From assembly GCA_028825115.1 (NCBI GenBank), contig JAPKAV010000002.1, forward strand, positions 126,604 through 190,603: DNA of 64,000 bases. Direction: 5' to 3'. This document shows positions 1 to 64,000 of this stretch, in pieces. The notes below the pieces were generated by a model. That model had not been told where the DNA came from, did not search any database, and saw nothing but the letters and a program-made list of their open reading frames with translations. Position 1 is the first letter of the stretch. Every line of letters begins with the position of its first letter. This DNA comes from Candidatus Nanopelagicales bacterium. GTDB lineage: Bacteria > Actinomycetota > Actinomycetes > S36-B12. A program made the translations under genes and the position numbers.

Positions 1-115
1 CCAAATTTTGTACTGCAAATACTAAAAGAACTACTGCAATTGCGATTATTACGACCCCGCGCCAGCTGAGCCGCATCCCGCGCTTCGACGCACTTTTATC
101 GAAAGTGTCCGACAT
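1..115 (-). CDS. small membrane protein, N-terminal fragment running off the left edge (LapA/DUF1049-like)
   Basis: Own translation of the reverse strand from the ATG (complement of 113-115) gives MSDTFDKSASKRGMRLSWRGVVIIAIAVVLLVFAVQNL... This is a basic stretch followed by a hydrophobic helix ending in QN, as in LapA-domain proteins. It is truncated, so it is absent from the ORF track. Confidence 0.4.
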   Translation of the reverse strand, partial: MSDTFDKSASKRGMRLSWRGVVIIAIAVVLLVFAVQNL

Positions 116-224
116 CAATTCCTCTTTCCATTATCAGGGTCCCAGTTCTCGAGTCCAGAACAAATCTTACCGCTGTAGCGGCGTAGCGTGTCCTTATTTA
201 GGGTCTTAATGCTATGAATAGGGC

Positions 225-1016
225 ATGACGCCTTCTCCCGCCACCGAATTTGTGACCTACTCACTTGATAATAATGTCGCAACCATCACTTTTAATCGGC
301 CTGAACGACTCAATGCGCTACTTCCCGACATGATCCATGCCTATTCCAATTTTTTGGATTTTGCCGATGCGGACCCACAAGTTCGAGCAATCGTGGTGAC
401 CGGGTCCGGTCGTGGCTTCTGTTCCGGGGCAGATCTCAGCATTTTGGGTGAGGATCCGGAACTGGTTCAAGGGTTCCTCAACGGCCAGAGCTATCGAACC
501 GTGCCGGGGAAATACCTACACCTGTCCACTCCGGTGATCACTGCAATTAATGGTCCAGCGGCTGGCTTGGGTTTTGTGATTGCCATGAGCGCAGATTTCC
601 GATTCGCCAAGTCCGATGCGAAACTCAGTTCCACCTTTGCTCGACTGGGCCTGATCGCCGAATACGGCATTGCTTGGCTGCTCCCCCGGTTGGTGGGTTT
701 AGCTCGCGCCTCGGAGATCCTGATCAGTGGTCGCACATTTACTGGCCAGCAAGCTGCTGAGTACGGGCTAGTTCTAAGCGCCAGCGATGATCCACTCGCG
801 GCGGCATACGAATGCGCTGCCGATTTAGTCAGCAATTGCTCACCCGCATCAATGGCCGTGATTAAGGCCCAGCTGGTGCGAGGCTTGAATGCGGAATTTA
901 ATGAAAGTGCCGATGACGCTTTCGTCGAGATGGGCCACGCATTTGATCGCGGAGATCTCGCCGCCGCACTTCGCGGAAAAATTGACGGTGTGCCACCACA
1001 GTTCCCCGCGAACTAG
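225..1016 (+). CDS. enoyl-CoA hydratase/isomerase (crotonase) family protein
   Basis: 263-aa ORF with crotonase-fold motifs (VVTGSGRGFCSGADL, INGPAAGLGFVIAMSADFR). Confidence 0.9.
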   Translation: MTPSPATEFVTYSLDNNVATITFNRPERLNALLPDMIHAYSNFLDFADADPQVRAIVVTGSGRGFCSGADLSILGEDPELVQGFLNGQSYRTVPGKYLHLSTPVITAINGPAAGLGFVIAMSADFRFAKSDAKLSSTFARLGLIAEYGIAWLLPRLVGLARASEILISGRTFTGQQAAEYGLVLSASDDPLAAAYECAADLVSNCSPASMAVIKAQLVRGLNAEFNESADDAFVEMGHAFDRGDLAAALRGKIDGVPPQFPAN

Positions 1017-1059
1017 AGCAATCCCCGCGAACTAGAGCAATCCCCGCGAACTAACGCAA
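1003..1059. repeat. tandem repeat, 3 copies of a 19-nt unit TCCCCGCGAACTAGAGCAA
   Basis: Copies at 1003-1021 and 1022-1040 are identical. Copy 3 (1041-1059) matches 17/19. Copy 1 carries the TAG stop of the crotonase gene. Copy 3 carries the stop (complement of 1051-1053) of the convergent gene. Confidence 0.9.
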
Positions 1060-1587
1060 CAAACCACAGTGGGCGAGGGCCATTCGCACGAGTCGCCCTT
1101 GTCCTCCCGCCATCTCAAGTTCAAACTCGGGACTGGTTGCCGCGTCAGGGGAAACCCAAATAAGGTCCAGTGCCTCTTGTGAAGGAACGCAATCCCCCTC
1201 GATCGGAACAATGTAAGCCAACGAGATTGCGTGCTGGCGCGGATCATGAAAACCAGACACTCTTTCGTCCGGGAAATACTCCACGACGGTAAACGGTTGA
1301 GGTGATGCGGGCAATTTAGGAAAAGCCATGGGCCCTAGATCTTTTTCAAGGTGCCGAACAATTGCATCGCGCACCCGCTCCCGGTGTAGCACGCGACCAG
1401 AAACCACCGCCCGGCTGATTGACCCATCGGGCAAAATTCGCAGAAGAAGCCCCACTTCGGTCACCGCGCCGCTTGCATCGACGCGCACCGGGATCGCATC
1501 CACATACACAATCGGCAAATTGGCCCGAGCATTGTCTAGCTCGTTATCGGATAGCCACGCTCCTGAATTTTCTAGTAAGTCCATCAC
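1051..1587 (-). CDS. NUDIX-fold protein with degenerate Nudix box (DUF4916-like)
   Basis: 178-aa ORF. GRVLHRERVRDAIVRHLEKDLG resembles GX5EX7REUXEEXGU but lacks the catalytic Glu pair. Confidence 0.6.
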   Translation of the reverse strand: MMDLLENSGAWLSDNELDNARANLPIVYVDAIPVRVDASGAVTEVGLLLRILPDGSISRAVVSGRVLHRERVRDAIVRHLEKDLGPMAFPKLPASPQPFTVVEYFPDERVSGFHDPRQHAISLAYIVPIEGDCVPSQEALDLIWVSPDAATSPEFELEMAGGQGRLVRMALAHCGLLR

Positions 1588-1659
1588 GACCTAATCTTCA
1601 CATGGATCCTGCCTGGATACAGGTAGGCGCCGATACCAAATCGATCGTATGCTGATGGT

Positions 1660-2100
1660 ATGAATGCATCAAATTCGGAAAATGACCAATCTCAACTCCC
1701 AGATCTGGGTGATCCCTCCGTTGTGACCGATGACCAGTGGCGCGAGCGACTGACATCACGGGAGTATCACGTCTTACGTGAAGGGGGAACCGAACCTGCC
1801 TTTACAGGCGAATACACCGATAACAAGGCAGCCGGTACCTACTCCTGCCGGGCCTGTGGAACGAAATTGTTCACCAGCGACACCAAATTTGACTCCCAGT
1901 GCGGTTGGCCCAGTTTCTATCAGCCATTAGCCAAAGACTCTGTGGTCTACATTGAAGATACCAGCCTTGGTCGCACGAGGACTGAAGTTCGCTGCGCAGC
2001 CTGCGACGGGCACCTAGGGCACGTCTTTGAAGGCGAAGGGTATGGCACACCCACCGATCAGCGGTACTGCATTAACTCCATTTCAATAAATTTCGCGTGA
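1660..2100 (+). CDS. msrB: peptide-methionine (R)-S-oxide reductase
   Basis: 146-aa ORF with two zinc CxxC pairs (CRACG, CAACDG), the GHLGHVF motif and the catalytic RYCINS cysteine. Confidence 0.95.
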   Translation: MNASNSENDQSQLPDLGDPSVVTDDQWRERLTSREYHVLREGGTEPAFTGEYTDNKAAGTYSCRACGTKLFTSDTKFDSQCGWPSFYQPLAKDSVVYIEDTSLGRTRTEVRCAACDGHLGHVFEGEGYGTPTDQRYCINSISINFA

Positions 2101-2152
2101 CTTCACGGCGCGCCAGCCTCAGCAAACTGGTACGTCTCATTAGTCTTACACT

Positions 2153-2740
2153 GTGCGAACCGTGACCCCAGCCGCAGATCAATTTGCGGTCACGGTTGAG
2201 CAGATCGGCAACGTGGTAGTACGCCCAGACATCACTTTGACACAGGTCCCCGCTCCCGGCCGGCTAGCTCCTTTTGCTTTGGCCCTCACAGCTGCACCCA
2301 CCAATGTTGACAGCGATGCGTTCTCGGGAAGATTTGTGCTACTCCATGATCCTGACGGCGTCGAAGAGTGGGGTGGGACCTTTCGCGCAGTAATTTTCGC
2401 GCGCGCTGAGCTAGAAGCCGATCTCCTCAACGACGACCTAGTAGGGGAAGTCGGCTGGAGTTGGATTTCTGAGAGCACTTCTCACCTTCAGATTTCAGAA
2501 ATCGGGGGTACCGTGACCAGCAACTTTGGTCAATCATTTGGGACCTTGGCTGACCGCGCCGCCGAAGGTTTTGTTGAAGTGAGATCTTCCTGGACAGCCA
2601 CTGAAGACGAGTCGGGGGCGCCACGCGACAACCTTGGCAGTCACCTCACCGCCTGGATAAACGTACTGGTGTGTGCTGGCGGACTTGTGCCACTCCCAGA
2701 GGGTGTGGCCCATGTTGCACACGCGCGTCGTCGTGGATAG
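2153..2740 (+). CDS. conserved actinobacterial protein (DUF3000-like)
   Basis: 195-aa ORF with a GTG start. It lies immediately upstream of the RNase D-like gene and overlaps it. The family call is from remembered sequence and synteny only. Confidence 0.6.
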   Translation: MRTVTPAADQFAVTVEQIGNVVVRPDITLTQVPAPGRLAPFALALTAAPTNVDSDAFSGRFVLLHDPDGVEEWGGTFRAVIFARAELEADLLNDDLVGEVGWSWISESTSHLQISEIGGTVTSNFGQSFGTLADRAAEGFVEVRSSWTATEDESGAPRDNLGSHLTAWINVLVCAGGLVPLPEGVAHVAHARRRG

Positions 2741-3965
2741 CGAAGAGCCAAAAGTTCCTTATGAAACTCGCGAGCAAATACCGGACGTAATTGTCACGCA
2801 CGACGCGCTACTGGGCTACGCCCAGAAGCTACGACAAGGGACCGGTCCACTAGCCCTAGATGCCGAGCGGGCTTCGGGCTACACGTATTCCCAGAGGGCA
2901 TATTTGATCCAATTGCGACGTGAAGGCGCCGGCACTGCACTTATTGATCCGGTCGCGTGTCCGGACTTACGCCCGATTGCCGATGCAACCGTCGGGGTGG
3001 AATGGATTTTGCACGCTGCCACCCAAGATCTTGAATGCTTGCGAGAAGTCGGCCTATCTCCCTTTAGTCTTTTTGACACCGAATTAGCGGGTCGAATCCT
3101 GGGTTGCGAAAGAGTAGGGCTTGGGCCGTTAATTGAAAGTGAACTGGGAAAATATTTGGAGAAGGGCCATGGCGCGGCCGACTGGTCGCTCCGACCACTC
3201 AAACCAGCAATGCTGCGTTATGCAGCCCTTGATGTCGAGTTGCTCGTCGAACTGCGGGAATCACTTGCAGTCAGTTTACGCGAGGCAAACAAATACGAAT
3301 ATGCCCAGCAGGAATTTGATGCGTTATTGACCTGGCGACCTCGCGAATATGAAGGTGAGGCGTGGCGGCGTACCTCCGGTGTGCATGCGATTAAGAATCC
3401 TCGAGCCCGGGCCATCGTGCGCGAACTTTGGGTTACCCGCGATGACCTTGCCAGGCGACGCGATATTGCCCCAGGTCGCCTGATTCCTGATCGCGCCATT
3501 ATCGCAGCGGCTAAAGCGATGCCGACCGAAACTCTACTCAAAGTCAAAGACTTCAATGGCCGGGCGGCGGCGCGCTACGAGCGCCAGTGGAATTTGGCGA
3601 TTGAGCGGTCCCGTTTGCTGCCGGAATCAGAGTTACCTGGTCCACCCCCAAAATCGCAATCATTGCCCCCACCTAAGAGTTGGGCCGAGAAGAATCCGGA
3701 TGCTTTCGCTCGTTTGGAAACCGTCCGCGAAGGTGTGGCCCAGCTGTCCGAATTACTGTCGATTCCAGTCGAAAATCTCATGACGCCGGAACTGGTTCGG
3801 CGGGCTTGCTGGTCTGAACCGCTCGACTCCGAGGCGGCATATAACGAATTATTGGAGGCCGGTGGGGCCAGAAAGTGGCAGCGTGAATTGGTCCTACCCA
3901 TTGTCTATGCCGCGCGCGAAGCACAACCCCTACCTGCCGAAGCCCCCGAGCTTGAGACACAATAA
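2712..3965 (+). CDS. rnd: ribonuclease D-like 3'-5' exonuclease with HRDC domain
   Basis: DEDD-type exonuclease motifs (LALDAERASGY, HAATQDLECL, YAALDVELL) followed by an HRDC-like C-terminal half. The ORF opens at 2673. ATG 2712 is chosen to minimise overlap with the upstream gene. Confidence 0.85.
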   Translation: MLHTRVVVDSEEPKVPYETREQIPDVIVTHDALLGYAQKLRQGTGPLALDAERASGYTYSQRAYLIQLRREGAGTALIDPVACPDLRPIADATVGVEWILHAATQDLECLREVGLSPFSLFDTELAGRILGCERVGLGPLIESELGKYLEKGHGAADWSLRPLKPAMLRYAALDVELLVELRESLAVSLREANKYEYAQQEFDALLTWRPREYEGEAWRRTSGVHAIKNPRARAIVRELWVTRDDLARRRDIAPGRLIPDRAIIAAAKAMPTETLLKVKDFNGRAAARYERQWNLAIERSRLLPESELPGPPPKSQSLPPPKSWAEKNPDAFARLETVREGVAQLSELLSIPVENLMTPELVRRACWSEPLDSEAAYNELLEAGGARKWQRELVLPIVYAAREAQPLPAEAPELETQ

Positions 3966-4005
3966 GTTACTAGCGGGTAACATAGGCCTTTCACAAGGAG
4001 AAAAA

Positions 4006-5196
4006 ATGGTTAAACGCGCGAATGTCGTATTTGTTGATGGGGCCAGATCCCCTTTTGCCCGCGCCGGAAGTCTGTATTCGCAGACGAGAGCTGACGACCT
4101 TATTGTCAAAGTAATGCGGGAGCTTTTACGTCGCAACCCCAACCTTCCCCCCGAAAAGATTGACGATGTCGCCATAGCCGCCGCCACCCAGACCGGCGAT
4201 CAAGGAATGAATATCGGCCGGTCGGCGGCCCTTCTAGCCGGGCTCCCCAATACTGTTCCAGGCTATTCGATTGATCGTTGGTGCGCGGGCGCAATGACGG
4301 CCGTTACTACTCTTTCGAGTGCAATCATGGCTGGCGCTTACGACCTCGCGCTCGCTGGCGGCGTTGAACACATGACCCATCACCCGATGGGTGAAGGGAT
4401 AGATCCCAATCCCCGCTATTTGTCGGAACGAATTGTTGACCCGGAAGCGATGCTGATGGGAAAGACGGCCGAAAACTTACACGATCGATTCCCCGACATC
4501 ACAAAAGATCGGGCAGATGCTTTCGCACTCGGCTCACAAGAGAAGACCGCAAAGGCTTATGCAAATGGAGTCATCCAGTTGGATCTTGTTCCCATTGCGG
4601 CCCGCAACGCCGAGCTTGGCAACATTTTGGTGAGCGCCGATGAAGCCCCCCGCCCGGGAACGACACTGGAAGGGCTTGCCGCACTCAAAACCCCGTTTCG
4701 CCCGCACGGTCGGGTCACAGCCGGTAATGCCTCGGGCTTGTCCGATGGTGCAACGGCGGCTCTTTTGGCAAACGAGGAAGTAGCAGATGAGCTCGGTCTG
4801 AGCAAGAAGATGCGAATGGTCGGCTTCGCATTCGCAGGAGTTGAGCCCGAAGTCATGGGCGTTGGACCGGTACCCAGCACTGAGAAAGCACTCGCTCGCA
4901 CCGGCCTTTCCATCGATGACATTGACCTCTTCGAAATCAATGAGGCTTTCGCGGTTCAGGTGCTCGCACTGCTGGATCACTTTGGCATCGCGGATGACGA
5001 CGAGCGAATTAACCCGATGGGTGGCGCCATCGCTGTTGGTCACCCATTGGCATCTAGTGGTATTCGGCTTATGGCCAATCTTGCACGAGATTTCACGATG
5101 AACCCAACCGCAAAATACGGAATTACCACGATGTGTATCGGATTAGGCATGGGTGGAACCGTCATTTGGGAAAATATTTCAGGGAGCAACGCATGA
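4006..5196 (+). CDS. fadA: acetyl-CoA C-acyltransferase (thiolase)
   Basis: An AAGGAG RBS ends 5 nt before ATG 4006. Thiolase motifs are present (DRWCAGAM active-site Cys, NPMGGAIAVGHPLASSG, MCIGLGMG). The upstream part of ORF 3862-5196 overlaps rnd and is not homologous. Confidence 0.9.
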   Translation: MVKRANVVFVDGARSPFARAGSLYSQTRADDLIVKVMRELLRRNPNLPPEKIDDVAIAAATQTGDQGMNIGRSAALLAGLPNTVPGYSIDRWCAGAMTAVTTLSSAIMAGAYDLALAGGVEHMTHHPMGEGIDPNPRYLSERIVDPEAMLMGKTAENLHDRFPDITKDRADAFALGSQEKTAKAYANGVIQLDLVPIAARNAELGNILVSADEAPRPGTTLEGLAALKTPFRPHGRVTAGNASGLSDGATAALLANEEVADELGLSKKMRMVGFAFAGVEPEVMGVGPVPSTEKALARTGLSIDDIDLFEINEAFAVQVLALLDHFGIADDDERINPMGGAIAVGHPLASSGIRLMANLARDFTMNPTAKYGITTMCIGLGMGGTVIWENISGSNA

Positions 5197-7289
5197 GCGA
5201 AACGAAGCCCACGGCTGTCACCGAAAATCCGGACGAAGTGGTAACCCAAGCCCGGGTCCGCTATTTCCCGATGCCTCTCGGGGCGGGCACCATGGCACTA
5301 ATCACACTCGATAATGGTCATGATCACACACGCCCATCGACGTTCGGGCCGGGTGGTCTTGAATCAATCAACGAAGCTCTTGACGAGATTGCTGCCCAAA
5401 CCGATGTCGCCGCCGTTGGCGTTACCGGCAAGCCGTTCGTGTTTGCTGTGGGTGCCGACCTCTCCGCCACAAGTTTGGTCAATGACCCAGCAATTATTTC
5501 GGCATTCGGGAAGTTGGGTCACGATGTCATGCGTCGCTTTGGGGAATTTTCAATCCCCACTTTCGCGTTTGTAAATGGGGCGGCGATGGGTGGCGGACTA
5601 GAACTCGCCTTGCATTGTGATTACCGCTCGGTATCAGCAGACGCTGCGGCTCTATCCCTGCCCGAAGTTTTTCTCGGACTCATTCCGGGCTGGGGTGGGG
5701 CCTGGCTGCTCCCTAATTTAGTCGGTCCCAAGAGAGCACTTGAAGTGATTATTAGCAACTCTATGAGCCAAAACAAGCAACTCAAACCTCAACGGGCTGT
5801 TGAATTGGAAATAATGGATGTCATCTTCGCCCCGTCAGACTTCCTTGAGCAATCGGTTTTGTGGGCGGCGCAATTACTTCAAGGAATCGTCACGGTGGAG
5901 CGCGCGCCGATTGATCGCGATACTTGGGACGCGGTAGTAGATGCAGCACGCGGGCAGGTTGATGCACGAGTCCATGGCGCAACTCGCGCCCCCTACATTG
6001 CCTTAGATCTGGTGCAAGCTGCAAAGACCAATACGCGCAGCGAGGGATTTGACTCAGAAGATGCAGCGCTCACTGAGCTAGTGATGTCTGACCCACTTCG
6101 CGCCTCCCTATATTCGTTCGATCTGGTTCAAAAGCGTGCTAAACGCCCGGTCGGGGTCCCAGACAAGTCACTGGCTCGGCCAGTCAACAAAGTGGGGATC
6201 GTGGGAGCGGGACTCATGGCGAGTCAGTTGGCACTACTTTTCGCGCGTCAGTTGATGGTTCCGGTTGTCATGACCGATCTAGATCGGGAACGGGTGGCCA
6301 AAGGTGTCGCCTACGCACACACAGAACTCGACACACTGCACGCAAAAGGGCGGTTGTCCGCCGATAAGTGTAATCGGCTTAAGGCGCTCATCACGGGTAC
6401 GACTGACAAGAGCCTTTTCTCTGATGCCGATTTTGTAATTGAGGCGGTCTTTGAGCAACTTGATGTCAAAAAGGTAGTCTTCGGCCAATTGGAAGAAGTC
6501 GTTCGACCTGACTGCATTTTGGCAACCAACACGTCATCACTTTCCGTAGCCGAGATGGTGGCTGACCTGGCACACCCCGAGCGCGTCGTGGGGTTCCATT
6601 TCTTCAATCCTGTTGCGCTCATGCCGCTATTGGAGATCGCTCGCGCCGACAAGACTGACGACCCCTCCCTTGCCACCGCCTTCGCCGTTGGCAAGGCGCT
6701 CAAAAAGTCTTGTGTGCTGGTCGCTGACCGTCCCGCGTTCGTGGTGAACCGTTTGCTCAATCGATTTCTGGGCGAAATTATTTCATGCGTAGATGAGGGG
6801 GCAAGTTTCGCGGATGCCGATGCGGCGGTGCACGCCATGGGACTTCCCATGGATCCATTTGTCCTAGTGCAAATGGTCGGACCCGCCGTCGCTCAGCATG
6901 TTGCCCAAACACTCAATGGGCACTTCCCTGATCGATTCCACGCTTCCGAGAAAATGGGCAAACTTGTTGCTGAAGGAATTCCAGGAGTGTGGTTGTGGGA
7001 TGAAGCGGGCAACAAAACTGTGGATCCACGAGTTCTCGAAATCTTTGGAGATGCACCGAGCACCATGTCCCCCGATCAGATCAGGGATCGAGCCCTCACA
7101 GCAATCACGCAGGAAGCCCGCATCATGCTCGATGAAGGGGTCGTCGCAGAGGCTCAAGACCTCGATCTGTGCATGATATTGGGCGCCGGTTGGCCGTTCT
7201 GGTTGGGTGGGATCACTCCGTATCTAGACCGCGAAGGCTACAGCGAACCTCGATTCTTAACACAAGGCCTTGCTAGCGTTCCTGCTTAA
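5193..7289 (+). CDS. fadB: bifunctional enoyl-CoA hydratase / 3-hydroxyacyl-CoA dehydrogenase
   Basis: ATGA start/stop overlap with fadA. N-terminal crotonase domain ([14 protein letters not shown]) and a central Rossmann motif [14 protein letters not shown] typical of 3-hydroxyacyl-CoA dehydrogenase. Confidence 0.9.
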
Positions 7290-9183
7290 CAGAATCTGGC
7301 ACGTCGCTTTCCGCATTGCCCACCATCCACTCCGTAATTGACCGAGTAATGGTCTGTCCGGTAAGGCCAAGCGAATTGAGTATGGACGCGCGCTTGGCAT
7401 GGTCGAGGAAGGCCAGAGGGGTGCCAAAGTTGCGAAGGGGGACGTCCACGTTCTGGTCCCGCAGCGCTTGACTCAGAGCGGCACCAACGCCACCTGCTCG
7501 CATGCCGTCTTCGATTACCACCACCAATTTAGCCCGTCCCGCCTGCGCAATCACGTACTGCGGGATCGGTTTTACCCAGCGCGGATCAAGGACGCGAACG
7601 CCTATTCCTTGTGCTTTGAGACCTTCAGCGACTTCGAGCCCCAGCGGGGCGAACGACCCGATCGCTACGATGCAAACTTCCATTTCACCGTGATCGGCCA
7701 ATACGTCAACGCCACTCTCGCGTGAAATTGCGGGGATGTCTCGTGGGATAGCCCCCTTTGAAAATCGCACCACGGTGGGTGCATCGTCAATGTCGACTGC
7801 TTCACGCAAGGACTGCTTGAGAGTTGATTCGTCGCGCGGTGCCGCAATTCGCAGTCCCGGGACAATTTGCAACATTGCCATGTCCCAGACCCCATTGTGG
7901 CTCGCACCGTCGTCACCGGTCACCCCAGCGCGGTCAAGTGCGAAAGTCACACCAGCCTTGTGCAACGCACAATCCATTAATACTTGGTCAAACGCCCGAT
8001 TCAAAAAGGTTGCATAAAGTGCTACGACCGGATGCATGCCCCCGTAGGCCAGTCCCGCTGCACTTGTCGCGGCGTGCTGCTCGGCGATCCCTACGTCGTA
8101 GATGCGGTCGGGAAACAACTGCCCAAACTGGTCTAATCCCGTTGGCCCTGGCATAGCAGCAGTAATCGCGACAACATCTGAGCGCACTTGCCCAATGGCT
8201 ACCAGCTCGTCCGAGAAGGCCTCGGTCCAAGTGCGACCAGCAGCCGAAACTGGAAGTCCAGTTTCGGGATCAATTACGCCCACTCCATGGAATCGATCAG
8301 CTTCGTCGGCCTCCGCCGGTGCATAGCCCTGACCTTTGTGCGTGATCACATGAACAATTACGGGGGCATCAAAATCCCGCGCCCGACTCAATGCATACTC
8401 AAGCTCGGATTCGTCGTGACCATCAACCGGTCCCACATACTTCAAACCAAGGTCCTCGAACATGCCTTGTGGCGCTACAACATCTTTTACACCCTTTTTC
8501 ATGCCATGTAGAGCATCGAAAATCGGCACTCCTACTACAGGCGTGCGGTGCAGTACCCGCTTGCCCCAGCTCATGACCCGCTCGTAATTGGGGGCAGTGC
8601 GCAGTGTGTGCAAATGATGCGCAAGACCACCAATTGTGGGTGAGTAGGAGCGCGCATTGTCATTTACGACTATCACGAGGGGTCTCTCTCCCGTCGCAAT
8701 GTTGTTGAGTGCTTCCCAAGCCATACCGCCGGTGAGTGCACCGTCGCCAATCACTGCGACCACATGCTGTTCACCCAAGAGCCCCCGCCGCTGCCACGCC
8801 TTGGCCAGTCCATCTGCATAAGAAAGTGCTGTGGATGCGTGGGAGTTTTCGACAATGTCATGATCGCTCTCCGTGCGACTGGGGTAACCGCTGAGGCCGT
8901 TTTCTTGGCGTAGCGTGTCAAAATCGGCGGCCCGACCCGTCAAAATTTTATGAACGTAGGACTGATGGCCGGTATCCCAAATAATGGCGTCTTCTGGTGA
9001 TCGAAAGACTCGATGTAACGCAATACTGAGTTCCACCACTCCAAGATTGGGACCGAGGTGGCCACCGGTTGCAGAAACTTTTTCGACCAGAAAAGCCCGG
9101 ATCTCACGGGCTAGTTCAGGCAACAATTCTGCTGGCAACGCCCGCACATCACGAGGGTCACGGATCGCCGGCAAATAACGCAC
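7273..9183 (-). CDS. dxs: 1-deoxy-D-xylulose-5-phosphate synthase
   Basis: 636-aa ORF with a TPP-binding motif ([15 protein letters not shown]), a transketolase-like pyrimidine-binding domain and C-terminal domain. Its 3' end overlaps fadB by 17 nt (convergent). Confidence 0.95.
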
Positions 9184-9187
9184 CGCT

Positions 9188-9553
9188 CTAGTCTAGGGCA
9201 GAAGTGTCGACAACGCTGTAGTCCAGATCGGCCAGTGCTGAAGCGACGCAATTGACCTCTCGGGCCGTCCGCAGTAGTTGTGCTCCCACGGCGCTGAGCG
9301 AGTCTAGAAGGGCTTCGGGCCGCTGTGCACCAGATGCTGTACGAGCGGTTGCATAGAGCCGGCGCATCAAATCAATATCGGTCTGTATTCGCTCACGTAG
9401 CACCCATGCCAAAGCCACGGGGTCTTTACTGCTCTGCGAATCCCGGAACTCCCCGGGCAGCCGATCCAGGAGCCATCGGGTTACCTGGCCGGGAAACTCC
9501 GGGTCGTGTGCCGACACCAAGTCGAGCGGCCATCCGGGGCGCGAAATGGTCAT
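9188..9553 (-). CDS. hypothetical protein
   Basis: 121-aa ORF packed between acn (4-nt overlap) and dxs (4-nt gap) on the same strand. No motif recognised. Confidence 0.45.
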
Positions 9554-12207
9554 AGAAGCGAACGTAGAACGTACTGCAAAATCCCACCGTTTCGGTAGTA
9601 ATCCGCCTCACCGGGGGTGTCTATTCGCAATACGACCTCAAATTCGATGGCCGCTCCGCCCGGTGACGTGGCGCTCACCGTTAACTGCTGTGGCGTGACT
9701 CTTTCGTTGAGTGCGGTGATACCGGAAACTGCAAATACCTCGTTGCCCGACAGCCCCAGTGACGCGGCACTGTCACCGGCGATGAATTGCAGGGGAAGTA
9801 CACCCATTCCAATCAAGTTCGACCTATGAATTCGTTCATAGGACTGGGCAATGACAGCTCGGACACCTAATAGCGCGGTCCCCTTGGCGGCCCAGTCGCG
9901 GCTTGACCCGGATCCATATTCTTTTCCAGCAAGAATGATCAATGGAATCTGCTTGGCTTGGTAACGAATTGAGGCGTCATAGATGGTGGTGGTGGGAGCG
10001 CTCGGATCTGTGAAGTCCACGGTCACACCACCTTCTGTATCTGGGACCAGAAAATTCTTTAAGCGAATATTCGCGAAAGTTCCACGAATCATGACTTCGT
10101 GATTCCCGCGTCGAGACCCATACGAATTGAAATCCTTACGTTCAATTCCGTGCTCACTCAGATACACGCCCGCTGGTGAATCTGCCTTAATGGACCCCGC
10201 AGGAGAGATGTGGTCTGTTGTTACCGAATCCCCTAGTACGGCGAGTACTCGAGCCTCGCTAATGTCACTTACCGGTCGCGGCTCCCGCTCCATACCTTCG
10301 AAATAGGGCGGCCGACGAACGTACGTACTGTCCGGATCCCACTGAAAAATGCTCCCGGTCGGGGTGGGCAGCGATTGCCACGCTTGATCGCCCGCAAACG
10401 CGTCCCGGTATCGATCAATGTACATGTGTGAATCAATCGAGTCAGCAATTACTTGCTCGATCTCTGTTGATGAAGGCCAGATGTCGGCCAGAAAAACAGG
10501 CGTACCTTCTTGATCTACCCCAAGTGGCTCATTGACCAAGTCCATGTCCATCGTTCCTGCGATCGCATAGGCCACCACTAGTGGTGGAGATGCGAGGTAA
10601 TTCATCTTCACGTCCGGGTTGATTCTTCCTTCAAAATTGCGATTTCCGCTCAACACCGAAGTGACCACGACATCATGGGTGTTCACCGCCGCCGACACCT
10701 CAGTAATGAGCGGTCCTGAGTTTCCGATACAGGTGGTACAGCCGTAGCCCACCACACTGAAGCCCAATTTTTCGAGGTACGGCAGTAGACCTGACTTTTC
10801 GTAGTAGTCGGTCACCACTTTTGAACCCGGTGCCAATGTGGTTTTCACCCACGGCTTTCGGGAAAGCCCCCGTTCGACCGCTTTTTTTGCAAGCAGCCCA
10901 GCACCGATCATCACTGACGGATTTGACGTATTGGTACACGATGTAATGGCCGCAACACTGACGGCACCGTGTTCAATTTCAAGAGCCTCACCCGAAATGT
11001 TGATACTTACTCGTTTTCCCGGCTCCTTGGTAAAACCTGTCAAAGCTTGCCCGAACTTGGATTGGGCTTCGGCCAGAATCACTCGGTCTTGTGGACGTTT
11101 AGGTCCGGCGATGCTGGGCACCACCGTGCTCATGTCTAACTCGATGAGTTCCGAGTAATTTGCCTCATGATCGGGGTCATGCCATAGGCCCTGTCGGTGT
11201 GCGTAGGCTCGGACCAGTTCAATTGACGCCTTGGTCCGCCCGGTCAATTCTAGGTAGTCGAGAGTGACCTGATCAATCGGGAATATTGCCACCGTACTGC
11301 CGTACTCGGGACTCATATTTCCGATCGTGGCCCGATTGGCCAGTGGCACAGTTTCCACACCACTGCCGTAAAACTCCACGAACTTGCCCACGACGCCTCT
11401 TGTTCGGAGCATTTCCGTGATCGTGAGTACCAAGTCTGTTGCGGTTGCTCCTGGCGCAAGCTCGCCCGTGAGTTTGAAACCCACCACACGCGGGATCAAC
11501 ATAGAAACTGACTGGCCCAACATCGCGGCCTCAGCTTCAATGCCACCGACCCCCCAACCGAGTACACCCAAACCGTTAACCATTGTCGTGTGCGAATCGG
11601 TGCCCACGACCGTGTCGGGATAGGCCTGGCCCCTCCGGGCCATAATCACGCGCGCAAGATGCTCGATATTTACTTGATGCACAATCCCCGTTCCGGGAGG
11701 TACCACTTTGAACTCTTCAAATGCGCTTTGGCCCCAGCGCAAGAACTGATATCGCTCGCGATTGCGCTCGTATTCCAGCGCTACATTTCGTTCCGCCGCG
11801 TCGGGCAAACCAAAGAAATCTGCGATCACCGAGTGGTCAATCACCAATTCAGATGGGTTAAGGGGCTCGATCTTGTCGGGGTTGCCACCGAGGGTAATCA
11901 CTGCTTCGCGCATCGTGGCCAAATCAACCACAACGGGTACCCCCGTGAAGTCCTGCATCACCACGCGCGAAGGCGTGAATTGAATTTCCTCCGTGGGCTC
12001 GACACTTGCGTCCCAAGCGCCTAGAGCGCGAATCGTATCTGCATTAACATTTGTGCCGTCCTCGGTGCGCAACAAGTTTTCCAGCAAAATTTTGTGGGTG
12101 AATGGGAGTTTCTCGCTACCAGGTACAGCATCGATCGCAAAGATCTCAAATTCTTCACCGCCGACCATAAGGGTTTGTTTTGCAGAAAATGAATTCACAC
12201 TCGTCAC
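9550..12207 (-). CDS. acnA: aconitate hydratase
   Basis: 885-aa ORF with aconitase Fe-S ligand regions ([28 protein letters not shown]). GTG start preceded by a GGAGGT RBS. Confidence 0.95.
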
Positions 12208-12247
12208 AGGACCTCCAGAATGAGTTTAGGGAACCATAACGTACCAC

Positions 12248-12271
12248 AAGTATCTTGACGTCAAGATACTT
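12248..12271. promoter_or_regulatory. 24-bp perfect palindrome AAGTATCTTGAC/GTCAAGATACTT, candidate operator or hairpin upstream of acn
   Basis: Read directly. The two 12-nt halves are exact reverse complements. The element lies 41-64 nt upstream of the acn GTG and overlaps the TGA stop (12261-12263, complement) of the methyltransferase gene. Confidence 0.5.
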
Positions 12272-13496
12272 TGGTGCTTCTCAAAACTGCCAGGGACTCA
12301 AAATGATGGGTCATAGGGAATGCGTCCCACGCCCGGACACTAACCAATTCATACGTCCCGTCAGTGCAAAGTTCCCGCACATCACGCGCGAGCGCTACCG
12401 GGTCGCAGGCGACATACAAGATGGACCGCGGACCCAGTGCCCGTACATCGGCGCACACCGAAATCCCGGCCCCCGACCGCGGCGGGTCCAGCAATATCCC
12501 GTCGACTACAGATCCGGCACCGCGCATGTTACGGATAAACGACTCGACACTGCTATTGATCACCCGAACATGAGCAGAGTCTGAATCTGGCACCCCAGCG
12601 AAGAGATCACGGGCGCGTTCGGAGGCAATCCGGTTCCCCTCAACGGTGGTGACGCTGCCAGCGGAACCCAGCTCAAGTGCGAGCACCCGCGAAAATACCC
12701 CCGCGCCCCCGTACAGATCCCACCAGGCTTCGCCGGACCGTGCGGCACCAGAGTCAACAATTGCCTGCTGCACGACCGGGAGCAGGGACCTATTTGCTTG
12801 CCAAAAATCCTGGATATCCGTTTCCCACTGCACGCCAGAAAACTCTCGAGTGACCAGCTCTGGCCCCGAGATGTGGCCCATCGGACCCGCCACACTGACC
12901 CCTGCCGAACCTTGGGCAAAAGTGTATTCGCCAGGTGCTACTCCCCCGGTGGAAGTCAGCCGGACAAGTTCTTGCGCAATTTCACTCGTTACCGTCGTGC
13001 ACAACGGCGTATTGACCAAGATGTCACTTCGATATTGGTGCATCTGCCATTCGTCATTCCACTCAAATCTGGCGCGAGATCGCCAACCTAAACCGCCGTC
13101 ACCACTTAGTTCAATTACCCCATCACCCACTATTTCTTCGACCCGGTTTGCCTGCAATTGGGCGAAACGTTCTAATGAATCCTTAAGCACCCTTGTCTTG
13201 AGGACGCGTTGATGCGCGTAGTCGACGTATTGAAAGTCACAACCCCCGCATTGGGCACTCACAGCACAGCTTGGGTCAACCCGATATTCAGACGCCTCCA
13301 AGATTTCTTGAGAGACTCCAAAATAAACTTTCTGCCTCTTGTGCGTGATTCGGATTTTTGAGCGTTCGCCGGTCATGGCGCCACGGACGAAAACGACACA
13401 ACCCTCGACATGGGTGACAAAGTGACCACCATGGGCTATTTTTCCGATCTCAGCAATGTAGAAATCACCGACATTCAGGACTGGCTTAGAACTCAT
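12261..13496 (-). CDS. class I SAM-dependent RNA (uracil-5) methyltransferase, RlmD/TrmA family, with TRAM-like N-terminus
   Basis: Cys cluster ending in CGGCDFQ, SAM motif DLYGGAGVFS and a catalytic-Cys region YVACDP. The start is set at the second Met (MSSKPVLNV). The ORF opens at 13523. Confidence 0.85.
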   Translation of the reverse strand: MSSKPVLNVGDFYIAEIGKIAHGGHFVTHVEGCVVFVRGAMTGERSKIRITHKRQKVYFGVSQEILEASEYRVDPSCAVSAQCGGCDFQYVDYAHQRVLKTRVLKDSLERFAQLQANRVEEIVGDGVIELSGDGGLGWRSRARFEWNDEWQMHQYRSDILVNTPLCTTVTSEIAQELVRLTSTGGVAPGEYTFAQGSAGVSVAGPMGHISGPELVTREFSGVQWETDIQDFWQANRSLLPVVQQAIVDSGAARSGEAWWDLYGGAGVFSRVLALELGSAGSVTTVEGNRIASERARDLFAGVPDSDSAHVRVINSSVESFIRNMRGAGSVVDGILLDPPRSGAGISVCADVRALGPRSILYVACDPVALARDVRELCTDGTYELVSVRAWDAFPMTHHFESLAVLRSTKVS

Positions 13497-15423
13497 TGTC
13501 GACACTGTTTTCACTTGACTCAAGCTGCCAAGGCACGCTAATCACCATCACTGAATTGGAAAACAGCAATCGACCCTTAAGTCGCAGTGCCGATTGGTTA
13601 TGCAAAATCTGCTCCCACCAATGGCCCACCACATATTCGGGTATAAAAACGGCGATCAAGTCGCCCGGAGATTCCGTGCGAAGGTCTTTGACATAGTCAA
13701 TAATCGGTCGAGTAATTTCGCGGTAAGGTGAATCCAATATTCGCAAAGTTACAGGGATATCGCGACGGACCCAATCCTCATGCAATTGTTGCGTCTCGGC
13801 ATCATTGACGTTCACGGTGACGGCCTCTATTACCGTGGGTCGAGTGGCGCGAGCATATGCAAGTGCACGAAGCGTTGGTTTGTGAATTTTGGACACTAAT
13901 ACGAGCGCGTGCACACGAGCCGGCAACATCACATGATCAGTTTCTAAAGTAGACGACTCTCTGCGCGCCTTTTCGTAATACCGATTTATCCGCAGCATGC
14001 CATAAAAAATTAACGGCAAGCCGACCACTACGACCCAAGCACCGCTCGTGAACTTGGTGAGCACCACGATCACTAATACGGAACCAGTCATTGTGAATCC
14101 GATTGCATTCACGACTCGTGAACGAAGACACCGGTGACGCTCTCTGTGATCAATTCCCGTTTTCAGGACCTTGCCCCAATGTCGGATCATCCCAAATTGA
14201 CTCAAGGCAAATGCAATGAAAACACCGATAATGTACAACTGAATCAATCGTGTGACATCAGCCTGAAATGCAATAATGAGCAGCACCGCCAATCCAGCAA
14301 GCGCTAAAATTCCATTGCTGAACGCGAGACGATCACCGCGAGTGTGGAGTTGTCGAGGGAGGTAGCCGTCGCGTGCGAGAATTGAGCCCATGACGGGAAA
14401 ACCAACAAATGCGCTATTGGCAGCCAGTACCAGTATCAATGCGGTGACGAGAGAGATGAACAGGACCGCCCATCCGGCGTTATCAAACACCGCTGCTGCC
14501 ACTTGCACGATCACCGTCTTTTGTCTTTCACCAATTGGGAGCCCGACTAAATCAGCATCGACTTGGGTGACCCGCACGCCGGTTCTAAGTGCCAGCCAAG
14601 TGATTCCGCTAAACATTAACATGCTGATTAGCCCCAACATGAGAAGGGTTTTCGCGGCATTTTTCGATTTCGGTTCCTGAAAACCGGGAACCCCACTTGA
14701 GACCGCCTCAATCCCAGTTAAAGCGGTTGTGCCCGAGCTAAATGAACGAGCGATCAGAAAAATTAATGCGAAACCGGTCAAGGTTCCTTCATTTGAGATC
14801 TCCCAGCCGGCGCTCTCCGCCAACATGGGCTCCCCATTGATGACTTTGAGCATCGCGACCCCGATCATGATGAAAATCGAAGAAATAAACAGATACGCCG
14901 GAATCGCAAACATGCCCCCTGCGTTTCTCACTCCTCGCAAATTCAATAATGTGATGACGACGACGAAACCAACAGCAAACCACACGGAGTGTTGTCCGAC
15001 AAAGCCAATCGTCGAACCCAAGTTTGCAACAGCCGCAGAAATGGACACAGCAACGGTGAGCACGTAGTCGATGAGCAGCGCACTACCTACAAAGGCCCCC
15101 CACCGCGGGCCTAAGTTCGCCGAAACAACATCGTAATCTCCGCCACCATCCGGATAGGCCCGAACATTCTGCCGATAGGACGCGATCACGACGAAGTAAA
15201 CGAGGACGACACATGCGGCGATCCAGGGTCCAAAGGCGAACAGAGATGCGCCACCCAATGAGAGCACAAGCAAGATTTCCTGGGTGGCATACGCGTTGGA
15301 AGACAGTGCATCACTAGCAAAAACCGGGAGAGCGATCCGTTTAGGAAGCAGGGTGTGGGAGAGCCGCTCGCTGCGTAGAGCCCGGCCTAATACGATCCTT
15401 TTCAGACCATTCGCGATTGACAC
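13486..15423 (-). CDS. APC-superfamily permease with a C-terminal cytoplasmic domain
   Basis: 645-aa ORF. About 12 hydrophobic segments are followed by a roughly 180-aa soluble tail. It is divergent from two trkA-like genes, as in other Actinobacteria. Confidence 0.8.
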   Translation of the reverse strand: MSIANGLKRIVLGRALRSERLSHTLLPKRIALPVFASDALSSNAYATQEILLVLSLGGASLFAFGPWIAACVVLVYFVVIASYRQNVRAYPDGGGDYDVVSANLGPRWGAFVGSALLIDYVLTVAVSISAAVANLGSTIGFVGQHSVWFAVGFVVVITLLNLRGVRNAGGMFAIPAYLFISSIFIMIGVAMLKVINGEPMLAESAGWEISNEGTLTGFALIFLIARSFSSGTTALTGIEAVSSGVPGFQEPKSKNAAKTLLMLGLISMLMFSGITWLALRTGVRVTQVDADLVGLPIGERQKTVIVQVAAAVFDNAGWAVLFISLVTALILVLAANSAFVGFPVMGSILARDGYLPRQLHTRGDRLAFSNGILALAGLAVLLIIAFQADVTRLIQLYIIGVFIAFALSQFGMIRHWGKVLKTGIDHRERHRCLRSRVVNAIGFTMTGSVLVIVVLTKFTSGAWVVVVGLPLIFYGMLRINRYYEKARRESSTLETDHVMLPARVHALVLVSKIHKPTLRALAYARATRPTVIEAVTVNVNDAETQQLHEDWVRRDIPVTLRILDSPYREITRPIIDYVKDLRTESPGDLIAVFIPEYVVGHWWEQILHNQSALRLKGRLLFSNSVMVISVPWQLESSENSVDNEF

Positions 15424-15476
15424 GATTCCCTATCGTAGACCTGTCATAGATTGCCCTGCATGGCGACGGCCCCAGC

Positions 15477-16157
15477 GTGTACCGTGTGCACGTGCATATT
15501 GTGATTCTGGGCTGTGGTCGCGTGGGCTCTTTGCTTGCCGCCTGGCTCGACCAGGGGGGACATTCGGTAGCCGTTGTGGATCAAGAACCATCGGCTTTTC
15601 GCAAGTTGGGTCCCGATTTTACCGGGATCACAGTAAAAGGCGTGGGCTTTGATCGAGAGACCCTCGAGTCGGCTGGCATAACCCGCGCTCACGCGTTCGC
15701 GGCCGTCAGCAGTGGAGATAACAGCAACATTCTGGCGGCTCGAGTCGCGCGCGAAACATACGGGGTGGAGCATGTGATCGCTCGAATCTACGACCCCAAA
15801 CGTGCTGCCGTCTACCAACGGCTTGGAATCCCCACCGTGGCGACAGTCACATGGACGGCCACGCAAATAATGAAATCGTTGCTTCCCACCGGTGCTAGCG
15901 AGGAATTCACCGATCCGACCGGCACCATGACCTTGGCCGAGGTGCCGCTGAACCAGCAATGGTACGGGTGCAACGCCACCGAACTTGAACGCCAGACAGG
16001 TGCACGGATTGCCTTCGTCACTCGATATGAGGCAGCCGTGTTGCCCGGTCCGGAATTTGTTCTTCAGGAGGGCGACTACGTGCACCTACTATTTGCACCC
16101 GCAGATCGGGACCGGATCGAAGGCATCGCACTGTTCCGCGAGAAGGGCAATTCATGA
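15477..16157 (+). CDS. trkA: TrkA-type K+ transport regulatory protein (RCK/NAD-binding)
   Basis: Rossmann motif VILGCGRVG at the N-terminus and a TrkA-C domain. The start is ambiguous between GTG 15477, 15486 and 15492. Confidence 0.85.
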   Translation: MYRVHVHIVILGCGRVGSLLAAWLDQGGHSVAVVDQEPSAFRKLGPDFTGITVKGVGFDRETLESAGITRAHAFAAVSSGDNSNILAARVARETYGVEHVIARIYDPKRAAVYQRLGIPTVATVTWTATQIMKSLLPTGASEEFTDPTGTMTLAEVPLNQQWYGCNATELERQTGARIAFVTRYEAAVLPGPEFVLQEGDYVHLLFAPADRDRIEGIALFREKGNS

Positions 16158-16813
16158 GAGTGGCAATTGCAGGCGCTGGCAAAGTAGGTCGGGCTATCGC
16201 TCGTGAACTGCTGCAAAATGGACACGAAATTCTGCTACTTGACCGCGATGCAGCTTTGGCCAAACCGGGAATTGTCGAAGGCGCCGAAACCCTCATGGCT
16301 GACGCCTGTGAAATTACCGCCTTAGAAGAGGCGCGTCTTTCTGAATGCGACGTTGTTGTCGCGGCAACCGGAGATGACAAAGTCAATTTGGTGGTTTCAC
16401 TGCTCGCCAAAACGGAATTTGGAGTGTCACGGGTCGTCGCCCGCGTCAATCACCCTAAGAACGAGTGGATGTTTGACGACTCCTGGGGAGTCGATGTAGC
16501 TGTCTCGACCCCGCGCATGCTCTCCGCGTTGGTCGAAGAAGCCGTATCCGTTGGTGACCTGGTTCGTCTATTTTCATTCCGTCAGGGCGAAGCCGATTTG
16601 GTGGAAATCACCTTGGCTTCTGACTCCCCAGTAGCCGGGCAACGAGTTGGCGAGCAGAACTGGCCCGAAGACACCGCACTGGTTGCAATTGTCCGAGGCA
16701 ACCGCGTAATTGCGCCGAGTTCTGACGACTCGCTTGAAGTGAGCGACGAACTAATATTTGTTGCAGCCGCTCACCAGGAGAACACCTTGCAAGACATGCT
16801 AGGTCATTCCTGA
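16154..16813 (+). CDS. trkA: TrkA-type K+ transport regulatory protein (second copy)
   Basis: ATGA overlap with the preceding gene. Contains the IAGAGKVGRAIA Rossmann motif. Confidence 0.85.
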   Translation: MRVAIAGAGKVGRAIARELLQNGHEILLLDRDAALAKPGIVEGAETLMADACEITALEEARLSECDVVVAATGDDKVNLVVSLLAKTEFGVSRVVARVNHPKNEWMFDDSWGVDVAVSTPRMLSALVEEAVSVGDLVRLFSFRQGEADLVEITLASDSPVAGQRVGEQNWPEDTALVAIVRGNRVIAPSSDDSLEVSDELIFVAAAHQENTLQDMLGHS

Positions 16814-17493
16814 GCTTTGCTTGCTTCCAAACTATTGTGAACAGGCTGCAGCAGTCGATATGTGAAATAGGCGCTGGCCAAAAATAGCGGCCAGCCCATT
16901 ACCACTTTCATTACTCCCAATGCTCCGATCGCCCCCGCCAAATACAGCGGAAGCTGAACCGCGAGACGCAAAAAGAACATCCCGACCCAGATCCACGTAG
17001 CCGCCGCGGTGGCCCGCCTGTATTGCGTTACTGTTCTCCATTTCGTGCCCGTTCCCGTGAAAAAGCCAAGGAACACTCCAAATAGCGGCCACCGAACGAG
17101 GATCGAAATCAGAAATGCACAGCCATATGCGGCGTTGGTCAGCAGTCCCGGCAGAAAAAAGTTCTCGGCTTTCCCTGTCCACGCCGAGAATCCTGCGGCA
17201 ATACCAACTCCAATTAAACCCGCAATAACTTGTTGTAATGAGTCCTTTCGAATAATTCGATACACCGCAATCGTCGCACCCACTATTAACGCTGCCCCCA
17301 GTGCGACCTGTAAATTATCGGATCGTAGCAAGTACACAATTACGAACACCAGTGTCGGAGCGCCACTGTCAAAGAGACCACGCCACCCGCCGATTGCACG
17401 ATCAAGCATGATCCGTTCAGCACGAATGTCCTCAATGCTCCCGTGTTCCAAGCCGGGTTCTAAGTTTTCGCCACTGTGCTCTGGTTCGCTCAT
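16804..17493 (-). CDS. DUF3159-like integral membrane protein
   Basis: 229-aa ORF with multiple hydrophobic helices. It sits in the conserved actinobacterial position downstream of the OB-fold and DUF3710 genes. Confidence 0.65.
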   Translation of the reverse strand: MSEPEHSGENLEPGLEHGSIEDIRAERIMLDRAIGGWRGLFDSGAPTLVFVIVYLLRSDNLQVALGAALIVGATIAVYRIIRKDSLQQVIAGLIGVGIAAGFSAWTGKAENFFLPGLLTNAAYGCAFLISILVRWPLFGVFLGFFTGTGTKWRTVTQYRRATAAATWIWVGMFFLRLAVQLPLYLAGAIGALGVMKVVMGWPLFLASAYFTYRLLQPVHNSLEASKAQE

Positions 17494-17864
17494 CGGGATA
17501 AGGGCCTCAATTCGTATCGGGGATTAAAGATGGTCGGGCGTTCGGTATTGCACGTTAATCGCCCGCACACTTTCATAGTGCGTCCCGCAACTATCCCAGG
17601 GATAGATCGGCGACCCATCCACACGACAGTAACGACTCCGGAGCCGTCGTAGAGTTCAATTTCTAATGTCGGATTTTTGATCGTCGGTGCAATGCTCACA
17701 CTGCGCACAGTTCCCACCACCTCGATGTGCGCACCTGGCTGGCACTGATCAATTTGTTGGGTCTGCGCGGTGCCGAAGGCCCCAAATGTTTCCTGCAACT
17801 CACGAGACTCAAGCTGCGTCGTGGAAGCGGTAAACCTGCGGTAAGCCTTTGTAATGGCATTCAT
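17490..17864 (-). CDS. OB-fold domain protein
   Basis: 124-aa ORF with a 4-nt overlap onto the downstream gene. The family call is by remembered synteny with dut/DUF3710. Confidence 0.6.
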   Translation of the reverse strand: MNAITKAYRRFTASTTQLESRELQETFGAFGTAQTQQIDQCQPGAHIEVVGTVRSVSIAPTIKNPTLEIELYDGSGVVTVVWMGRRSIPGIVAGRTMKVCGRLTCNTERPTIFNPRYELRPLSR

Positions 17865-17869
17865 CTAAA

Positions 17870-18511
17870 TTAACGAATCTCTGTTATTTCGGGGCCACGA
17901 ACGAAGGGATTTAGCCCGGCCGGTTTCACTGGCGCAGCCTTGTCAGTATTGGTATCTTGTGGCAAATTCAAAACTATCGGAGCTCCTGGTGCCATGGCCG
18001 TATCACCGCGAAAGACCACCGCGCTTTCAAAAATTTGGCCGAGTCGAACTCCAGCACCAATATCCCGGGCAGCGGCACCCATAAACACCGCACGTAGGAA
18101 CCATCGGGGTCCGTCCACCCCCACAAAGCGCACAGGCTGTAGGCCCCCAGGCTCGCCGGCCGCTTGAACCTGTGCCAGTAATTCCGTGCCGTATTTCCCT
18201 TCCGCTTCCTCCACCAAACCACCAGCGCTGTTCACGGAGGATTTAAGTGACTCCAAGACTTCCGCCCACATGCCACTTGATTTCCGCGATGCGTACGGCT
18301 GAAGTTGCATGCCTGAATCGCCATCTCGCAACGTCAACTGAGAAATGTGTCCGGTCGTTTGGTCAGCCTGGACTTGCACTTCGACGCCTTCGGGGACCCT
18401 GAGTCGAAGTCCCCCAAAGCTCACAACGCGATCACCAACGGACTCCACCAGTGGTACCCCCGAATCCGATTCATCCCATGGTCCACCGCTTACACCCCGC
18501 TCAAATTCCAT
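17870..18511 (-). CDS. DUF3710-like protein
   Basis: 213-aa ORF directly downstream of dut. The GPWD motif near the N-terminus is typical of this actinobacterial family. Confidence 0.7.
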   Translation of the reverse strand: MEFERGVSGGPWDESDSGVPLVESVGDRVVSFGGLRLRVPEGVEVQVQADQTTGHISQLTLRDGDSGMQLQPYASRKSSGMWAEVLESLKSSVNSAGGLVEEAEGKYGTELLAQVQAAGEPGGLQPVRFVGVDGPRWFLRAVFMGAAARDIGAGVRLGQIFESAVVFRGDTAMAPGAPIVLNLPQDTNTDKAAPVKPAGLNPFVRGPEITEIR

Positions 18512-18560
18512 ATTCGTATCCTCTCATCTGGCACTGATAGCGCGCGCAGACTGGTGGGAA

Positions 18561-18992
18561 TCAACCACTGGACCCGAAGCCTCGTTCACTTCGCACAGAC
18601 CCTGGTAACTGTTCCACTTCGACAATACTGATTTCCGGTATCCGTTGAATCACCAATTGCGCGATCCGATCCCCGCGCGAGATTGAGATTGTTGTGACCG
18701 GGTCTGCGTTATGGCCGATTACGCATATCTCTCCCCGAAAACCCGCGTCGATTGTTCCTGGGGCGTTGAGCAGCGTGAATCCCGTCTTAATCGCCATGCC
18801 ACTGCGGGGATGGACCAAGCCCACGAATCCCGGTGGTAATGCGATTGCGATCCCCGTGGGAATAAGCAGTCGCTGTCCGGGATCAATCTGTACGTCGGTC
18901 CGAGCCCAAAGGTCCAATCCGGCGTCACCCGGATTCTCGGTTCGTGGAAGGGGTAGCCCCGGGTCGAGCCGGTGAATCAGCAGTTCATGCAT
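18561..18992 (-). CDS. dut: dUTP diphosphatase
   Basis: 143-aa ORF with dUTPase motifs (AGLDL, HPRSG, GTIDAGFRGE). Confidence 0.95.
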   Translation of the reverse strand: MHELLIHRLDPGLPLPRTENPGDAGLDLWARTDVQIDPGQRLLIPTGIAIALPPGFVGLVHPRSGMAIKTGFTLLNAPGTIDAGFRGEICVIGHNADPVTTISISRGDRIAQLVIQRIPEISIVEVEQLPGSVRSERGFGSSG

Positions 18993-19570
18993 TACGGGTT
19001 CATCTCAAAATCACTCGCCCCTGGCATCGCGGCTTCTATGATCGCACGGTCACCGTTTTTCAGGAAATGATCAACGCTGACTTGAATGAAGATCGCTTTG
19101 GCCGCAACCGCAACCGGACCCGACCCACTATTGAGGCGAACCGAAGCCACTGCAAATACCTTGCGCCTTTGCGTACCCACGATTTCTGCGTGAATGTGCA
19201 GCACGGAACCAACGGGCACAGGCTTAATAAACTCGCACTCCAGTCTCCCAGTCACGGCGGGTTTGCCCAGCAACCAATTCAATGATCCCAAAACTTCGTC
19301 GATTGCCGCACTAAGTAACCCGCCATGCGCTAGGCCAGGAGCCCCTTGGTGGTACTTGGTGACCGTGAAGGTGCCATCAATAGTGAGACCTTTACCGGCG
19401 TGCATCCGCATGTGTAAACCACTCTCATGATCGTCTCCACATCCAAAGCAAGATCTGAAGTGGGACGGAATCGAATCGCCCACTGCCGGCGCATTCAACG
19501 CCCGTTGGGGTATTTCCGTGCCATCTGGCAATGCGCTACCGAATGTGTGCGCCACAGGTTTCGTAGACAT
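18992..19570 (-). CDS. PaaI-family hotdog-fold thioesterase
   Basis: 192-aa ORF with CFGCGDDHESGLHM and GGLLSAAIDE motifs. Confidence 0.75.
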   Translation of the reverse strand: MSTKPVAHTFGSALPDGTEIPQRALNAPAVGDSIPSHFRSCFGCGDDHESGLHMRMHAGKGLTIDGTFTVTKYHQGAPGLAHGGLLSAAIDEVLGSLNWLLGKPAVTGRLECEFIKPVPVGSVLHIHAEIVGTQRRKVFAVASVRLNSGSGPVAVAAKAIFIQVSVDHFLKNGDRAIIEAAMPGASDFEMNP

Positions 19571-19575
19571 GACTT

Positions 19576-20055
19576 ATGCACCATACTCCGGGCATGCTGT
19601 ATAGCGAGCGACTACTACCCGGTCCCATGATTCTTGCCCTGGGAGTGGCCCTGTTTCTCATGGTCGGTGTCGCCTACTCTGGCGCATTTGGATCGCTTCT
19701 GGGGGTTTTCTTGGGATTATCGGTGAGCGCCCTGTTTATCGGGTTTGCTTTTGCAACGGCGCCTCACATTCGGCTTGAGGAACGTGACGGCGCCTGCTTT
19801 CTCACCGCGGGAAGGGCCAGGATTAGTGTTGAGATCATTGGCTCCGTAACACAATTGAGCCCCACTCAGCGGGTTGAAATCCGGCGCGGGCGATCTGCAG
19901 ACACCGCCTTTAGCATGATTAGGGGCTCACTTCCTGTGGTGGAACTTGAGATCTCAGACCCACTCGACCCGCATGGATTATGGTGTCTATCCACCCGGCA
20001 CCCACAAGGACTCATGCGCGCAATCGCCGCCGCAAAAGGACCCAAAAATGGCTAA
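19576..20055 (+). CDS. DUF3093-like membrane protein
   Basis: 159-aa ORF with two N-terminal transmembrane helices. It sits next to dut, as is usual in Actinobacteria. Confidence 0.6.
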   Translation: MHHTPGMLYSERLLPGPMILALGVALFLMVGVAYSGAFGSLLGVFLGLSVSALFIGFAFATAPHIRLEERDGACFLTAGRARISVEIIGSVTQLSPTQRVEIRRGRSADTAFSMIRGSLPVVELEISDPLDPHGLWCLSTRHPQGLMRAIAAAKGPKNG

Positions 20056-20082
20056 ACACACTCGCGGTGGTAGACAAGCACC

Positions 20083-20343
20083 ATGTCAGGAATAGATACG
20101 CACGAAGCTGCAGACAACAATCTCGTGATCCACGTGCTGGCACCACTTGCGGCCATGGGTGCGACATGGGTTACCCGCAAGGCACTGGACACCGGTTACC
20201 GATCCGTCACAGGCCGCATCGCCCCAAATTCTCAAGACGTGCAAGTCAGGTTGGGTTCAGCAGTCATGTGGGCGGCAATTACGGCGGCAAGCGCGGCCGT
20301 TGTTGAAGTAGCAGTGTTTAGGTTCCTGGCGAAAAGGGCTTAA
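20083..20343 (+). CDS. DUF4235-like small protein
   Basis: 86-aa ORF. Family assignment is from memory only. Confidence 0.5.
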   Translation: MSGIDTHEAADNNLVIHVLAPLAAMGATWVTRKALDTGYRSVTGRIAPNSQDVQVRLGSAVMWAAITAASAAVVEVAVFRFLAKRA

Positions 20344-20636
20344 GCACAATCTTTGCACATAGGTCCAGCTTTGCCCTCGTGATCAAACTGACTGCGATGT
20401 CGGACCAAGAAACATGAAACGCATGTGAACTCGTCTGTTCTTTTGGGCACAACCTCCACTATCAAATTCTCCGCGGAAAGGTCCGCCCCGGGCAACTCAA
20501 TAGATTCAGCAAGCTCGGCTTCGTCCACATCAACCGGAGAAGACGCCTTCTCGGCCTGCTGGGCTTTAAGGTCTTCAAGACTGTCCTCAGCAAGTTCCTC
20601 ATCCGTCTTGCGGGGGGCGTCGTAATCGGTAGCCAT
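20340..20636 (-). CDS. DUF4193-like protein
   Basis: 98-aa ORF with an acidic N-terminus and a C-terminal CVSC...CKDC zinc-ribbon-like pattern. Confidence 0.7.
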   Translation of the reverse strand: MATDYDAPRKTDEELAEDSLEDLKAQQAEKASSPVDVDEAELAESIELPGADLSAENLIVEVVPKRTDEFTCVSCFLVRHRSQFDHEGKAGPMCKDCA

Positions 20637-20784
20637 AGTGCCTCATTCCCTTGCATTGTGCGGACCCCCGAAAATTACTTCCGGTGTGCGCGCAGATTGT
20701 GCCTCATACACTTTCGGCGCCCTCATCTGGGGGCCTTTCCATCTCGGTGCGACCAATTCCCAGAGGCTCATGCCACAATGCGCC

Positions 20785-21303
20785 ATGCCTATTTATGCCC
20801 TGGGAGACAAAAGCCCCACAATCGACCCAACAGCTTTTGTACATCCTGATGCGGTATTGATCGGCCGGGTGATCGTTGGCCCTACATCAAGTATTTGGCC
20901 TGGCGCCGTTCTTCGAGCCGACCACGGAAGAATCATTATTGGGGCTGGCACATCCATTCAAGATGGGACCGTTATTCACTGCACAGATACACACGACACG
21001 ATCATTGGTGACCACTGTGTGATTGGGCATGGAGTGCACCTTGAAGGGTGTCGGATTGAATCTGGCTCGCTCATCGGCTCCCACGCGGTTGTTTTACATA
21101 ACGCCGTAGTGGGCCCCACCTCACTTGTCGGTGCATGTGCGCTCGTAGGCAATAACAAAAAGGTTCCTCCTAATGCGCGCGCATTAGGTGTCCCCGCTGT
21201 GATCACAGAAGGAATAGTTACCACTGCAGACATTGAACCCGCTGCCCAGATATATATTAGAAATGCGCGGTGGTATTCAGAGGACTTGCGACTCCTTGAG
21301 TAG
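20785..21303 (+). CDS. gamma-class carbonic anhydrase / left-handed beta-helix family protein
   Basis: Begins MPIYALGDKSPTIDPTAFVHPDAVLIG, followed by hexapeptide repeats. The start is set at ATG 20785. The ORF opens at 20638. Confidence 0.85.
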   Translation: MPIYALGDKSPTIDPTAFVHPDAVLIGRVIVGPTSSIWPGAVLRADHGRIIIGAGTSIQDGTVIHCTDTHDTIIGDHCVIGHGVHLEGCRIESGSLIGSHAVVLHNAVVGPTSLVGACALVGNNKKVPPNARALGVPAVITEGIVTTADIEPAAQIYIRNARWYSEDLRLLE

Positions 21304-22122
21304 TACGTCATGGGCACCCACCGCCCGCAGCATCTGCGAAAATTCGGTGAAAATTCCGGGTGAACTCGCTACTAAGAGTTTGCCAAGATCCCCGTCGATC
21401 GGTGCCACCACCTGTCCACCTGCCAGTGCAACGATTAAGGCCCCCGCTGCATAATCCCAAGGGTTGAGGCCCGTTTCATAGTAGGCGTCAAAGAGCCCAC
21501 TTGCCAACCAGCACAGATCCACCACTGCACAGCCGGAGCGACGCACGTCTGCGACTTTGGGCAGCACCTCGGTTAACACTTCAGCTTGCAACCTTCGGCG
21601 TGAGGCTGAATACCCAAAACCCGTTGACACTAGTGCTCTGGACAGATCATTGCTCTCTCGGACCTGTAGGTTCTCGATGGACTCACCCGTGATGCAAAAG
21701 GCCCCAACGCCAGCGATGCCCACGTAACTCTTGTGAGTTTCTGGAATAGAAATCACACCCACTTGCACTTCGCCATCAATTTCAATCGCGACAGACACGC
21801 CCCACAGCGGGATCCCAAAAAGGTAGTTAACGGTTCCATCAAGCGGGTCAATTATCCAGCGCACGCCCGAACTCCCCGCCCGATCAGCGCCTTCCTCACC
21901 CAAAATTGAGTCATCAGGTCGAGCGGAGGTGATGAGATCCACGATGAGGGCCTCCGCGCCTCGATCCATTTCACTCACCAAGTCGGATCCGCTAGATTTC
22001 GTGTCAATCTCGATCTCCCGTGGCCTGTGGTCTTTGAGAAACGTCCCCGCGGACTGGGCGCAGATCCAAGCAAGACGTGCAAGGTGATGTTCAGTGAGTA
22101 AAGAGTCGATCGAAAGCGTCAT
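21277..22122 (-). CDS. inositol monophosphatase family protein
   Basis: Motifs IIDPLDGTVNYL and WDYAAGALIV. The start could instead be 22140 or 22203. Confidence 0.85.
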   Translation of the reverse strand: MTLSIDSLLTEHHLARLAWICAQSAGTFLKDHRPREIEIDTKSSGSDLVSEMDRGAEALIVDLITSARPDDSILGEEGADRAGSSGVRWIIDPLDGTVNYLFGIPLWGVSVAIEIDGEVQVGVISIPETHKSYVGIAGVGAFCITGESIENLQVRESNDLSRALVSTGFGYSASRRRLQAEVLTEVLPKVADVRRSGCAVVDLCWLASGLFDAYYETGLNPWDYAAGALIVALAGGQVVAPIDGDLGKLLVASSPGIFTEFSQMLRAVGAHDVLLKESQVL

Positions 22123-22190
22123 TACGCCAGACTGCCACATGCACCCCACAACGCTTTTTGCGCGTCGCGGGCGTAGTAACCTTGGCCAAG

Positions 22191-23498
22191 ATGTTTCTTT
22201 CAATTATCCGACCCTACCGAGATGCACTGAGCATCCATGGAGCTGCAAAGTTTTCCGCTGCTGGGTTCCTCGCCCGCTTGCCACTTGCCTTAATTGGTTT
22301 GGGGGTGTTGCTTTACATCAGTAATACCACGGGCTCGTACTCTTTGGCCGGTTTTTTGCAAGCAGTCTTCGTTATCGCCGCCGCTCTTGCCGCCATTATC
22401 TCAAGTCGTATGAGCGATCGATACGGACAAAGAATAATCCTGATCATTTTGCCCAGCCTATTTACACTTACGCTTTTTCTGTTTGTTTACGCAGTTTCAC
22501 ATGAACTTTCGCGTGTAATACAAACCATCCTCGTTGTGATCGCAGGAGCGACCTTCCCTTCATTCGGTTCCCTAGTGCGCACCAGATGGGCCTACGTGAC
22601 TGACCAAAAGGAACCGCTTCTTCACAGTGCGTTCGCTTGGGAAAGCGTTCTAGACGAAGCAATATTCACAATAGGTCCAATCGTGGCCGTGGCCCTCGCT
22701 TTTAACATCAGTTTCGCAAGTCCGATTCTCGTGGGCGCCGTCATTACACTTGTGGGTTCACTGCTCTTGGCAAGACTTGGCGAATCAGCCCCACCGCCAT
22801 CCGACCGAAACGAAAACGCAGAACGAGGATCGGCCATTCGTTCACCAGGAATGATCGCGACCGTTTTTGTAGCCTTGGGAATTGGCACGCTCTTCGGCAC
22901 AATGGACGTCGCAGTGGTGGCTTTTATGCAAGTGTCTGGGACCCCCCAGCTGGCCGGACTCCCTTTGGCCCTTTTTGCGTTATGTTCAATGATCGGCGGC
23001 TTCATCTATGGTAGCCGTCACTTCCAAGCTCCGCTTCCCCGTCAGTTGACGTATACGGTTTTGATCACCACCGTTATCGTCCTGCCGTTGCCGTTTATTG
23101 GGTCAGCCCCGGTCCTCATTGGCGCAATCGCCGTATCAGGTTTTGCGGTTGCACCCACACTGATTGTAACTTTCTCGCTTGCACAAAGGCTCACACCGCC
23201 AAAACTGCTGACCGAGGGCCTTACCTGGACCAACTCCGGTCTCGCTGCCGGCTTTGCGTTCGGAGCCTCTCTGAGCGGCTTCCTTGTTGATCGAGTCGGC
23301 ACTCAATTCGCATTCGGTCTGGCAGCGGTTGGATCCGCCATTTCCTTGACCAGTGTCCTCATCACCCGAGGTAATTGGAACCGGGCCATTGCCCTTCGCG
23401 GAACAGAACCCACCCATGTGGCACCGATTACGTTGAATCAGGACCCAATACCAGGGCCAGCCCCCGGCGCGTTCATGGATAACGGAGACAGCAAGTAA
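22191..23498 (+). CDS. MFS transporter
   Basis: About 12 predicted transmembrane segments. ATG 22191 is preferred over the TTG at 22158. Confidence 0.8.
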   Translation: MFLSIIRPYRDALSIHGAAKFSAAGFLARLPLALIGLGVLLYISNTTGSYSLAGFLQAVFVIAAALAAIISSRMSDRYGQRIILIILPSLFTLTLFLFVYAVSHELSRVIQTILVVIAGATFPSFGSLVRTRWAYVTDQKEPLLHSAFAWESVLDEAIFTIGPIVAVALAFNISFASPILVGAVITLVGSLLLARLGESAPPPSDRNENAERGSAIRSPGMIATVFVALGIGTLFGTMDVAVVAFMQVSGTPQLAGLPLALFALCSMIGGFIYGSRHFQAPLPRQLTYTVLITTVIVLPLPFIGSAPVLIGAIAVSGFAVAPTLIVTFSLAQRLTPPKLLTEGLTWTNSGLAAGFAFGASLSGFLVDRVGTQFAFGLAAVGSAISLTSVLITRGNWNRAIALRGTEPTHVAPITLNQDPIPGPAPGAFMDNGDSK

Positions 23499-23543
23499 GT
23501 TAGGCTGTAATCAACCATTTTTTACTATCCTGAGGAGCACCCC

Positions 23544-24263
23544 CTGAATCCCCTGAGCCCACGTGAAATTCAGCAGCGGGTACGTGCTGGTGAATCTCCC
23601 GAAATGGTGGCGCAGGAGACCGGCTGGGACTTAGAGCGTGTAAATCGTTACGCAGAGCCACCAGTGCGCGAGCGCGCTTATGTAGCCCAATGTGCAAGCG
23701 AAGTGCAGGTGCATCAACATCGTGGCAGTGCCACACTGGCAGAAGTGGTCGGTAACTCCTTGGGACTCACGGCCGAACAGTTGGATTGGGATAGCGCCCA
23801 CCTAAATGGTCAATGGCTCGTTGAACTAAAGCCCTTAGGCGCACCGTCGTCTAGCGAAAGTGCCCAATGGTCATATGAGCCATCGGGCAAGTCGGTCAAT
23901 CCACTAAACGCCTCGGCTCGAACCCTGATGGGCCTGGATCCCGCGCGTGATCCCGGAATTGGTTCCGCGATGGAGTCAACGATTATCATTGATACCACTG
24001 CAGCCCCACTTCAACCTCAACGAGAAAAAGCTGCACAAGAACCACAAGTGCCAACTGTAAAACTTACGGCGGTCCCCGAGTTGGAATCTGAAGTCTTAGA
24101 ACTGGTGAATTTGGAGGAACTGCCGGATTCCTCGGACATATCCGAGGACACGCCTGAGATCGCACCAACGCCTCCAGCGTCCGCAAAAAAGGTACGCAAA
24201 GGCCGGGCCAAAGTCCCCAGTTGGGACGAAATCCTGTTTGGCAACAACTCCACGGAGGAATAA
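23544..24263 (+). CDS. sepH: septation protein SepH homologue (DUF3071 HTH region and conserved C-terminal tail)
   Basis: LSPREIQQRVRAGESPEMVAQETGWDLERVNRYAEPPVRERAYV matches the SepH helix-turn-helix core. The C-terminus KGRAKVPSWDEILFG matches the SepH tail. The conserved N-terminal residues lie upstream of the first ATG (23604), so the start is uncertain. CTG 23544 lies 6 nt after GAGGAG. Confidence 0.7.
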   Translation: MNPLSPREIQQRVRAGESPEMVAQETGWDLERVNRYAEPPVRERAYVAQCASEVQVHQHRGSATLAEVVGNSLGLTAEQLDWDSAHLNGQWLVELKPLGAPSSSESAQWSYEPSGKSVNPLNASARTLMGLDPARDPGIGSAMESTIIIDTTAAPLQPQREKAAQEPQVPTVKLTAVPELESEVLELVNLEELPDSSDISEDTPEIAPTPPASAKKVRKGRAKVPSWDEILFGNNSTEE

Positions 24264-24283
24264 CCCAACCCGCAAGTCAGCAG

Positions 24284-24931
24284 TTAAACCGCATCAAATG
24301 GAAGTGGTTCGCGAGACAAGTGGGCATTGTTTGCGCGCTTTGATGTGAGTTGGGCCCGGTAGTGGCGCCGACATAACACTTCGTAGGAAACTTCAGCGCT
24401 ACTGCTCACGTCTCCCACCATTACCTGATCACCATCGATAGTCATTTCGCCGTTAATCGTGCGGGCGTTATGCAGTGCCCTGCTACCGCACCAACACAGC
24501 GCTTCCACTTGCAAGTACTGCACCCGGTCGGCAAGTTCCAATAGTCGAGCTGATCCAGGAAAGAGCTTCGTACGAAAGTCAGTCAAGATCCCGAACGCAA
24601 ACACATCGAGCGCAAGCTCATCGACCAGCTGGGCAATTTCCTCAACCTGTTCTGGCGTGTAAAACTGCGCTTCGTCACAAATTAGATAGTCGATCCGGTG
24701 CCCACGAGAGAGTCGGTCCACAACGAACCTACGCAAATTCAGCCCGTCGCTGACTTCGATCGCCGGAACCTCAAGGCCGAGTCTGCTCGAAAGGACGGAC
24801 TCTCCGGCTCGGTCAAACTTTGTAAACACCAGGCCAGACCTTCCACGGCTCGCATGGTTGTGGTCGGTCTGCAGGGCCAGCGTCGATTTTCCGCAGTCCA
24901 TGGTTCCCACGTAATAGATGAGTTCGGCCAC
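24284..24931 (-). CDS. tdk: thymidine kinase
   Basis: P-loop GTMDCGKST and zinc-binding CWCG...CRRH cysteines. Confidence 0.95.
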   Translation of the reverse strand: MAELIYYVGTMDCGKSTLALQTDHNHASRGRSGLVFTKFDRAGESVLSSRLGLEVPAIEVSDGLNLRRFVVDRLSRGHRIDYLICDEAQFYTPEQVEEIAQLVDELALDVFAFGILTDFRTKLFPGSARLLELADRVQYLQVEALCWCGSRALHNARTINGEMTIDGDQVMVGDVSSSAEVSYEVLCRRHYRAQLTSKRANNAHLSREPLPFDAV

Positions 24932-24990
24932 GGAAGCATAATTCCATGTCTTGTCGAGCTGTCGCTATCTGGCCTTACTGAACCCAGATG

Positions 24991-26151
24991 TCAGGCGTTA
25001 GCCCCCGGGTGGAAAACTCTAAACGGGATACTCATTTCACCCACCGACATCGACCCATGTTGGCCCAAAAATGAACTGGAACGCGAATCCGAAGTGCTGG
25101 CCAACAGGGCGTCGCTGCGAGCAATCACCATAAAGTCACCCAATCTTTCGAAGAAATCTGGATCTAGTTGGGGAAAATACTCCTCCTCAGCGAGTTCCTC
25201 CCGAGTCACCACGTCAAAATCTGGCCCGAGAACTTCTCGCCACCGAGCCATAACATCTGGCCCCGAACCTGGCCGGGTATAGATATGTCGAGCCCGCGGA
25301 TCACCAGCAACCCACCTCACACCGGGCGCCAGTACCGGATGGGACTCAATATTAATTCGACGGTCCGGTGGACACAACACCATTCCATGATCCGAAGTAA
25401 TTACCAAACTAATATCGGATCCAGCATCTTTCGCGATCACGCCCGCAATTCGGCACACAAGGGCATCAATTAGGCGCAATTGCGCCAGCCAGGGGCGAGA
25501 TCCCGGACCATGTACATGGCCGATCCGGTCCAGTTCTGGCCAGTACACATAGGTCAACGCGGGCGTTCGCGCATACCCAATTCGATCACGAACGATCCGT
25601 TCCATGTCAGCAAGATCGGCAGATCCCAAGTAAACGCCACCGCGGAGCACCGACTTGGTAATCCCCGAACCGCGATAACTTTCACTCGCGATGCTTGCGA
25701 CATCGATCCCACCCGCTGACGCCCACTCAAATAACGGTGCCGAAGGAATCATCGCAAGCGGATGTGGGTGAGAGCCCCATTGCAACGGCGCAAACAGGGA
25801 ATCTTCCTCCGGCACGTAAAAACTCGCGCCCACAAACCCGTGCTGGCCGGGAGATTGCCCTGTCCCCAACGAACCCAATGCAACCGGGGTCGTACTGGGA
25901 AAGTGGGTGAGCATTGGGGCGGCAAGGGAGGACTCACTCAGAAGCAGATTTGGAGCGAATTCTTGGAGTTGAATTTCACCCAGACCATCAATCAGAAGGA
26001 CTATTACGTGTGAAGACAAAGGAATATTGGCACCCGAAAATGCAGACGCACCAGCGAAAAGAGATGGTTTGAGAGCGCAGATCGCGCCGGGGATCACATC
26101 TTTTAGTTGAAGGGCTGGCTGCCCAAACGGGATCGTTTGTAGCGGGTGCAC
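24991..26151 (-). CDS. alkaline phosphatase superfamily protein (nucleotide pyrophosphatase/phosphodiesterase type)
   Basis: 386-aa ORF with LLIDGLG near the N-terminus and an ITSDHGM metal-site motif. Confidence 0.75.
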   Translation of the reverse strand: MHPLQTIPFGQPALQLKDVIPGAICALKPSLFAGASAFSGANIPLSSHVIVLLIDGLGEIQLQEFAPNLLLSESSLAAPMLTHFPSTTPVALGSLGTGQSPGQHGFVGASFYVPEEDSLFAPLQWGSHPHPLAMIPSAPLFEWASAGGIDVASIASESYRGSGITKSVLRGGVYLGSADLADMERIVRDRIGYARTPALTYVYWPELDRIGHVHGPGSRPWLAQLRLIDALVCRIAGVIAKDAGSDISLVITSDHGMVLCPPDRRINIESHPVLAPGVRWVAGDPRARHIYTRPGSGPDVMARWREVLGPDFDVVTREELAEEEYFPQLDPDFFERLGDFMVIARSDALLASTSDSRSSSFLGQHGSMSVGEMSIPFRVFHPGANA

Positions 26152-26157
26152 GGTGAT

Positions 26158-26730
26158 CTAGTTGTTGCCCGACACGCTGGCCTGCGACAGTGCACGTGCG
26201 AACTCAAGGACCTGCGCGATTGTGTCATCGCCGTCAGCGGCCTGTGAAACTCGTAACGAAAAGTCGTCATTTGTCGCAGTTCCTACCAGGCCATGTTCTG
26301 CATCACACTCAGGATCGCCACACGACGCTGGCTCCAACTCGATTCGACTCACCGCTCCCCAGCCAATCGTGAGAACGACTTCAGATGTCGATGTGCCTTG
26401 CGCACCTGCCGGATCCTTTACCACCCGATTGAGCACAACCGTATCAACTGCTCCAAGCCGCACGCTTTCATTGGAAGTGGATGCGTACGCGTGCTCTTCG
26501 TGACTGTGCTCATCCGTGTGTGACACAATCAAGCGAGTGTGCGTGAGAGCAAGGACGCTCATGTGGCGCCGCAATTCATCTCGGTCAAAAGTCGCCTCGT
26601 GATGTACAACGTAGGCGAGGAGTCCCTCGGAGCCCAGTGCCCCGTCGAGAGACTCAAACACGAGTTGGGGGTAATACCCATGCCGTTCAAGATCGCTCAG
26701 GAGCGCCTGCTCCAAGACACCAGTATTCAT
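26158..26730 (-). CDS. DUF5998-like protein
   Basis: 190-aa ORF immediately downstream of the phosphodiesterase gene. The family call is from remembered synteny. Confidence 0.5.
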
Positions 26731-26809
26731 CGCGCATCAGTCTAGGGGCTATGGTCGAAGGGCGAATTTACCGAATCGAAAATCGGACCACTTTTCTTTC
26801 ACAAAAGAG

Positions 26810-27600
26810 GTGTCGGCCGCTCTACATACGGGTACACCCGTCGTGGCACTGGAATCCACAATTGTTCGCCACGGACTCCCTCGCCCCGAAAATCTACGTG
26901 TCGCCATAGAGGTCGAAGACATGGTTCGCCCACGGGGGCGCGTTGCCGGCCACTCTCGCGATGTGAAAAGTTCGTGGCTATGTCGGCTTAAGTCAGGATG
27001 GGCCAAAGCAAATGGTGACCCGAGACCACGTCATTAAAACCAGAATCCGCGATCTCGGCGCTGTTGCGGCCCTCAAAGGTTTTGCGGCGACCACAGTCGC
27101 CGCTACAAGCCAGGTGGCCATTCTCGCTGGCATCAGCGTATTCCCGACCGGTGGGCTGGGCGGCGTGCGCCTTCATGCGCGCAAGACTTGGGTTGAATCG
27201 GCAGACTTGTCCGCATTGAGATAAGTACCCATCACGATCGTGTGCTCCGGAGTTAAGTCAATCCTGGATGTGGGCGCGATCCTGGAGCGCTTGGAAACAT
27301 TAAATGTTGGAGTAGTTGTTTACGGATCCCACCAGTTTCCCGGTTTTTTTTCTGAGTAAATCGGGAATCACTGTCGACTGGTCAATCTCTGATCCGACGG
27401 AGATTACAGACGTTATGGCGGCACGCCGGAGTTTCTCGATCAGATCTGGTCTTGTCATCGCACACCCGTTACCCGCCGCTAGCCAACCACCACGATCCAT
27501 GGCTCGCAGGATGCGATATCCCGATTTCTCATGAAACAGGTACTAGTCTTGTGGAGCCAAAGCTTAGTCAGGTGAACGCCACCATAATCACCGAATAAAC
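26810..27600 (+). pseudogene. psuG: decayed pseudouridine-5'-phosphate glycosidase gene
   Basis: PsuG-like peptides occur in three frames: [30 protein letters not shown], then GALPATLAM, then AATTVAATSQVAILAGISVFPTGGLGGV...SADLSAL, then [40 protein letters not shown], then SKSGITVDW...LVIAHPLP. Disruptions are a frameshift at the G5 run (26934-26938), in-frame TGA (26964-26966), in-frame TAA (27222-27224), a frameshift at the T8 run (27344-27351) and no recognisable C-terminal third. Confidence 0.75.
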
Positions 27601-27643
27601 GGTGTCTGCAGAAGCTTCATATTGAAAGGAGACCAACAGGCAC

Positions 27644-30091
27644 ATGGCTGCGAAAAAAAAATCTGGTCTCGGTTCTTCACGGATCATTGACACAGATGTC
27701 GCTGACGAAATGCGCGACTCATTCTTGGAATATGCCTACTCGGTTATTTACTCGCGCGCGCTACCAGATGCACGTGATGGCTTAAAGCCAGTGCAACGCA
27801 GAATTTTGTTCCAGATGAACCAGATGGGCTTGCGCCCCGATCGCGGGCACGTGAAGAGCGCACGCGTTGTCGGTGAAGTAATGGGTCGGCTGCACCCCCA
27901 TGGTGATTCTGCAATTTATGATGCCCTGGTTCGTATGGCCCAATCCTTTTCATTGCGCATTCCCTTGATTGATGGTCACGGTAATTTCGGCTCGATCGAT
28001 GACGGCCCGGCCGCAATGCGCTACACCGAGGCGCGGCTTGCCAAGAGCGCAATTGAGATGACTGCCGGGATCGACGAAGACGTCGTCGATTTCGCTCCCA
28101 ATTACGACGGCCGCGAAATCGAACCCATTGTTCTGCCCGCTGCAATTCCGAACTTGCTAGTCAATGGGGCAAGTGGAATTGCGGTAGGCATGGCAACCAA
28201 CTTGGCACCCCATAATCTTGCTGAAGTAATCAACGCAACCAGATTTCTCCTAGACCATCCAAAAGCAACACTCGATGAGCTCATGACCTTTATTCCTGGT
28301 CCAGACTTCGCAACAGGTGGCGTCATCATTGGACTTGCGGGCATTCGCGATGCCTATGAAACAGGTAAGGGTACATTTAAGGTTCGGGCGCGCACAAAAA
28401 TTGAACAGGTCAGTCCGCGCAAGCGGGGAATCATTGTCACCGAGCTTCCCGCCAACATCGGCCCAGAGCGGATCATCGAACGGGTTAAAGACTTGGTCAT
28501 AGGCAAGAAACTGCAGGGTATATCCGACATCGTTGACCTCACCGATGGAGATTCCGGACTCAATCTCGTGATCGAATGTAAGAGTGCCTTTTCTCCTGAG
28601 GCGATCCTGGAACAACTGTTTAAACTCACACCCATGGAGGACTCGTTCAACATCAATGCGGTCGCTCTCGTTGATGGACAGCCCCTCACAATGGGCCTCA
28701 AGCAACTGATTGAGGTGTTTATTGGTCATCGGATACACGTAGTCACTCGACGAAGCCGTTACCGCAAAGAAGTTGCAGCAAGCCGTCTGCATCTCGTTGA
28801 TGGCTTACTCATTGCCATTCTTGACATTGATGAAGTAATTCAGGTGATCCGCAACAGTGACGACACCTCGGCGGCACGCACCCGTCTTGTAGAAATTTTT
28901 GACCTCACTGAATTGCAAGCAAATTACATTTTAGAAATGCCATTGCGACGGCTCACAAAGTTTTCACGGATTGAGTTGGATAAGGAGTCAGACCAACTTC
29001 GATCAACTATTGCCTCATTGGAATCGCTCCTAGAAAACGAGTCGAGCCTTCGCGCTCTGGTCTCCTCAGAATTGGCGGAAGTCAGTGCGGCGCATTCGAG
29101 TCCGCGCAAAACCCTGTTACTCGAGTCCACCGGAAGCCCGTCCATTGCCGCCAGCGCATCCCTTGAGATTGCAGACGAAGACTGTGTCGTCTTGCTCTCT
29201 AGCACCGGCTTGATTGCCCGCACCTCTTCGGTGAGCACTGGTGATTCGAGTCAACGAACCAGCCACGATGTCGTGATTTCTAGTGCCCGCGGTACTTCGA
29301 GGGGTGAACTTGGCGTGTTAACCTCCCTGGGCAACATACATCGAATTTCCGTTGTCGATGTCCCTGCGATCCCACCCACGTCAGGTGTGCCTGGACTAAG
29401 CGGCGGCGCACCAATAGGCGCTTTTCTCTCTCTTGAGTCGACCGAATCACCCGTGGCGGTTCTCCACCTCGAATCCCCCTTCGTATTAGGCACCAGAAAA
29501 GGATCGGTGAAGCGGCTCGCTTCGACGCATCCGATTGGACGCCCTGTGTGGGATGTCATCAGTCTTGACCCGGGCGACGCCGTAGTCGCCGCGGTTGCCT
29601 TGGATGAGCACCATGCCGGCCAATCGGATTTGGTATTCATCACAGCCGCCGGTCAATTATTGCATTTTCCAGCTTCAGCCATTCGGGTGCAAGGGCGCTC
29701 GGCCGGCGGAGTTGCCGGAATCAAGTCCCCCGATTCTGCGGTTATTTTCTTCGGAGTTGTTGAGCCGAGTGGAGAAAATATTGTCGTTACCGTGTCCGGC
29801 TCTAGTCAGGCACTTCCAGGAACCGAGGCGGGAAACGGCAAGGTCTCCGATTTCAGCGAATATCCGGGCAAGGGGCGCGCAACGGCCGGTGTTCGGTCAC
29901 ACAAATTCCGCTCGGGTGAGGACACGCTTTCACGGGCGTGGTGTGGCCCAACTCCGGCAAGAGCCGCAACCTCGAGTGGAACACCCGCCTACCTTCCCGA
30001 ATCTGACGGCAAACGAGACGGAACAGGCACCCCACTTACCCACCCGATCGATGCGTTGGGTGGGCCAATTGTGATCCGTTTAGAGTCTTGA
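27644..30091 (+). CDS. parC: type IIA topoisomerase subunit A (topoisomerase IV / second gyrase-like)
   Basis: 815-aa ORF with the active-site Tyr motif [10 protein letters not shown], GyrA/ParC N-terminal breakage-reunion domain motifs and a C-terminal beta-pinwheel region. Its partner B subunit is at 33279-35366. The parC versus gyrA-paralogue assignment is from context only. Confidence 0.85.
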
Positions 30092-30094
30092 TTC

Positions 30095-30892
30095 ATGTCA
30101 CCCTCCTTGCCCTGCAGTGTCATCAATGCACCTTCCGCGCTGGCAGGAACTGCGCCCACCGCGACCTCTTGGCTCATCCTGCTACATCAAGGAGCTTGGG
30201 GTGATCGTCCGGTTGACACGCTCGTTCCCCCGGAGTTGCATGTGTGGGCCCAAGAACACGATTGCAAGATCCTCTTGGCGCGCACGCCGCAGCGTGCACC
30301 CACCTTTCCAAAGGCCACCTATTGGTTCTCTGACGGTGGGAGCCAACTGCGGCAAGGAACCCTCACTGCCAACGGATTGCCAGTGTTGCAAGACGCCCTT
30401 GTCTGCGAGCAGATGCTGCTCATTTGCACGAACGGCAAACGCGATCAATGCTGTGCAACTTTTGGCCGAAACCTGATCTCCGAGTGCGCAGACTCGCTCC
30501 CCCCCGAGCAATTTACTAAAATCCTGGAATGCAGTCATCTTGGGGGTCATCGATTCGCGCCCACCGGAATGATGCTCCCACAGAATTTGGCTCTTGGACG
30601 CCTAGACCCATCTGCGGTACTACGGCTTCTCGCCGACCAGGCCGTTGACTCGCGATACGTCCGGGGAAGCACCTCTCTCTCCCCCGCGCAGCAGGTAATT
30701 CAGGCGCACTTATGGCCAGTCGCGGCTGAATTTTGCTCCTCTGCTGTCATGGGCAGCTTCAGTGAATTCACGGTAAGAGTCGGTGATGCAACCGAAACTT
30801 TCCTAGTTAAACAGACAATGGCACAGCAGATTGCTTCATGCGGTACCGAGCAAAAGCAGATCGCCCAGTTTACGATCATTGGGAGGAACTAG
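30095..30892 (+). CDS. sucrase/ferredoxin-like (thioredoxin-like [2Fe-2S]) family protein
   Basis: 265-aa ORF with CTNGKRDQCCATFG and SHLGGHRFAP motifs. It starts 3 nt after the parC stop. Confidence 0.7.
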   Translation: MSPSLPCSVINAPSALAGTAPTATSWLILLHQGAWGDRPVDTLVPPELHVWAQEHDCKILLARTPQRAPTFPKATYWFSDGGSQLRQGTLTANGLPVLQDALVCEQMLLICTNGKRDQCCATFGRNLISECADSLPPEQFTKILECSHLGGHRFAPTGMMLPQNLALGRLDPSAVLRLLADQAVDSRYVRGSTSLSPAQQVIQAHLWPVAAEFCSSAVMGSFSEFTVRVGDATETFLVKQTMAQQIASCGTEQKQIAQFTIIGRN

Positions 30893-31441
30893 ATGCCAGT
30901 AGAGTCAGCTAACAATGAAATTTCGCGTGCCCCAGCGGTAAGTCTTCCTGATCTGGAGGGGGTTACCCAATCACTCGCGCAACTCACTGATGGTGCCATC
31001 AGTGTTATATTTTTCAGTTGCAATCATTGTCCCTACGTTCAGTGGATCGAGCAAGAAGTAGGACGACTCGCCCATGAGCTTTCTTCGGTCTCATGGATCG
31101 CAATCTGTAGCAATGACATCAAAAATTACCCAGAGGATGACGTAGCTGGATTGCTTGACCAACGGGTCCGCGCCCAATGGAACTTTCCATATTTGATTGA
31201 CTCGGGCCAGAATGTGGCCCACAAATTCGGGGCGGTCTGCACACCAGACTTCTTCGTCTTCGCGCCCGACTCCACCTTGATCTATCGCGGCGCATTTGAT
31301 TCATCAAGACCAAACAGTGACACCGTGATTACTGGAGAATACTTAAGAGCGGCAGTTGAGTGCGCGGGTCAGGGAAAGATCTTCACTGATGGTGCTCCCT
31401 CGATCGGTTGCGGGATTAAGTGGTCAGAATTAGGTGGTTAA
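30893..31441 (+). CDS. thioredoxin-fold redoxin (CxxC)
   Basis: 182-aa ORF with the FFSCNHCPYV active-site motif. There is no gap to the preceding gene. Confidence 0.8.
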   Translation: MPVESANNEISRAPAVSLPDLEGVTQSLAQLTDGAISVIFFSCNHCPYVQWIEQEVGRLAHELSSVSWIAICSNDIKNYPEDDVAGLLDQRVRAQWNFPYLIDSGQNVAHKFGAVCTPDFFVFAPDSTLIYRGAFDSSRPNSDTVITGEYLRAAVECAGQGKIFTDGAPSIGCGIKWSELGG

Positions 31442-32736
31442 CGCCCTAATCCAATATCAATCAAATCCTGGCGGCTATGGATAGTGGTTCGATCTCGATT
31501 GCGAGTCCCACCCAATTCCTTTTCCCGGGCGTCGATTCGCTTCCAACCCTCAAAATCAATAACCTCGATATGACGATGTTGGAGCAGCTGATCAATCCGT
31601 GCAGAACTGGAGACCTGTGTGTTATCACCATCCTGGAAAAGGGTATTGATGCTTGCGACCGCATCTTTTTTATTGGTGCCAATGATTCCTGATGGTCCGC
31701 GGCTGATCCAGCCTGCGACATAACAATTCTCTAGTCCGATAACGGCCCCATCAACACTGGGAATTACGTTGGTGTCCTCATTAAATGGCACACCCGGTAG
31801 ACCCTCACCGCGATATCCGATACTGCGAATGACTAACTCGGCCGCGATCTCCTTACTCCCGCCTGTGGGTGTGAGCAGCCCTTGCGAATCAATCTGCATT
31901 GTCTCAACTATGAGAACTCCATTGTCCAAGTCCATGTTGCGTGGTGCGCAATAGAAGTGAAATTGAATATTTCGATCCGTGCTCGTCACCCGTTGTGACC
32001 ATTGAGCCATGACGTCAAGATTGCGCGCAACCACCTTGTTCCCTGCGCTAGCGTGTGCGAAATCATCCGGTAGGTCACCCGGATCTAACATCACGTCCAC
32101 CCCAGGAATCTCGCCCAGTTCCTTTAGTTCTTTTGTCGTGAAAGTGGCATTGGCCGGTCCTCGTCGACCAACGATGTGTACCCGGCGGACTGCGCTGTGT
32201 GAGAGCGCATCGAGCACATGTTGGGGAATGTCCGTTTGCTCGAGTTCAGCCACCGGCTTACTCAGAATCCTAGCTACGTCAACTGCAACATTGCCGAGTC
32301 CAATTACGGCAACGTCTGTTGCTTTGGACAAGTGATTCGTAAAATCCATTGCATCCGGGTGACCCGTGTACCAGCGAACAAATGCCGTCGCCGCGATGCT
32401 CATCGGATGATTTTCGCCGGGGATTCCCAGTTCCCGATCGAGGGATGCCCCGTAGGTGTAGACGATGGCGTCGTAGTGATCTTGCAACTCAGAGGGCATG
32501 AGATCGAGACCAATACTCACATTTCCACGAAAACGAACCAGTGGGTTGTCAAATGTTTGAGCGAGTTTGTCGCGCACAGAACGGATCGAAAAATGATCTG
32601 GAGCCACTCCATAGCGAACGAGACCAAATGGCACCGGTAACGCATCAAAGACATCGACTTCCACCTGATATTGGGTTGCCAAGTGTTCTGCGGCATAGAT
32701 TCCCGATGGGCCTGCACCGATGACGGCCACTCTCAT
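31438..32736 (-). CDS. FprA-type ferredoxin-NADP+ reductase (adrenodoxin-reductase family)
   Basis: 432-aa ORF with an N-terminal VAVIGAGPSGIYAA FAD motif and a second dinucleotide motif VAVIGLGNVAVDVARIL. Confidence 0.8.
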   Translation of the reverse strand: MRVAVIGAGPSGIYAAEHLATQYQVEVDVFDALPVPFGLVRYGVAPDHFSIRSVRDKLAQTFDNPLVRFRGNVSIGLDLMPSELQDHYDAIVYTYGASLDRELGIPGENHPMSIAATAFVRWYTGHPDAMDFTNHLSKATDVAVIGLGNVAVDVARILSKPVAELEQTDIPQHVLDALSHSAVRRVHIVGRRGPANATFTTKELKELGEIPGVDVMLDPGDLPDDFAHASAGNKVVARNLDVMAQWSQRVTSTDRNIQFHFYCAPRNMDLDNGVLIVETMQIDSQGLLTPTGGSKEIAAELVIRSIGYRGEGLPGVPFNEDTNVIPSVDGAVIGLENCYVAGWISRGPSGIIGTNKKDAVASINTLFQDGDNTQVSSSARIDQLLQHRHIEVIDFEGWKRIDAREKELGGTRNRDRTTIHSRQDLIDIGLGR

Positions 32737-32760
32737 GTATTTTTCGCCCCTCTTTCCAAT

Positions 32761-33282
32761 TTACACATCTTGCACAATCAGGTGACCCGTATGAACATCG
32801 AAAATGGCTCCTCCGACGACCAATTCCTCGGACAACAACGGATAGGCACGGATTCGGGTCACGTCCTGCGCTAAGGCCGCATGCTGATCGGAGACCGTCC
32901 GAATTTCAATGCTGCGTGAATCTATCCCAGAGGCCTCAAAGATTGCCGCGTGTATTTGTTCTTCATCCGCTGAAGCCATTCGGCAGTCAGTGTGCGGCAT
33001 GACGAGCACTCGATTCACGCCCAGAAGGTGACTGGCCAACACTAGAGTTCGCAATACGTCATCGGTTGCGCGAGCCCCAGCATTTCGCAGTATTTTCACG
33101 TCTCCGGGTTGCATGCCCAGAAGGGCAAGTGGGTCGATGCGCGAATCCATGCAAGTGACAACCGCGAGACCCTTTCGCGCTACTCCTGTGAGGTGAGCTT
33201 GACTAAATGAGGACGCGTAGCGTTCGTTGGCACCCAAAATATCCTTAAAACTTGATGCGAAGTCGGCAATGAGCTCACTCAT
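32761..33282 (-). CDS. beta-class carbonic anhydrase
   Basis: Zinc ligand motifs CMDSRIDP and HTDCRM. Its start has a 4-nt overlap with the parE stop. Confidence 0.9.
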   Translation of the reverse strand: MSELIADFASSFKDILGANERYASSFSQAHLTGVARKGLAVVTCMDSRIDPLALLGMQPGDVKILRNAGARATDDVLRTLVLASHLLGVNRVLVMPHTDCRMASADEEQIHAAIFEASGIDSRSIEIRTVSDQHAALAQDVTRIRAYPLLSEELVVGGAIFDVHTGHLIVQDV

Positions 33283-35366
33283 GCGTCAATCCTTTTGCGA
33301 TCAAGATTCTGTGCTCCGGCAACAATGAACTCCTTGCGGGGCGCTACCTCGGATCCCATGAGTAAGTTAAAAACATCAGACGCGCCTTCTGCGTCAGAAA
33401 CAGTCATCCGTCGTAGCGTACGGCGCCCCGAGTCCATTGTAGTTTCCCGCAATTGATGTGAATCCATCTCTCCCAAGCCCTTGTACCTCTGCACAGGATC
33501 CTTAACCCGTTTTCCCTTTTTTTGTGAATCTGCAATGACAGTTTTCATTTCTTGATCCGAATAAGTATAGATCACTTCATTGGCTTTACCCCCAGCGTTA
33601 ATCATTTCAATTCTATGCAAAGGAGGAACAGCGGCGAATACCCGCCCATCTTCTAAAAGAGGACGCATGTATCGGTTAATCAACGTAAGAAGCAGGCAGC
33701 GGATGTGCGCACCATCTACATCGGCGTCCGACATCAAGATAATTTTCCCATAACGCGCTTGGTCCAACTCAAAAGACCGACCCGAGCCAGCACCGATGAC
33801 TTGAATAATTGAGGCACACTCTGCATTCTTGAGCATGTCAGACAACGACGACTTCTGAACGTTAAGAATTTTGCCCCTTATGGGAAGAAGTGCTTGATGC
33901 TTGGAGTTTCTTGCCGACTTGGCAGTCCCCAATGCGCTGTCACCCTCGACGATAAACAACTCGGATTCGCCCACGTCGGTGCTGCGACAGTCGACCAGTT
34001 TCGCTGGCATGGACGAAGATTCCAACGCGGTCTTACGCCGTTGGGTATCGCGGTGGCTCCGCGCAGCGATCCTGGCCCGCATTGCGTTAGCAACCTTCTC
34101 GGCAACCGTTCGCGCTGCTGCTTTCTCTCCCCTCGGCGGAGTTTTCAACCATTTTGCCATCTCTTTAGCAACTACGGCCGACACTATTCGAGTTGCGGCA
34201 GGTGTCCCGAGGACTTCTTTTGTTTGCCCCTCAAATTGAGGTTCTGCAAGGCGGATTGCAATTACCGCGGTGAGGCCTTCGCTCAGATCCTCTTTGGTAA
34301 CAGTGTCCTCACTGCTTTTGAGGATCTTTGCATTTTTGAGGTACTCATTGAAAACCTTTGTGAGCGCGCGCTCCAGGCCCACCACATGGGTTCCGCCTTT
34401 AGGAGTCGCAATTACGTTGACAAAGGAGCGAAGGATTGATTCGTAGCCGCTATTCCACTGCAGCGCAATATCAACAGCGAGCTCCCTTTGCACCTCTTGG
34501 CTTGTCATGTGTCCCTGGTCGTCGAGTACCGGTACTGTTTCCGCGAAATGGCCTGAACCAAAAAGTCGAATCACGCTCCCAATGGCCTGGCCGTCATTGA
34601 GGTGAGTGGCGTACTCGGAGATTCCCCCTTTGTGCTGGAATGACTCCTCCCACAGATCAGTGGGCTCACGTTGGTCGACTAAGCGAAGAACAAGACCCGG
34701 AACCAAGAACGAACTTTGTAACGCGCGCTCACGCAGTGCTTCTCGATCGTATTCTGCGTCTTTTGTAAACACTTCGTGGTCTGCCCACCAGCGCACAATC
34801 GTTCCCGTGTGAGTCCGTGGCGTTTTCCCAGTGACATTGAGCCCACTTTTTTTTGAAAAGGCGCTCATCGGGCCTTCGGTGTCAAAATTCCCCGGCACCC
34901 CACGACGAAAAGACATTGAGTGCACTTTCCCGCTTCGAAGAACCGACACATCAAGTCTGGACGAGAGTGCATTCACCACGGAGGCACCAACGCCGTGCAG
35001 CCCGCCCGATGCCGCATAAGACCCGCCGCCAAATTTTCCACCTGCGTGAAGCTTGGTCATGACGACCTCTACACCCGTAAGTTTTGTCCGTTTTTCAATG
35101 TCGATGGGTATTCCTCGCCCATTATCGCGGACCTCTGCTGATCCGTCAGCGAGGAGGGTCACCGAGATTTCGGTACAAAACCCGGCCAACGCCTCATCGA
35201 CGCCATTATCCACGATTTCCCACAAGCAGTGCATCAGACCACGGGAATCATTGGAACCTATATACATCCCAGGGCGTTTGCGTACCGCCTCGAGCCCTTC
35301 AAGGACTGCCAGATTCTTTGCCGTGTAATCCTGCGGTGCCACGCCTGGAGATTTCACTTTAGCCAC
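33279..35366 (-). CDS. parE: type IIA topoisomerase subunit B (topoisomerase IV / second gyrase-like)
   Basis: 695-aa ORF with GHKL ATPase motifs (EIVDNGVDEA, GGLHGVGASVVNA) and Toprim motifs (ELFIVEGDSA, MSDADVDGAHI). Confidence 0.9.
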   Translation of the reverse strand: MAKVKSPGVAPQDYTAKNLAVLEGLEAVRKRPGMYIGSNDSRGLMHCLWEIVDNGVDEALAGFCTEISVTLLADGSAEVRDNGRGIPIDIEKRTKLTGVEVVMTKLHAGGKFGGGSYAASGGLHGVGASVVNALSSRLDVSVLRSGKVHSMSFRRGVPGNFDTEGPMSAFSKKSGLNVTGKTPRTHTGTIVRWWADHEVFTKDAEYDREALRERALQSSFLVPGLVLRLVDQREPTDLWEESFQHKGGISEYATHLNDGQAIGSVIRLFGSGHFAETVPVLDDQGHMTSQEVQRELAVDIALQWNSGYESILRSFVNVIATPKGGTHVVGLERALTKVFNEYLKNAKILKSSEDTVTKEDLSEGLTAVIAIRLAEPQFEGQTKEVLGTPAATRIVSAVVAKEMAKWLKTPPRGEKAAARTVAEKVANAMRARIAARSHRDTQRRKTALESSSMPAKLVDCRSTDVGESELFIVEGDSALGTAKSARNSKHQALLPIRGKILNVQKSSLSDMLKNAECASIIQVIGAGSGRSFELDQARYGKIILMSDADVDGAHIRCLLLTLINRYMRPLLEDGRVFAAVPPLHRIEMINAGGKANEVIYTYSDQEMKTVIADSQKKGKRVKDPVQRYKGLGEMDSHQLRETTMDSGRRTLRRMTVSDAEGASDVFNLLMGSEVAPRKEFIVAGAQNLDRKRIDA

Positions 35367-35502
35367 TGGCCTAATCTAGTCTGCGCCACGCCGAGATCGT
35401 GGGAATGAATCACGCTCTCACCCGCCACCGAGTTACTTCGCTGCTGGCGAACCTCAGCGAGTCTGTGTGTGTGTCGACCTAATTCCATGCTTAAATAACT
35501 TC

Positions 35503-35718
35503 ATGTCAGAAACCAGCACCCAGACACTTGAATCTCCGGTTTTGTCGAACATTGATCGATGCGACCGATGTGGGGCTCAGGCTTACGTCCTGGCCGAACT
35601 TCCGAGTGGATCCACCTTATTGTTTTGCGGCCATCACTGGAGTAACCATGAGGCAGCCCTACGGCCCAAACTCGTAAAAATCATTGACGAGTTGCATCGC
35701 CTTGATGAACGCCCGTAG
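35503..35718 (+). CDS. small zinc-ribbon-like protein (DUF7455-like)
   Basis: 71 aa starting at ATG 35503, with a CDRCGAQAYV...CGHHW pattern. The ORF opens at 35467. Confidence 0.55.
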   Translation: MSETSTQTLESPVLSNIDRCDRCGAQAYVLAELPSGSTLLFCGHHWSNHEAALRPKLVKIIDELHRLDERP

Positions 35719-35756
35719 CGGCCTCATTCAAAGGATCCCTGCAGCCTTGTGGCGGC

Positions 35757-37196
35757 CTAGTCCAAATAGTCACGCAGTACCTGTGAGCGACTTGGGTGAC
35801 GTAGCTTGGACATAGTCTTACTCTCTATTTGCCTGATTCGCTCCCGGGTGACTCCGTACACTTTGCCGATTTCATCGAGGGTTTTCGGTTGCCCATCTGT
35901 GAGGCCGAAACGCATCCGCACCACCCCTGCCTCGCGGTCTGAGAGGGTGTCAAGAACCGACTCAAGTTGCTCTTGCAAAAGGGTGAATGACACAGCGTCG
36001 CTGGGCACGATTGCTTCTGAGTCCTCAATCAGGTCACCGAACTCGCTGTCGCCCTCTTCACCTAACGGCGTGTGCAGAGAGATTGGCTCGCGACCATACT
36101 TTTGAACTTCAACAACCTTCTCAGGTGTCATGTCCAGTTCCATGGCAAGCTCTTCAGGGGTTGGTTCCCGACCTAGGTCTTGTAACATTTGACGTTGAAC
36201 TCGCGCTAACTTGTTAATTACTTCAACCATATGCACTGGGATTCGGATAGTTCGGGCTTGGTCAGCCATTGCTCGCGTGATCGCCTGGCGAATCCACCAC
36301 GTGGCGTAGGTAGAAAATTTGTAGCCCTTCGTGTAGTCGAATTTTTCAACCGCACGGATCAAACCCAAGTTGCCTTCTTGAATTAGATCAAGGAACAGCA
36401 TTCCTCGCCCTGTATAGCGTTTTGCTAGTGAGACCACAAGACGTAGGTTTGCTTCGAGCAAGTGGTTCTTGGCCCTGCGTCCATCTGTTGCAATCCATTC
36501 CATGTCAAGACGGGTTTTTTTGTCCATCTTGGCGCCCTCGTTGAGCATCTCTTCAGCGAACAGTCCCGCCTCAATTCGCTTGGCTAGGTCAACTTCCATC
36601 TCCGCGTTGAGCAGGGGGACCTTGCCAATTTGTTTAAGGTAGTCCTTAACCGGGTCGGCGGTCGCGCCGGCCACGGTGACGGTTTGTACGGGCTCGTCGG
36701 TTTCATCGACGTGTGAAATCACGAAGCGTCCGGACTCTTCAGCTGCGGCTGCCGGCTCTTCTTTGGCTACTCCAGCCAAGTCCTTTTCCAGGTCTGACTC
36801 CAAAGCCTTTTCCAGTTCAGCCGCCACCTTGAGATCCGGTTCTCCAAACGGGGTCACTTCAACTACGCCCTGCTCGGTGGCAATAACCTCAACGAGCGCC
36901 CCCTTGTCAGGTTGTGAAATCGCCTTCGCAGATTTCAACGGCTTGACCGGCTTGACGGCGGATTTAGCGACAGTCTTTGTGGCCGGAGCATTTTTTTTAA
37001 TCGCGGCCGACTTCTTGGCAACCGCGGGCTTCACCACGACTTTCTTGGCTGGGGCGACTTTCTTGATGGGCTTACCCACAGCCTTCTTGGGCACGGCCTT
37101 TTTCGAAACAGACTTCTTCGGGACAGCTTTTTTCGAAACCGTGGACTTAGAAGCGGTTTTCCTCGCGGTCGTTGTCTTTTTCGCTGCAGTTGCCAT
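35757..37196 (-). CDS. rpoD: principal RNA polymerase sigma factor (sigma-70 group 1) with a Lys/Ala-rich N-terminal tail
   Basis: Region 2 ([38 protein letters not shown]) and region 4.2 ([29 protein letters not shown]). The start is set at MATAAKK. The ORF opens at 37247. Confidence 0.95.
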
Positions 37197-37237
37197 GTGA
37201 GAGTGGGAGCCCTTTCGCCGAAAACCCATAACAAGTG

Positions 37238-37266
37238 CCCGAGTCAAGCCAATTGGCTTGTTCGGG
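37238..37266 (-). terminator. hairpin between hypothetical gene and rpoD (possible terminator)
   Basis: CCCGA-gtc-AAGCC-AATT-GGCTT-gt-TCGGG read directly. On the minus strand it is followed by a T-containing tract (ttgttatgggtttt). It lies 23 nt after the stop at 37289. Confidence 0.4.
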
Positions 37267-37288
37267 CGAACCTATCTTGGCACGCCGG

Positions 37289-37882
37289 TCAACATCGGTC
37301 TGCGCCGGGGCAGCGCAAACGAGCCTTAGCCTGACCGATGGTCACGCCTAGGGTCGACCGCTGCAATAGATCACGCTCGATGGCAACCGGTTCGAGACCG
37401 TCGACGGTGAATTCGGCCGCCCACCTAGTCGTGACCTCAATATTTTTACGGCCCGCCGTTGGGAATGCATGTGAAATGGCCTTGTTGGGATAGGGGCCAC
37501 CGCTTTGGCTCGTATACAAGACTCGTTCGAGGAAATCCCAACGCCAGGACGGGGTCGCCTTGATCGCAACTGTAAAGCCTGAGATGGGCACCCGCCAATG
37601 CACGAAAGTGGCCGGTTTACCTGATTCGCACAGCAATGGGAGTCGCGTGACCGCTCCGTGAGCCGGCCAGCAGCGCGCCGCTTGCTCGGGGACGTATCGA
37701 GTGAAATGCTCCGCGATCGCTCTTTCAATGCCGGTGACAGTACTTACCTCTTCGTGGGTCAGGCAAATCCGATCGACTTCCCGCCAATTCCCACCCTCGG
37801 GTCTGAACCACACCCGGACGTGGTCAATTAGTCCCGGGCACCCCCTTTGCTGCGTCACAATAATCATTGGGACCGGGCACAC
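37289..37882 (-). CDS. hypothetical protein (possibly the C-terminal part of a frameshifted exported Cys-rich protein)
   Basis: 197-aa ORF with a GTG start and no recognised motif. It overlaps the preceding ORF by 59 nt in another frame. Confidence 0.5.
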   Translation of the reverse strand: MCPVPMIIVTQQRGCPGLIDHVRVWFRPEGGNWREVDRICLTHEEVSTVTGIERAIAEHFTRYVPEQAARCWPAHGAVTRLPLLCESGKPATFVHWRVPISGFTVAIKATPSWRWDFLERVLYTSQSGGPYPNKAISHAFPTAGRKNIEVTTRWAAEFTVDGLEPVAIERDLLQRSTLGVTIGQAKARLRCPGADRC

Positions 37883-38147
37883 AGGCCGCTGTGAGCTTCC
37901 CGCCGCACCCGCGGCATCGCATCATCTCGTTGCGAATTCCGGTGTCTACGGTCGGGGGAAGAATGAGTCCGCCGTTTCCCTGGTATCGCACCTGTTCTTG
38001 ATCTGCCACCACCTCGGGGTTTGCGTAGCCCACGGGAGCATTGAAGCCAAAAGATGCAAGGAGAAGTGCAACACTGCTGATAATCAGTGTCAACGCCGGA
38101 TAACGTTTAGTACTCACCCCTTGTTTCTCAGCTGCGGTTGGAGTCAA
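37824..38147 (-). CDS. hypothetical membrane-anchored protein (possibly the N-terminal part of the same gene as 37289-37882)
   Basis: 107-aa ORF with an N-terminal transmembrane/signal anchor (YPALTLIISSVALLLASFGF) and a Cys-rich C-terminus. It starts 16 nt after the metX stop. Confidence 0.45.
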   Translation of the reverse strand: MTPTAAEKQGVSTKRYPALTLIISSVALLLASFGFNAPVGYANPEVVADQEQVRYQGNGGLILPPTVDTGIRNEMMRCRGCGGKLTAACVPGPNDYCDAAKGVPGTN

Positions 38148-38162
38148 ATCAAGGTGGGGTTT

Positions 38163-39356
38163 CTAGTTGTGGAAAACCATTTTTGCAACTGCCGGTGCCG
38201 GGTTATCGACCCGGCTAAGCGCATACTGAACGAATCGGGCGACCTGTTCTTCCTCGACTAAGAAACCATCGTGGCCAACTACAGACTTGATGACGTGCAA
38301 TTGATCCGCCCCTGGCGTTAAGTCCACAATCTCTTGTTGCAGTCGAAGCGGGAATAATCGATCAGAATCAATTCCCACCACAGTCAGCGGAGCAGTAATT
38401 GTTCCCAGCGAACGTTCCACTCCTCCTCGTCCCTCACCTAGGTCAAATAGGCTCATGGCTCGCGTAAGTGCAATATAGGTATTGGCATCAAAACGCCGCG
38501 CCAGCTTGTTCGCATGGTGGTCTAAATACGATTCGATTGCGAAGCGACCGCCAATTATTGGCGGCTCCTCCCCCTGCGCGCTGCGACCAAAACGAGTGTC
38601 GAGTTCGTTTTCGCTGCGGTAAGTTAAGTGGGCGATTCGACGAGCTAAACCCATGCCGGCAACGGGCCCAACGGAAGAGTCGTAGTAATCACCGCCCTGA
38701 AAATGTGGGTCCAACTCGATCGCCGCGAGCTGAACCGCATGTATTCCGATTTCATCGGCACTGACCGCCGCGGTCGAACCAAGAACAAGACCGCCTCGAA
38801 CTGATTCCGGGTGCCGAACCATCCATTCCAAGACCCGCATTCCGCCTAGTGACGGGCCCAGCATCAGTGCATAGGACTCAATTCCGAGGAATTGCATGAG
38901 TTGGTACTCAACCCACACCATGTCGGCAATCGTGATGACGGGAAAACGCGATCCCCACGCTTTCGAATCGGGGGCAATACTGGAAGGTCCGGTTGTTCCC
39001 TGACACCCGCCCAGGACGTTGGCACACACAACGAAGTGGGTATCCGTATCGATCGGCGCACCCGGCCCCACCAGTGAGTTCCACCAACCACCAGTTTTGT
39101 GCCCAGGTCCGGCTTCTCCAGTCGCATGTGAGTCGCCCGTCAATGCATGCGCGATGTATATCGCATTACTCCCCTCGGGATTTAACTCGCCCCAAGTTTG
39201 GTACGCAACCCTGATCTGTTCGAATTGGAATCCAGAAACAGTAGTAAATGGTCCACACTCAAAAAAAAGCCTTTCGCCCACGGGAAACCCCTCCCGCCAC
39301 GATCCGCTGGCGGGAGGGGTTCCTTCGTAAGTCAGAACTCCGTATTGCATGGACAT
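38163..39356 (-). CDS. metX: homoserine O-acetyltransferase
   Basis: 397-aa alpha/beta hydrolase with the nucleophile motif GPSLGGM and N-terminal features typical of MetX. It directly abuts the metY stop. Confidence 0.95.
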   Translation of the reverse strand: MSMQYGVLTYEGTPPASGSWREGFPVGERLFFECGPFTTVSGFQFEQIRVAYQTWGELNPEGSNAIYIAHALTGDSHATGEAGPGHKTGGWWNSLVGPGAPIDTDTHFVVCANVLGGCQGTTGPSSIAPDSKAWGSRFPVITIADMVWVEYQLMQFLGIESYALMLGPSLGGMRVLEWMVRHPESVRGGLVLGSTAAVSADEIGIHAVQLAAIELDPHFQGGDYYDSSVGPVAGMGLARRIAHLTYRSENELDTRFGRSAQGEEPPIIGGRFAIESYLDHHANKLARRFDANTYIALTRAMSLFDLGEGRGGVERSLGTITAPLTVVGIDSDRLFPLRLQQEIVDLTPGADQLHVIKSVVGHDGFLVEEEQVARFVQYALSRVDNPAPAVAKMVFHN

Positions 39357-40670
39357 TTACTTTTGGGCCGCCGCGAATCCAAGTTCCAAATCAGCCAGAA
39401 TGTCGGACAAACCTTCCAGTCCCACCGCGAGACGCACCAATCCCGGTGTCACTCCACCAGAAAACTGTTCCTCTTCGCTCAACTGCGAGTGAGTGGTGGA
39501 TGCAGGATGGATGACCAAGCTTCGGACATCCCCAATATTAGCAACGTGACTATGTAATTCCAGACCCTCGACAAACTTCTTGCCTGCCTCGACCCCACCA
39601 GCGATTTCAAAACTGAGAACCCCGCCTGTGCCCTTTGGTGCATATTTTTGACCGTTGGAATACCACGGGCTCGTTGGCAAGCCAGCGTAGTTAACTGACA
39701 CTACTTCCGGCCGTTTTTCTAGCCACTGGGCGACGCTGAGCGCGCTGTCAGTGTGTCGCTGCACTCGCAATGAAAGAGTTTCGATTCCCTGCGCAATCAA
39801 GAACGCGTTAAATGGTGACACTGCGGCTCCCAGATCACGTAGCAACTGAACCCGCGCTTTAAGGATAAAGGAAAGGTTCACCCCGAATGCCCCGTCAACG
39901 CCGAGGTCTCGGGCATAAACCAAACCGTGGTAACTGGGATCCGGCTGGTTGTAGTTGGGGAAGCGTTCCGGGTATTTGGCGTAGTCGAATTTACCGGCGT
40001 CGACGATGACGCCAGCCACGGCTGTTCCGTGCCCACCGAGATATTTCGTGGCAGAGTGAATGACCACATCGGCACCGAAATCGATCGGAGTAATCAGATA
40101 GGGAGTTGCGACCGTATTGTCGACAATTAGTGGAACGCCAAACTCGTGCGCAACCGAGGCAACCCCAGAAATGTCGAGGACATCGTTTCTCGGATTAGCC
40201 AGTGTTTCCCCGTAAAAGGCCTTGGTATTTGGTCGGATTGCCGCTTTCCATGATTCCAAGTCATCCGCATTTTCAACGAATGACACTTCGATTCCCAGCT
40301 TTGGTAGCGTGTAATGGAACAGATTGTAGGTGCCTCCATACAAGCTCGCGCTGGAGACAATGTGGTCACCGGCTTCAGCGATATTAAGAACCGCCAAGGT
40401 TTCCGCAGCCATACCGCTCGCCACCAACAATGCACCCACGCCACCTTCAAGGGCCGCAATGCGATCCTCAACTGCTGCTTGTGTTGGGTTCATGATTCGG
40501 GTATAAATATTGCCTAATTCTTTTAGTGCAAAAAGGTTAGCCGCATGCTCAGTGTCTTTAAATACATATGCCGTCGTCTGATAGATAGGTAATGCACGAG
40601 CACCCGTAGCTTCATCAGCAATTTGTCCCGCATGTATTTGCTTTGTGTCAAAAGTCCATTGATCGCTCAT
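39357..40670 (-). CDS. metY: O-acetylhomoserine aminocarboxypropyltransferase (sulfhydrylase)
   Basis: Cys/Met-metabolism PLP enzyme with the PLP-Lys motif HSATKYLGGHG. Start at MSDQWTFDTKQIHAG with a GGGAGA RBS. The ORF opens at 40763 inside the leader. Confidence 0.95.
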   Translation of the reverse strand: MSDQWTFDTKQIHAGQIADEATGARALPIYQTTAYVFKDTEHAANLFALKELGNIYTRIMNPTQAAVEDRIAALEGGVGALLVASGMAAETLAVLNIAEAGDHIVSSASLYGGTYNLFHYTLPKLGIEVSFVENADDLESWKAAIRPNTKAFYGETLANPRNDVLDISGVASVAHEFGVPLIVDNTVATPYLITPIDFGADVVIHSATKYLGGHGTAVAGVIVDAGKFDYAKYPERFPNYNQPDPSYHGLVYARDLGVDGAFGVNLSFILKARVQLLRDLGAAVSPFNAFLIAQGIETLSLRVQRHTDSALSVAQWLEKRPEVVSVNYAGLPTSPWYSNGQKYAPKGTGGVLSFEIAGGVEAGKKFVEGLELHSHVANIGDVRSLVIHPASTTHSQLSEEEQFSGGVTPGLVRLAVGLEGLSDILADLELGFAAAQK

Positions 40671-40786
40671 TTTTTTCTCCCTAAAGTTGTGTGTTTGGTT
40701 CGTTAGTCGGACGCATGGGTGCACCTCTTCCTCCTGCGTCTGCGTCTGAGCAAAGAACACCATTGCTCACTCAGATGGAGGTGCTT

Positions 40787-40842
40787 TAACAACAACAAAT
40801 TGAACAACACATGGCAGCCCTCAATCCCTCTGGGGCCCTGCC
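40787..40842 (-). terminator. terminator-like hairpin plus U-rich tract in the metY leader (candidate riboswitch expression platform)
   Basis: Minus-strand RNA reads GGCAGGGCCCCAGAGGGAUUGAGGGCUGCC (40842-40813), followed by AUGUGUUGUUCAAUUUGUUGUUGUU. Confidence 0.4.
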
Positions 40843-40850
40843 TTTTGCAT

Positions 40851-40958
40851 GGCCCGCGCTTGCCACAACACACGTGGCCAGGTCTCCACCGGGAGCACCC
40901 CACCGCGGTTGGAGGGTTGCCGTCTAGCTAGCCGGGGCTTAAAGCTGGACTCTTGACC
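40851..40958 (-). promoter_or_regulatory. SAM-IV riboswitch aptamer
   Basis: Minus-strand RNA reads GGUCAAGAGUCCAGCUUUAAGCCCCGGCUAGCUAGACGGCAACCCUCCAACCGCGGUGGGGUGCUCCCGGUGGAGACCUGGCC...GGCAAGCGCGGGCC. It carries the invariant SAM-IV core (AAGCCCCGGCU, CGGCAACCCUCCAACCGCGGUGGGGUGC, GCAAGCGCGGG) as I remember it from the actinomycete consensus. It lies upstream of metY-metX. Confidence 0.85.
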
Positions 40959-40984
40959 TAACGACAATTCTATACACATTCCGG

Positions 40985-41986
40985 CTAAATTGTCACTTCG
41001 ACACCAGTTAAGCACTCTTTACGAGTGAGCTCGTTGACGCTCGCGAGCCAAAATTCTGGTGGGAGTGCGTAATCTAATATGGAACGAATTATCTTTGCCA
41101 ATGAGTAATTGGGTGAGTCAGACAATGCGCGCGCGATGCAAATGTTTGCCATCGCGCCATTGCCGTGGAGCCACCAACAAATTGCTGCCGTCGTGGCTAT
41201 GGCGGCGCCACGATTTGCGTCCAGTCGAGGGAGTAATTCGCTCAGCGACTCGGCCACTGACACTGGCTCATAGGCCCCGTTAGCTAAATCCCACAAAATT
41301 GAATCCCGGATCCTGATGTCCTCTAACGCTACGACCATGCGGGCAATGTCAACCGTAGCCGAATTCGCGCACCCGTGGCCCAACAGCCGTTGTACGAATG
41401 CGCTCTCATTGGCCCGCCAAGGCGATAGATTTTCCACACCAGGTACAACCGGAAACGCCAGCTCGTCAATGAAAATGGACGAATCACTGTCGCATCGACT
41501 TGCCCGAATCGCTCGACTAATCTGTTTCTCCACGTGCATCAGGTGTGGTTCACAGCCTCCACCACACTCGAGCGAAGATACGCGATCACCGGCGAACACA
41601 AAAACCTCCCCTAACTCAATTTCGTATTTCGCCAGCACCATTTCAATCGCGTCGATACCTGAATAGATTCGTTCGTCCATGTAGTTCAGGCACGTCACGA
41701 CCATCGCCTGATCCGCATGGTAAATCCGACCGGGTTCAATGAAAAGTTCCAGGTCGGATGTGCTCAAATCCGTGGGCTCGAGGAACACTTCCACATCTGC
41801 CCTTTGGGCGAGAACCAACTCATCTGCTTTCATCCATCTGATGATGACACTATCCGCCGGATAGAAGCCAAATGATCTCACAAGATTGACAAGGGTTTCC
41901 CGTGCAATTTCAATTCTTCGACTATGCGCATGTGTATTTGGGTCCATGCGATAAATCTCGTTCTGCCAATACACCTTGGCAACCAC
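40985..41986 (-). CDS. DUF4192-like protein
   Basis: 333-aa ORF. Family assignment is from memory. An alternative start is Met14 at 41947. Confidence 0.55.
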   Translation of the reverse strand: MVAKVYWQNEIYRMDPNTHAHSRRIEIARETLVNLVRSFGFYPADSVIIRWMKADELVLAQRADVEVFLEPTDLSTSDLELFIEPGRIYHADQAMVVTCLNYMDERIYSGIDAIEMVLAKYEIELGEVFVFAGDRVSSLECGGGCEPHLMHVEKQISRAIRASRCDSDSSIFIDELAFPVVPGVENLSPWRANESAFVQRLLGHGCANSATVDIARMVVALEDIRIRDSILWDLANGAYEPVSVAESLSELLPRLDANRGAAIATTAAICWWLHGNGAMANICIARALSDSPNYSLAKIIRSILDYALPPEFWLASVNELTRKECLTGVEVTI

Positions 41987-42052
41987 GCACGCGCTTTTGT
42001 GGACAAGCTGACACAGTTCTCAATGCTGTGCAGTAACCGGCCTTCGCGGCTA

Positions 42053-42850
42053 TTACCCGCGAGGAGAAAGCTCGATGTAATCCCAGTACTTTGCCGAAAC
42101 GCCATCACCGGATGACACGCGCCGAATCCGCCGACTCATCCAAGGCCATCCGTGATCTTTCGCCCAGGACGCATGCTCCAACATCCGCGTCGACAACGTG
42201 GGCGTATGCCTCTGGCCCGCGCTGAGCATCCAATCTGAATTGCCCCAGCCCAACGCCTGCATGGCCGCACTCGCCACCAGGGCATGCCCTTTGGGGTTCA
42301 GGTGCAGCCGATCAGCGTCCCATATTCGTGGGTCATCGAAAATTTCAACATCCCAGAAATCCGCCAAATAGCATCCATGTTCCTCAGCAATTGCCATAGT
42401 TGCAGACCTTAAGCCGGCAAATCGATCCCCAATTAGCCCCATAACTTTGGAAGTGCGGCCCGGGTCGCCAAATGCGAAAAGCAATACGTCTTTGCCGCCT
42501 GAGCGAAGATCACGCACGGCACGCTCAATTTGTGTTGCCTTTATATCCAGATCAAATGACCCACGCATCGCATCGTTCACCCCACCGGCGAATGAAACCA
42601 GCTCTGGTGTCAACTCAAGGGCCCTTGGAATTTGCTCGGCGAGCATCTGGGTCAGTTTCCGACCCCGAATTGCCAAGTTCGCATATCTGAGCGGTTCCTG
42701 TGCAGTGCAGTAAGTATCTGCGAGTTGTGAAGCTAAACGATCCGCCCAGCCGTAATAAGAATTGTTGATCCCCTGATCGGCGACACCTTCTGTGAAACTG
42801 TCGCCAACAGCAACAAATGATTTCCATTCTTTGGCTTTCGTGTGAATCAT
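42053..42850 (-). CDS. SGNH/GDSL hydrolase family protein
   Basis: Block [11 protein letters not shown], block III GGVND, and a C-terminal DRLH motif. Confidence 0.85.
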
Positions 42851-43005
42851 TTCGACGACTGTCCGTTCATAAATATTTAAGATGAACTAAATGACAAGAC
42901 CCGGCCGCCGAAGGCTTCCCCTCCCGCGACGACCGGGTTAACCCAACACTAGTGGATGATGATGTAAAGGGAGCATCAGGACGCTGCACCGGGGGTGTCA
43001 CAACT

Positions 43006-44097
43006 CTACTTCTGGGACCCGGGCTCGCCCGAATCAGCGAGATGAGCAGAACTAGCAGGGGTGGGCTTCGCTAACGCCTGGCCGGCTTTTCGATACCACG
43101 CGACCAGCGCAATCACACCGATAAGGATCTGTGGAATAAAGCTAGCGGCCCGCCAGAGGAGTGCGGCGGCTGTGGCGACTCCCACTGAGGTACCAAAGCC
43201 CACCAGCAACGCAATCATCGCGGCATCAACGGTGCCCAGCCCACCAGGGGTAATTGGGATCATCAGACCTAGTTGACTAATTCCGAACGCGGCGAATGCA
43301 GCTGCAAAGGAAGTGCCCGCGCTGTCCCAACCTTCAATACCTCTTAAAGCGACATAGAAGATCAGAAATTGGGTGAATGACACGGCGATTTGAGCCGCTG
43401 TCAATGCCGCCCACCGCCGTTTGAGTAAGGCATACATATCCACCCGAAACTTGATGATTGGGGCTGCGACATCAAGATTCTTAATCGCCTTAATGCGCTT
43501 GCGAAATGGCCCTATTAACCGGTTTGAGAGTTTACCTACCTTGGTAGCAAGGGCCTGTGAACGCATGATCAGCACAAAGGTCACAACTAGAGCCACCAAG
43601 ATCACCAGACCGAGGAACCCGGTTGCCGCATGGCTATCCCCACTAACGCCAAACAAGGTAACGGTGACTACACCGCACACCGGAAACAACAACGTAACAA
43701 ATGTGCTCCACATGCCCACAGCCGTGATGGTGGCGGTAGCACTTGTTGCGGGCACCCCAAAGGTGCTCAGCATCCCGAACTGCACTGCAAGTCCGACGGC
43801 TCCACCGCCCGGAACACCATTACTAATGGCAAATGCAGCTTGGTTAAGTTGTTGTGATCGCCAGTATTTCAAGCCTGGTGTTGCAGCCTTAAATGGGAAT
43901 CCGTAGGTGATCAAGTACAAAAACACGCATCCCACTATCAACGCCAGGGCGGAAGTGGTCATTGTCTCCAGCGCGCTGGCAGCCTCAGAGTAACTGCCAA
44001 TTTGTGGAATCACTTTCCAGAAAATAATCACAATGAATGCGAGACCGACCACGCCGAGAATTATCGATTTTTTCCTGTCCAGTCCACCAGGGCTCAT
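43006..44097 (-). CDS. lysylphosphatidylglycerol-synthase-TM-region-like (UPF0104/flippase-like) membrane protein
   Basis: Start set at MSPGGLDRKKSIILGVVGL. The protein is polytopic with the GGLGTVDAAM motif typical of the family. The ORF opens at 44304. Confidence 0.7.
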   Translation of the reverse strand: MSPGGLDRKKSIILGVVGLAFIVIIFWKVIPQIGSYSEAASALETMTTSALALIVGCVFLYLITYGFPFKAATPGLKYWRSQQLNQAAFAISNGVPGGGAVGLAVQFGMLSTFGVPATSATATITAVGMWSTFVTLLFPVCGVVTVTLFGVSGDSHAATGFLGLVILVALVVTFVLIMRSQALATKVGKLSNRLIGPFRKRIKAIKNLDVAAPIIKFRVDMYALLKRRWAALTAAQIAVSFTQFLIFYVALRGIEGWDSAGTSFAAAFAAFGISQLGLMIPITPGGLGTVDAAMIALLVGFGTSVGVATAAALLWRAASFIPQILIGVIALVAWYRKAGQALAKPTPASSAHLADSGEPGSQK

Positions 44098-44216
44098 CGA
44101 TGCCTTGGGATCTACATCATGGGGTTCCACATACCCACTCTGGCAGAACTGAGGCCTGATCTGTGTCACTTGGGGGTGGCGCAAGGACTCCTTCGGGCAT
44201 TCGGCAGGATGAGGCC

Positions 44217-44858
44217 ATGCGGCTTGATCATATTTCCTATGCCTGTCACAGTAATGAAATCGCTGACGTCGTCCAACGAATCGGCGTGGACCTGGGGAAT
44301 ACATTTATCGACGGCGGGCGACACCCTTCGTTTGGTACCAGAAACTTCATTCTTCCGCTAGCGCACGGTGTGTACATAGAGGTTGTCAGCGCCCTAGACC
44401 ACCCTTCGGTGCAGAAAGCCCCATTCGGTCGAGCAGTGGCCCAAAGAGCCCGAGCAGGTGGCGGCTGGATGTCCTGGGTTGTGTCGACAACGGACCTCTC
44501 ACCGGTAGAGCAAGAACTGGAGAGAAAAGCCGCCGAGGGACACCGCATTCGACCTGATGGTGTGGACTTGCATTGGCGCCAAATCGGGGTCCTGGACACG
44601 ATTGAGCACCCACAATCCCCGTTCTTCGTGCAATGGGAGAGCCCACAAGAGCACCATCCCGCATTTGGTGGTGAACGAACCGGCATCAAGGTGCTCAGCA
44701 TGGAAATTAATTGCCCGTCCCGGGATCTGGGACCCATGGCTACCGAACTGGCTCCACTCACAGATTTGATCACGTGGGTACATGACACTGAAACTGATGA
44801 ATTCGGTGTAAACGCTATTACATTTGAAACGCCACACGGACTCGTTCGGATTGACTGA
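44217..44858 (+). CDS. VOC/glyoxalase-like domain protein
   Basis: Starts MRLDHISYAC. About 213 aa. The ORF opens at 44163. Confidence 0.65.
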   Translation: MRLDHISYACHSNEIADVVQRIGVDLGNTFIDGGRHPSFGTRNFILPLAHGVYIEVVSALDHPSVQKAPFGRAVAQRARAGGGWMSWVVSTTDLSPVEQELERKAAEGHRIRPDGVDLHWRQIGVLDTIEHPQSPFFVQWESPQEHHPAFGGERTGIKVLSMEINCPSRDLGPMATELAPLTDLITWVHDTETDEFGVNAITFETPHGLVRID

Positions 44859-44870
44859 AGAGAGGCAACA

Positions 44871-45983
44871 ATGACAACTCGTGACCAACCTCAGATTTCA
44901 GATGGTGTCCCCGATACGCTCAAGAAAGCCTCAGGGTTCACGTGGCGGATTCTGGTGCTGCTCGCGGGGTTTGGCGTATTTGCCCTAGCACTTAACGCCA
45001 TTTTTCCTGTTGTGTTTGCGCTTTTCTTCGCGATGCTGGTCGCCGCGTGGACCCAGCCACTGATGAATCTTCTTCAAAGGCTTCTGCCCAAAATACTTTC
45101 GATGCTGTTAGCCCTACTGCTTATCGGGTCAGCTATCCTTGGCATTCTCTTTATAGTGATTAGATCGTCGGTAGATGAAGGACCCAAATTACTAGAAAGC
45201 CTGACCTTGGGCCTCAATGAGATCGAAAAGTGGCTACAGGAAGGGCCGCTCAACCTCAGTGATGAGAGCCTCAGCAACTTGCTCGAACAGGCACAATCGT
45301 GGGGTGAAACCGCAGCAAAGGGCATCGCGGTGGGCTTGCTTGACTCCCTTAGCTCGATTGGAACCTTGGTGATCGCTGGCTCAGTATTCCTTTTCGGAGT
45401 TATCTTTTTCCTGCTCACCCCTAATCGAATCTGGGACTGGTTCGTGTCTTGGCTACCAAAAGAAGTTGCAGAGTCAGTAAACGTTTCCGGAAGGATCGCT
45501 TGGGGCTCCATCTCCGGCTACACCCGTGGGATTGTTGTTATTGCCTTCGCCGATGCGTTTTTGGTCTTTATTGGTCTGCTTATCCTTCAAGTGCCACTGG
45601 CACCTGCGCTTGCAGCAGTGGTCTTCCTCGGCGCATTCATTCCCGTGATCGGTGCGCCAATCGCCACATTTTTTGCGGCCATCGTTGCCCTCGCCGAACG
45701 CGGCCCACTTATCGCGCTCCTGGTAGTGATCTTGACCGTGATCGTTGGATCATTTGACGGTGACGTGTTACAGCCGCTAGTGATGGGCAAAGCGGTGAAC
45801 TTGCACCCACTGGCAATAATTTTAGCGATTGCTGCGGGAAGCATTGCCCTAGGAATCGTCGGGGCTCTCATCGCCGTGCCGATTGCAGGTGCGGTCTACG
45901 GGGTGGCCAAATACGTCACCGGTCGAGACCCGGAACATTCCTTTCCGCCCACGCACCCGTTTACGCCAAGTCAGAGTGCGTAA
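44871..45983 (+). CDS. AI-2E (PerM/YhhT) family transporter
   Basis: 370-aa polytopic membrane protein. The architecture and the conserved C-terminal PLAIILA...GA..GALIAVP segment are typical of the family. Confidence 0.8.
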   Translation: MTTRDQPQISDGVPDTLKKASGFTWRILVLLAGFGVFALALNAIFPVVFALFFAMLVAAWTQPLMNLLQRLLPKILSMLLALLLIGSAILGILFIVIRSSVDEGPKLLESLTLGLNEIEKWLQEGPLNLSDESLSNLLEQAQSWGETAAKGIAVGLLDSLSSIGTLVIAGSVFLFGVIFFLLTPNRIWDWFVSWLPKEVAESVNVSGRIAWGSISGYTRGIVVIAFADAFLVFIGLLILQVPLAPALAAVVFLGAFIPVIGAPIATFFAAIVALAERGPLIALLVVILTVIVGSFDGDVLQPLVMGKAVNLHPLAIILAIAAGSIALGIVGALIAVPIAGAVYGVAKYVTGRDPEHSFPPTHPFTPSQSA

Positions 45984-46010
45984 ACCAATCTCACCATAGA
46001 ACTGCGCGGA

Positions 46011-46514
46011 TTAACTCCGAGCATTTATGTTGTCAATTGGCAGGTCATTACCCGCTGTTACACAATAACGTTCAATTCGTTCGGCCGAGGAATTTATCCG
46101 CTTGAGGGACTTTTTGTTGATCCCATCCGTCCCTTTTTTCGGATTCGCGCGATTCACATTATTCTGAATCCGTTCAGCATTTGACAGCGCCTTTGCGGGG
46201 AGCTCGCCCCCGATTACCGCCGAATCGATGGAAACAACCATCAGGTCCGTGTCGGACTGTATTTCACTTAGAAGAGCCTTTTTTTGCTTCTTGGTAAGAT
46301 CGCCTGAATCGCCATTGATCCGCGAACGCACCAAATCGAGCGCGAAGTAGTCATCGCAGGCGTCCTGCGCCAAAACTGCAATAACCGCCGTGGTTTCCGA
46401 AGGAGAGGGAGTAACCGTCGGAGTGACCTCAGATTCGGCGCTACTGGAGCATCCTGCGAGCACGAGAGATGCGCTAGCTGCTACGAGTGCGACTCTGACA
46501 ATACTTTTGCGCAT
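46011..46514 (-). CDS. hypothetical lipoprotein
   Basis: Signal peptide with the lipobox LVLAGCSS. There is no other motif. Confidence 0.6.
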   Translation of the reverse strand: MRKSIVRVALVAASASLVLAGCSSSAESEVTPTVTPSPSETTAVIAVLAQDACDDYFALDLVRSRINGDSGDLTKKQKKALLSEIQSDTDLMVVSIDSAVIGGELPAKALSNAERIQNNVNRANPKKGTDGINKKSLKRINSSAERIERYCVTAGNDLPIDNINARS

Positions 46515-46598
46515 AACTGGGCTCCTCAGGCAATTGGATAATCGTTTCTTAGCCTACGCCACAGAAAAGAATGCGGTGGGATTTTACGCGCCAGTGGG

Positions 46599-46640
46599 CA
46601 AAAAATATTGGCCCCACCCGGATTTGGGTGGGGCCAATAT
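46599..46640 (-). terminator. rho-independent terminator of nrdJ
   Basis: Perfect 15-bp inverted repeat ATATTGGCCCCACCC / GGGTGGGGCCAATAT (46605-46619 / 46626-46640) with a 6-nt loop. On the minus strand the stem is followed by a T-run (plus-strand A-run 46600-46604). It lies about 20 nt after the nrdJ stop. Confidence 0.8.
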
Positions 46641-46662
46641 GTTACCTCGGTACCAGATGGAC

Positions 46663-49488
46663 CTAGCTGCAGCCAGAGGTGCTGCCGCAACCCTCGCAGA
46701 CGTAGCAGCTACCGGCTGGGCGCATCTTGATCCCACAGGTCATGCAGAGGGGCGCATCAGAGGCAGTGCCAGTGATCGCCTCTAGTAACTCGGCACTTGA
46801 ATGCACTTCAATCGGGGCTTGAGCCACAGGCGTTACCACCAGATCTGCCCCTTGCTCATTGGTGTCAAGGTCGATAGCCGGTGCGGTTGCGGGTGCGTAG
46901 TTGTTGTGCACCGCAGCCGTTCGTTCTTCGGCCGTGAAGATCCCCAATGCTTCCCGCTGTTCGAAACTGAGATGATCCAGTGCCAGTCTGCGGAAAATGT
47001 AATCCATCATGGATTGAGAGATCCGAATATCTGGATCATCGGTCATTCCAGCCGGCTCAAAGCGCATGTTGACAAACTTGTTAACAAAGGCCTCAAGCGG
47101 TACGCCGTATTGCAATGCAATGCTTATCGCAATAGAGAAAGCATCCATTACCCCGGCCAAGGTTGACCCTTGTTTGCCGAGTTTAAGGAATACCTCGCCG
47201 AGTTGGCCGTCGTCATAGCTTCCCGCGGTCATGTAGCCCTCAGCCCCGGCAACAGAGAAAGAAGTCGTCTGACTCGGTCGCGACTTCGGAAGTCTGCGAC
47301 GGACCGGGTTCACACCGACAACGACCCCCTCCACCGGATCGTCAGCTGTCTTTGCCTTTGCATCACTGAGTGGTTGTCCCACCTTGCAGTTATCCCGGTA
47401 GATCGCGAGCGCCTTAATGCCCATTTTCCAACCCTGGAAGTAGATTTCCTCAACTTCCTCAACTGTGGCATCTTCTGGCATATTTACCGTCTTACTTATT
47501 GCACCAGAAATGAACGGTTGCACGGCAGCCATCATGCGAACGTGACCCATCGGCGCAATCGAACGCGCGCCCATCGCCGTGTCAAAAATGGCGTAGTGCT
47601 CCTGCTTGAGCCCTGGCGCATCAATGACGTGGCCGTTTTCACCAATAAATTCGATAATCGCTTCGACTGTTTCTTCAGCGTATCCGAGCTTACGAAGTGC
47701 ACGTGGAATGGTTTGGTTCACGATTTGCATCGATCCGCCACCGACAAGTTTCTTGAACTTGACCAGTGAGAAGTCAGGCTCGACACCCGTTGTGTCGCAG
47801 TCCATCATGAAACCAATTGTTCCTGTTGGTGCTAACACTGACGCTTGAGCATTCCTCCAACCGTGTGCCTCACCTAACGTTAAAGCCTCTTCCCAGACTT
47901 TCACCGCCAACGCGGTTACATCGCCATCGAGATTACTAAACCGCCTGATGTTGTCATTGGCTGCCGCATGCCTACGCATCACGCGCTTGTGTGCATATTC
48001 ATTGCGTGCATAGCCTTCATAAGGTCCCACAATTCCAGCTAACTCGGCACTGCGCTTGTACGCGGTTCCGTTCATTAGCGAAGTTATACCCGCCGCAAAT
48101 GCCCGGCCGGCCTCAGAATCGTAGGGCAAGCTCGTCGCCATCAGCAGGGCGCCCAGATTTGCGTAGCCCACTCCCAGTTGGCGGTAACGCCGAGTCGTGT
48201 CACCAATTGGTGCTGTCGGGAAGTCGGCGAAACAGATTGAAATATCCATGGCTGTAATGACGTACTCAACTGCTTTAGAGAAGCGCTCCGCATCAAATGT
48301 GTCATCTTCTTTCAGGAACTTCAGTAAGTTCAGGCTCGCTAAGTTGCACGATGAGTTATCAAGACTCATGTATTCAGAGCATGGATTCGACGCGTTGATC
48401 CGACCCGTTTCAGGGTTGGTGTGCCAATCATTAATCGTGTCATCGTATTGAATACCAGGATCAGCACAAGCCCAAGCAGCCTCGGTAATCTTGTGGAAAA
48501 GTCCAACCGCATCAACAGTTTCAATGGTCTGGCCATCGGTTCGTGAAGTCAGGCCAAATGGCTCTCCATTTTCAACCGCTGACATAAACAGGTCAGACAC
48601 TCGGACCGAGTTATTGGCATTTTGGTACTGAACACTGGAAATATCAGCACCACCTAAATCCATGTCGTAGCCGGCATCGCGCAGGACTCGAATTTTGTCT
48701 TCCTCGCGTACCTTGGTCTCAATAAACTCTTCAATATCGGGGTGATCCACGTCAAGGACAACCATTTTTGCAGCTCTACGCGTCGCCCCTCCTGATTTGA
48801 TAGTTCCTGCTGAGGCATCAGCCCCACGCATAAATGACACTGGACCCGAAGCTGTTCCACCGGATGAGCGCAGCACCTCCTTGCTGGATCGGATCCGAGA
48901 CAGGTTCAGTCCCGCTCCTGACCCACCTTTAAAAATCATGCCCTCTTCGCGGTACCAATTAAGTATCGAATCCATGGTGTCGTCCACGCTAAGGATGAAA
49001 CAGGCACTCACCTGTTGCGGGGACGTCGTCCCCACGTTGAACCACACTGGCGAATTGAATGCGAATACTTGGTGTAGCAACATGTGCGTTAGTTCATGCT
49101 CAAAGATTTCCGCATCCTGATCAGTTCGGAAGTACCCATTCTCGCGACCCGACTTGGTGTAAGTGAGCACTACTCGATCAATCAGTTGCTTTAAGCTCCA
49201 TTCTCTATTATTGGCACCGAGAGCCCCGCGGAAATATTTTGTAGTAACGATTGTGGAAGCATTGACGCTCCAAAAATCTGGGTACTCCACCCCGCGCTGT
49301 TCAAATACTATTTCTCCTGTTCGCCAATTATTTTGGAGAACATCTCGGCGTTCCCAATTCACCTCGTCATACGGATGCATACCCTCAGTCGTAAACAACC
49401 GTTGCATTTGCAGGCCAGGGCCGGCAATGGTGTTGTGGACGAACTCATCCTTGGGAGTGATCACCGGGGCTTCTGGTGCCTGTGTCAT
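46663..49488 (-). CDS. nrdJ: adenosylcobalamin-dependent ribonucleoside-diphosphate reductase (class II)
   Basis: 941-aa ORF with RNR core motifs (NPCSEY, active-site Cys regions) and a Cys-rich C-terminal tail CMTCGIKMRPAGSCYVCEGCGSTSGCS. It sits downstream of nrdR. Confidence 0.95.
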   Translation of the reverse strand: MTQAPEAPVITPKDEFVHNTIAGPGLQMQRLFTTEGMHPYDEVNWERRDVLQNNWRTGEIVFEQRGVEYPDFWSVNASTIVTTKYFRGALGANNREWSLKQLIDRVVLTYTKSGRENGYFRTDQDAEIFEHELTHMLLHQVFAFNSPVWFNVGTTSPQQVSACFILSVDDTMDSILNWYREEGMIFKGGSGAGLNLSRIRSSKEVLRSSGGTASGPVSFMRGADASAGTIKSGGATRRAAKMVVLDVDHPDIEEFIETKVREEDKIRVLRDAGYDMDLGGADISSVQYQNANNSVRVSDLFMSAVENGEPFGLTSRTDGQTIETVDAVGLFHKITEAAWACADPGIQYDDTINDWHTNPETGRINASNPCSEYMSLDNSSCNLASLNLLKFLKEDDTFDAERFSKAVEYVITAMDISICFADFPTAPIGDTTRRYRQLGVGYANLGALLMATSLPYDSEAGRAFAAGITSLMNGTAYKRSAELAGIVGPYEGYARNEYAHKRVMRRHAAANDNIRRFSNLDGDVTALAVKVWEEALTLGEAHGWRNAQASVLAPTGTIGFMMDCDTTGVEPDFSLVKFKKLVGGGSMQIVNQTIPRALRKLGYAEETVEAIIEFIGENGHVIDAPGLKQEHYAIFDTAMGARSIAPMGHVRMMAAVQPFISGAISKTVNMPEDATVEEVEEIYFQGWKMGIKALAIYRDNCKVGQPLSDAKAKTADDPVEGVVVGVNPVRRRLPKSRPSQTTSFSVAGAEGYMTAGSYDDGQLGEVFLKLGKQGSTLAGVMDAFSIAISIALQYGVPLEAFVNKFVNMRFEPAGMTDDPDIRISQSMMDYIFRRLALDHLSFEQREALGIFTAEERTAAVHNNYAPATAPAIDLDTNEQGADLVVTPVAQAPIEVHSSAELLEAITGTASDAPLCMTCGIKMRPAGSCYVCEGCGSTSGCS

Positions 49489-49573
49489 GGTCGTACCTTT
49501 CTCAGTTGATATGAAGTCTGCGCCGAAATCTAGGCGCGAGACGGGTGGTAGGAGGTCTGTCTAGCTGCGTGCC

Positions 49574-50065
49574 TTAGTTGTGGGTGTGTGTAACTCGGTC
49601 CGGTTCTCGGCCTGTGGGTTCGCCTTCAGCTCGAAGGAGGGCAATTTCGGCCTCAAAATCATTGAGAGTGTCAAAGGAGCGATAGACCGAAGCGAAGCGA
49701 AGGTAGGCGACTTCATCAAGTTCACGCAGGGGAGCCAAAATAGCGAGTCCCACCTCCTGGGCAGGGATTTCGCTATTGCCTGTGGCGCGGAGAAAATCTT
49801 CGACACGCTGAGCAAGTAGTGCAAGCTCATCGTCTGATACTGGCCTTCCCTGACACGCCTTACGCACCCCACTGACCACTTTGCCACGATTAAATGGCTC
49901 ACTGACGCCGCTTCGTTTTACCACTCCTAGGGCGGCTACTTCCGCAGTTGTAAATCGCCTCCCACAGTGTCCACACTCACGACGGCGGCGGATTGCCAAT
50001 CCTTCATCGATTGTGCGCGAATCGATGACTCGTGAGTCGTCTTGGCGGCAGAATGGGCACTTCAT
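49574..50065 (-). CDS. nrdR: transcriptional repressor NrdR
   Basis: MKCPFC...[10 protein letters not shown] zinc ribbon followed by an ATP-cone. The start is set at ATG 50065. The ORF opens at 50089. Confidence 0.95.
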
Positions 50066-50315
50066 GCGCTGACCCCTATCCTCGTTCAATCACAACAGTC
50101 ACATGGGAACTTTTGTCCCCTTGCGTAACACGCGAAACGCTAGTTCAACCATCCTGAGGATTACCTGTGGATGATCTGCGATCAACCTGTGCGCTCGTTC
50201 CATAACCTGCAAACCACAACCTGTGGACGAAATACTAGAGTGTAACTACTACATCTTGGGGTCTGAACCTAATGGATGCACAAGCGTTATGCAACCTATT
50301 TCGACCGGCGTGTTG

Positions 50316-51035
50316 CTAAATTGCCAAAGGATTTTTTCCAAATAGCTGATTCAGGTAGGAGACAGTGAGTTTCGTTCGCAGAGCACGGCCCCTATAGTCA
50401 TAGTGGATTGCGCCAACCGTCCGGATATTCGCCGCCTTTGCACGCGATGCCCACGGCAATACATGCACGTTAGGGCGACCTGCGGCAGCCTTGCCAAGCG
50501 TCCTGTTAAACCACGACTGCTTCGATTTACTGAATCGGTCGCCATTGCCTCCATAAAGATTGATCCACAGCACTGAACGCTTCGGACCCAGTTGGTCCAG
50601 AATCTCGCCGATTCGCGCTTTTGTGGTGGATTTATCAATCCACCTCATGTCATTGACGCCCAACGCCATTACCACGGTCTTGGGAAGCCCTTTCCACCTC
50701 CGCTGGTCCCGAATCTGCGACATCCCCCAATCGAGTCGCTTACCCCCAAAGCACCTAATCGTGGGATTCCAGCCTGATTTCTTCAAAGATTTTCGCAGAA
50801 TCGTACGCGAATTCCTAGTCAGCGAATCACCAATGACCACCACTCTCCTACCCGCCCCCGGGCCAATCGGACTTACTTTGTCAAACGAGATAGGGGCACT
50901 ACATGCTCGAGAGTCGCCTCCCGTTCGCCATTTGGAATCTAACTCGGCTGCCCTAAGCGGCGCGCTCACCGAGGCAATGGCCAACAAGGAACCCAAGACC
51001 AGAACCATGACAGCCCTTCGTGCTCCCAATTTCAT
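50316..51035 (-). CDS. secreted SGNH-like hydrolase
   Basis: Signal peptide, a VVVIGDSLTRNS block and a GVND block. Confidence 0.6.
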   Translation of the reverse strand: MKLGARRAVMVLVLGSLLAIASVSAPLRAAELDSKWRTGGDSRACSAPISFDKVSPIGPGAGRRVVVIGDSLTRNSRTILRKSLKKSGWNPTIRCFGGKRLDWGMSQIRDQRRWKGLPKTVVMALGVNDMRWIDKSTTKARIGEILDQLGPKRSVLWINLYGGNGDRFSKSKQSWFNRTLGKAAAGRPNVHVLPWASRAKAANIRTVGAIHYDYRGRALRTKLTVSYLNQLFGKNPLAI

Positions 51036-51061
51036 GCCTTTAGCCTAAGTGGCCGAAGTGA

Positions 51062-51382
51062 CTAACCAGAAATGGGGATAATCAACGATTGGCCCGGAAA
51101 AACGTGCTCCGTGCCGATCCCATTGATCTCCCGGATGCCCATGATCAGAGCCCGTGGATCAGCTCCAGGGTTCAGACTCTGCGAAATCGACCATAGACTC
51201 TCACCCGGTTGGACGACCACCACCTGAGTGATGGGCGGGGTTAATTTGGATGCGGCATCAGCGGTTCCGCTACCGAACAAGACCCACATACACAGGACAG
51301 CCCACGTCATAACAATTCCTAGGACCACCCGTCCTCGGATTGTGAGGACGATCGATGCCGTCGCGCGATGATGAGCATTCAT
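51062..51382 (-). CDS. LysM domain membrane protein
   Basis: N-terminal transmembrane helix and a C-terminal LysM domain (VVQPGESLWSISQSL...PGQSLIIP). It is divergent from lexA, as is typical in Actinobacteria. The start is set at ATG 51382 so that the SOS box lies outside the CDS. Confidence 0.8.
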   Translation of the reverse strand: MNAHHRATASIVLTIRGRVVLGIVMTWAVLCMWVLFGSGTADAASKLTPPITQVVVVQPGESLWSISQSLNPGADPRALIMGIREINGIGTEHVFPGQSLIIPISG

Positions 51383-51401
51383 GGGGAATCCTTTCACTAA
51401 T

Positions 51402-51417
51402 TCGAACAAGTGTACGA
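51402..51417. promoter_or_regulatory. candidate LexA (SOS) box TCGAACAAGTGTACGA
   Basis: Matches the actinobacterial TCGAAC-N4-GTTCGA consensus with one mismatch. It lies 20 nt upstream of the LysM gene start. Confidence 0.6.
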
Positions 51418-51452
51418 TTTATATCACTAGGGATGCGACACGTCCAAGCATT

Positions 51453-51468
51453 TCGAACATATGTTTGA
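51453..51468. promoter_or_regulatory. candidate LexA (SOS) box TCGAACATATGTTTGA
   Basis: Matches TCGAAC-N4-GTTCGA with one mismatch. It lies about 105 nt upstream of the lexA ATG. Confidence 0.6.
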
Positions 51469-51573
51469 TTCGTGTCGCCTCTTGAGATAGCCTGAGTGCA
51501 TCAGAGGGGACTGACATTTAGATCCATTCGGGTGAGTCCTCGACACAACAACCGCAATTTGACGGGAGTCACA

Positions 51574-52278
51574 ATGGCCGGTCGGATCCAAAAACCTCCG
51601 AAGAACGGTGCCACTTCCGTGATCAGGCACCTTCATGACCCTGCCCGCAGCGAAATCACCGATCGACAACGAGCAATTTTGGACATGATTCGAGTCACCA
51701 CCAAGGAGCGCGGTTACCCACCCAGTGTCCGCGAAATTGGCGACTCGGTAGGTTTGAACAGCCCCAGTTCGGTGGCGCACCAATTGAAAAACCTTCAACG
51801 ATCCGGATACCTACGCATTGATCCAAATCGTCCACGAGCCCTTGTCCTCGCCCCAGAAACGACCGATCATGACGATCCTCAGGTCCAAGCGCCCACTGAC
51901 CGCACGCTTGCGCAGGTTCCTGTCCTCGGCCGCATTGCTGCCGGTGGCCCAATCTTGGCCGAGGAATCTGTGGAAGCGACTTTCCCACTCCCCCGCGACC
52001 TAGTGGGCGAAGGCGAACTGTTTAGCCTTAAAGTCGTCGGCGACTCAATGGTAGATGCCGCAATCTGCGACGGCGATTGGGTGGTTATCCGTCAACAGCC
52101 GACCTGTGAGAACGGGGATATTGTCGCCGCACTAATCGACGACGAAGCGACCGTAAAAACTTTCTCACAACGCGATGGTCATGTGTGGCTCATGCCGCAT
52201 AATCCTGCGTATTCACCAATTTTAGGCGATCATGCACAGATCTTGGGCAAAGTCGTGTCTGTACTTCGAAAGCTGTGA
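51574..52278 (+). CDS. lexA: LexA repressor
   Basis: Winged-helix N-terminal domain ([12 protein letters not shown]...[10 protein letters not shown]), an Ala-Gly cleavage site (RIAAGGPI), catalytic Ser (VVGDSM) and catalytic Lys (EATVKTF). The ORF opens at 51496. Confidence 0.95.
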
Positions 52279-52283
52279 TTGGC

Positions 52284-54275
52284 TTAATGCCCAGCAATTC
52301 GTTGATCAGATTCCGCGCGTAAACGTTCAAGTGCACGAAGTGCAACTGGTTTATCTTTCGTAAACCACATGGGCGGCATGCTTTTTCGCAAACTACCCCC
52401 GTAGCCTGAATTCGCCAACCGAGAATCCAACACACTCACGACACCCCGGTCCTGTCCACTGCGGATCAGGCGCCCTGATGCCTGAGCGAGCAAGAGCCCA
52501 GCGCGTGGCAACGTTACCGAGCGAAATCCGGAGCCGCCTGCTTCATCAACCCTTGACGAGCGAGCGGACATCACCGGGTCGTCGGGACGTGGAAACGGAA
52601 TTCGATCAATAATTACTTGAACGCAGGAATCACCGGGGATATCAACCCCCTGCCACAGTGATAACGTGCCAATCAGCGTCGACTCGATCTCAGAGGTGAA
52701 CCGTTCAACCAACAGCGAAACGGATTCGCCCTTTCGTTGAATAAGTAGCGGCGTATCACACCGGACGCGCAAATACTCGGCCGCTTTTTCCACCGCACGC
52801 CAACTTGAACACAGAATTAAGGTGCGCCCACCGGATGCTTCTACCAGCTCACCCATTGCGTCAAGGCCAGCCATATCCAGTCCTTCACGCCCCGGAGGTG
52901 GGAGGTCGGCGGCAACATAAAGAATCCCCTGCTTCGAGTAATCAAAAGGGGAACCGACATCCACAGTTTCCGTGCGCGCATCCGTTCCCAGACCTAAAGA
53001 TTGCGTAATTGCATCGAAGCTCCCCCCCGTAGTTAGTGTTGCACTTGTAACCACCGCAAATTTTTCGGCAAATAACTTGTCTCGCAAAATGTGGGCAACA
53101 CTGAGCGGAGCGCTATGTAGAGTCGGTGGCCTGCCATCATGATCGATCCACAGAACCGAGTCGTTTCCCTGGGAAATAAGGGCCCCGGCCAAATCATGGA
53201 GCTCCTCAAGGCCGCCGCGGGCTCGTTGATTTCGTGCCGCGATATCTGGATCCTCGCCTTTTTGGGGTGACATCTCGGTCACCCCAGCTTGGCTTGAATC
53301 TCGGATCAGAATCAACGCCAAGAGCAATTGCGGATCCAACAACGCCAACCGACTCAGGCCACTTGTCGGATCGGACGCCCCCAGTAATGCGTCTTCAAAT
53401 GCTTTTTGCGCATCCACCAACAGGTCCATTGTTTGATCACTCACCTGCGATCCCAGCCGTGATACGGCGCGCTCAACTCCTGCGGCATTTAGTTCAATCG
53501 TGATCGCGCCCGTTGCCCGATCAACTATTTCGTGTCCTTCGTCGATCACGACAATGTCATGTTCGGGCAGAATTGGGATGCCCTCAACGACGTCGATCGC
53601 CAACAGGGCGTGATTGGTTACCACAATATGTGCCGCTTGGGCCTGCAGTCTGTGCTTCGCGGTAAAGCAATCCTCGCCAAACGCACACTGTGACTCACCA
53701 ACGCATTCGCGCCGATTGACCGAGAAGCCTCTCCAGACACGGGGGTCAATGTCGTCACCGAAATCGTCTTTATCGCCAGTGTCGGTTTCATTGGCCCACG
53801 CTCGTACCGCAACCGCTTGGTCACCAAGCGCCCCACGACTCACCTCAAAAAGCGCCTCCCCTTCAGGATCGGGGATTGCTGAATGCAATTTTTGTAGACA
53901 GACATAATTGTTTCGCCCTTTAAGTACAGCGTAAGTCAGTGTGAGGCCATACTCTTGCAATATTGCCTCAGCCAGCGACGGCAAGTCTTTCTCCATCAGC
54001 TGACGTTGCAATGCAATCGTCGCGGTTGAAACGACAACCGCGCCTCCTCCTTCACTGAGTGCGTGCGCGGCAGCAGGCACGAGATAGCCGAGAGACTTGC
54101 CCGTGCCGGTTCCCGCTTGAATTATCCGATGACCACCGGCGACCAGACCGTCAACGATCGTCTGCACCATTTGTTGTTGCCCCGAACGCTCGGTGCCATG
54201 GAAACTTTCTACGGCCTTTTGCAATAACTCTTGTGCGTCAATATCAACCGGCACGCAAAAACCCTTGGCGCTCAA
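52284..54275 (-). CDS. DinG/XPD-family ATP-dependent DNA helicase
   Basis: Walker A IQAGTGTGKSL, DEGH box (VIDEGHEIV) and C-terminal helicase motifs. The 5' end overlaps hflX, so the real start may be an internal GTG. Confidence 0.85.
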   Translation of the reverse strand: MSAKGFCVPVDIDAQELLQKAVESFHGTERSGQQQMVQTIVDGLVAGGHRIIQAGTGTGKSLGYLVPAAAHALSEGGGAVVVSTATIALQRQLMEKDLPSLAEAILQEYGLTLTYAVLKGRNNYVCLQKLHSAIPDPEGEALFEVSRGALGDQAVAVRAWANETDTGDKDDFGDDIDPRVWRGFSVNRRECVGESQCAFGEDCFTAKHRLQAQAAHIVVTNHALLAIDVVEGIPILPEHDIVVIDEGHEIVDRATGAITIELNAAGVERAVSRLGSQVSDQTMDLLVDAQKAFEDALLGASDPTSGLSRLALLDPQLLLALILIRDSSQAGVTEMSPQKGEDPDIAARNQRARGGLEELHDLAGALISQGNDSVLWIDHDGRPPTLHSAPLSVAHILRDKLFAEKFAVVTSATLTTGGSFDAITQSLGLGTDARTETVDVGSPFDYSKQGILYVAADLPPPGREGLDMAGLDAMGELVEASGGRTLILCSSWRAVEKAAEYLRVRCDTPLLIQRKGESVSLLVERFTSEIESTLIGTLSLWQGVDIPGDSCVQVIIDRIPFPRPDDPVMSARSSRVDEAGGSGFRSVTLPRAGLLLAQASGRLIRSGQDRGVVSVLDSRLANSGYGGSLRKSMPPMWFTKDKPVALRALERLRAESDQRIAGH

Positions 54276-55650
54276 TGTCTGCCGCTAGTGCCGCCGGCAC
54301 CAAGGCGCTCACGTCACTCCCGGTGTCAACGTGAGCAATATTGACCTGCTCGCCCGATTCGTGAATCCGCGAGATTAGGTCCCCACGGCTGTAAGGGATT
54401 GTGACATCAATAGCAACCAGAGTTTGTGGCAGTTTTGTATCAATTCGCGCGAGAAGTTCCTCGAGGCCCGCCCCAGTGTGGGCACTGACAACAATCGATT
54501 CAGGGAACGCTCCCTGAATCGCCACGATATCCATGGGATCGGCGATATCGCTCTTGTTTATCGCAATCAATTCTGGGATCTCACCTGCGCCAATTTCGTT
54601 GAGCACTTCCCGCACCGCGGATATCTGCCCAAAGGGATCCTCATCACACCCATCAACAACGTGAACGATCAACGTCGCTTCCTGAACCTCTGTCAAAGTG
54701 GACCTGAACGCTTCCACAAGATCATGGGGCAAGTGGCGCACAAAACCCACGGTGTCAGCGATCGTGAGCTCTTTGCCGCCGGGAGCCCTCAACTTTCGCA
54801 CAGTGGGATCTAGGGTGGCAAACAAAGCATCTTGAACAAGTACTCCAGCTCCAGTTAGTGCATTGAGCACACTTGACTTGCCGGCATTGGTGTAACCCGC
54901 CAGAGCCACAGTTGCAATCCCTGAGGCCTCCCGTGCAGCACGCTGGGTTCTGCGGGTTGCCTCGAGTGCTTTGAGTTCTCTGCGCAACTTCGTCATCTGG
55001 GCTCTGATTCGCCGTCGATCTGTTTCAATTTTCGTCTCACCCGGGCCCCGAGTTCCCAATCCCCCACTGGCACCACCTGCGTGACCGCCAGCCTGACGAC
55101 TCAGTGACTCTCCCCATCCGCGTAGTCGCGGCAAAAGGTACTGCATTTGCGCAAGAGAAACCTGGGCTTTACCTTCACGACTACGCGCATGCTGGGCGAA
55201 GATATCGAGAATCAACCACGTGCGATCAACAACCTTGACCTTGACGATGCCTTCTAATTTCCGGAGCTGGCCGGGAGACAATTCGCCATCACAAATCACC
55301 GTGTCAGCCCCCGTGTCGGCCACAATCAAAGCAAGTTCCTTGACCTTTCCTGAACCCAAATAGGTGGCAGGATCTGGAGCGTCACGTCGCTGAATCACAC
55401 CTTCAATCACTTCTGATCCGGCGGTCTGAGCCAATTGAGCCAACTCACGTAATGAGCGCTCCGCCTGTGCAACGGTTCCTGTGGTCCACACCCCGGCAAG
55501 CACTACCCGTTCGAGTCGGATCTGGCGATACTCAACCTCAGTGACGTCTTGTAACTCAGTGGAAAGAGAAAAGACCCTTCGGAGCCCTTGTCTTTGCTCA
55601 AGCTCAAGGCTGATGTCACCATCTTGGCCCAGATTGGATTCACTCACCAA
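54244..55650 (-). CDS. hflX: GTPase HflX
   Basis: HflX N-terminal domain plus G motifs (GYTNAGKSS, DTVGF, NKSD). Confidence 0.95.
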   Translation of the reverse strand: MVSESNLGQDGDISLELEQRQGLRRVFSLSTELQDVTEVEYRQIRLERVVLAGVWTTGTVAQAERSLRELAQLAQTAGSEVIEGVIQRRDAPDPATYLGSGKVKELALIVADTGADTVICDGELSPGQLRKLEGIVKVKVVDRTWLILDIFAQHARSREGKAQVSLAQMQYLLPRLRGWGESLSRQAGGHAGGASGGLGTRGPGETKIETDRRRIRAQMTKLRRELKALEATRRTQRAAREASGIATVALAGYTNAGKSSVLNALTGAGVLVQDALFATLDPTVRKLRAPGGKELTIADTVGFVRHLPHDLVEAFRSTLTEVQEATLIVHVVDGCDEDPFGQISAVREVLNEIGAGEIPELIAINKSDIADPMDIVAIQGAFPESIVVSAHTGAGLEELLARIDTKLPQTLVAIDVTIPYSRGDLISRIHESGEQVNIAHVDTGSDVSALVPAALAADIERQGFLRAG

Positions 55651-55737
55651 GGCAGTATCGCAGATGACTCAAATGGGGGACGTTTGTAACGTGAGACCGT
55701 TGCCTTCACAGTATTAACACTTGGCCAGGTGGACAGG

Positions 55738-57177
55738 TCAGCCGTCCAGCTCAACCCGGCGCTTGGCCACGTATTCAACTAACTCTGCCTTGATGGCTTC
55801 ATCCATGGGTGGCTCTTCGTACTTGTCAAGGGTGTCCAAATAGATGGCGCGGGCACGCCCCGCTGTGTCAATTGAGCCGTTGCGGGTCCACCGCTCGAAA
55901 TTGTCGGAGCTGGAAAGCCACGGCCGGTAAAAACAATCACGGAAATTCTCCATGGTGTGCGCTGCTCCCAGGAAGTGTCCACCGTGACGTACTTCGTCAT
56001 GGGCATCGAAAGCCAGATCATCGTCAGTAAATTCAATCGGCTGGAACTCGGCAATAAGCTGCTCAAGAATCTGGATGTCAATGATGTACTTCTCAAAACA
56101 TGACACGAGTCCACCCTCGAGCCAACCGGCCGAATGCAGCACCACATTTGCGCCGGCAAGGAATGTTGGCATCAAAGTCATGACACTTTCGTAGGCCGCC
56201 TGTGCATCAGGCAGCTGAGAAGCATTAAGTCCACCACCTGCCCTGAATGGCACCTTGTATGCACGCGCGATTTGCCCAATACAGTATTGGCCAACTGCAG
56301 ACTCTGGGGTACCAAATTGCGGCGAACCTGTCTTCATATCGATGTTGGACAAGAATGAACCCATAATGACCGGTGTCCCTGGTCGAATCAATTGAGTGAG
56401 GGCGATACCCGAAAAAGCTTCAGCCACTTGTTGTGCCAGCGTGGCTGCAATGGACACTGGTGACATGGCTCCCATAAGAAGAAATGGCGTAACAATTACA
56501 GGTTGTTTAGCTCTGCAATAGACAAACAGTGAATCCAGCATTCGGTCATCCCAGCGCAGTGGAGAGTTGCAGTTGATCAAGGAATATCCGAATGGTTTTT
56601 CTTCAATTGACTTGCGACCACCCAACACGATTTCAGCCATGGCAATCGTGTCGGCTGCATTTTCGCCCGTCACTACGTTGCCCATAATGAATTTGTCGGT
56701 CAAAGTGAAAGCATTAAAAACCATATCAAGGTGGCGAGAGTCAAGAGATGCATCATTGGGTTCCACTACAACCCCACCCACGCTGTCCATCGCTGCAAAA
56801 CTTTGCGCCAATCGGCAAAAATTCTGGAAGTCACCGAGGGTTCCATCACGCCGCACATCCCCATCGCGCACGAAAGGGGCCCCATACACACTCGAGAACA
56901 CCATGTTCTTTCCACCAATGGTCACGTTGTTCGCCGGATTCCGAGCCTGCATTTCAAATTGTTCGGGGACCAGTTTTAACTGCTCCAGGAGGAACTCAGG
57001 ATCGAAATAGACGATGTTTTCCTCGACCCGTTGCCCCGCTTGTCGGAACAGTTCGTGGGCCTCTTCCGAAAGAAACTCCACACCGATCTCGGACACGATT
57101 CGACGCCAGCCTCTGTCCAGCGTCGCCATTGACTCTGGCGAAAGAATCTCAAAGCGCGGTAATTCATTTTGCAGCAT
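55738..57177 (-). CDS. MttB-superfamily methyltransferase, non-pyrrolysine type (quaternary amine:corrinoid methyltransferase candidate)
   Basis: 479-aa uninterrupted ORF with length and sequence character typical of the trimethylamine methyltransferase (MttB) family. TGA stop. There is no in-frame TAG. An in-frame TAA lies 18 nt upstream of the ATG. Confidence 0.88.
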   Translation of the reverse strand: MLQNELPRFEILSPESMATLDRGWRRIVSEIGVEFLSEEAHELFRQAGQRVEENIVYFDPEFLLEQLKLVPEQFEMQARNPANNVTIGGKNMVFSSVYGAPFVRDGDVRRDGTLGDFQNFCRLAQSFAAMDSVGGVVVEPNDASLDSRHLDMVFNAFTLTDKFIMGNVVTGENAADTIAMAEIVLGGRKSIEEKPFGYSLINCNSPLRWDDRMLDSLFVYCRAKQPVIVTPFLLMGAMSPVSIAATLAQQVAEAFSGIALTQLIRPGTPVIMGSFLSNIDMKTGSPQFGTPESAVGQYCIGQIARAYKVPFRAGGGLNASQLPDAQAAYESVMTLMPTFLAGANVVLHSAGWLEGGLVSCFEKYIIDIQILEQLIAEFQPIEFTDDDLAFDAHDEVRHGGHFLGAAHTMENFRDCFYRPWLSSSDNFERWTRNGSIDTAGRARAIYLDTLDKYEEPPMDEAIKAELVEYVAKRRVELDG

Positions 57178-57234
57178 GATTTTCCCAATCTTTTAGCAGG
57201 CCCCTTGTTGTGGTCTGTGACTATAGTAGTATAA

Positions 57235-57262
57235 ATGGAACACGAGTTCCATAATATGGAAC
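57235..57262. promoter_or_regulatory. three-half-site operator candidate ATGGAAC-acga-GTTCCAT-aat-ATGGAAC
   Basis: Read directly in the 150-nt divergent spacer between the MttB-like gene and iclR. Two overlapping perfect 7-bp inverted repeats share the central half-site. Confidence 0.5.
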
Positions 57263-57327
57263 ATATTCGAATTTATCGTGTAGCATCTAGATCACAGGGC
57301 ACGGGACAATGATCACGAAAGGGAGCC

Positions 57328-58122
57328 ATGGGATCGAACATCCAGTCAATTAACCGCGCAGCGAGTATCCTGGCTCTCATCTTGGAGTCGGAAAATTCGC
57401 CAAGTTTCACGCAAATAATGGAAACCACCGGGCTGGCACGAAGCACCGCCTCGCGGCTCCTCGCCAGCTTGGAGGACAACCACCTGGTAGCCAGAAATGA
57501 AGAAAATTTGTACAGCGCCGGCCCCATGATCACGCGGTTCTCGCACTCAACTGGCCCGGAAGAGGATTTAATCGCGCAGTCCCAGGAAGCTATGGAACTC
57601 TTGAGCCAGGAAACTAGGGAAGCGATTAACCTGGCAATCCTCGTGGGCGATGAAGTACAGCAGATCTCCCAGCTGGATAGCAAGTACCTGATGGGGAATG
57701 TGAACTGGGTGGGACTTTCAGTTCCCACGCATTGTTCCGCGGTGGGTAAGGCCTTTTTGGCGTTCGGAAATGCCGCTACCACGGGGAGGCTCAAAAAGCG
57801 CACTGCGAAGTCAATCACGAACAGGGCTGCCCTTGAGAAGGACCTTAAAAAGGTACGGGCACGTGGCTGGGCCCTCTCAGACTCGGAATTGGAAGTCGGT
57901 CTCACGGCGATTGGTGCGCCCATATTCGGTGCCGACGGCCATGTGGTGGCAGCTCTCAGCGTTTCCGGTCCCACCATGCGACTGAACAAGGATCGGGTAG
58001 AGGTAATTGGCGCTCTCATTGCTCGACAAGGAAGCCTAATTTCACAGCAACTCGGTTACACAGCACAGCACGGCACCGTTAAGGAACACTCCACGTCAGA
58101 TCGAAAGGTGGGCGCAGCATGA
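57328..58122 (+). CDS. IclR-family transcriptional regulator
   Basis: N-terminal wHTH (INRAASILALI...FTQIMETTGLARSTASRLLASLED) and a C-terminal IclR effector domain. Confidence 0.9.
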   Translation: MGSNIQSINRAASILALILESENSPSFTQIMETTGLARSTASRLLASLEDNHLVARNEENLYSAGPMITRFSHSTGPEEDLIAQSQEAMELLSQETREAINLAILVGDEVQQISQLDSKYLMGNVNWVGLSVPTHCSAVGKAFLAFGNAATTGRLKKRTAKSITNRAALEKDLKKVRARGWALSDSELEVGLTAIGAPIFGADGHVVAALSVSGPTMRLNKDRVEVIGALIARQGSLISQQLGYTAQHGTVKEHSTSDRKVGAA

Positions 58123-58784
58123 CGCACGAAGAAATCCTGAAAAGCCTGTACGAGGAGGTCATGGTGGGCAATGGTCCTGCCGTACTTGAATTAACGAATC
58201 AAGGGCTGGCGGATGGGCTAGGCCCGGAACCGATCCTGTTTGAGGCTCTTATTCCCAGCCTGGAGGAAGTGGGGGCACGCTTCGAGCGTGGCGACTATTT
58301 CGTTCCGGAAATGCTGATTGCCGGCCGCGCGATGAGTGGCGCCCTCGACATTTTGCGCCCATTGCTCGCTGAAACCGGGGTGGAAACTGTGGGAACATTC
58401 CTGATGGGCACCGTCAAAGGGGATGTTCACGATATCGGTAAGAACTTGGTCAACATCATGCTCGAAGGCGCTGGATTTCATGTAATTGACCTGGGCGTAC
58501 AAGTATCTCCAGAGAAATTTGTCGCCGCCATCGAAGAATACAAGCCCGATATTGTGGGCATGAGTGCGTTTCTTACCACCACAATGCCCATGTTCAAAGT
58601 TAATATCCACAACATCACAAAAGCGGGGCTGCGCGAACAAGTCATAGTGTTGGTTGGTGGAGCACCTGTTACCCGCGAGTATGCCGACGCGTGCGGAGCT
58701 GATGGCTATGCTGCAGACGCGGCAACAGCGGTACGACTAGCAAAGAAACTCATTGCCGGACGACGCGCCTTAGCAAAGGTCTAG
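58119..58784 (+). CDS. cobalamin-binding corrinoid protein (MtgC/MtbC-like)
   Basis: ATGA overlap with iclR. N-terminal B12-binding cap helix bundle plus a Rossmann-like B12 domain with the DxHxxG motif (GDVHDIGKN). Confidence 0.9.
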   Translation: MTHEEILKSLYEEVMVGNGPAVLELTNQGLADGLGPEPILFEALIPSLEEVGARFERGDYFVPEMLIAGRAMSGALDILRPLLAETGVETVGTFLMGTVKGDVHDIGKNLVNIMLEGAGFHVIDLGVQVSPEKFVAAIEEYKPDIVGMSAFLTTTMPMFKVNIHNITKAGLREQVIVLVGGAPVTREYADACGADGYAADAATAVRLAKKLIAGRRALAKV

Positions 58785-58789
58785 TTTAA

Positions 58790-59176
58790 ATGCCAAAGCT
58801 GCTTCCCCTGCTCGAACATGTGGTCAAAAAGCCAATCTGGGATTGTCGGATGTGTGGGCAGTGCGTTCTCCATTCAACCGGCATGACCTGTCCCATGACC
58901 TGCCCGAAGACTTTGCGAAACGGTCCATGTGGAGGGGTTCGACCAGACGGCAACTGTGAAGTCGTTCCCGAAATGCCATGTGTCTGGGTAAAAGCCCATG
59001 ACCGCAGTCAACACATGCCATTAATCCCCAAGAAATGGCGCGATGAGTTCAATCATTTGCGGCCACCGGTAAATAACGCATTACAGGGTGAGTCGTCGTG
59101 GATCAACCTGATTAACGGCAAGGATCAACAAACTCCAGCCGGCTGGGTTCCGGGAGAAGAGCGCCATGAGCACTGA
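58790..59176 (+). CDS. MetV-like protein (methylene-THF reductase C-terminal-like Cys-rich domain)
   Basis: 128-aa ORF with CRMCGQCVLHSTGMTCPMTCPKTLRNGPCGG and further Cys residues. It overlaps the next gene by 11 nt. Confidence 0.8.
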   Translation: MPKLLPLLEHVVKKPIWDCRMCGQCVLHSTGMTCPMTCPKTLRNGPCGGVRPDGNCEVVPEMPCVWVKAHDRSQHMPLIPKKWRDEFNHLRPPVNNALQGESSWINLINGKDQQTPAGWVPGEERHEH

Positions 59177-60146
59177 GCCAAGCAATAATGACTCCCACAG
59201 TATTAATGTGTTTGAGGAGCTGTGCCTAAGTCGGGCGCGGCCCGTGATGACCGCAGAATTACGCTCATTTGACGGCGAAAATTTAGCCGTCGTCGAAAAG
59301 GAACTCACAGAACTCACGCCCTACATCGATGGAATCAACATCACCGATAACCCCGCAGCGCATGCACATGCAAGTAACACCGCCATGGCTATTGCGGTAA
59401 AGACCTTGGGCGGGAACCCAATCATGCAAATCGTGTGCCGCGATAAAAATCGACTCGCAATTCAGGCGGATTTGGTTGGCGCCGGCATGTTTGGCGTCGA
59501 AAATTTCTGTGCACTTACCGGCGACGACGTGACTGCCGGCGACGAAAAAGAAGCGCGTCGCGTATTTGACCTCGACGGACCGCAGTTGGTCTCTGTCATG
59601 ACCGGAATCTCACAGGGCAGTTACCTTTCAGGACGCAAGTTGAAAAGTGAACCGCACATGTTTATTGGGGCCGTTGAAAACCCCACGGCTCCTCCGCTGG
59701 ATTACCGGGTTGATCGTGCGCTAAAGAAAGTTGACGCCGGTGCAAAATTTATCCAATTGCAGATCTGCTATCAACCCGAAAAGCTGGAACACTTTATAAG
59801 AGGATGCGTTCTCAATGGCGTTGCGGAGCGCGCCGCGCTGCTGCCCACCGTAGTTTTCACCAAGAGCGCCCGCCCGCTCGGCTTTATGGATACTTCAGTC
59901 CCTGGAATCAGCGTCCCAAAGGCAGTCATCGATCGGGTCGCCAACAGCGAGGATCAAGCTGAAGAGTCCTACCAATTAGTGAAAGAACAAGTCATTTACG
60001 CACTAGGACTCCCTGGTGTTGCTGGAATTCACTTCTCTGATTTTCGCCATGACGGGAGCCTGCAAAGAATGCTTCAAGAATTAGGGCTGGGCCCCAAGGG
60101 ACACGATCGGCAACCGAAGGAGGATAAAAATGCATACAGTCATTAG
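59166..60146 (+). CDS. metF: methylenetetrahydrofolate reductase (MetF family, acetogen-type)
   Basis: 326-aa ORF with ITDNPAAHAH, VCRDKNRLAIQADLVGA and NFCALTGDD motifs of the MTHFR TIM barrel. Confidence 0.85.
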   Translation: MSTEPSNNDSHSINVFEELCLSRARPVMTAELRSFDGENLAVVEKELTELTPYIDGINITDNPAAHAHASNTAMAIAVKTLGGNPIMQIVCRDKNRLAIQADLVGAGMFGVENFCALTGDDVTAGDEKEARRVFDLDGPQLVSVMTGISQGSYLSGRKLKSEPHMFIGAVENPTAPPLDYRVDRALKKVDAGAKFIQLQICYQPEKLEHFIRGCVLNGVAERAALLPTVVFTKSARPLGFMDTSVPGISVPKAVIDRVANSEDQAEESYQLVKEQVIYALGLPGVAGIHFSDFRHDGSLQRMLQELGLGPKGHDRQPKEDKNAYSH

Positions 60147-60990
60147 TTCACCGAATAAGACCGTCACCATTGGATGTGACCAACCATTTTGCATTATTGG
60201 CGAACGCATCAACCCAACCGGACGCAAAAAGTTTCAGGAGCAGTTGCGTGCTGGTGATCTGTCATCCGTTGAAATTGATGTGCACGCCCAGATCGCCGGC
60301 GGAGCCACCATGCTTGACGTCAACATGGGTGCGCCCTTCGTTGACGAACCTCAGATGCTTGCCAACGCGATTAAATTGATTCAATCCATCACGGATCTGC
60401 CCCTGTGTATTGACTCTTCGGTGTTTGAAGCCCTTGAAGCCGGGTTGGCTGCCTACGAAGGCAAGGCGCTGATCAACTCGGTCACCGCCGAGGACGAACG
60501 TATGGCAATGATTTTTCCGCTAGTCAAAAAATATGGTGGCGCGATCATTGCTCTGCCTAATGACGAATTCGAAATCCCTGACGCACCGGAACGACGCCTC
60601 GAACTTGTTGACCACATAGTTCGCACGGCGACCGACAAGTACGGGATTCCCATTGAAGATATTGTGATTGATCCACTCGCAATGCCCATCGGAGCAGACT
60701 CCACCATGGTTGTTCGCACTTTGGAAACAATTGAAATGATTCGACAAAAGTACGGCCTCAACACGACCCTGGGCGCATCCAACGTTTCCTTCGGCATGCC
60801 GGATCGACACACTTTGAACTCCGTTTTTATTCCAATGGCCATGCAGTCCGGTCTCACTAGCGCGATCATGGATTCCCGAACTGGCCAAATCGTGACGGCG
60901 GTCCGCGCAGCAGACCTGATGAAAGGCAATGACGAATGGGGTGCAAATTGGATTGCGGCACACCGAGCAAAAATTGCACAAGCTAGTTAG
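60130..60990 (+). CDS. methyltetrahydrofolate:corrinoid methyltransferase (pterin-binding domain, MtgA/MtqA/AcsE-like)
   Basis: AAGGAGGA RBS and a 17-nt overlap with metF. The IIGERINPTGRKKF and LCIDSS motifs are those of pterin-binding methyltransferases. Confidence 0.85.
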   Translation: MHTVISSPNKTVTIGCDQPFCIIGERINPTGRKKFQEQLRAGDLSSVEIDVHAQIAGGATMLDVNMGAPFVDEPQMLANAIKLIQSITDLPLCIDSSVFEALEAGLAAYEGKALINSVTAEDERMAMIFPLVKKYGGAIIALPNDEFEIPDAPERRLELVDHIVRTATDKYGIPIEDIVIDPLAMPIGADSTMVVRTLETIEMIRQKYGLNTTLGASNVSFGMPDRHTLNSVFIPMAMQSGLTSAIMDSRTGQIVTAVRAADLMKGNDEWGANWIAAHRAKIAQAS

Positions 60991-61038
60991 CGGGCGTGGC
61001 AATGCACGAGAATCCGTTGAGATAGAGAGGGTGGCTAC

Positions 61039-62931
61039 GTGACTAACTCCTTCGCCCCTTTCGGCTCCTTGAATGAGGAGTCCACAAACGCTCACATGGA
61101 TTCGCCGCTCGTACGGGTAGACATCAGTTTTGAACCCAGTAATAAAACTGTTCGAGTACCCACCGGTGTCTCGGTCTTTGATGCCGCAAGCTGGAATGGC
61201 TTGGCCATCGACTCAACGTGTGGTGGAAATGGGACATGTAAAAAGTGCAAGGTCCAAATCCTTGAAGGCAGTGTCCCAGTCACCAATCTGGATTGGCGGG
61301 CTTTCAAGCAAGAAGAACTCGATGCCGGTTGGCGCCTAGCTTGTGTCTCCCATGCAACGAACACACTTAAGGTGAGCGTTCCTCCGCTCACCACTCGCCC
61401 GAAAGCGTCGACCGTGGGTGTGGGGCGCCAGGTGATTCTGCGACCGTCAGTTATTAAACGTTTTATTGAGGTAGTAGAACCCTCGTTGACGGATCAGCGC
61501 TCTGATTTGCGGCGCGTCCTTGACGAGATTGACGACCTCACCGTAAACATCGATCCGCAACTGATTAAAGAACTGCCCAAAGTGTTGCGCTGTTCAGAAT
61601 ACAAAGTCACCTGCGTAGTTGTGGCCGATAAGTTGATTGCCATTGAGCCGGGTGATACAACTGCGGCGCTTTACGCAATTGCCTACGATCTAGGAACTAC
61701 CACGGTTGTGGCCTCACTGATGGATCTGTCAACCGGTACGCCAATGGCTGTCGCCTCTATGCTCAACAAGCAGCAGCCATTCGGCGCTGATGTGATCAGC
61801 CGAATCAGTGCCACCATGCTTGACGAAGACGCATTGGACAAGCTACAAGAGCTGGCACATACGACTCTGGGTGATCTCACCAACGAAGTGTGCGCTGAAG
61901 CTGGAATAGCCCCTGAAGAAGTTTTTGAAATCGCTATCGCCGGCAATGCAACGATGGTGCAAATCGCTCTAGGAATCGACCCTGAGCCGCTTGGCGTCGC
62001 TCCTTTCATAATGGCAACCGAGAGCTATCCCACGTACTTAGCGAACGAACTTGGCGTGTTTTTACACCCGCGTGCGCGCGCCTACCTCTTCCCCGCCCTC
62101 GGCGCCTACGTGGGTGGAGACATTATTTCTGGGGCGTTGGCCACAGGAATGGATCGGGACAAACGGATTCGACTGTTTATCGATATTGGCACTAACTGTG
62201 AACTCGTTCTTGGAGATGGAGAGAGACTAATTGCAACAGCTGCTCCTGCCGGACCGGCGTTCGAGGCCGCATCGATTCGGTGCGGAATGCGGGCAGCAGC
62301 CGGCGCGGTTGAAGTAGTCACTATTACCGATACTGATGTCCTGCTTGAGGTGATTGAAGACGCCGAGCCAATTGGACTCTGCGGGTCGGGCCTGGTCGAT
62401 GCGGTGGCCGAACTGGCCAAAATGGGGATCGCCGACCCCTCCGGCCGTTTTATTACCGATGAGGCCATGAAAGACAAGTGGTCCGCACTCGCTCACCGGC
62501 TGGTCACAATTGACAAGGAACGCGTGTTCATTCTTTCATTTAATGACAACAATGAAGCGGGGGTGTTTCTCTCGCAGCGTGATGTCCGCGAACTCCAGTT
62601 CGCCAAGGCGGCAATTTCCACCGGTTGGAAAATGCTTCTCGAGGAATTTGGGGTCGCTGAGGAAGATATCGCGCAAGTTTTACTCGCCGGATCCTTCGGC
62701 ACTTACCTGTCGGCCACAAACGCAATCGCGATCGGGTTAGTTCCCAAAATTCCTGCTCTACGAGTAATCAGCGCCGGCAATGTGGCCGGAGAAGGTGCAA
62801 AAATGGTTCTCCTTTCTGGCCCGGAGCGCAATGGCGCCACCACGTTAATGCGCGAAATCGCCTATTTGGAGCTCTCGGATCGCACTGATTTCAATGATCG
62901 GTTTGTCGATGAGCTCGCTTTTCCGATTTAG
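61039..62931 (+). CDS. RACo-type corrinoid reductive activase ([2Fe-2S] ferredoxin domain and ASKHA ATPase domain)
   Basis: N-terminal CGGNGTCKKCKV...LAC plant-type ferredoxin pattern, followed by a long ASKHA/DUF4445-like region (DLGTTTVV, DIGTNCELV). The start is ambiguous between GTG 61039 and ATG 61096. Confidence 0.85.
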   Translation: MTNSFAPFGSLNEESTNAHMDSPLVRVDISFEPSNKTVRVPTGVSVFDAASWNGLAIDSTCGGNGTCKKCKVQILEGSVPVTNLDWRAFKQEELDAGWRLACVSHATNTLKVSVPPLTTRPKASTVGVGRQVILRPSVIKRFIEVVEPSLTDQRSDLRRVLDEIDDLTVNIDPQLIKELPKVLRCSEYKVTCVVVADKLIAIEPGDTTAALYAIAYDLGTTTVVASLMDLSTGTPMAVASMLNKQQPFGADVISRISATMLDEDALDKLQELAHTTLGDLTNEVCAEAGIAPEEVFEIAIAGNATMVQIALGIDPEPLGVAPFIMATESYPTYLANELGVFLHPRARAYLFPALGAYVGGDIISGALATGMDRDKRIRLFIDIGTNCELVLGDGERLIATAAPAGPAFEAASIRCGMRAAAGAVEVVTITDTDVLLEVIEDAEPIGLCGSGLVDAVAELAKMGIADPSGRFITDEAMKDKWSALAHRLVTIDKERVFILSFNDNNEAGVFLSQRDVRELQFAKAAISTGWKMLLEEFGVAEEDIAQVLLAGSFGTYLSATNAIAIGLVPKIPALRVISAGNVAGEGAKMVLLSGPERNGATTLMREIAYLELSDRTDFNDRFVDELAFPI

Positions 62932-62994
62932 ACCACAAAAACTATTTTCTAAAATGGGATATAAGTGCAACGAGTTCTGATATATCATAAAAAC

Positions 62995-63624
62995 ATGGGT
63001 AACTCTCTGGCTAATCAGGCCTATACGAGTATCCGCCGCCTAATTGTTACCGCAGAACTGCCGCCCGGTGCTGTGCTATCAGAATCTGAGCTACAAAATT
63101 CCCTTGGCTTTGGACGCACGCCCATCCGAGAAGCGCTACGAACTTTGGCGACTGACCATCTCGTTGATGTCTATCCTCGACGCGGCATGTTCGTGGCAGG
63201 GATCGACGTTCGCGACCTGCGGGCACTCAGCGAAGTACGTTCTGTTCTTGAACCCTTTGCCGCAGGCGTTGCCGCCGAAAGACGTGACGATGGTGACGTT
63301 GCCGCGATCGACCAGCTGCTCGCTGAAATCCGAGTTCACAAGACAATGGATGTTCGGACGTTAATAGATCTCGATGAACGAATTCATCATCAGGTGTACG
63401 CCGCAACGCACAATTCATTTTTGATCTCTGATCTCAACCGCTACTACACCCACGCTCTTCGCATCTGGCTCCTGGCTTTGGACAATGTTACAAACCTGGG
63501 TGAAGCTGTTGCAGAACACTCAGAGTTGCTTTCCGCCATTCGGGATTCAAATGTTGATCTTGCGGTAAAAATTATGACCAGCCACATTAATGATTTTGAA
63601 GATGAAATGCGCAAGGCTCTGTAA
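62995..63624 (+). CDS. GntR-family (FadR/FCD-type) transcriptional regulator
   Basis: wHTH (SESELQNSLGFGRTPIREALRTLATDHLV) plus an FCD-like C-terminal domain. The ORF opens at 62965. Confidence 0.9.
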   Translation: MGNSLANQAYTSIRRLIVTAELPPGAVLSESELQNSLGFGRTPIREALRTLATDHLVDVYPRRGMFVAGIDVRDLRALSEVRSVLEPFAAGVAAERRDDGDVAAIDQLLAEIRVHKTMDVRTLIDLDERIHHQVYAATHNSFLISDLNRYYTHALRIWLLALDNVTNLGEAVAEHSELLSAIRDSNVDLAVKIMTSHINDFEDEMRKAL

Positions 63625-63671
63625 TACCTAAAGCACACGCCCAGTGAAACCGAATCAGTAAAGGAAACGCG

Positions 63672-64000
63672 ATGAGTGTACTGCCATCAAAGGCCAAGGT
63701 AGTAGTAATCGGCGCAGGAATTGTGGGCAACTCTGTTGTCTATCATTTGGCGAAGCTCGGGTGGAAAGACATCGTGCAGGTTGACAAAGGACCATTGCCT
63801 AACCCCGGTGGGTCGACCGGACATGCATCAAACTTCATTTTTCCCGTGGATCACTCAAAGGAAATATCGGAATTAACCCTAGACAGTATGCGCCAATACA
63901 AGGAGTTCGGCGTTTTCGTTGAATCTGGCGGTATTGAAGTGGCACGCACTCCAGAACGCATGCAGGAATTGCAACGAAGGTTGCAGTCAGCCCGAGCGTT
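63672..64000 (+). CDS. FAD-dependent oxidoreductase, dimethylglycine-oxidase-like, N-terminal fragment running off the right edge
   Basis: Own translation gives MSVLPSKAKVVVIGAGIVGNSVVYHLAKLGWKDIVQVDKGPLPNPGGSTGHASNFIFP... It has a GxGxxG FAD motif, and the GPL..PGGST.HA segment resembles the covalent-flavin region of Arthrobacter dimethylglycine oxidase. An AAGGAAA RBS lies upstream. Confidence 0.75.
   Translation, partial: MSVLPSKAKVVVIGAGIVGNSVVYHLAKLGWKDIVQVDKGPLPNPGGSTGHASNFIFPVDHSKEISELTLDSMRQYKEFGVFVESGGIEVARTPERMQELQRRLQSARA

Follow-up and report, generated by a model that had tools for sequence, protein, structure and literature searches.

The window analysed here is a stretch of 64,000 nt from a Candidatus Nanopelagicales bacterium (contig JAPKAV010000002.1, positions 126,604-190,603 of the forward strand), one end of which is occupied by genes for corrinoid-dependent methyl transfer. 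The ORF list, Pfam and NCBIfam bear out the ORFs, domains, start/stop overlaps and absence of an amber codon recorded in the initial annotation, and the following features were found:

55738-57177, minus strand: mtgB-like MttB-superfamily methyltransferase, 479 aa (full-length PF06253 MTTB match, E 2e-185)
57236-57262, unstranded: putative IclR operator, within the promoter region shared by the divergent mttB and iclR genes (TGGAAC-N4-GTTCCA-N5-TGGAAC, with three half-sites)
57328-58122, plus strand: IclR-family transcriptional regulator, first operon gene (HTH_IclR and IclR_C, Pfam)
58119-58784, plus strand: mtgC-like corrinoid protein, 221 aa (B12-binding_2 and B12-binding, Pfam)
58790-59176, plus strand: MetV-like Cys-rich MTHFR small subunit (DUF5981 'MTHFR C-terminal', PF12225, E 6e-25)
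59166-60146, plus strand: MetF-family MTHFR, MetF2-like (PF02219, E 8.5e-22)
60130-60990, plus strand: mtgD/mtgA-like methyl-corrinoid:THF methyltransferase (Pterin_bind; NF005719)
61039-62931, plus strand: RACo-type reductive activase (Fer2, RACo_linker, Raco_middle and RACo_C_ter, Pfam)
62965-63624, plus strand: GntR/FCD regulator, after the activase gene and before the DMGDH-type gene (GntR and FCD, Pfam)
63674-64000, plus strand, cut by the window end: N-terminus of a DMGDH-type flavoprotein, 109 codons (DAO/GCV_T)

This layout supports two transcription units, arranged as a divergent pair, in an actinobacterial chromosome. The iclR and corrinoid protein genes share a 4 nt ATGA overlap, metV and metF overlap by 11 nt, and metF and the methyltransferase gene by 17 nt, the remaining junctions being gaps of 5, 48 and 33 nt. 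The overlaps from which a translationally coupled operon had been proposed are therefore present, and the genes are predicted to be co-transcribed. The initial annotation omitted the continuation on the same strand, through the GntR/FCD regulator into the start of the DMGDH-type gene. Elsewhere in the window lie genes for an aconitase (9550-12207), a thiolase (3862-5196) and a FadB-type protein (5133-7289), along with a Pyr_redox_2 protein (31438-32736) consistent with FprA. These neighbours, on which an oxygen-respiring host had been postulated, are all in place, whilst respiration itself is suggested by the relatives of the host rather than by features of the window.

The mttB ORF, present as a single copy within the window according to the ORF list, ends in TGA and has no internal stops, with an in-frame TAA 18 nt upstream of its ATG. 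The residue aligned with the pyrrolysine of the Methanosarcina enzyme (X334 of 7xcl) is Leu317, encoded by CTT, so the claim that the gene lacks an amber codon holds. Among protein structures, the translation scores 421 bits against 4yyc from S. meliloti, for which no published substrate was found, and 383 bits against the D. hafniense Y51 glycine betaine (GB) methyltransferase MtgB (2qne, 9yce), but only 131 bits against the pyrrolysine-containing MttB (7xcl); it is 27% identical to M. barkeri MttB and falls below the TIGR02369 cutoff (280 bits against 525). Identity to the biochemically characterised MtgB is only 42%, albeit over the full length, and both proteins have leucine at the pyrrolysine position. 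The GB contacts of D. hafniense MtgB have been defined experimentally as Y97, R312, H348 and F356 (PMC13080624). Alignment reveals three of these four in the window protein, as Y98 and the carboxylate ligands R312 and H348; the same Tyr, Arg and His are also kept in all 25 of the non-pyrrolysine homologues aligned. Glycine replaces F356, within the motif AGWLEGGL, which is shared with 4yyc and differs from the AGILQYFM of MtgB. The nearby Trp352 is invariant and may be a second cation-pi partner in place of F356.

The remaining components complete the corrinoid methyl-transfer module described initially, with the MetVF-type MTHFR and RACo-type activase recognised by Pfam. The corrinoid protein carries the DxHxxG signature as GDVHDIG, within GDVHDIGKN, and matches 1y80 (188 bits) and MttC (7xcn_M, 143 bits); its top NCBIfam match is corrin_MtgC_2, at 203 bits, below the cutoff of 370. 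The pterin-binding protein exceeds the threshold for the methyl-THF:corrinoid methyltransferase model NF005719 (313 bits, cutoff 259), whilst the MetF protein is divergent, since its match to the Thermus MTHFR reaches only 29 bits. The activase aligns over its full length with the C. hydrogenoformans RACo (3zyy, 332 bits); it scores 426 bits against the AcsV model, below the cutoff of 800, and only 99.7 bits against the RamA model TIGR04270, for which the cutoff is 500. Its GTG start at 61039 is uncertain, as the 3zyy alignment begins at residue 28 and there is an ATG at codon 20.

Between mttB and iclR, the sequence TGGAACNNNNGTTCCA occurs once in the 64-kb window, where 0.15 matches would be expected. 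Its core, GGAAC-N4-GTTCC, is found exactly once each in related loci L001-L003, L009, L012 and L022-L024, always 60-100 bp upstream of mttB, and degenerate versions are present in Pseudonocardia, Kineosphaera and Piscicoccus. The footprint is thus retained in this intergenic position across loci ranging from about 52 to 70% GC, and iclR itself keeps its place in all 18 actinobacterial loci examined; on this pattern of conservation, TGGAAC-N4-GTTCCA is a putative IclR operator. The GntR/FCD regulator occupies the same position in L003, L023, L024 and L027.

The order of the six genes is common to 18 actinobacterial and two alphaproteobacterial loci, which is beyond chance. Cultured hosts among the former include Kineosphaera, Pseudonocardia and Piscicoccus. 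The MttB-family protein has at least 8000 homologues at E<=1e-30; among the matches listed, 119 outside the window's own cluster share 66-72% identity with it, and the named ones are Actinomycetes/Nanopelagicales MAGs. The cassette is thus frequent in Actinomycetota, being carried by 18 of the 18 actinobacterial loci examined.

Genes of betaine or choline metabolism (OpuAC, BCCT, BetA, BetB, sarcosine oxidase or DMGDH) lie beside the cassette in 12 of these 18 loci. The 109-codon fragment at the window end is 90% identical to residues 1-109 of an 839 aa protein of L003 with DAO, FAO_M, GCV_T and GCV_T_C domains, and the 99%-identical contig L024 has the full 839 aa DMGDH-type gene followed by those for ETF-beta and ETF-alpha. 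In the 92%-identical relatives L002 and L003, betA-like and betB-like genes directly follow mttB, L003 additionally having an OpuA-type betaine ABC transporter; L023, L026 and L027 contain betA-like, betB-like and OpuA-type genes, with PurU-like and FolD genes also in L026, whilst L025 has BCCT and DMGDH-ETF genes. The Pseudonocardia loci L005 and L007 have DMGDH-like, SoxB and SoxA genes after mttB. GB is very probably the substrate, although in the window itself no betaine transporter was identified and betA, betB and opuA are not adjacent to mttB.

The initial annotation regarded an oxygen-sensitive system with its own MTHFR as unexpected in an aerobe and uncharacterised there. This is contradicted by aerobic Ruegeria pomeroyi, which demethylates GB via MtgB, MtgC and MtgD, as established through proteomics and knockouts of mtgC and mtgD (Mausz et al., PNAS 2025, PMC12478193); the protein with the strongest induction is a dedicated MetF2, and induction extends to RamA and DUF1638 (PMC12478193). 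Knockouts of mtgB1 and mtgC in Phaeobacter inhibens were described in a December 2025 preprint (bioRxiv 10.64898/2025.12.19.695462), and S. meliloti has been named as having co-localised mtgBCDE and reactivation modules (PMC12478193). Loci of S. meliloti and Paracoccus methylovorus also speak against novelty, since their genes run in the order and orientation seen in the window, with a MetV-like gene before metF; the S. meliloti locus additionally contains bmt/mtgE and a gene for a betaine ABC transporter. The cassette proteins are 45% (MttB), 47% (corrinoid protein), 54% (MetV), 36% (MetF), 46% (pterin methyltransferase) and 31% (activase) identical to theirs, the value for MetV applying to both species and those for the corrinoid protein, MetF and the pterin methyltransferase to S. 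meliloti; the MetV homologues, at the equivalent position, are annotated 'MTHFR C-terminal domain-containing protein' and the S. meliloti methyltransferase 'methyltetrahydrofolate cobalamin methyltransferase'.

The window therefore shares with the aerobic MtgBCD system a PF06253 methyltransferase, a small corrinoid protein, a pterin-binding methyltransferase, a dedicated MTHFR and a COG3894/RACo-type ASKHA activase, as well as the linkage to later GB demethylation genes reported for marine bacteria. It differs in its actinobacterial host, in the IclR-led operon with its own operator, in the GntR regulator and DMGDH-ETF genes downstream on the same strand, and in sequence, at 31-54% identity per protein. 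DUF1638 is missing from the 64-kb window; it goes with the system in Proteobacteria and is found at six further actinobacterial loci, L022, L023 and L025-L027 among them. The IclR-led operon and operator, the lack of DUF1638 and the retention of three of four MtgB contacts with Gly for Phe356 are what is specific to this locus.

More distant systems share part of this design. MtgB, MtgC and MtgA of D. hafniense follow a common three-component logic with a reductive activase, but this organism is an anaerobe in which GB:THF methyl transfer allows the methyl group to be used as reductant (PMC13080624), and the literature found does not describe MetVF genes in its mtg cluster. Methanosarcina MttB (7xcl, 7xcn) is a TIM-barrel methyltransferase of the same superfamily with a homologous corrinoid protein, MttC; however, its equivalents of Y97, R312 and H348 are V, Y and Y, methanogens pass the methyl group to coenzyme M rather than THF, and their RamA activase is of a related but different type. 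The four-domain architecture of RACo (3zyy) and AcsV, comprising an N-terminal [2Fe-2S] domain, linker, middle and ASKHA domains, is that of the window activase, although RACo partners CoFeSP and the window activase would partner a small MtgC-type corrinoid protein.

Since the aerobic system of marine Proteobacteria was described in 2025, the window cluster is very likely an unexceptional and uncharacterised actinobacterial version of an established pathway. The system is common in this lineage, as the initial annotation had allowed, but characterised only in Proteobacteria; no published description of it in Actinobacteria was found. We consider it likely that the cluster corresponds, in an actinobacterium, to the aerobic, cobalamin-dependent MtgBCD pathway of GB demethylation.

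Alternatively, the corrinoid protein and pterin methyltransferase might chiefly or additionally belong to a split methionine synthase whose homocysteine methyltransferase, of the MtgE type, is encoded elsewhere; MetVF would then run reductively, and the system would resemble that of Ruegeria and Phaeobacter, which serves both functions. The mtgC and mtgD mutants of R. pomeroyi and P. inhibens are methionine auxotrophs (PMC12478193; bioRxiv preprint), MetH is absent from about 70% of marine mtgBCD genomes, and no metH or metE was seen among the window ORFs scanned. We nevertheless judge this unlikely: no MtgE/Bhmt-type gene occurs in the window cluster or the Pfam-annotated actinobacterial neighbourhoods; as a sole function it would leave mttB unexplained; and the pairing of the operon with mttB and DMGDH-ETF points to catabolism.

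The same machinery could act on proline betaine, carnitine, gamma-butyrobetaine, choline or phosphocholine, TMAO, DMSP or similar. Individual superfamily members are specific for different quaternary amines, and the aromatic pair varies amongst them (PMC13080624); roseobacters have as many as seven paralogues whose specificity is unknown (PMC12478193), and both the glycine at the F356 position and the separation of betA, betB and opuA from mttB in this strain would fit such a change. Yet this is quite improbable given the retained Tyr, Arg and His contacts, the solitary mttB of the window, the betaine or choline genes around most of the related cassettes and, in the same-strand cluster, an enzyme (DMGDH-type, with ETF) that consumes the product of GB demethylation. 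That the gene encodes a true trimethylamine methyltransferase, with recoding related to pyrrolysine, can be rejected as having a negligible chance of being correct, despite the name usually assigned automatically, 'trimethylamine--corrinoid protein Co-methyltransferase', the JGI homologue names and an Rfam PYLIS_3 match at 56137-56227 on the minus strand (43.3 bits, gathering score 38) starting at the pyrrolysine-aligned codon, as that codon is CTT, the ORF has no in-frame TAG, similarity to the methanogen enzyme is low, the 91 nt segment folds no better than shuffled sequences (z = -1.04, 31 of 200 as good) and seven related loci have no PYLIS match.

Under the GB demethylation pathway, GB would lose one N-methyl group to the MtgC-like protein in its Co(I) state, the MtgB-like enzyme catalysing the transfer, and the dimethylglycine released would be processed further by the downstream DMGDH-type flavoprotein and ETF. 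The MtgD/MtgA-like methyltransferase would then demethylate the methyl-Co(III) protein, with tetrahydrofolate as acceptor, and the MetV/MetF pair may oxidise the resulting methyl-THF, yielding methylene-THF that could enter C1 oxidation or assimilation, although MetF could equally run reductively. Adventitious oxidation of the cobalt would be expected to be frequent in an oxic cell, and the activase, using ATP and its [2Fe-2S] cluster, would return Co(II) to Co(I); the system would presumably tolerate oxygen in vivo. Expression would be governed by the GntR/FCD regulator and by IclR, the latter bound to the conserved palindrome that lies between the divergent genes. Through this cluster, a methyl group of the osmolyte GB very likely enters folate metabolism via vitamin B12.

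The mttB gene is transcribed divergently from iclR and the genes that follow it. The ORF list and the Pfam and NCBIfam matches agree with the initial annotation on the reading frames, order and domains of the mttB, iclR, corrinoid, MetV, MetF, pterin and RACo genes, the Pfam scan taking in about two-thirds of the smaller ORFs in the window.

Genes of the cassette and the same-strand genes 3' of it
55738-57177, minus strand: MttB-superfamily methyltransferase of 479 aa (MTTB, PF06253; E 2e-185)
57328-58122, plus strand: IclR regulator (HTH_IclR and IclR_C)
58119-58784, plus strand: corrinoid (B12-binding) protein (B12-binding_2 and B12-binding; DxHxxG motif, GDVHDIG)
58790-59176, plus strand: MetV-like protein (DUF5981/PF12225, 'MTHFR C-terminal')
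59166-60146, plus strand: MetF (MTHFR, PF02219)
60130-60990, plus strand: pterin-binding methyltransferase (Pterin_bind; NF005719 above its curated cutoff)
61039-62931, plus strand: RACo-type activase (Fer2, RACo_linker, Raco_middle and RACo_C_ter)
62965-63624, plus strand: GntR/FCD regulator, 3' of the RACo gene
63674 to the window end, plus strand: DAO/GCV_T flavoprotein, of which codons 1-109 lie in the window, 3' of the GntR/FCD gene

The same-strand cluster therefore runs past the RACo gene, where the initial annotation had stopped, into the GntR/FCD gene and the start of the DAO/GCV_T gene. A scripted check of the sequence reproduced the uninterrupted mttB reading frame, its TGA end and the in-frame TAA 18 nt 5' of the ATG, along with the claimed overlaps of 4 nt (ATGA), 11 nt and 17 nt. 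These overlaps, taken with the conserved gene order, suggest that the genes of the iclR operon are co-transcribed. Scans for consensus promoters and terminators across 55400-64000 returned fewer sites than shuffled sequence and no informative operon boundary. The aconitase, thiolase/FadB and FprA-like flavoprotein genes previously named as neighbours are present in the window.

The 479 aa protein belongs to PF06253/COG5598, scoring 617 bits against a cutoff of 25, with residues 2-477 spanning profile positions 24-499 of 500. Its best structural match is 4yyc, from S. meliloti (421 bits), followed by MtgB of Desulfitobacterium hafniense (2qne and 9yce; 383 bits), whilst the pyrrolysine-containing MttB of M. 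barkeri (7xcl) scored 131 bits. The earlier claim that the protein lacks pyrrolysine holds: residue X334 of 7xcl, which is Pyl334 in M. barkeri, aligns with Leu317, encoded by CTT, and the NCBIfam equivalog for the pyrrolysine enzyme, TIGR02369, is missed widely (279.7 bits against a cutoff of 525). An Rfam match to PYLIS_3 ('pyrrolysine insertion sequence mttB') lies within the ORF at 56137-56227 on the minus strand (43.3 bits; gathering score 38), starting at the pyrrolysine-aligned codon. A functional element of this type was rejected, as the ORF has no UAG, the segment folds with a z-score of -1.04 and none of seven related loci gives a match; the hit is most likely a false positive arising from coding-sequence homology to methanogen mttB, of a kind that could mislead automated annotation.

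In a neighbour-joining tree without support values, in which the window protein was placed relative to MtgB, MttB, the S. meliloti 4yyc protein and homologues from Paracoccus, roseobacters and Chloroflexota, the actinobacterial homologues form one clade, to which a Chloroflexota/roseobacter clade and a rhizobial clade are sisters. The tree, with MttB as the root, places D. hafniense MtgB outside all three. The 4yyc protein and the S. meliloti MttB whose gene (14875-16449 of locus L020, from CP090106.1) lies beside a homologous operon are 100% identical in sequence, hence a structure of the aerobe-type enzyme already exists. It is an unpublished structural-genomics entry under the name 'putative trimethylamine methyltransferase', and its gene is divergent from an mtgC-DUF1638-metV-metF-mtgD-RACo operon. 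The record CP090106.1 is labelled pSymB, but at 3.7 Mb is probably the chromosome.

Mutagenesis and a ligand-bound structure of MtgB have identified Y97 and F356 as cation-pi partners of glycine betaine, and R312 and H348 as ligands of its carboxylate (Picking et al., PMC13080624). Numbering in that paper corresponds to the 2qne chain index minus 16, with which all four contact residues are of the expected type. Both carboxylate ligands are kept in the window MttB and in 25 of 25 aligned homologues lacking pyrrolysine, and the Y97 partner is present as Tyr98. At the position of the F356 partner, however, is Gly356: the AGILQYFM motif of D. hafniense MtgB reads AGWLEGGL in the window protein. 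Four residues upstream of Gly356 is Trp352, which is invariant, and shared together with this pocket pattern by all 25 of the other aligned 'aerobe-type' homologues, 4yyc included.

A pathway of this kind has been characterised in aerobic bacteria. Ruegeria pomeroyi needs MtgC and MtgD to grow on glycine betaine; its MtgB homologues, RamA and DUF1638 are induced, and the most induced protein is MetF2, encoded beside mtgD and proposed to oxidise methyl-THF (Mausz et al. 2025, PMC12478193). Knockouts of mtgB1 and mtgC have also been made in Phaeobacter inhibens, where the cost of cobalt reactivation under oxygen is discussed (bioRxiv 10.64898/2025.12.19.695462). When we searched plasmid records by tblastn, homologues turned up in 196 of them, chiefly from Sinorhizobium, Leisingera, Mesorhizobium, Paracoccus and Ruegeria. 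At the S. meliloti and Paracoccus methylovorus loci, mttB is divergent from genes for a B12-binding protein, DUF1638, an MTHFR C-terminal domain protein, an MTHFR, a methyl-THF:cobalamin methyltransferase and an ASKHA protein, and all six window proteins have counterparts at these loci, 31-54% identical and in matching order and orientation. The clustered MtgB, MtgC and MtgD homologues share 45%, 47% and 46% identity with their counterparts in the S. meliloti cassette, and a dedicated MTHFR of the MetF2 type adjoins the mtgD homologue; the MetV-like gene precedes metF, an arrangement identical to that in S. meliloti and Paracoccus. Hence the module, its private MetV-MetF pair included, is common to aerobic Alphaproteobacteria and Actinobacteria, and the initial annotation's view that a corrinoid system with its own MTHFR was an unusual architecture does not stand. 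Judged by this gene content, the locus is a new actinobacterial member of a type of system characterised in 2025, and not a new type of system.

For reactivation, the MtgBCD pathway has both a RamA/RACo-type ASKHA protein and DUF1638, for which a part in corrinoid reactivation has been proposed in Proteobacteria. The window has the former without the latter, which in S. meliloti and Paracoccus lies between the B12-binding and MTHFR C-terminal genes. No DUF1638 gene was found by tblastn of the 64 kb window, nor is there one in the close relatives L003 (92% identical) and L024 (a 99% identical contig), whereas in the homologous contigs L022, L023 and L025-L027 it follows the RACo gene; it could be encoded elsewhere in the source genome. 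The window RACo matches that of Carboxydothermus hydrogenoformans (3zyy) over its full length (residues 28-625; 332 bits), with four Pfam domains in the RACo/COG3894 order of N-terminal [2Fe-2S], linker, middle and C-terminal ASKHA. Similarity to 3zyy begins at residue 28 counted from the GTG at 61039, and there is an ATG at codon 20 (region 61039-61098); the true start may lie downstream of the GTG. The nearest matches of the corrinoid protein are Moorella 1y80 and MttC. The MetF and Cys-rich MetV proteins, whose genes share the 11 nt overlap, have the features of a MetVF-type reductase. MetF itself is divergent among MTHFRs, and no solved structure is close to it; the 17 nt overlap joins metF to the pterin methyltransferase gene directly downstream.

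At least 8000 proteins match the MttB homologue at E<=1e-30. Among the matches listed, 119 fall outside the window's own cluster, at 66-72% identity, and the named sources of these are Actinomycetes, Nanopelagicales or Nocardioidaceae MAGs. A genome scan recovered the core, in which mttB diverges from iclR and the genes for the corrinoid protein, pterin methyltransferase and RACo, from four cultured carriers, namely Kineosphaera limosa, two Pseudonocardia and Piscicoccus intestinalis (loci L004, L005, L007 and L008), all of which are aerobic actinomycetes. It is from relatives only that we infer the oxygen physiology of the source organism. Three arrangements of the MTHFR were observed: MetV-MetF inside the operon (the window and loci L001-3, L009, L012, L023, L024 and L027); a stand-alone MTHFR of roughly 280 aa, downstream of DUF1638 (L022, L025 and L026, adjoining FolD and PurU-like genes in the last); and none nearby (L004-8, L010 and L011). 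Literature searches returned no description of the system in Actinobacteria or Nanopelagicales; among marine mtgC reads, around 5% have been assigned to Actinomycetota (PMC12478193).

The later demethylation steps are often encoded close by (PMC12478193), and genes of this sort lie beside several of the actinobacterial cassettes. Beyond the GntR gene, L003 encodes an 839 aa DAO-FAO_M-GCV_T-GCV_T_C protein of the dimethylglycine dehydrogenase/oxidase type, plus ETF; over its last 327 bases the window shows 90% identity to the 5' end of this gene, which in L024 is followed by ETF-beta and ETF-alpha. Between mttB and hflX, L003 also has a BetA-like GMC oxidoreductase, a BetB-like aldehyde dehydrogenase and an ABC transporter whose binding protein is of the OpuAC type. 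In the Pseudonocardia loci L005 and L007, mttB is followed by dimethylglycine dehydrogenase-like, SoxB and SoxA genes, and in L022, L023 and L025-L027 (contigs of 0.78-2.27 Mb) the cassette adjoins OpuA or BCCT transporter, BetA/BetB, dimethylglycine dehydrogenase-ETF, PurU-like and FolD genes. This content is as expected for a route from choline through glycine betaine and dimethylglycine to sarcosine with THF-linked C1 oxidation, making glycine betaine the most likely substrate of the MttB homologue. Strains differ by an indel between mttB and hflX, which holds betA-betB in L002 (3546-6876) and betA-betB with an OpuA-type ABC transporter in L003 (11441-18932), each of these relatives being 92% identical; in the window (55651-55737), L001 and L024 the gap is only about 90-170 bp. 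No betA, betB or opuA gene was found by tblastn of the 64 kb window. Overall, we think it probable that the locus encodes cobalamin-dependent demethylation of glycine betaine to dimethylglycine and methylene-THF, with ATP-dependent reactivation of the corrinoid.

The 150 bp region between mttB and iclR contains the sequence TGGAAC-N4-GTTCCA-N5-TGGAAC at 57236-57262. Its 16-mer is unique in the window, where 0.15 matches would be expected, and the core occurs exactly once, in the same place, in eight related loci, with recognisable variants in high-GC genera. This phylogenetic footprint suggests that the palindrome is an operator for the IclR protein leading the operon. No cobalamin riboswitch was detected in the window at Rfam gathering thresholds.

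The cassette adds a demand for cobalamin to its carriers. Elsewhere in the window is a gene for a class II (adenosylcobalamin-dependent) ribonucleotide reductase (46663-49488, minus strand), hence the organism needs B12 independently of the methyltransferase system; the adjoining gene (49574-50089, minus strand) is annotated as NrdR in L024. A SAM-IV riboswitch (40851-40958, minus strand; 89.9 bits) lies upstream of genes for a MetY-like Cys/Met PLP-dependent enzyme (39357-40763, minus strand) and a MetX-like alpha/beta hydrolase (38163-39356, minus strand), which points to control of homocysteine and methionine biosynthesis by SAM. The window yielded no methionine synthase, with about two-thirds of the smaller ORFs scanned against Pfam. 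In the MtgBCD pathway of aerobes, MtgC and MtgD also serve methionine synthesis jointly with MtgE; neither the cluster nor the annotated neighbourhoods of the actinobacterial loci contain a gene of the MtgE/Bhmt type, and a dual role here is possible. It is possible, but rather doubtful, that in planktonic Actinobacteria related to Nanopelagicales the cassette is the sole route for oxidising methyl groups derived from glycine betaine and choline, jointly with an 'aerobe-type' pocket in which Trp352 stands in for the Phe356 cation-pi partner of MtgB, reactivation without DUF1638 and an oxidative MetV-MetF; if so, osmolyte and C1 metabolism would be tied to an external cobalamin supply.

Genes of this type in oxic waters, lacking pyrrolysine, routinely receive the name 'trimethylamine methyltransferase' and have even been taken for markers of methanogenesis. 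A metagenomic study of a saline lake counted mttB as a methanogenesis gene and reported it from water column and sediment (PMC12174138); homologues such as that in the window are a likely source of such signals, and recognising the cassette averts misreadings of this sort. The cassette opens no new kind of biology; it would extend aerobic, B12-dependent catabolism of glycine betaine from marine Proteobacteria to Actinomycetota, genome-reduced planktonic lineages included, and the cultured carriers in Kineosphaera, Pseudonocardia and Piscicoccus make direct testing possible.
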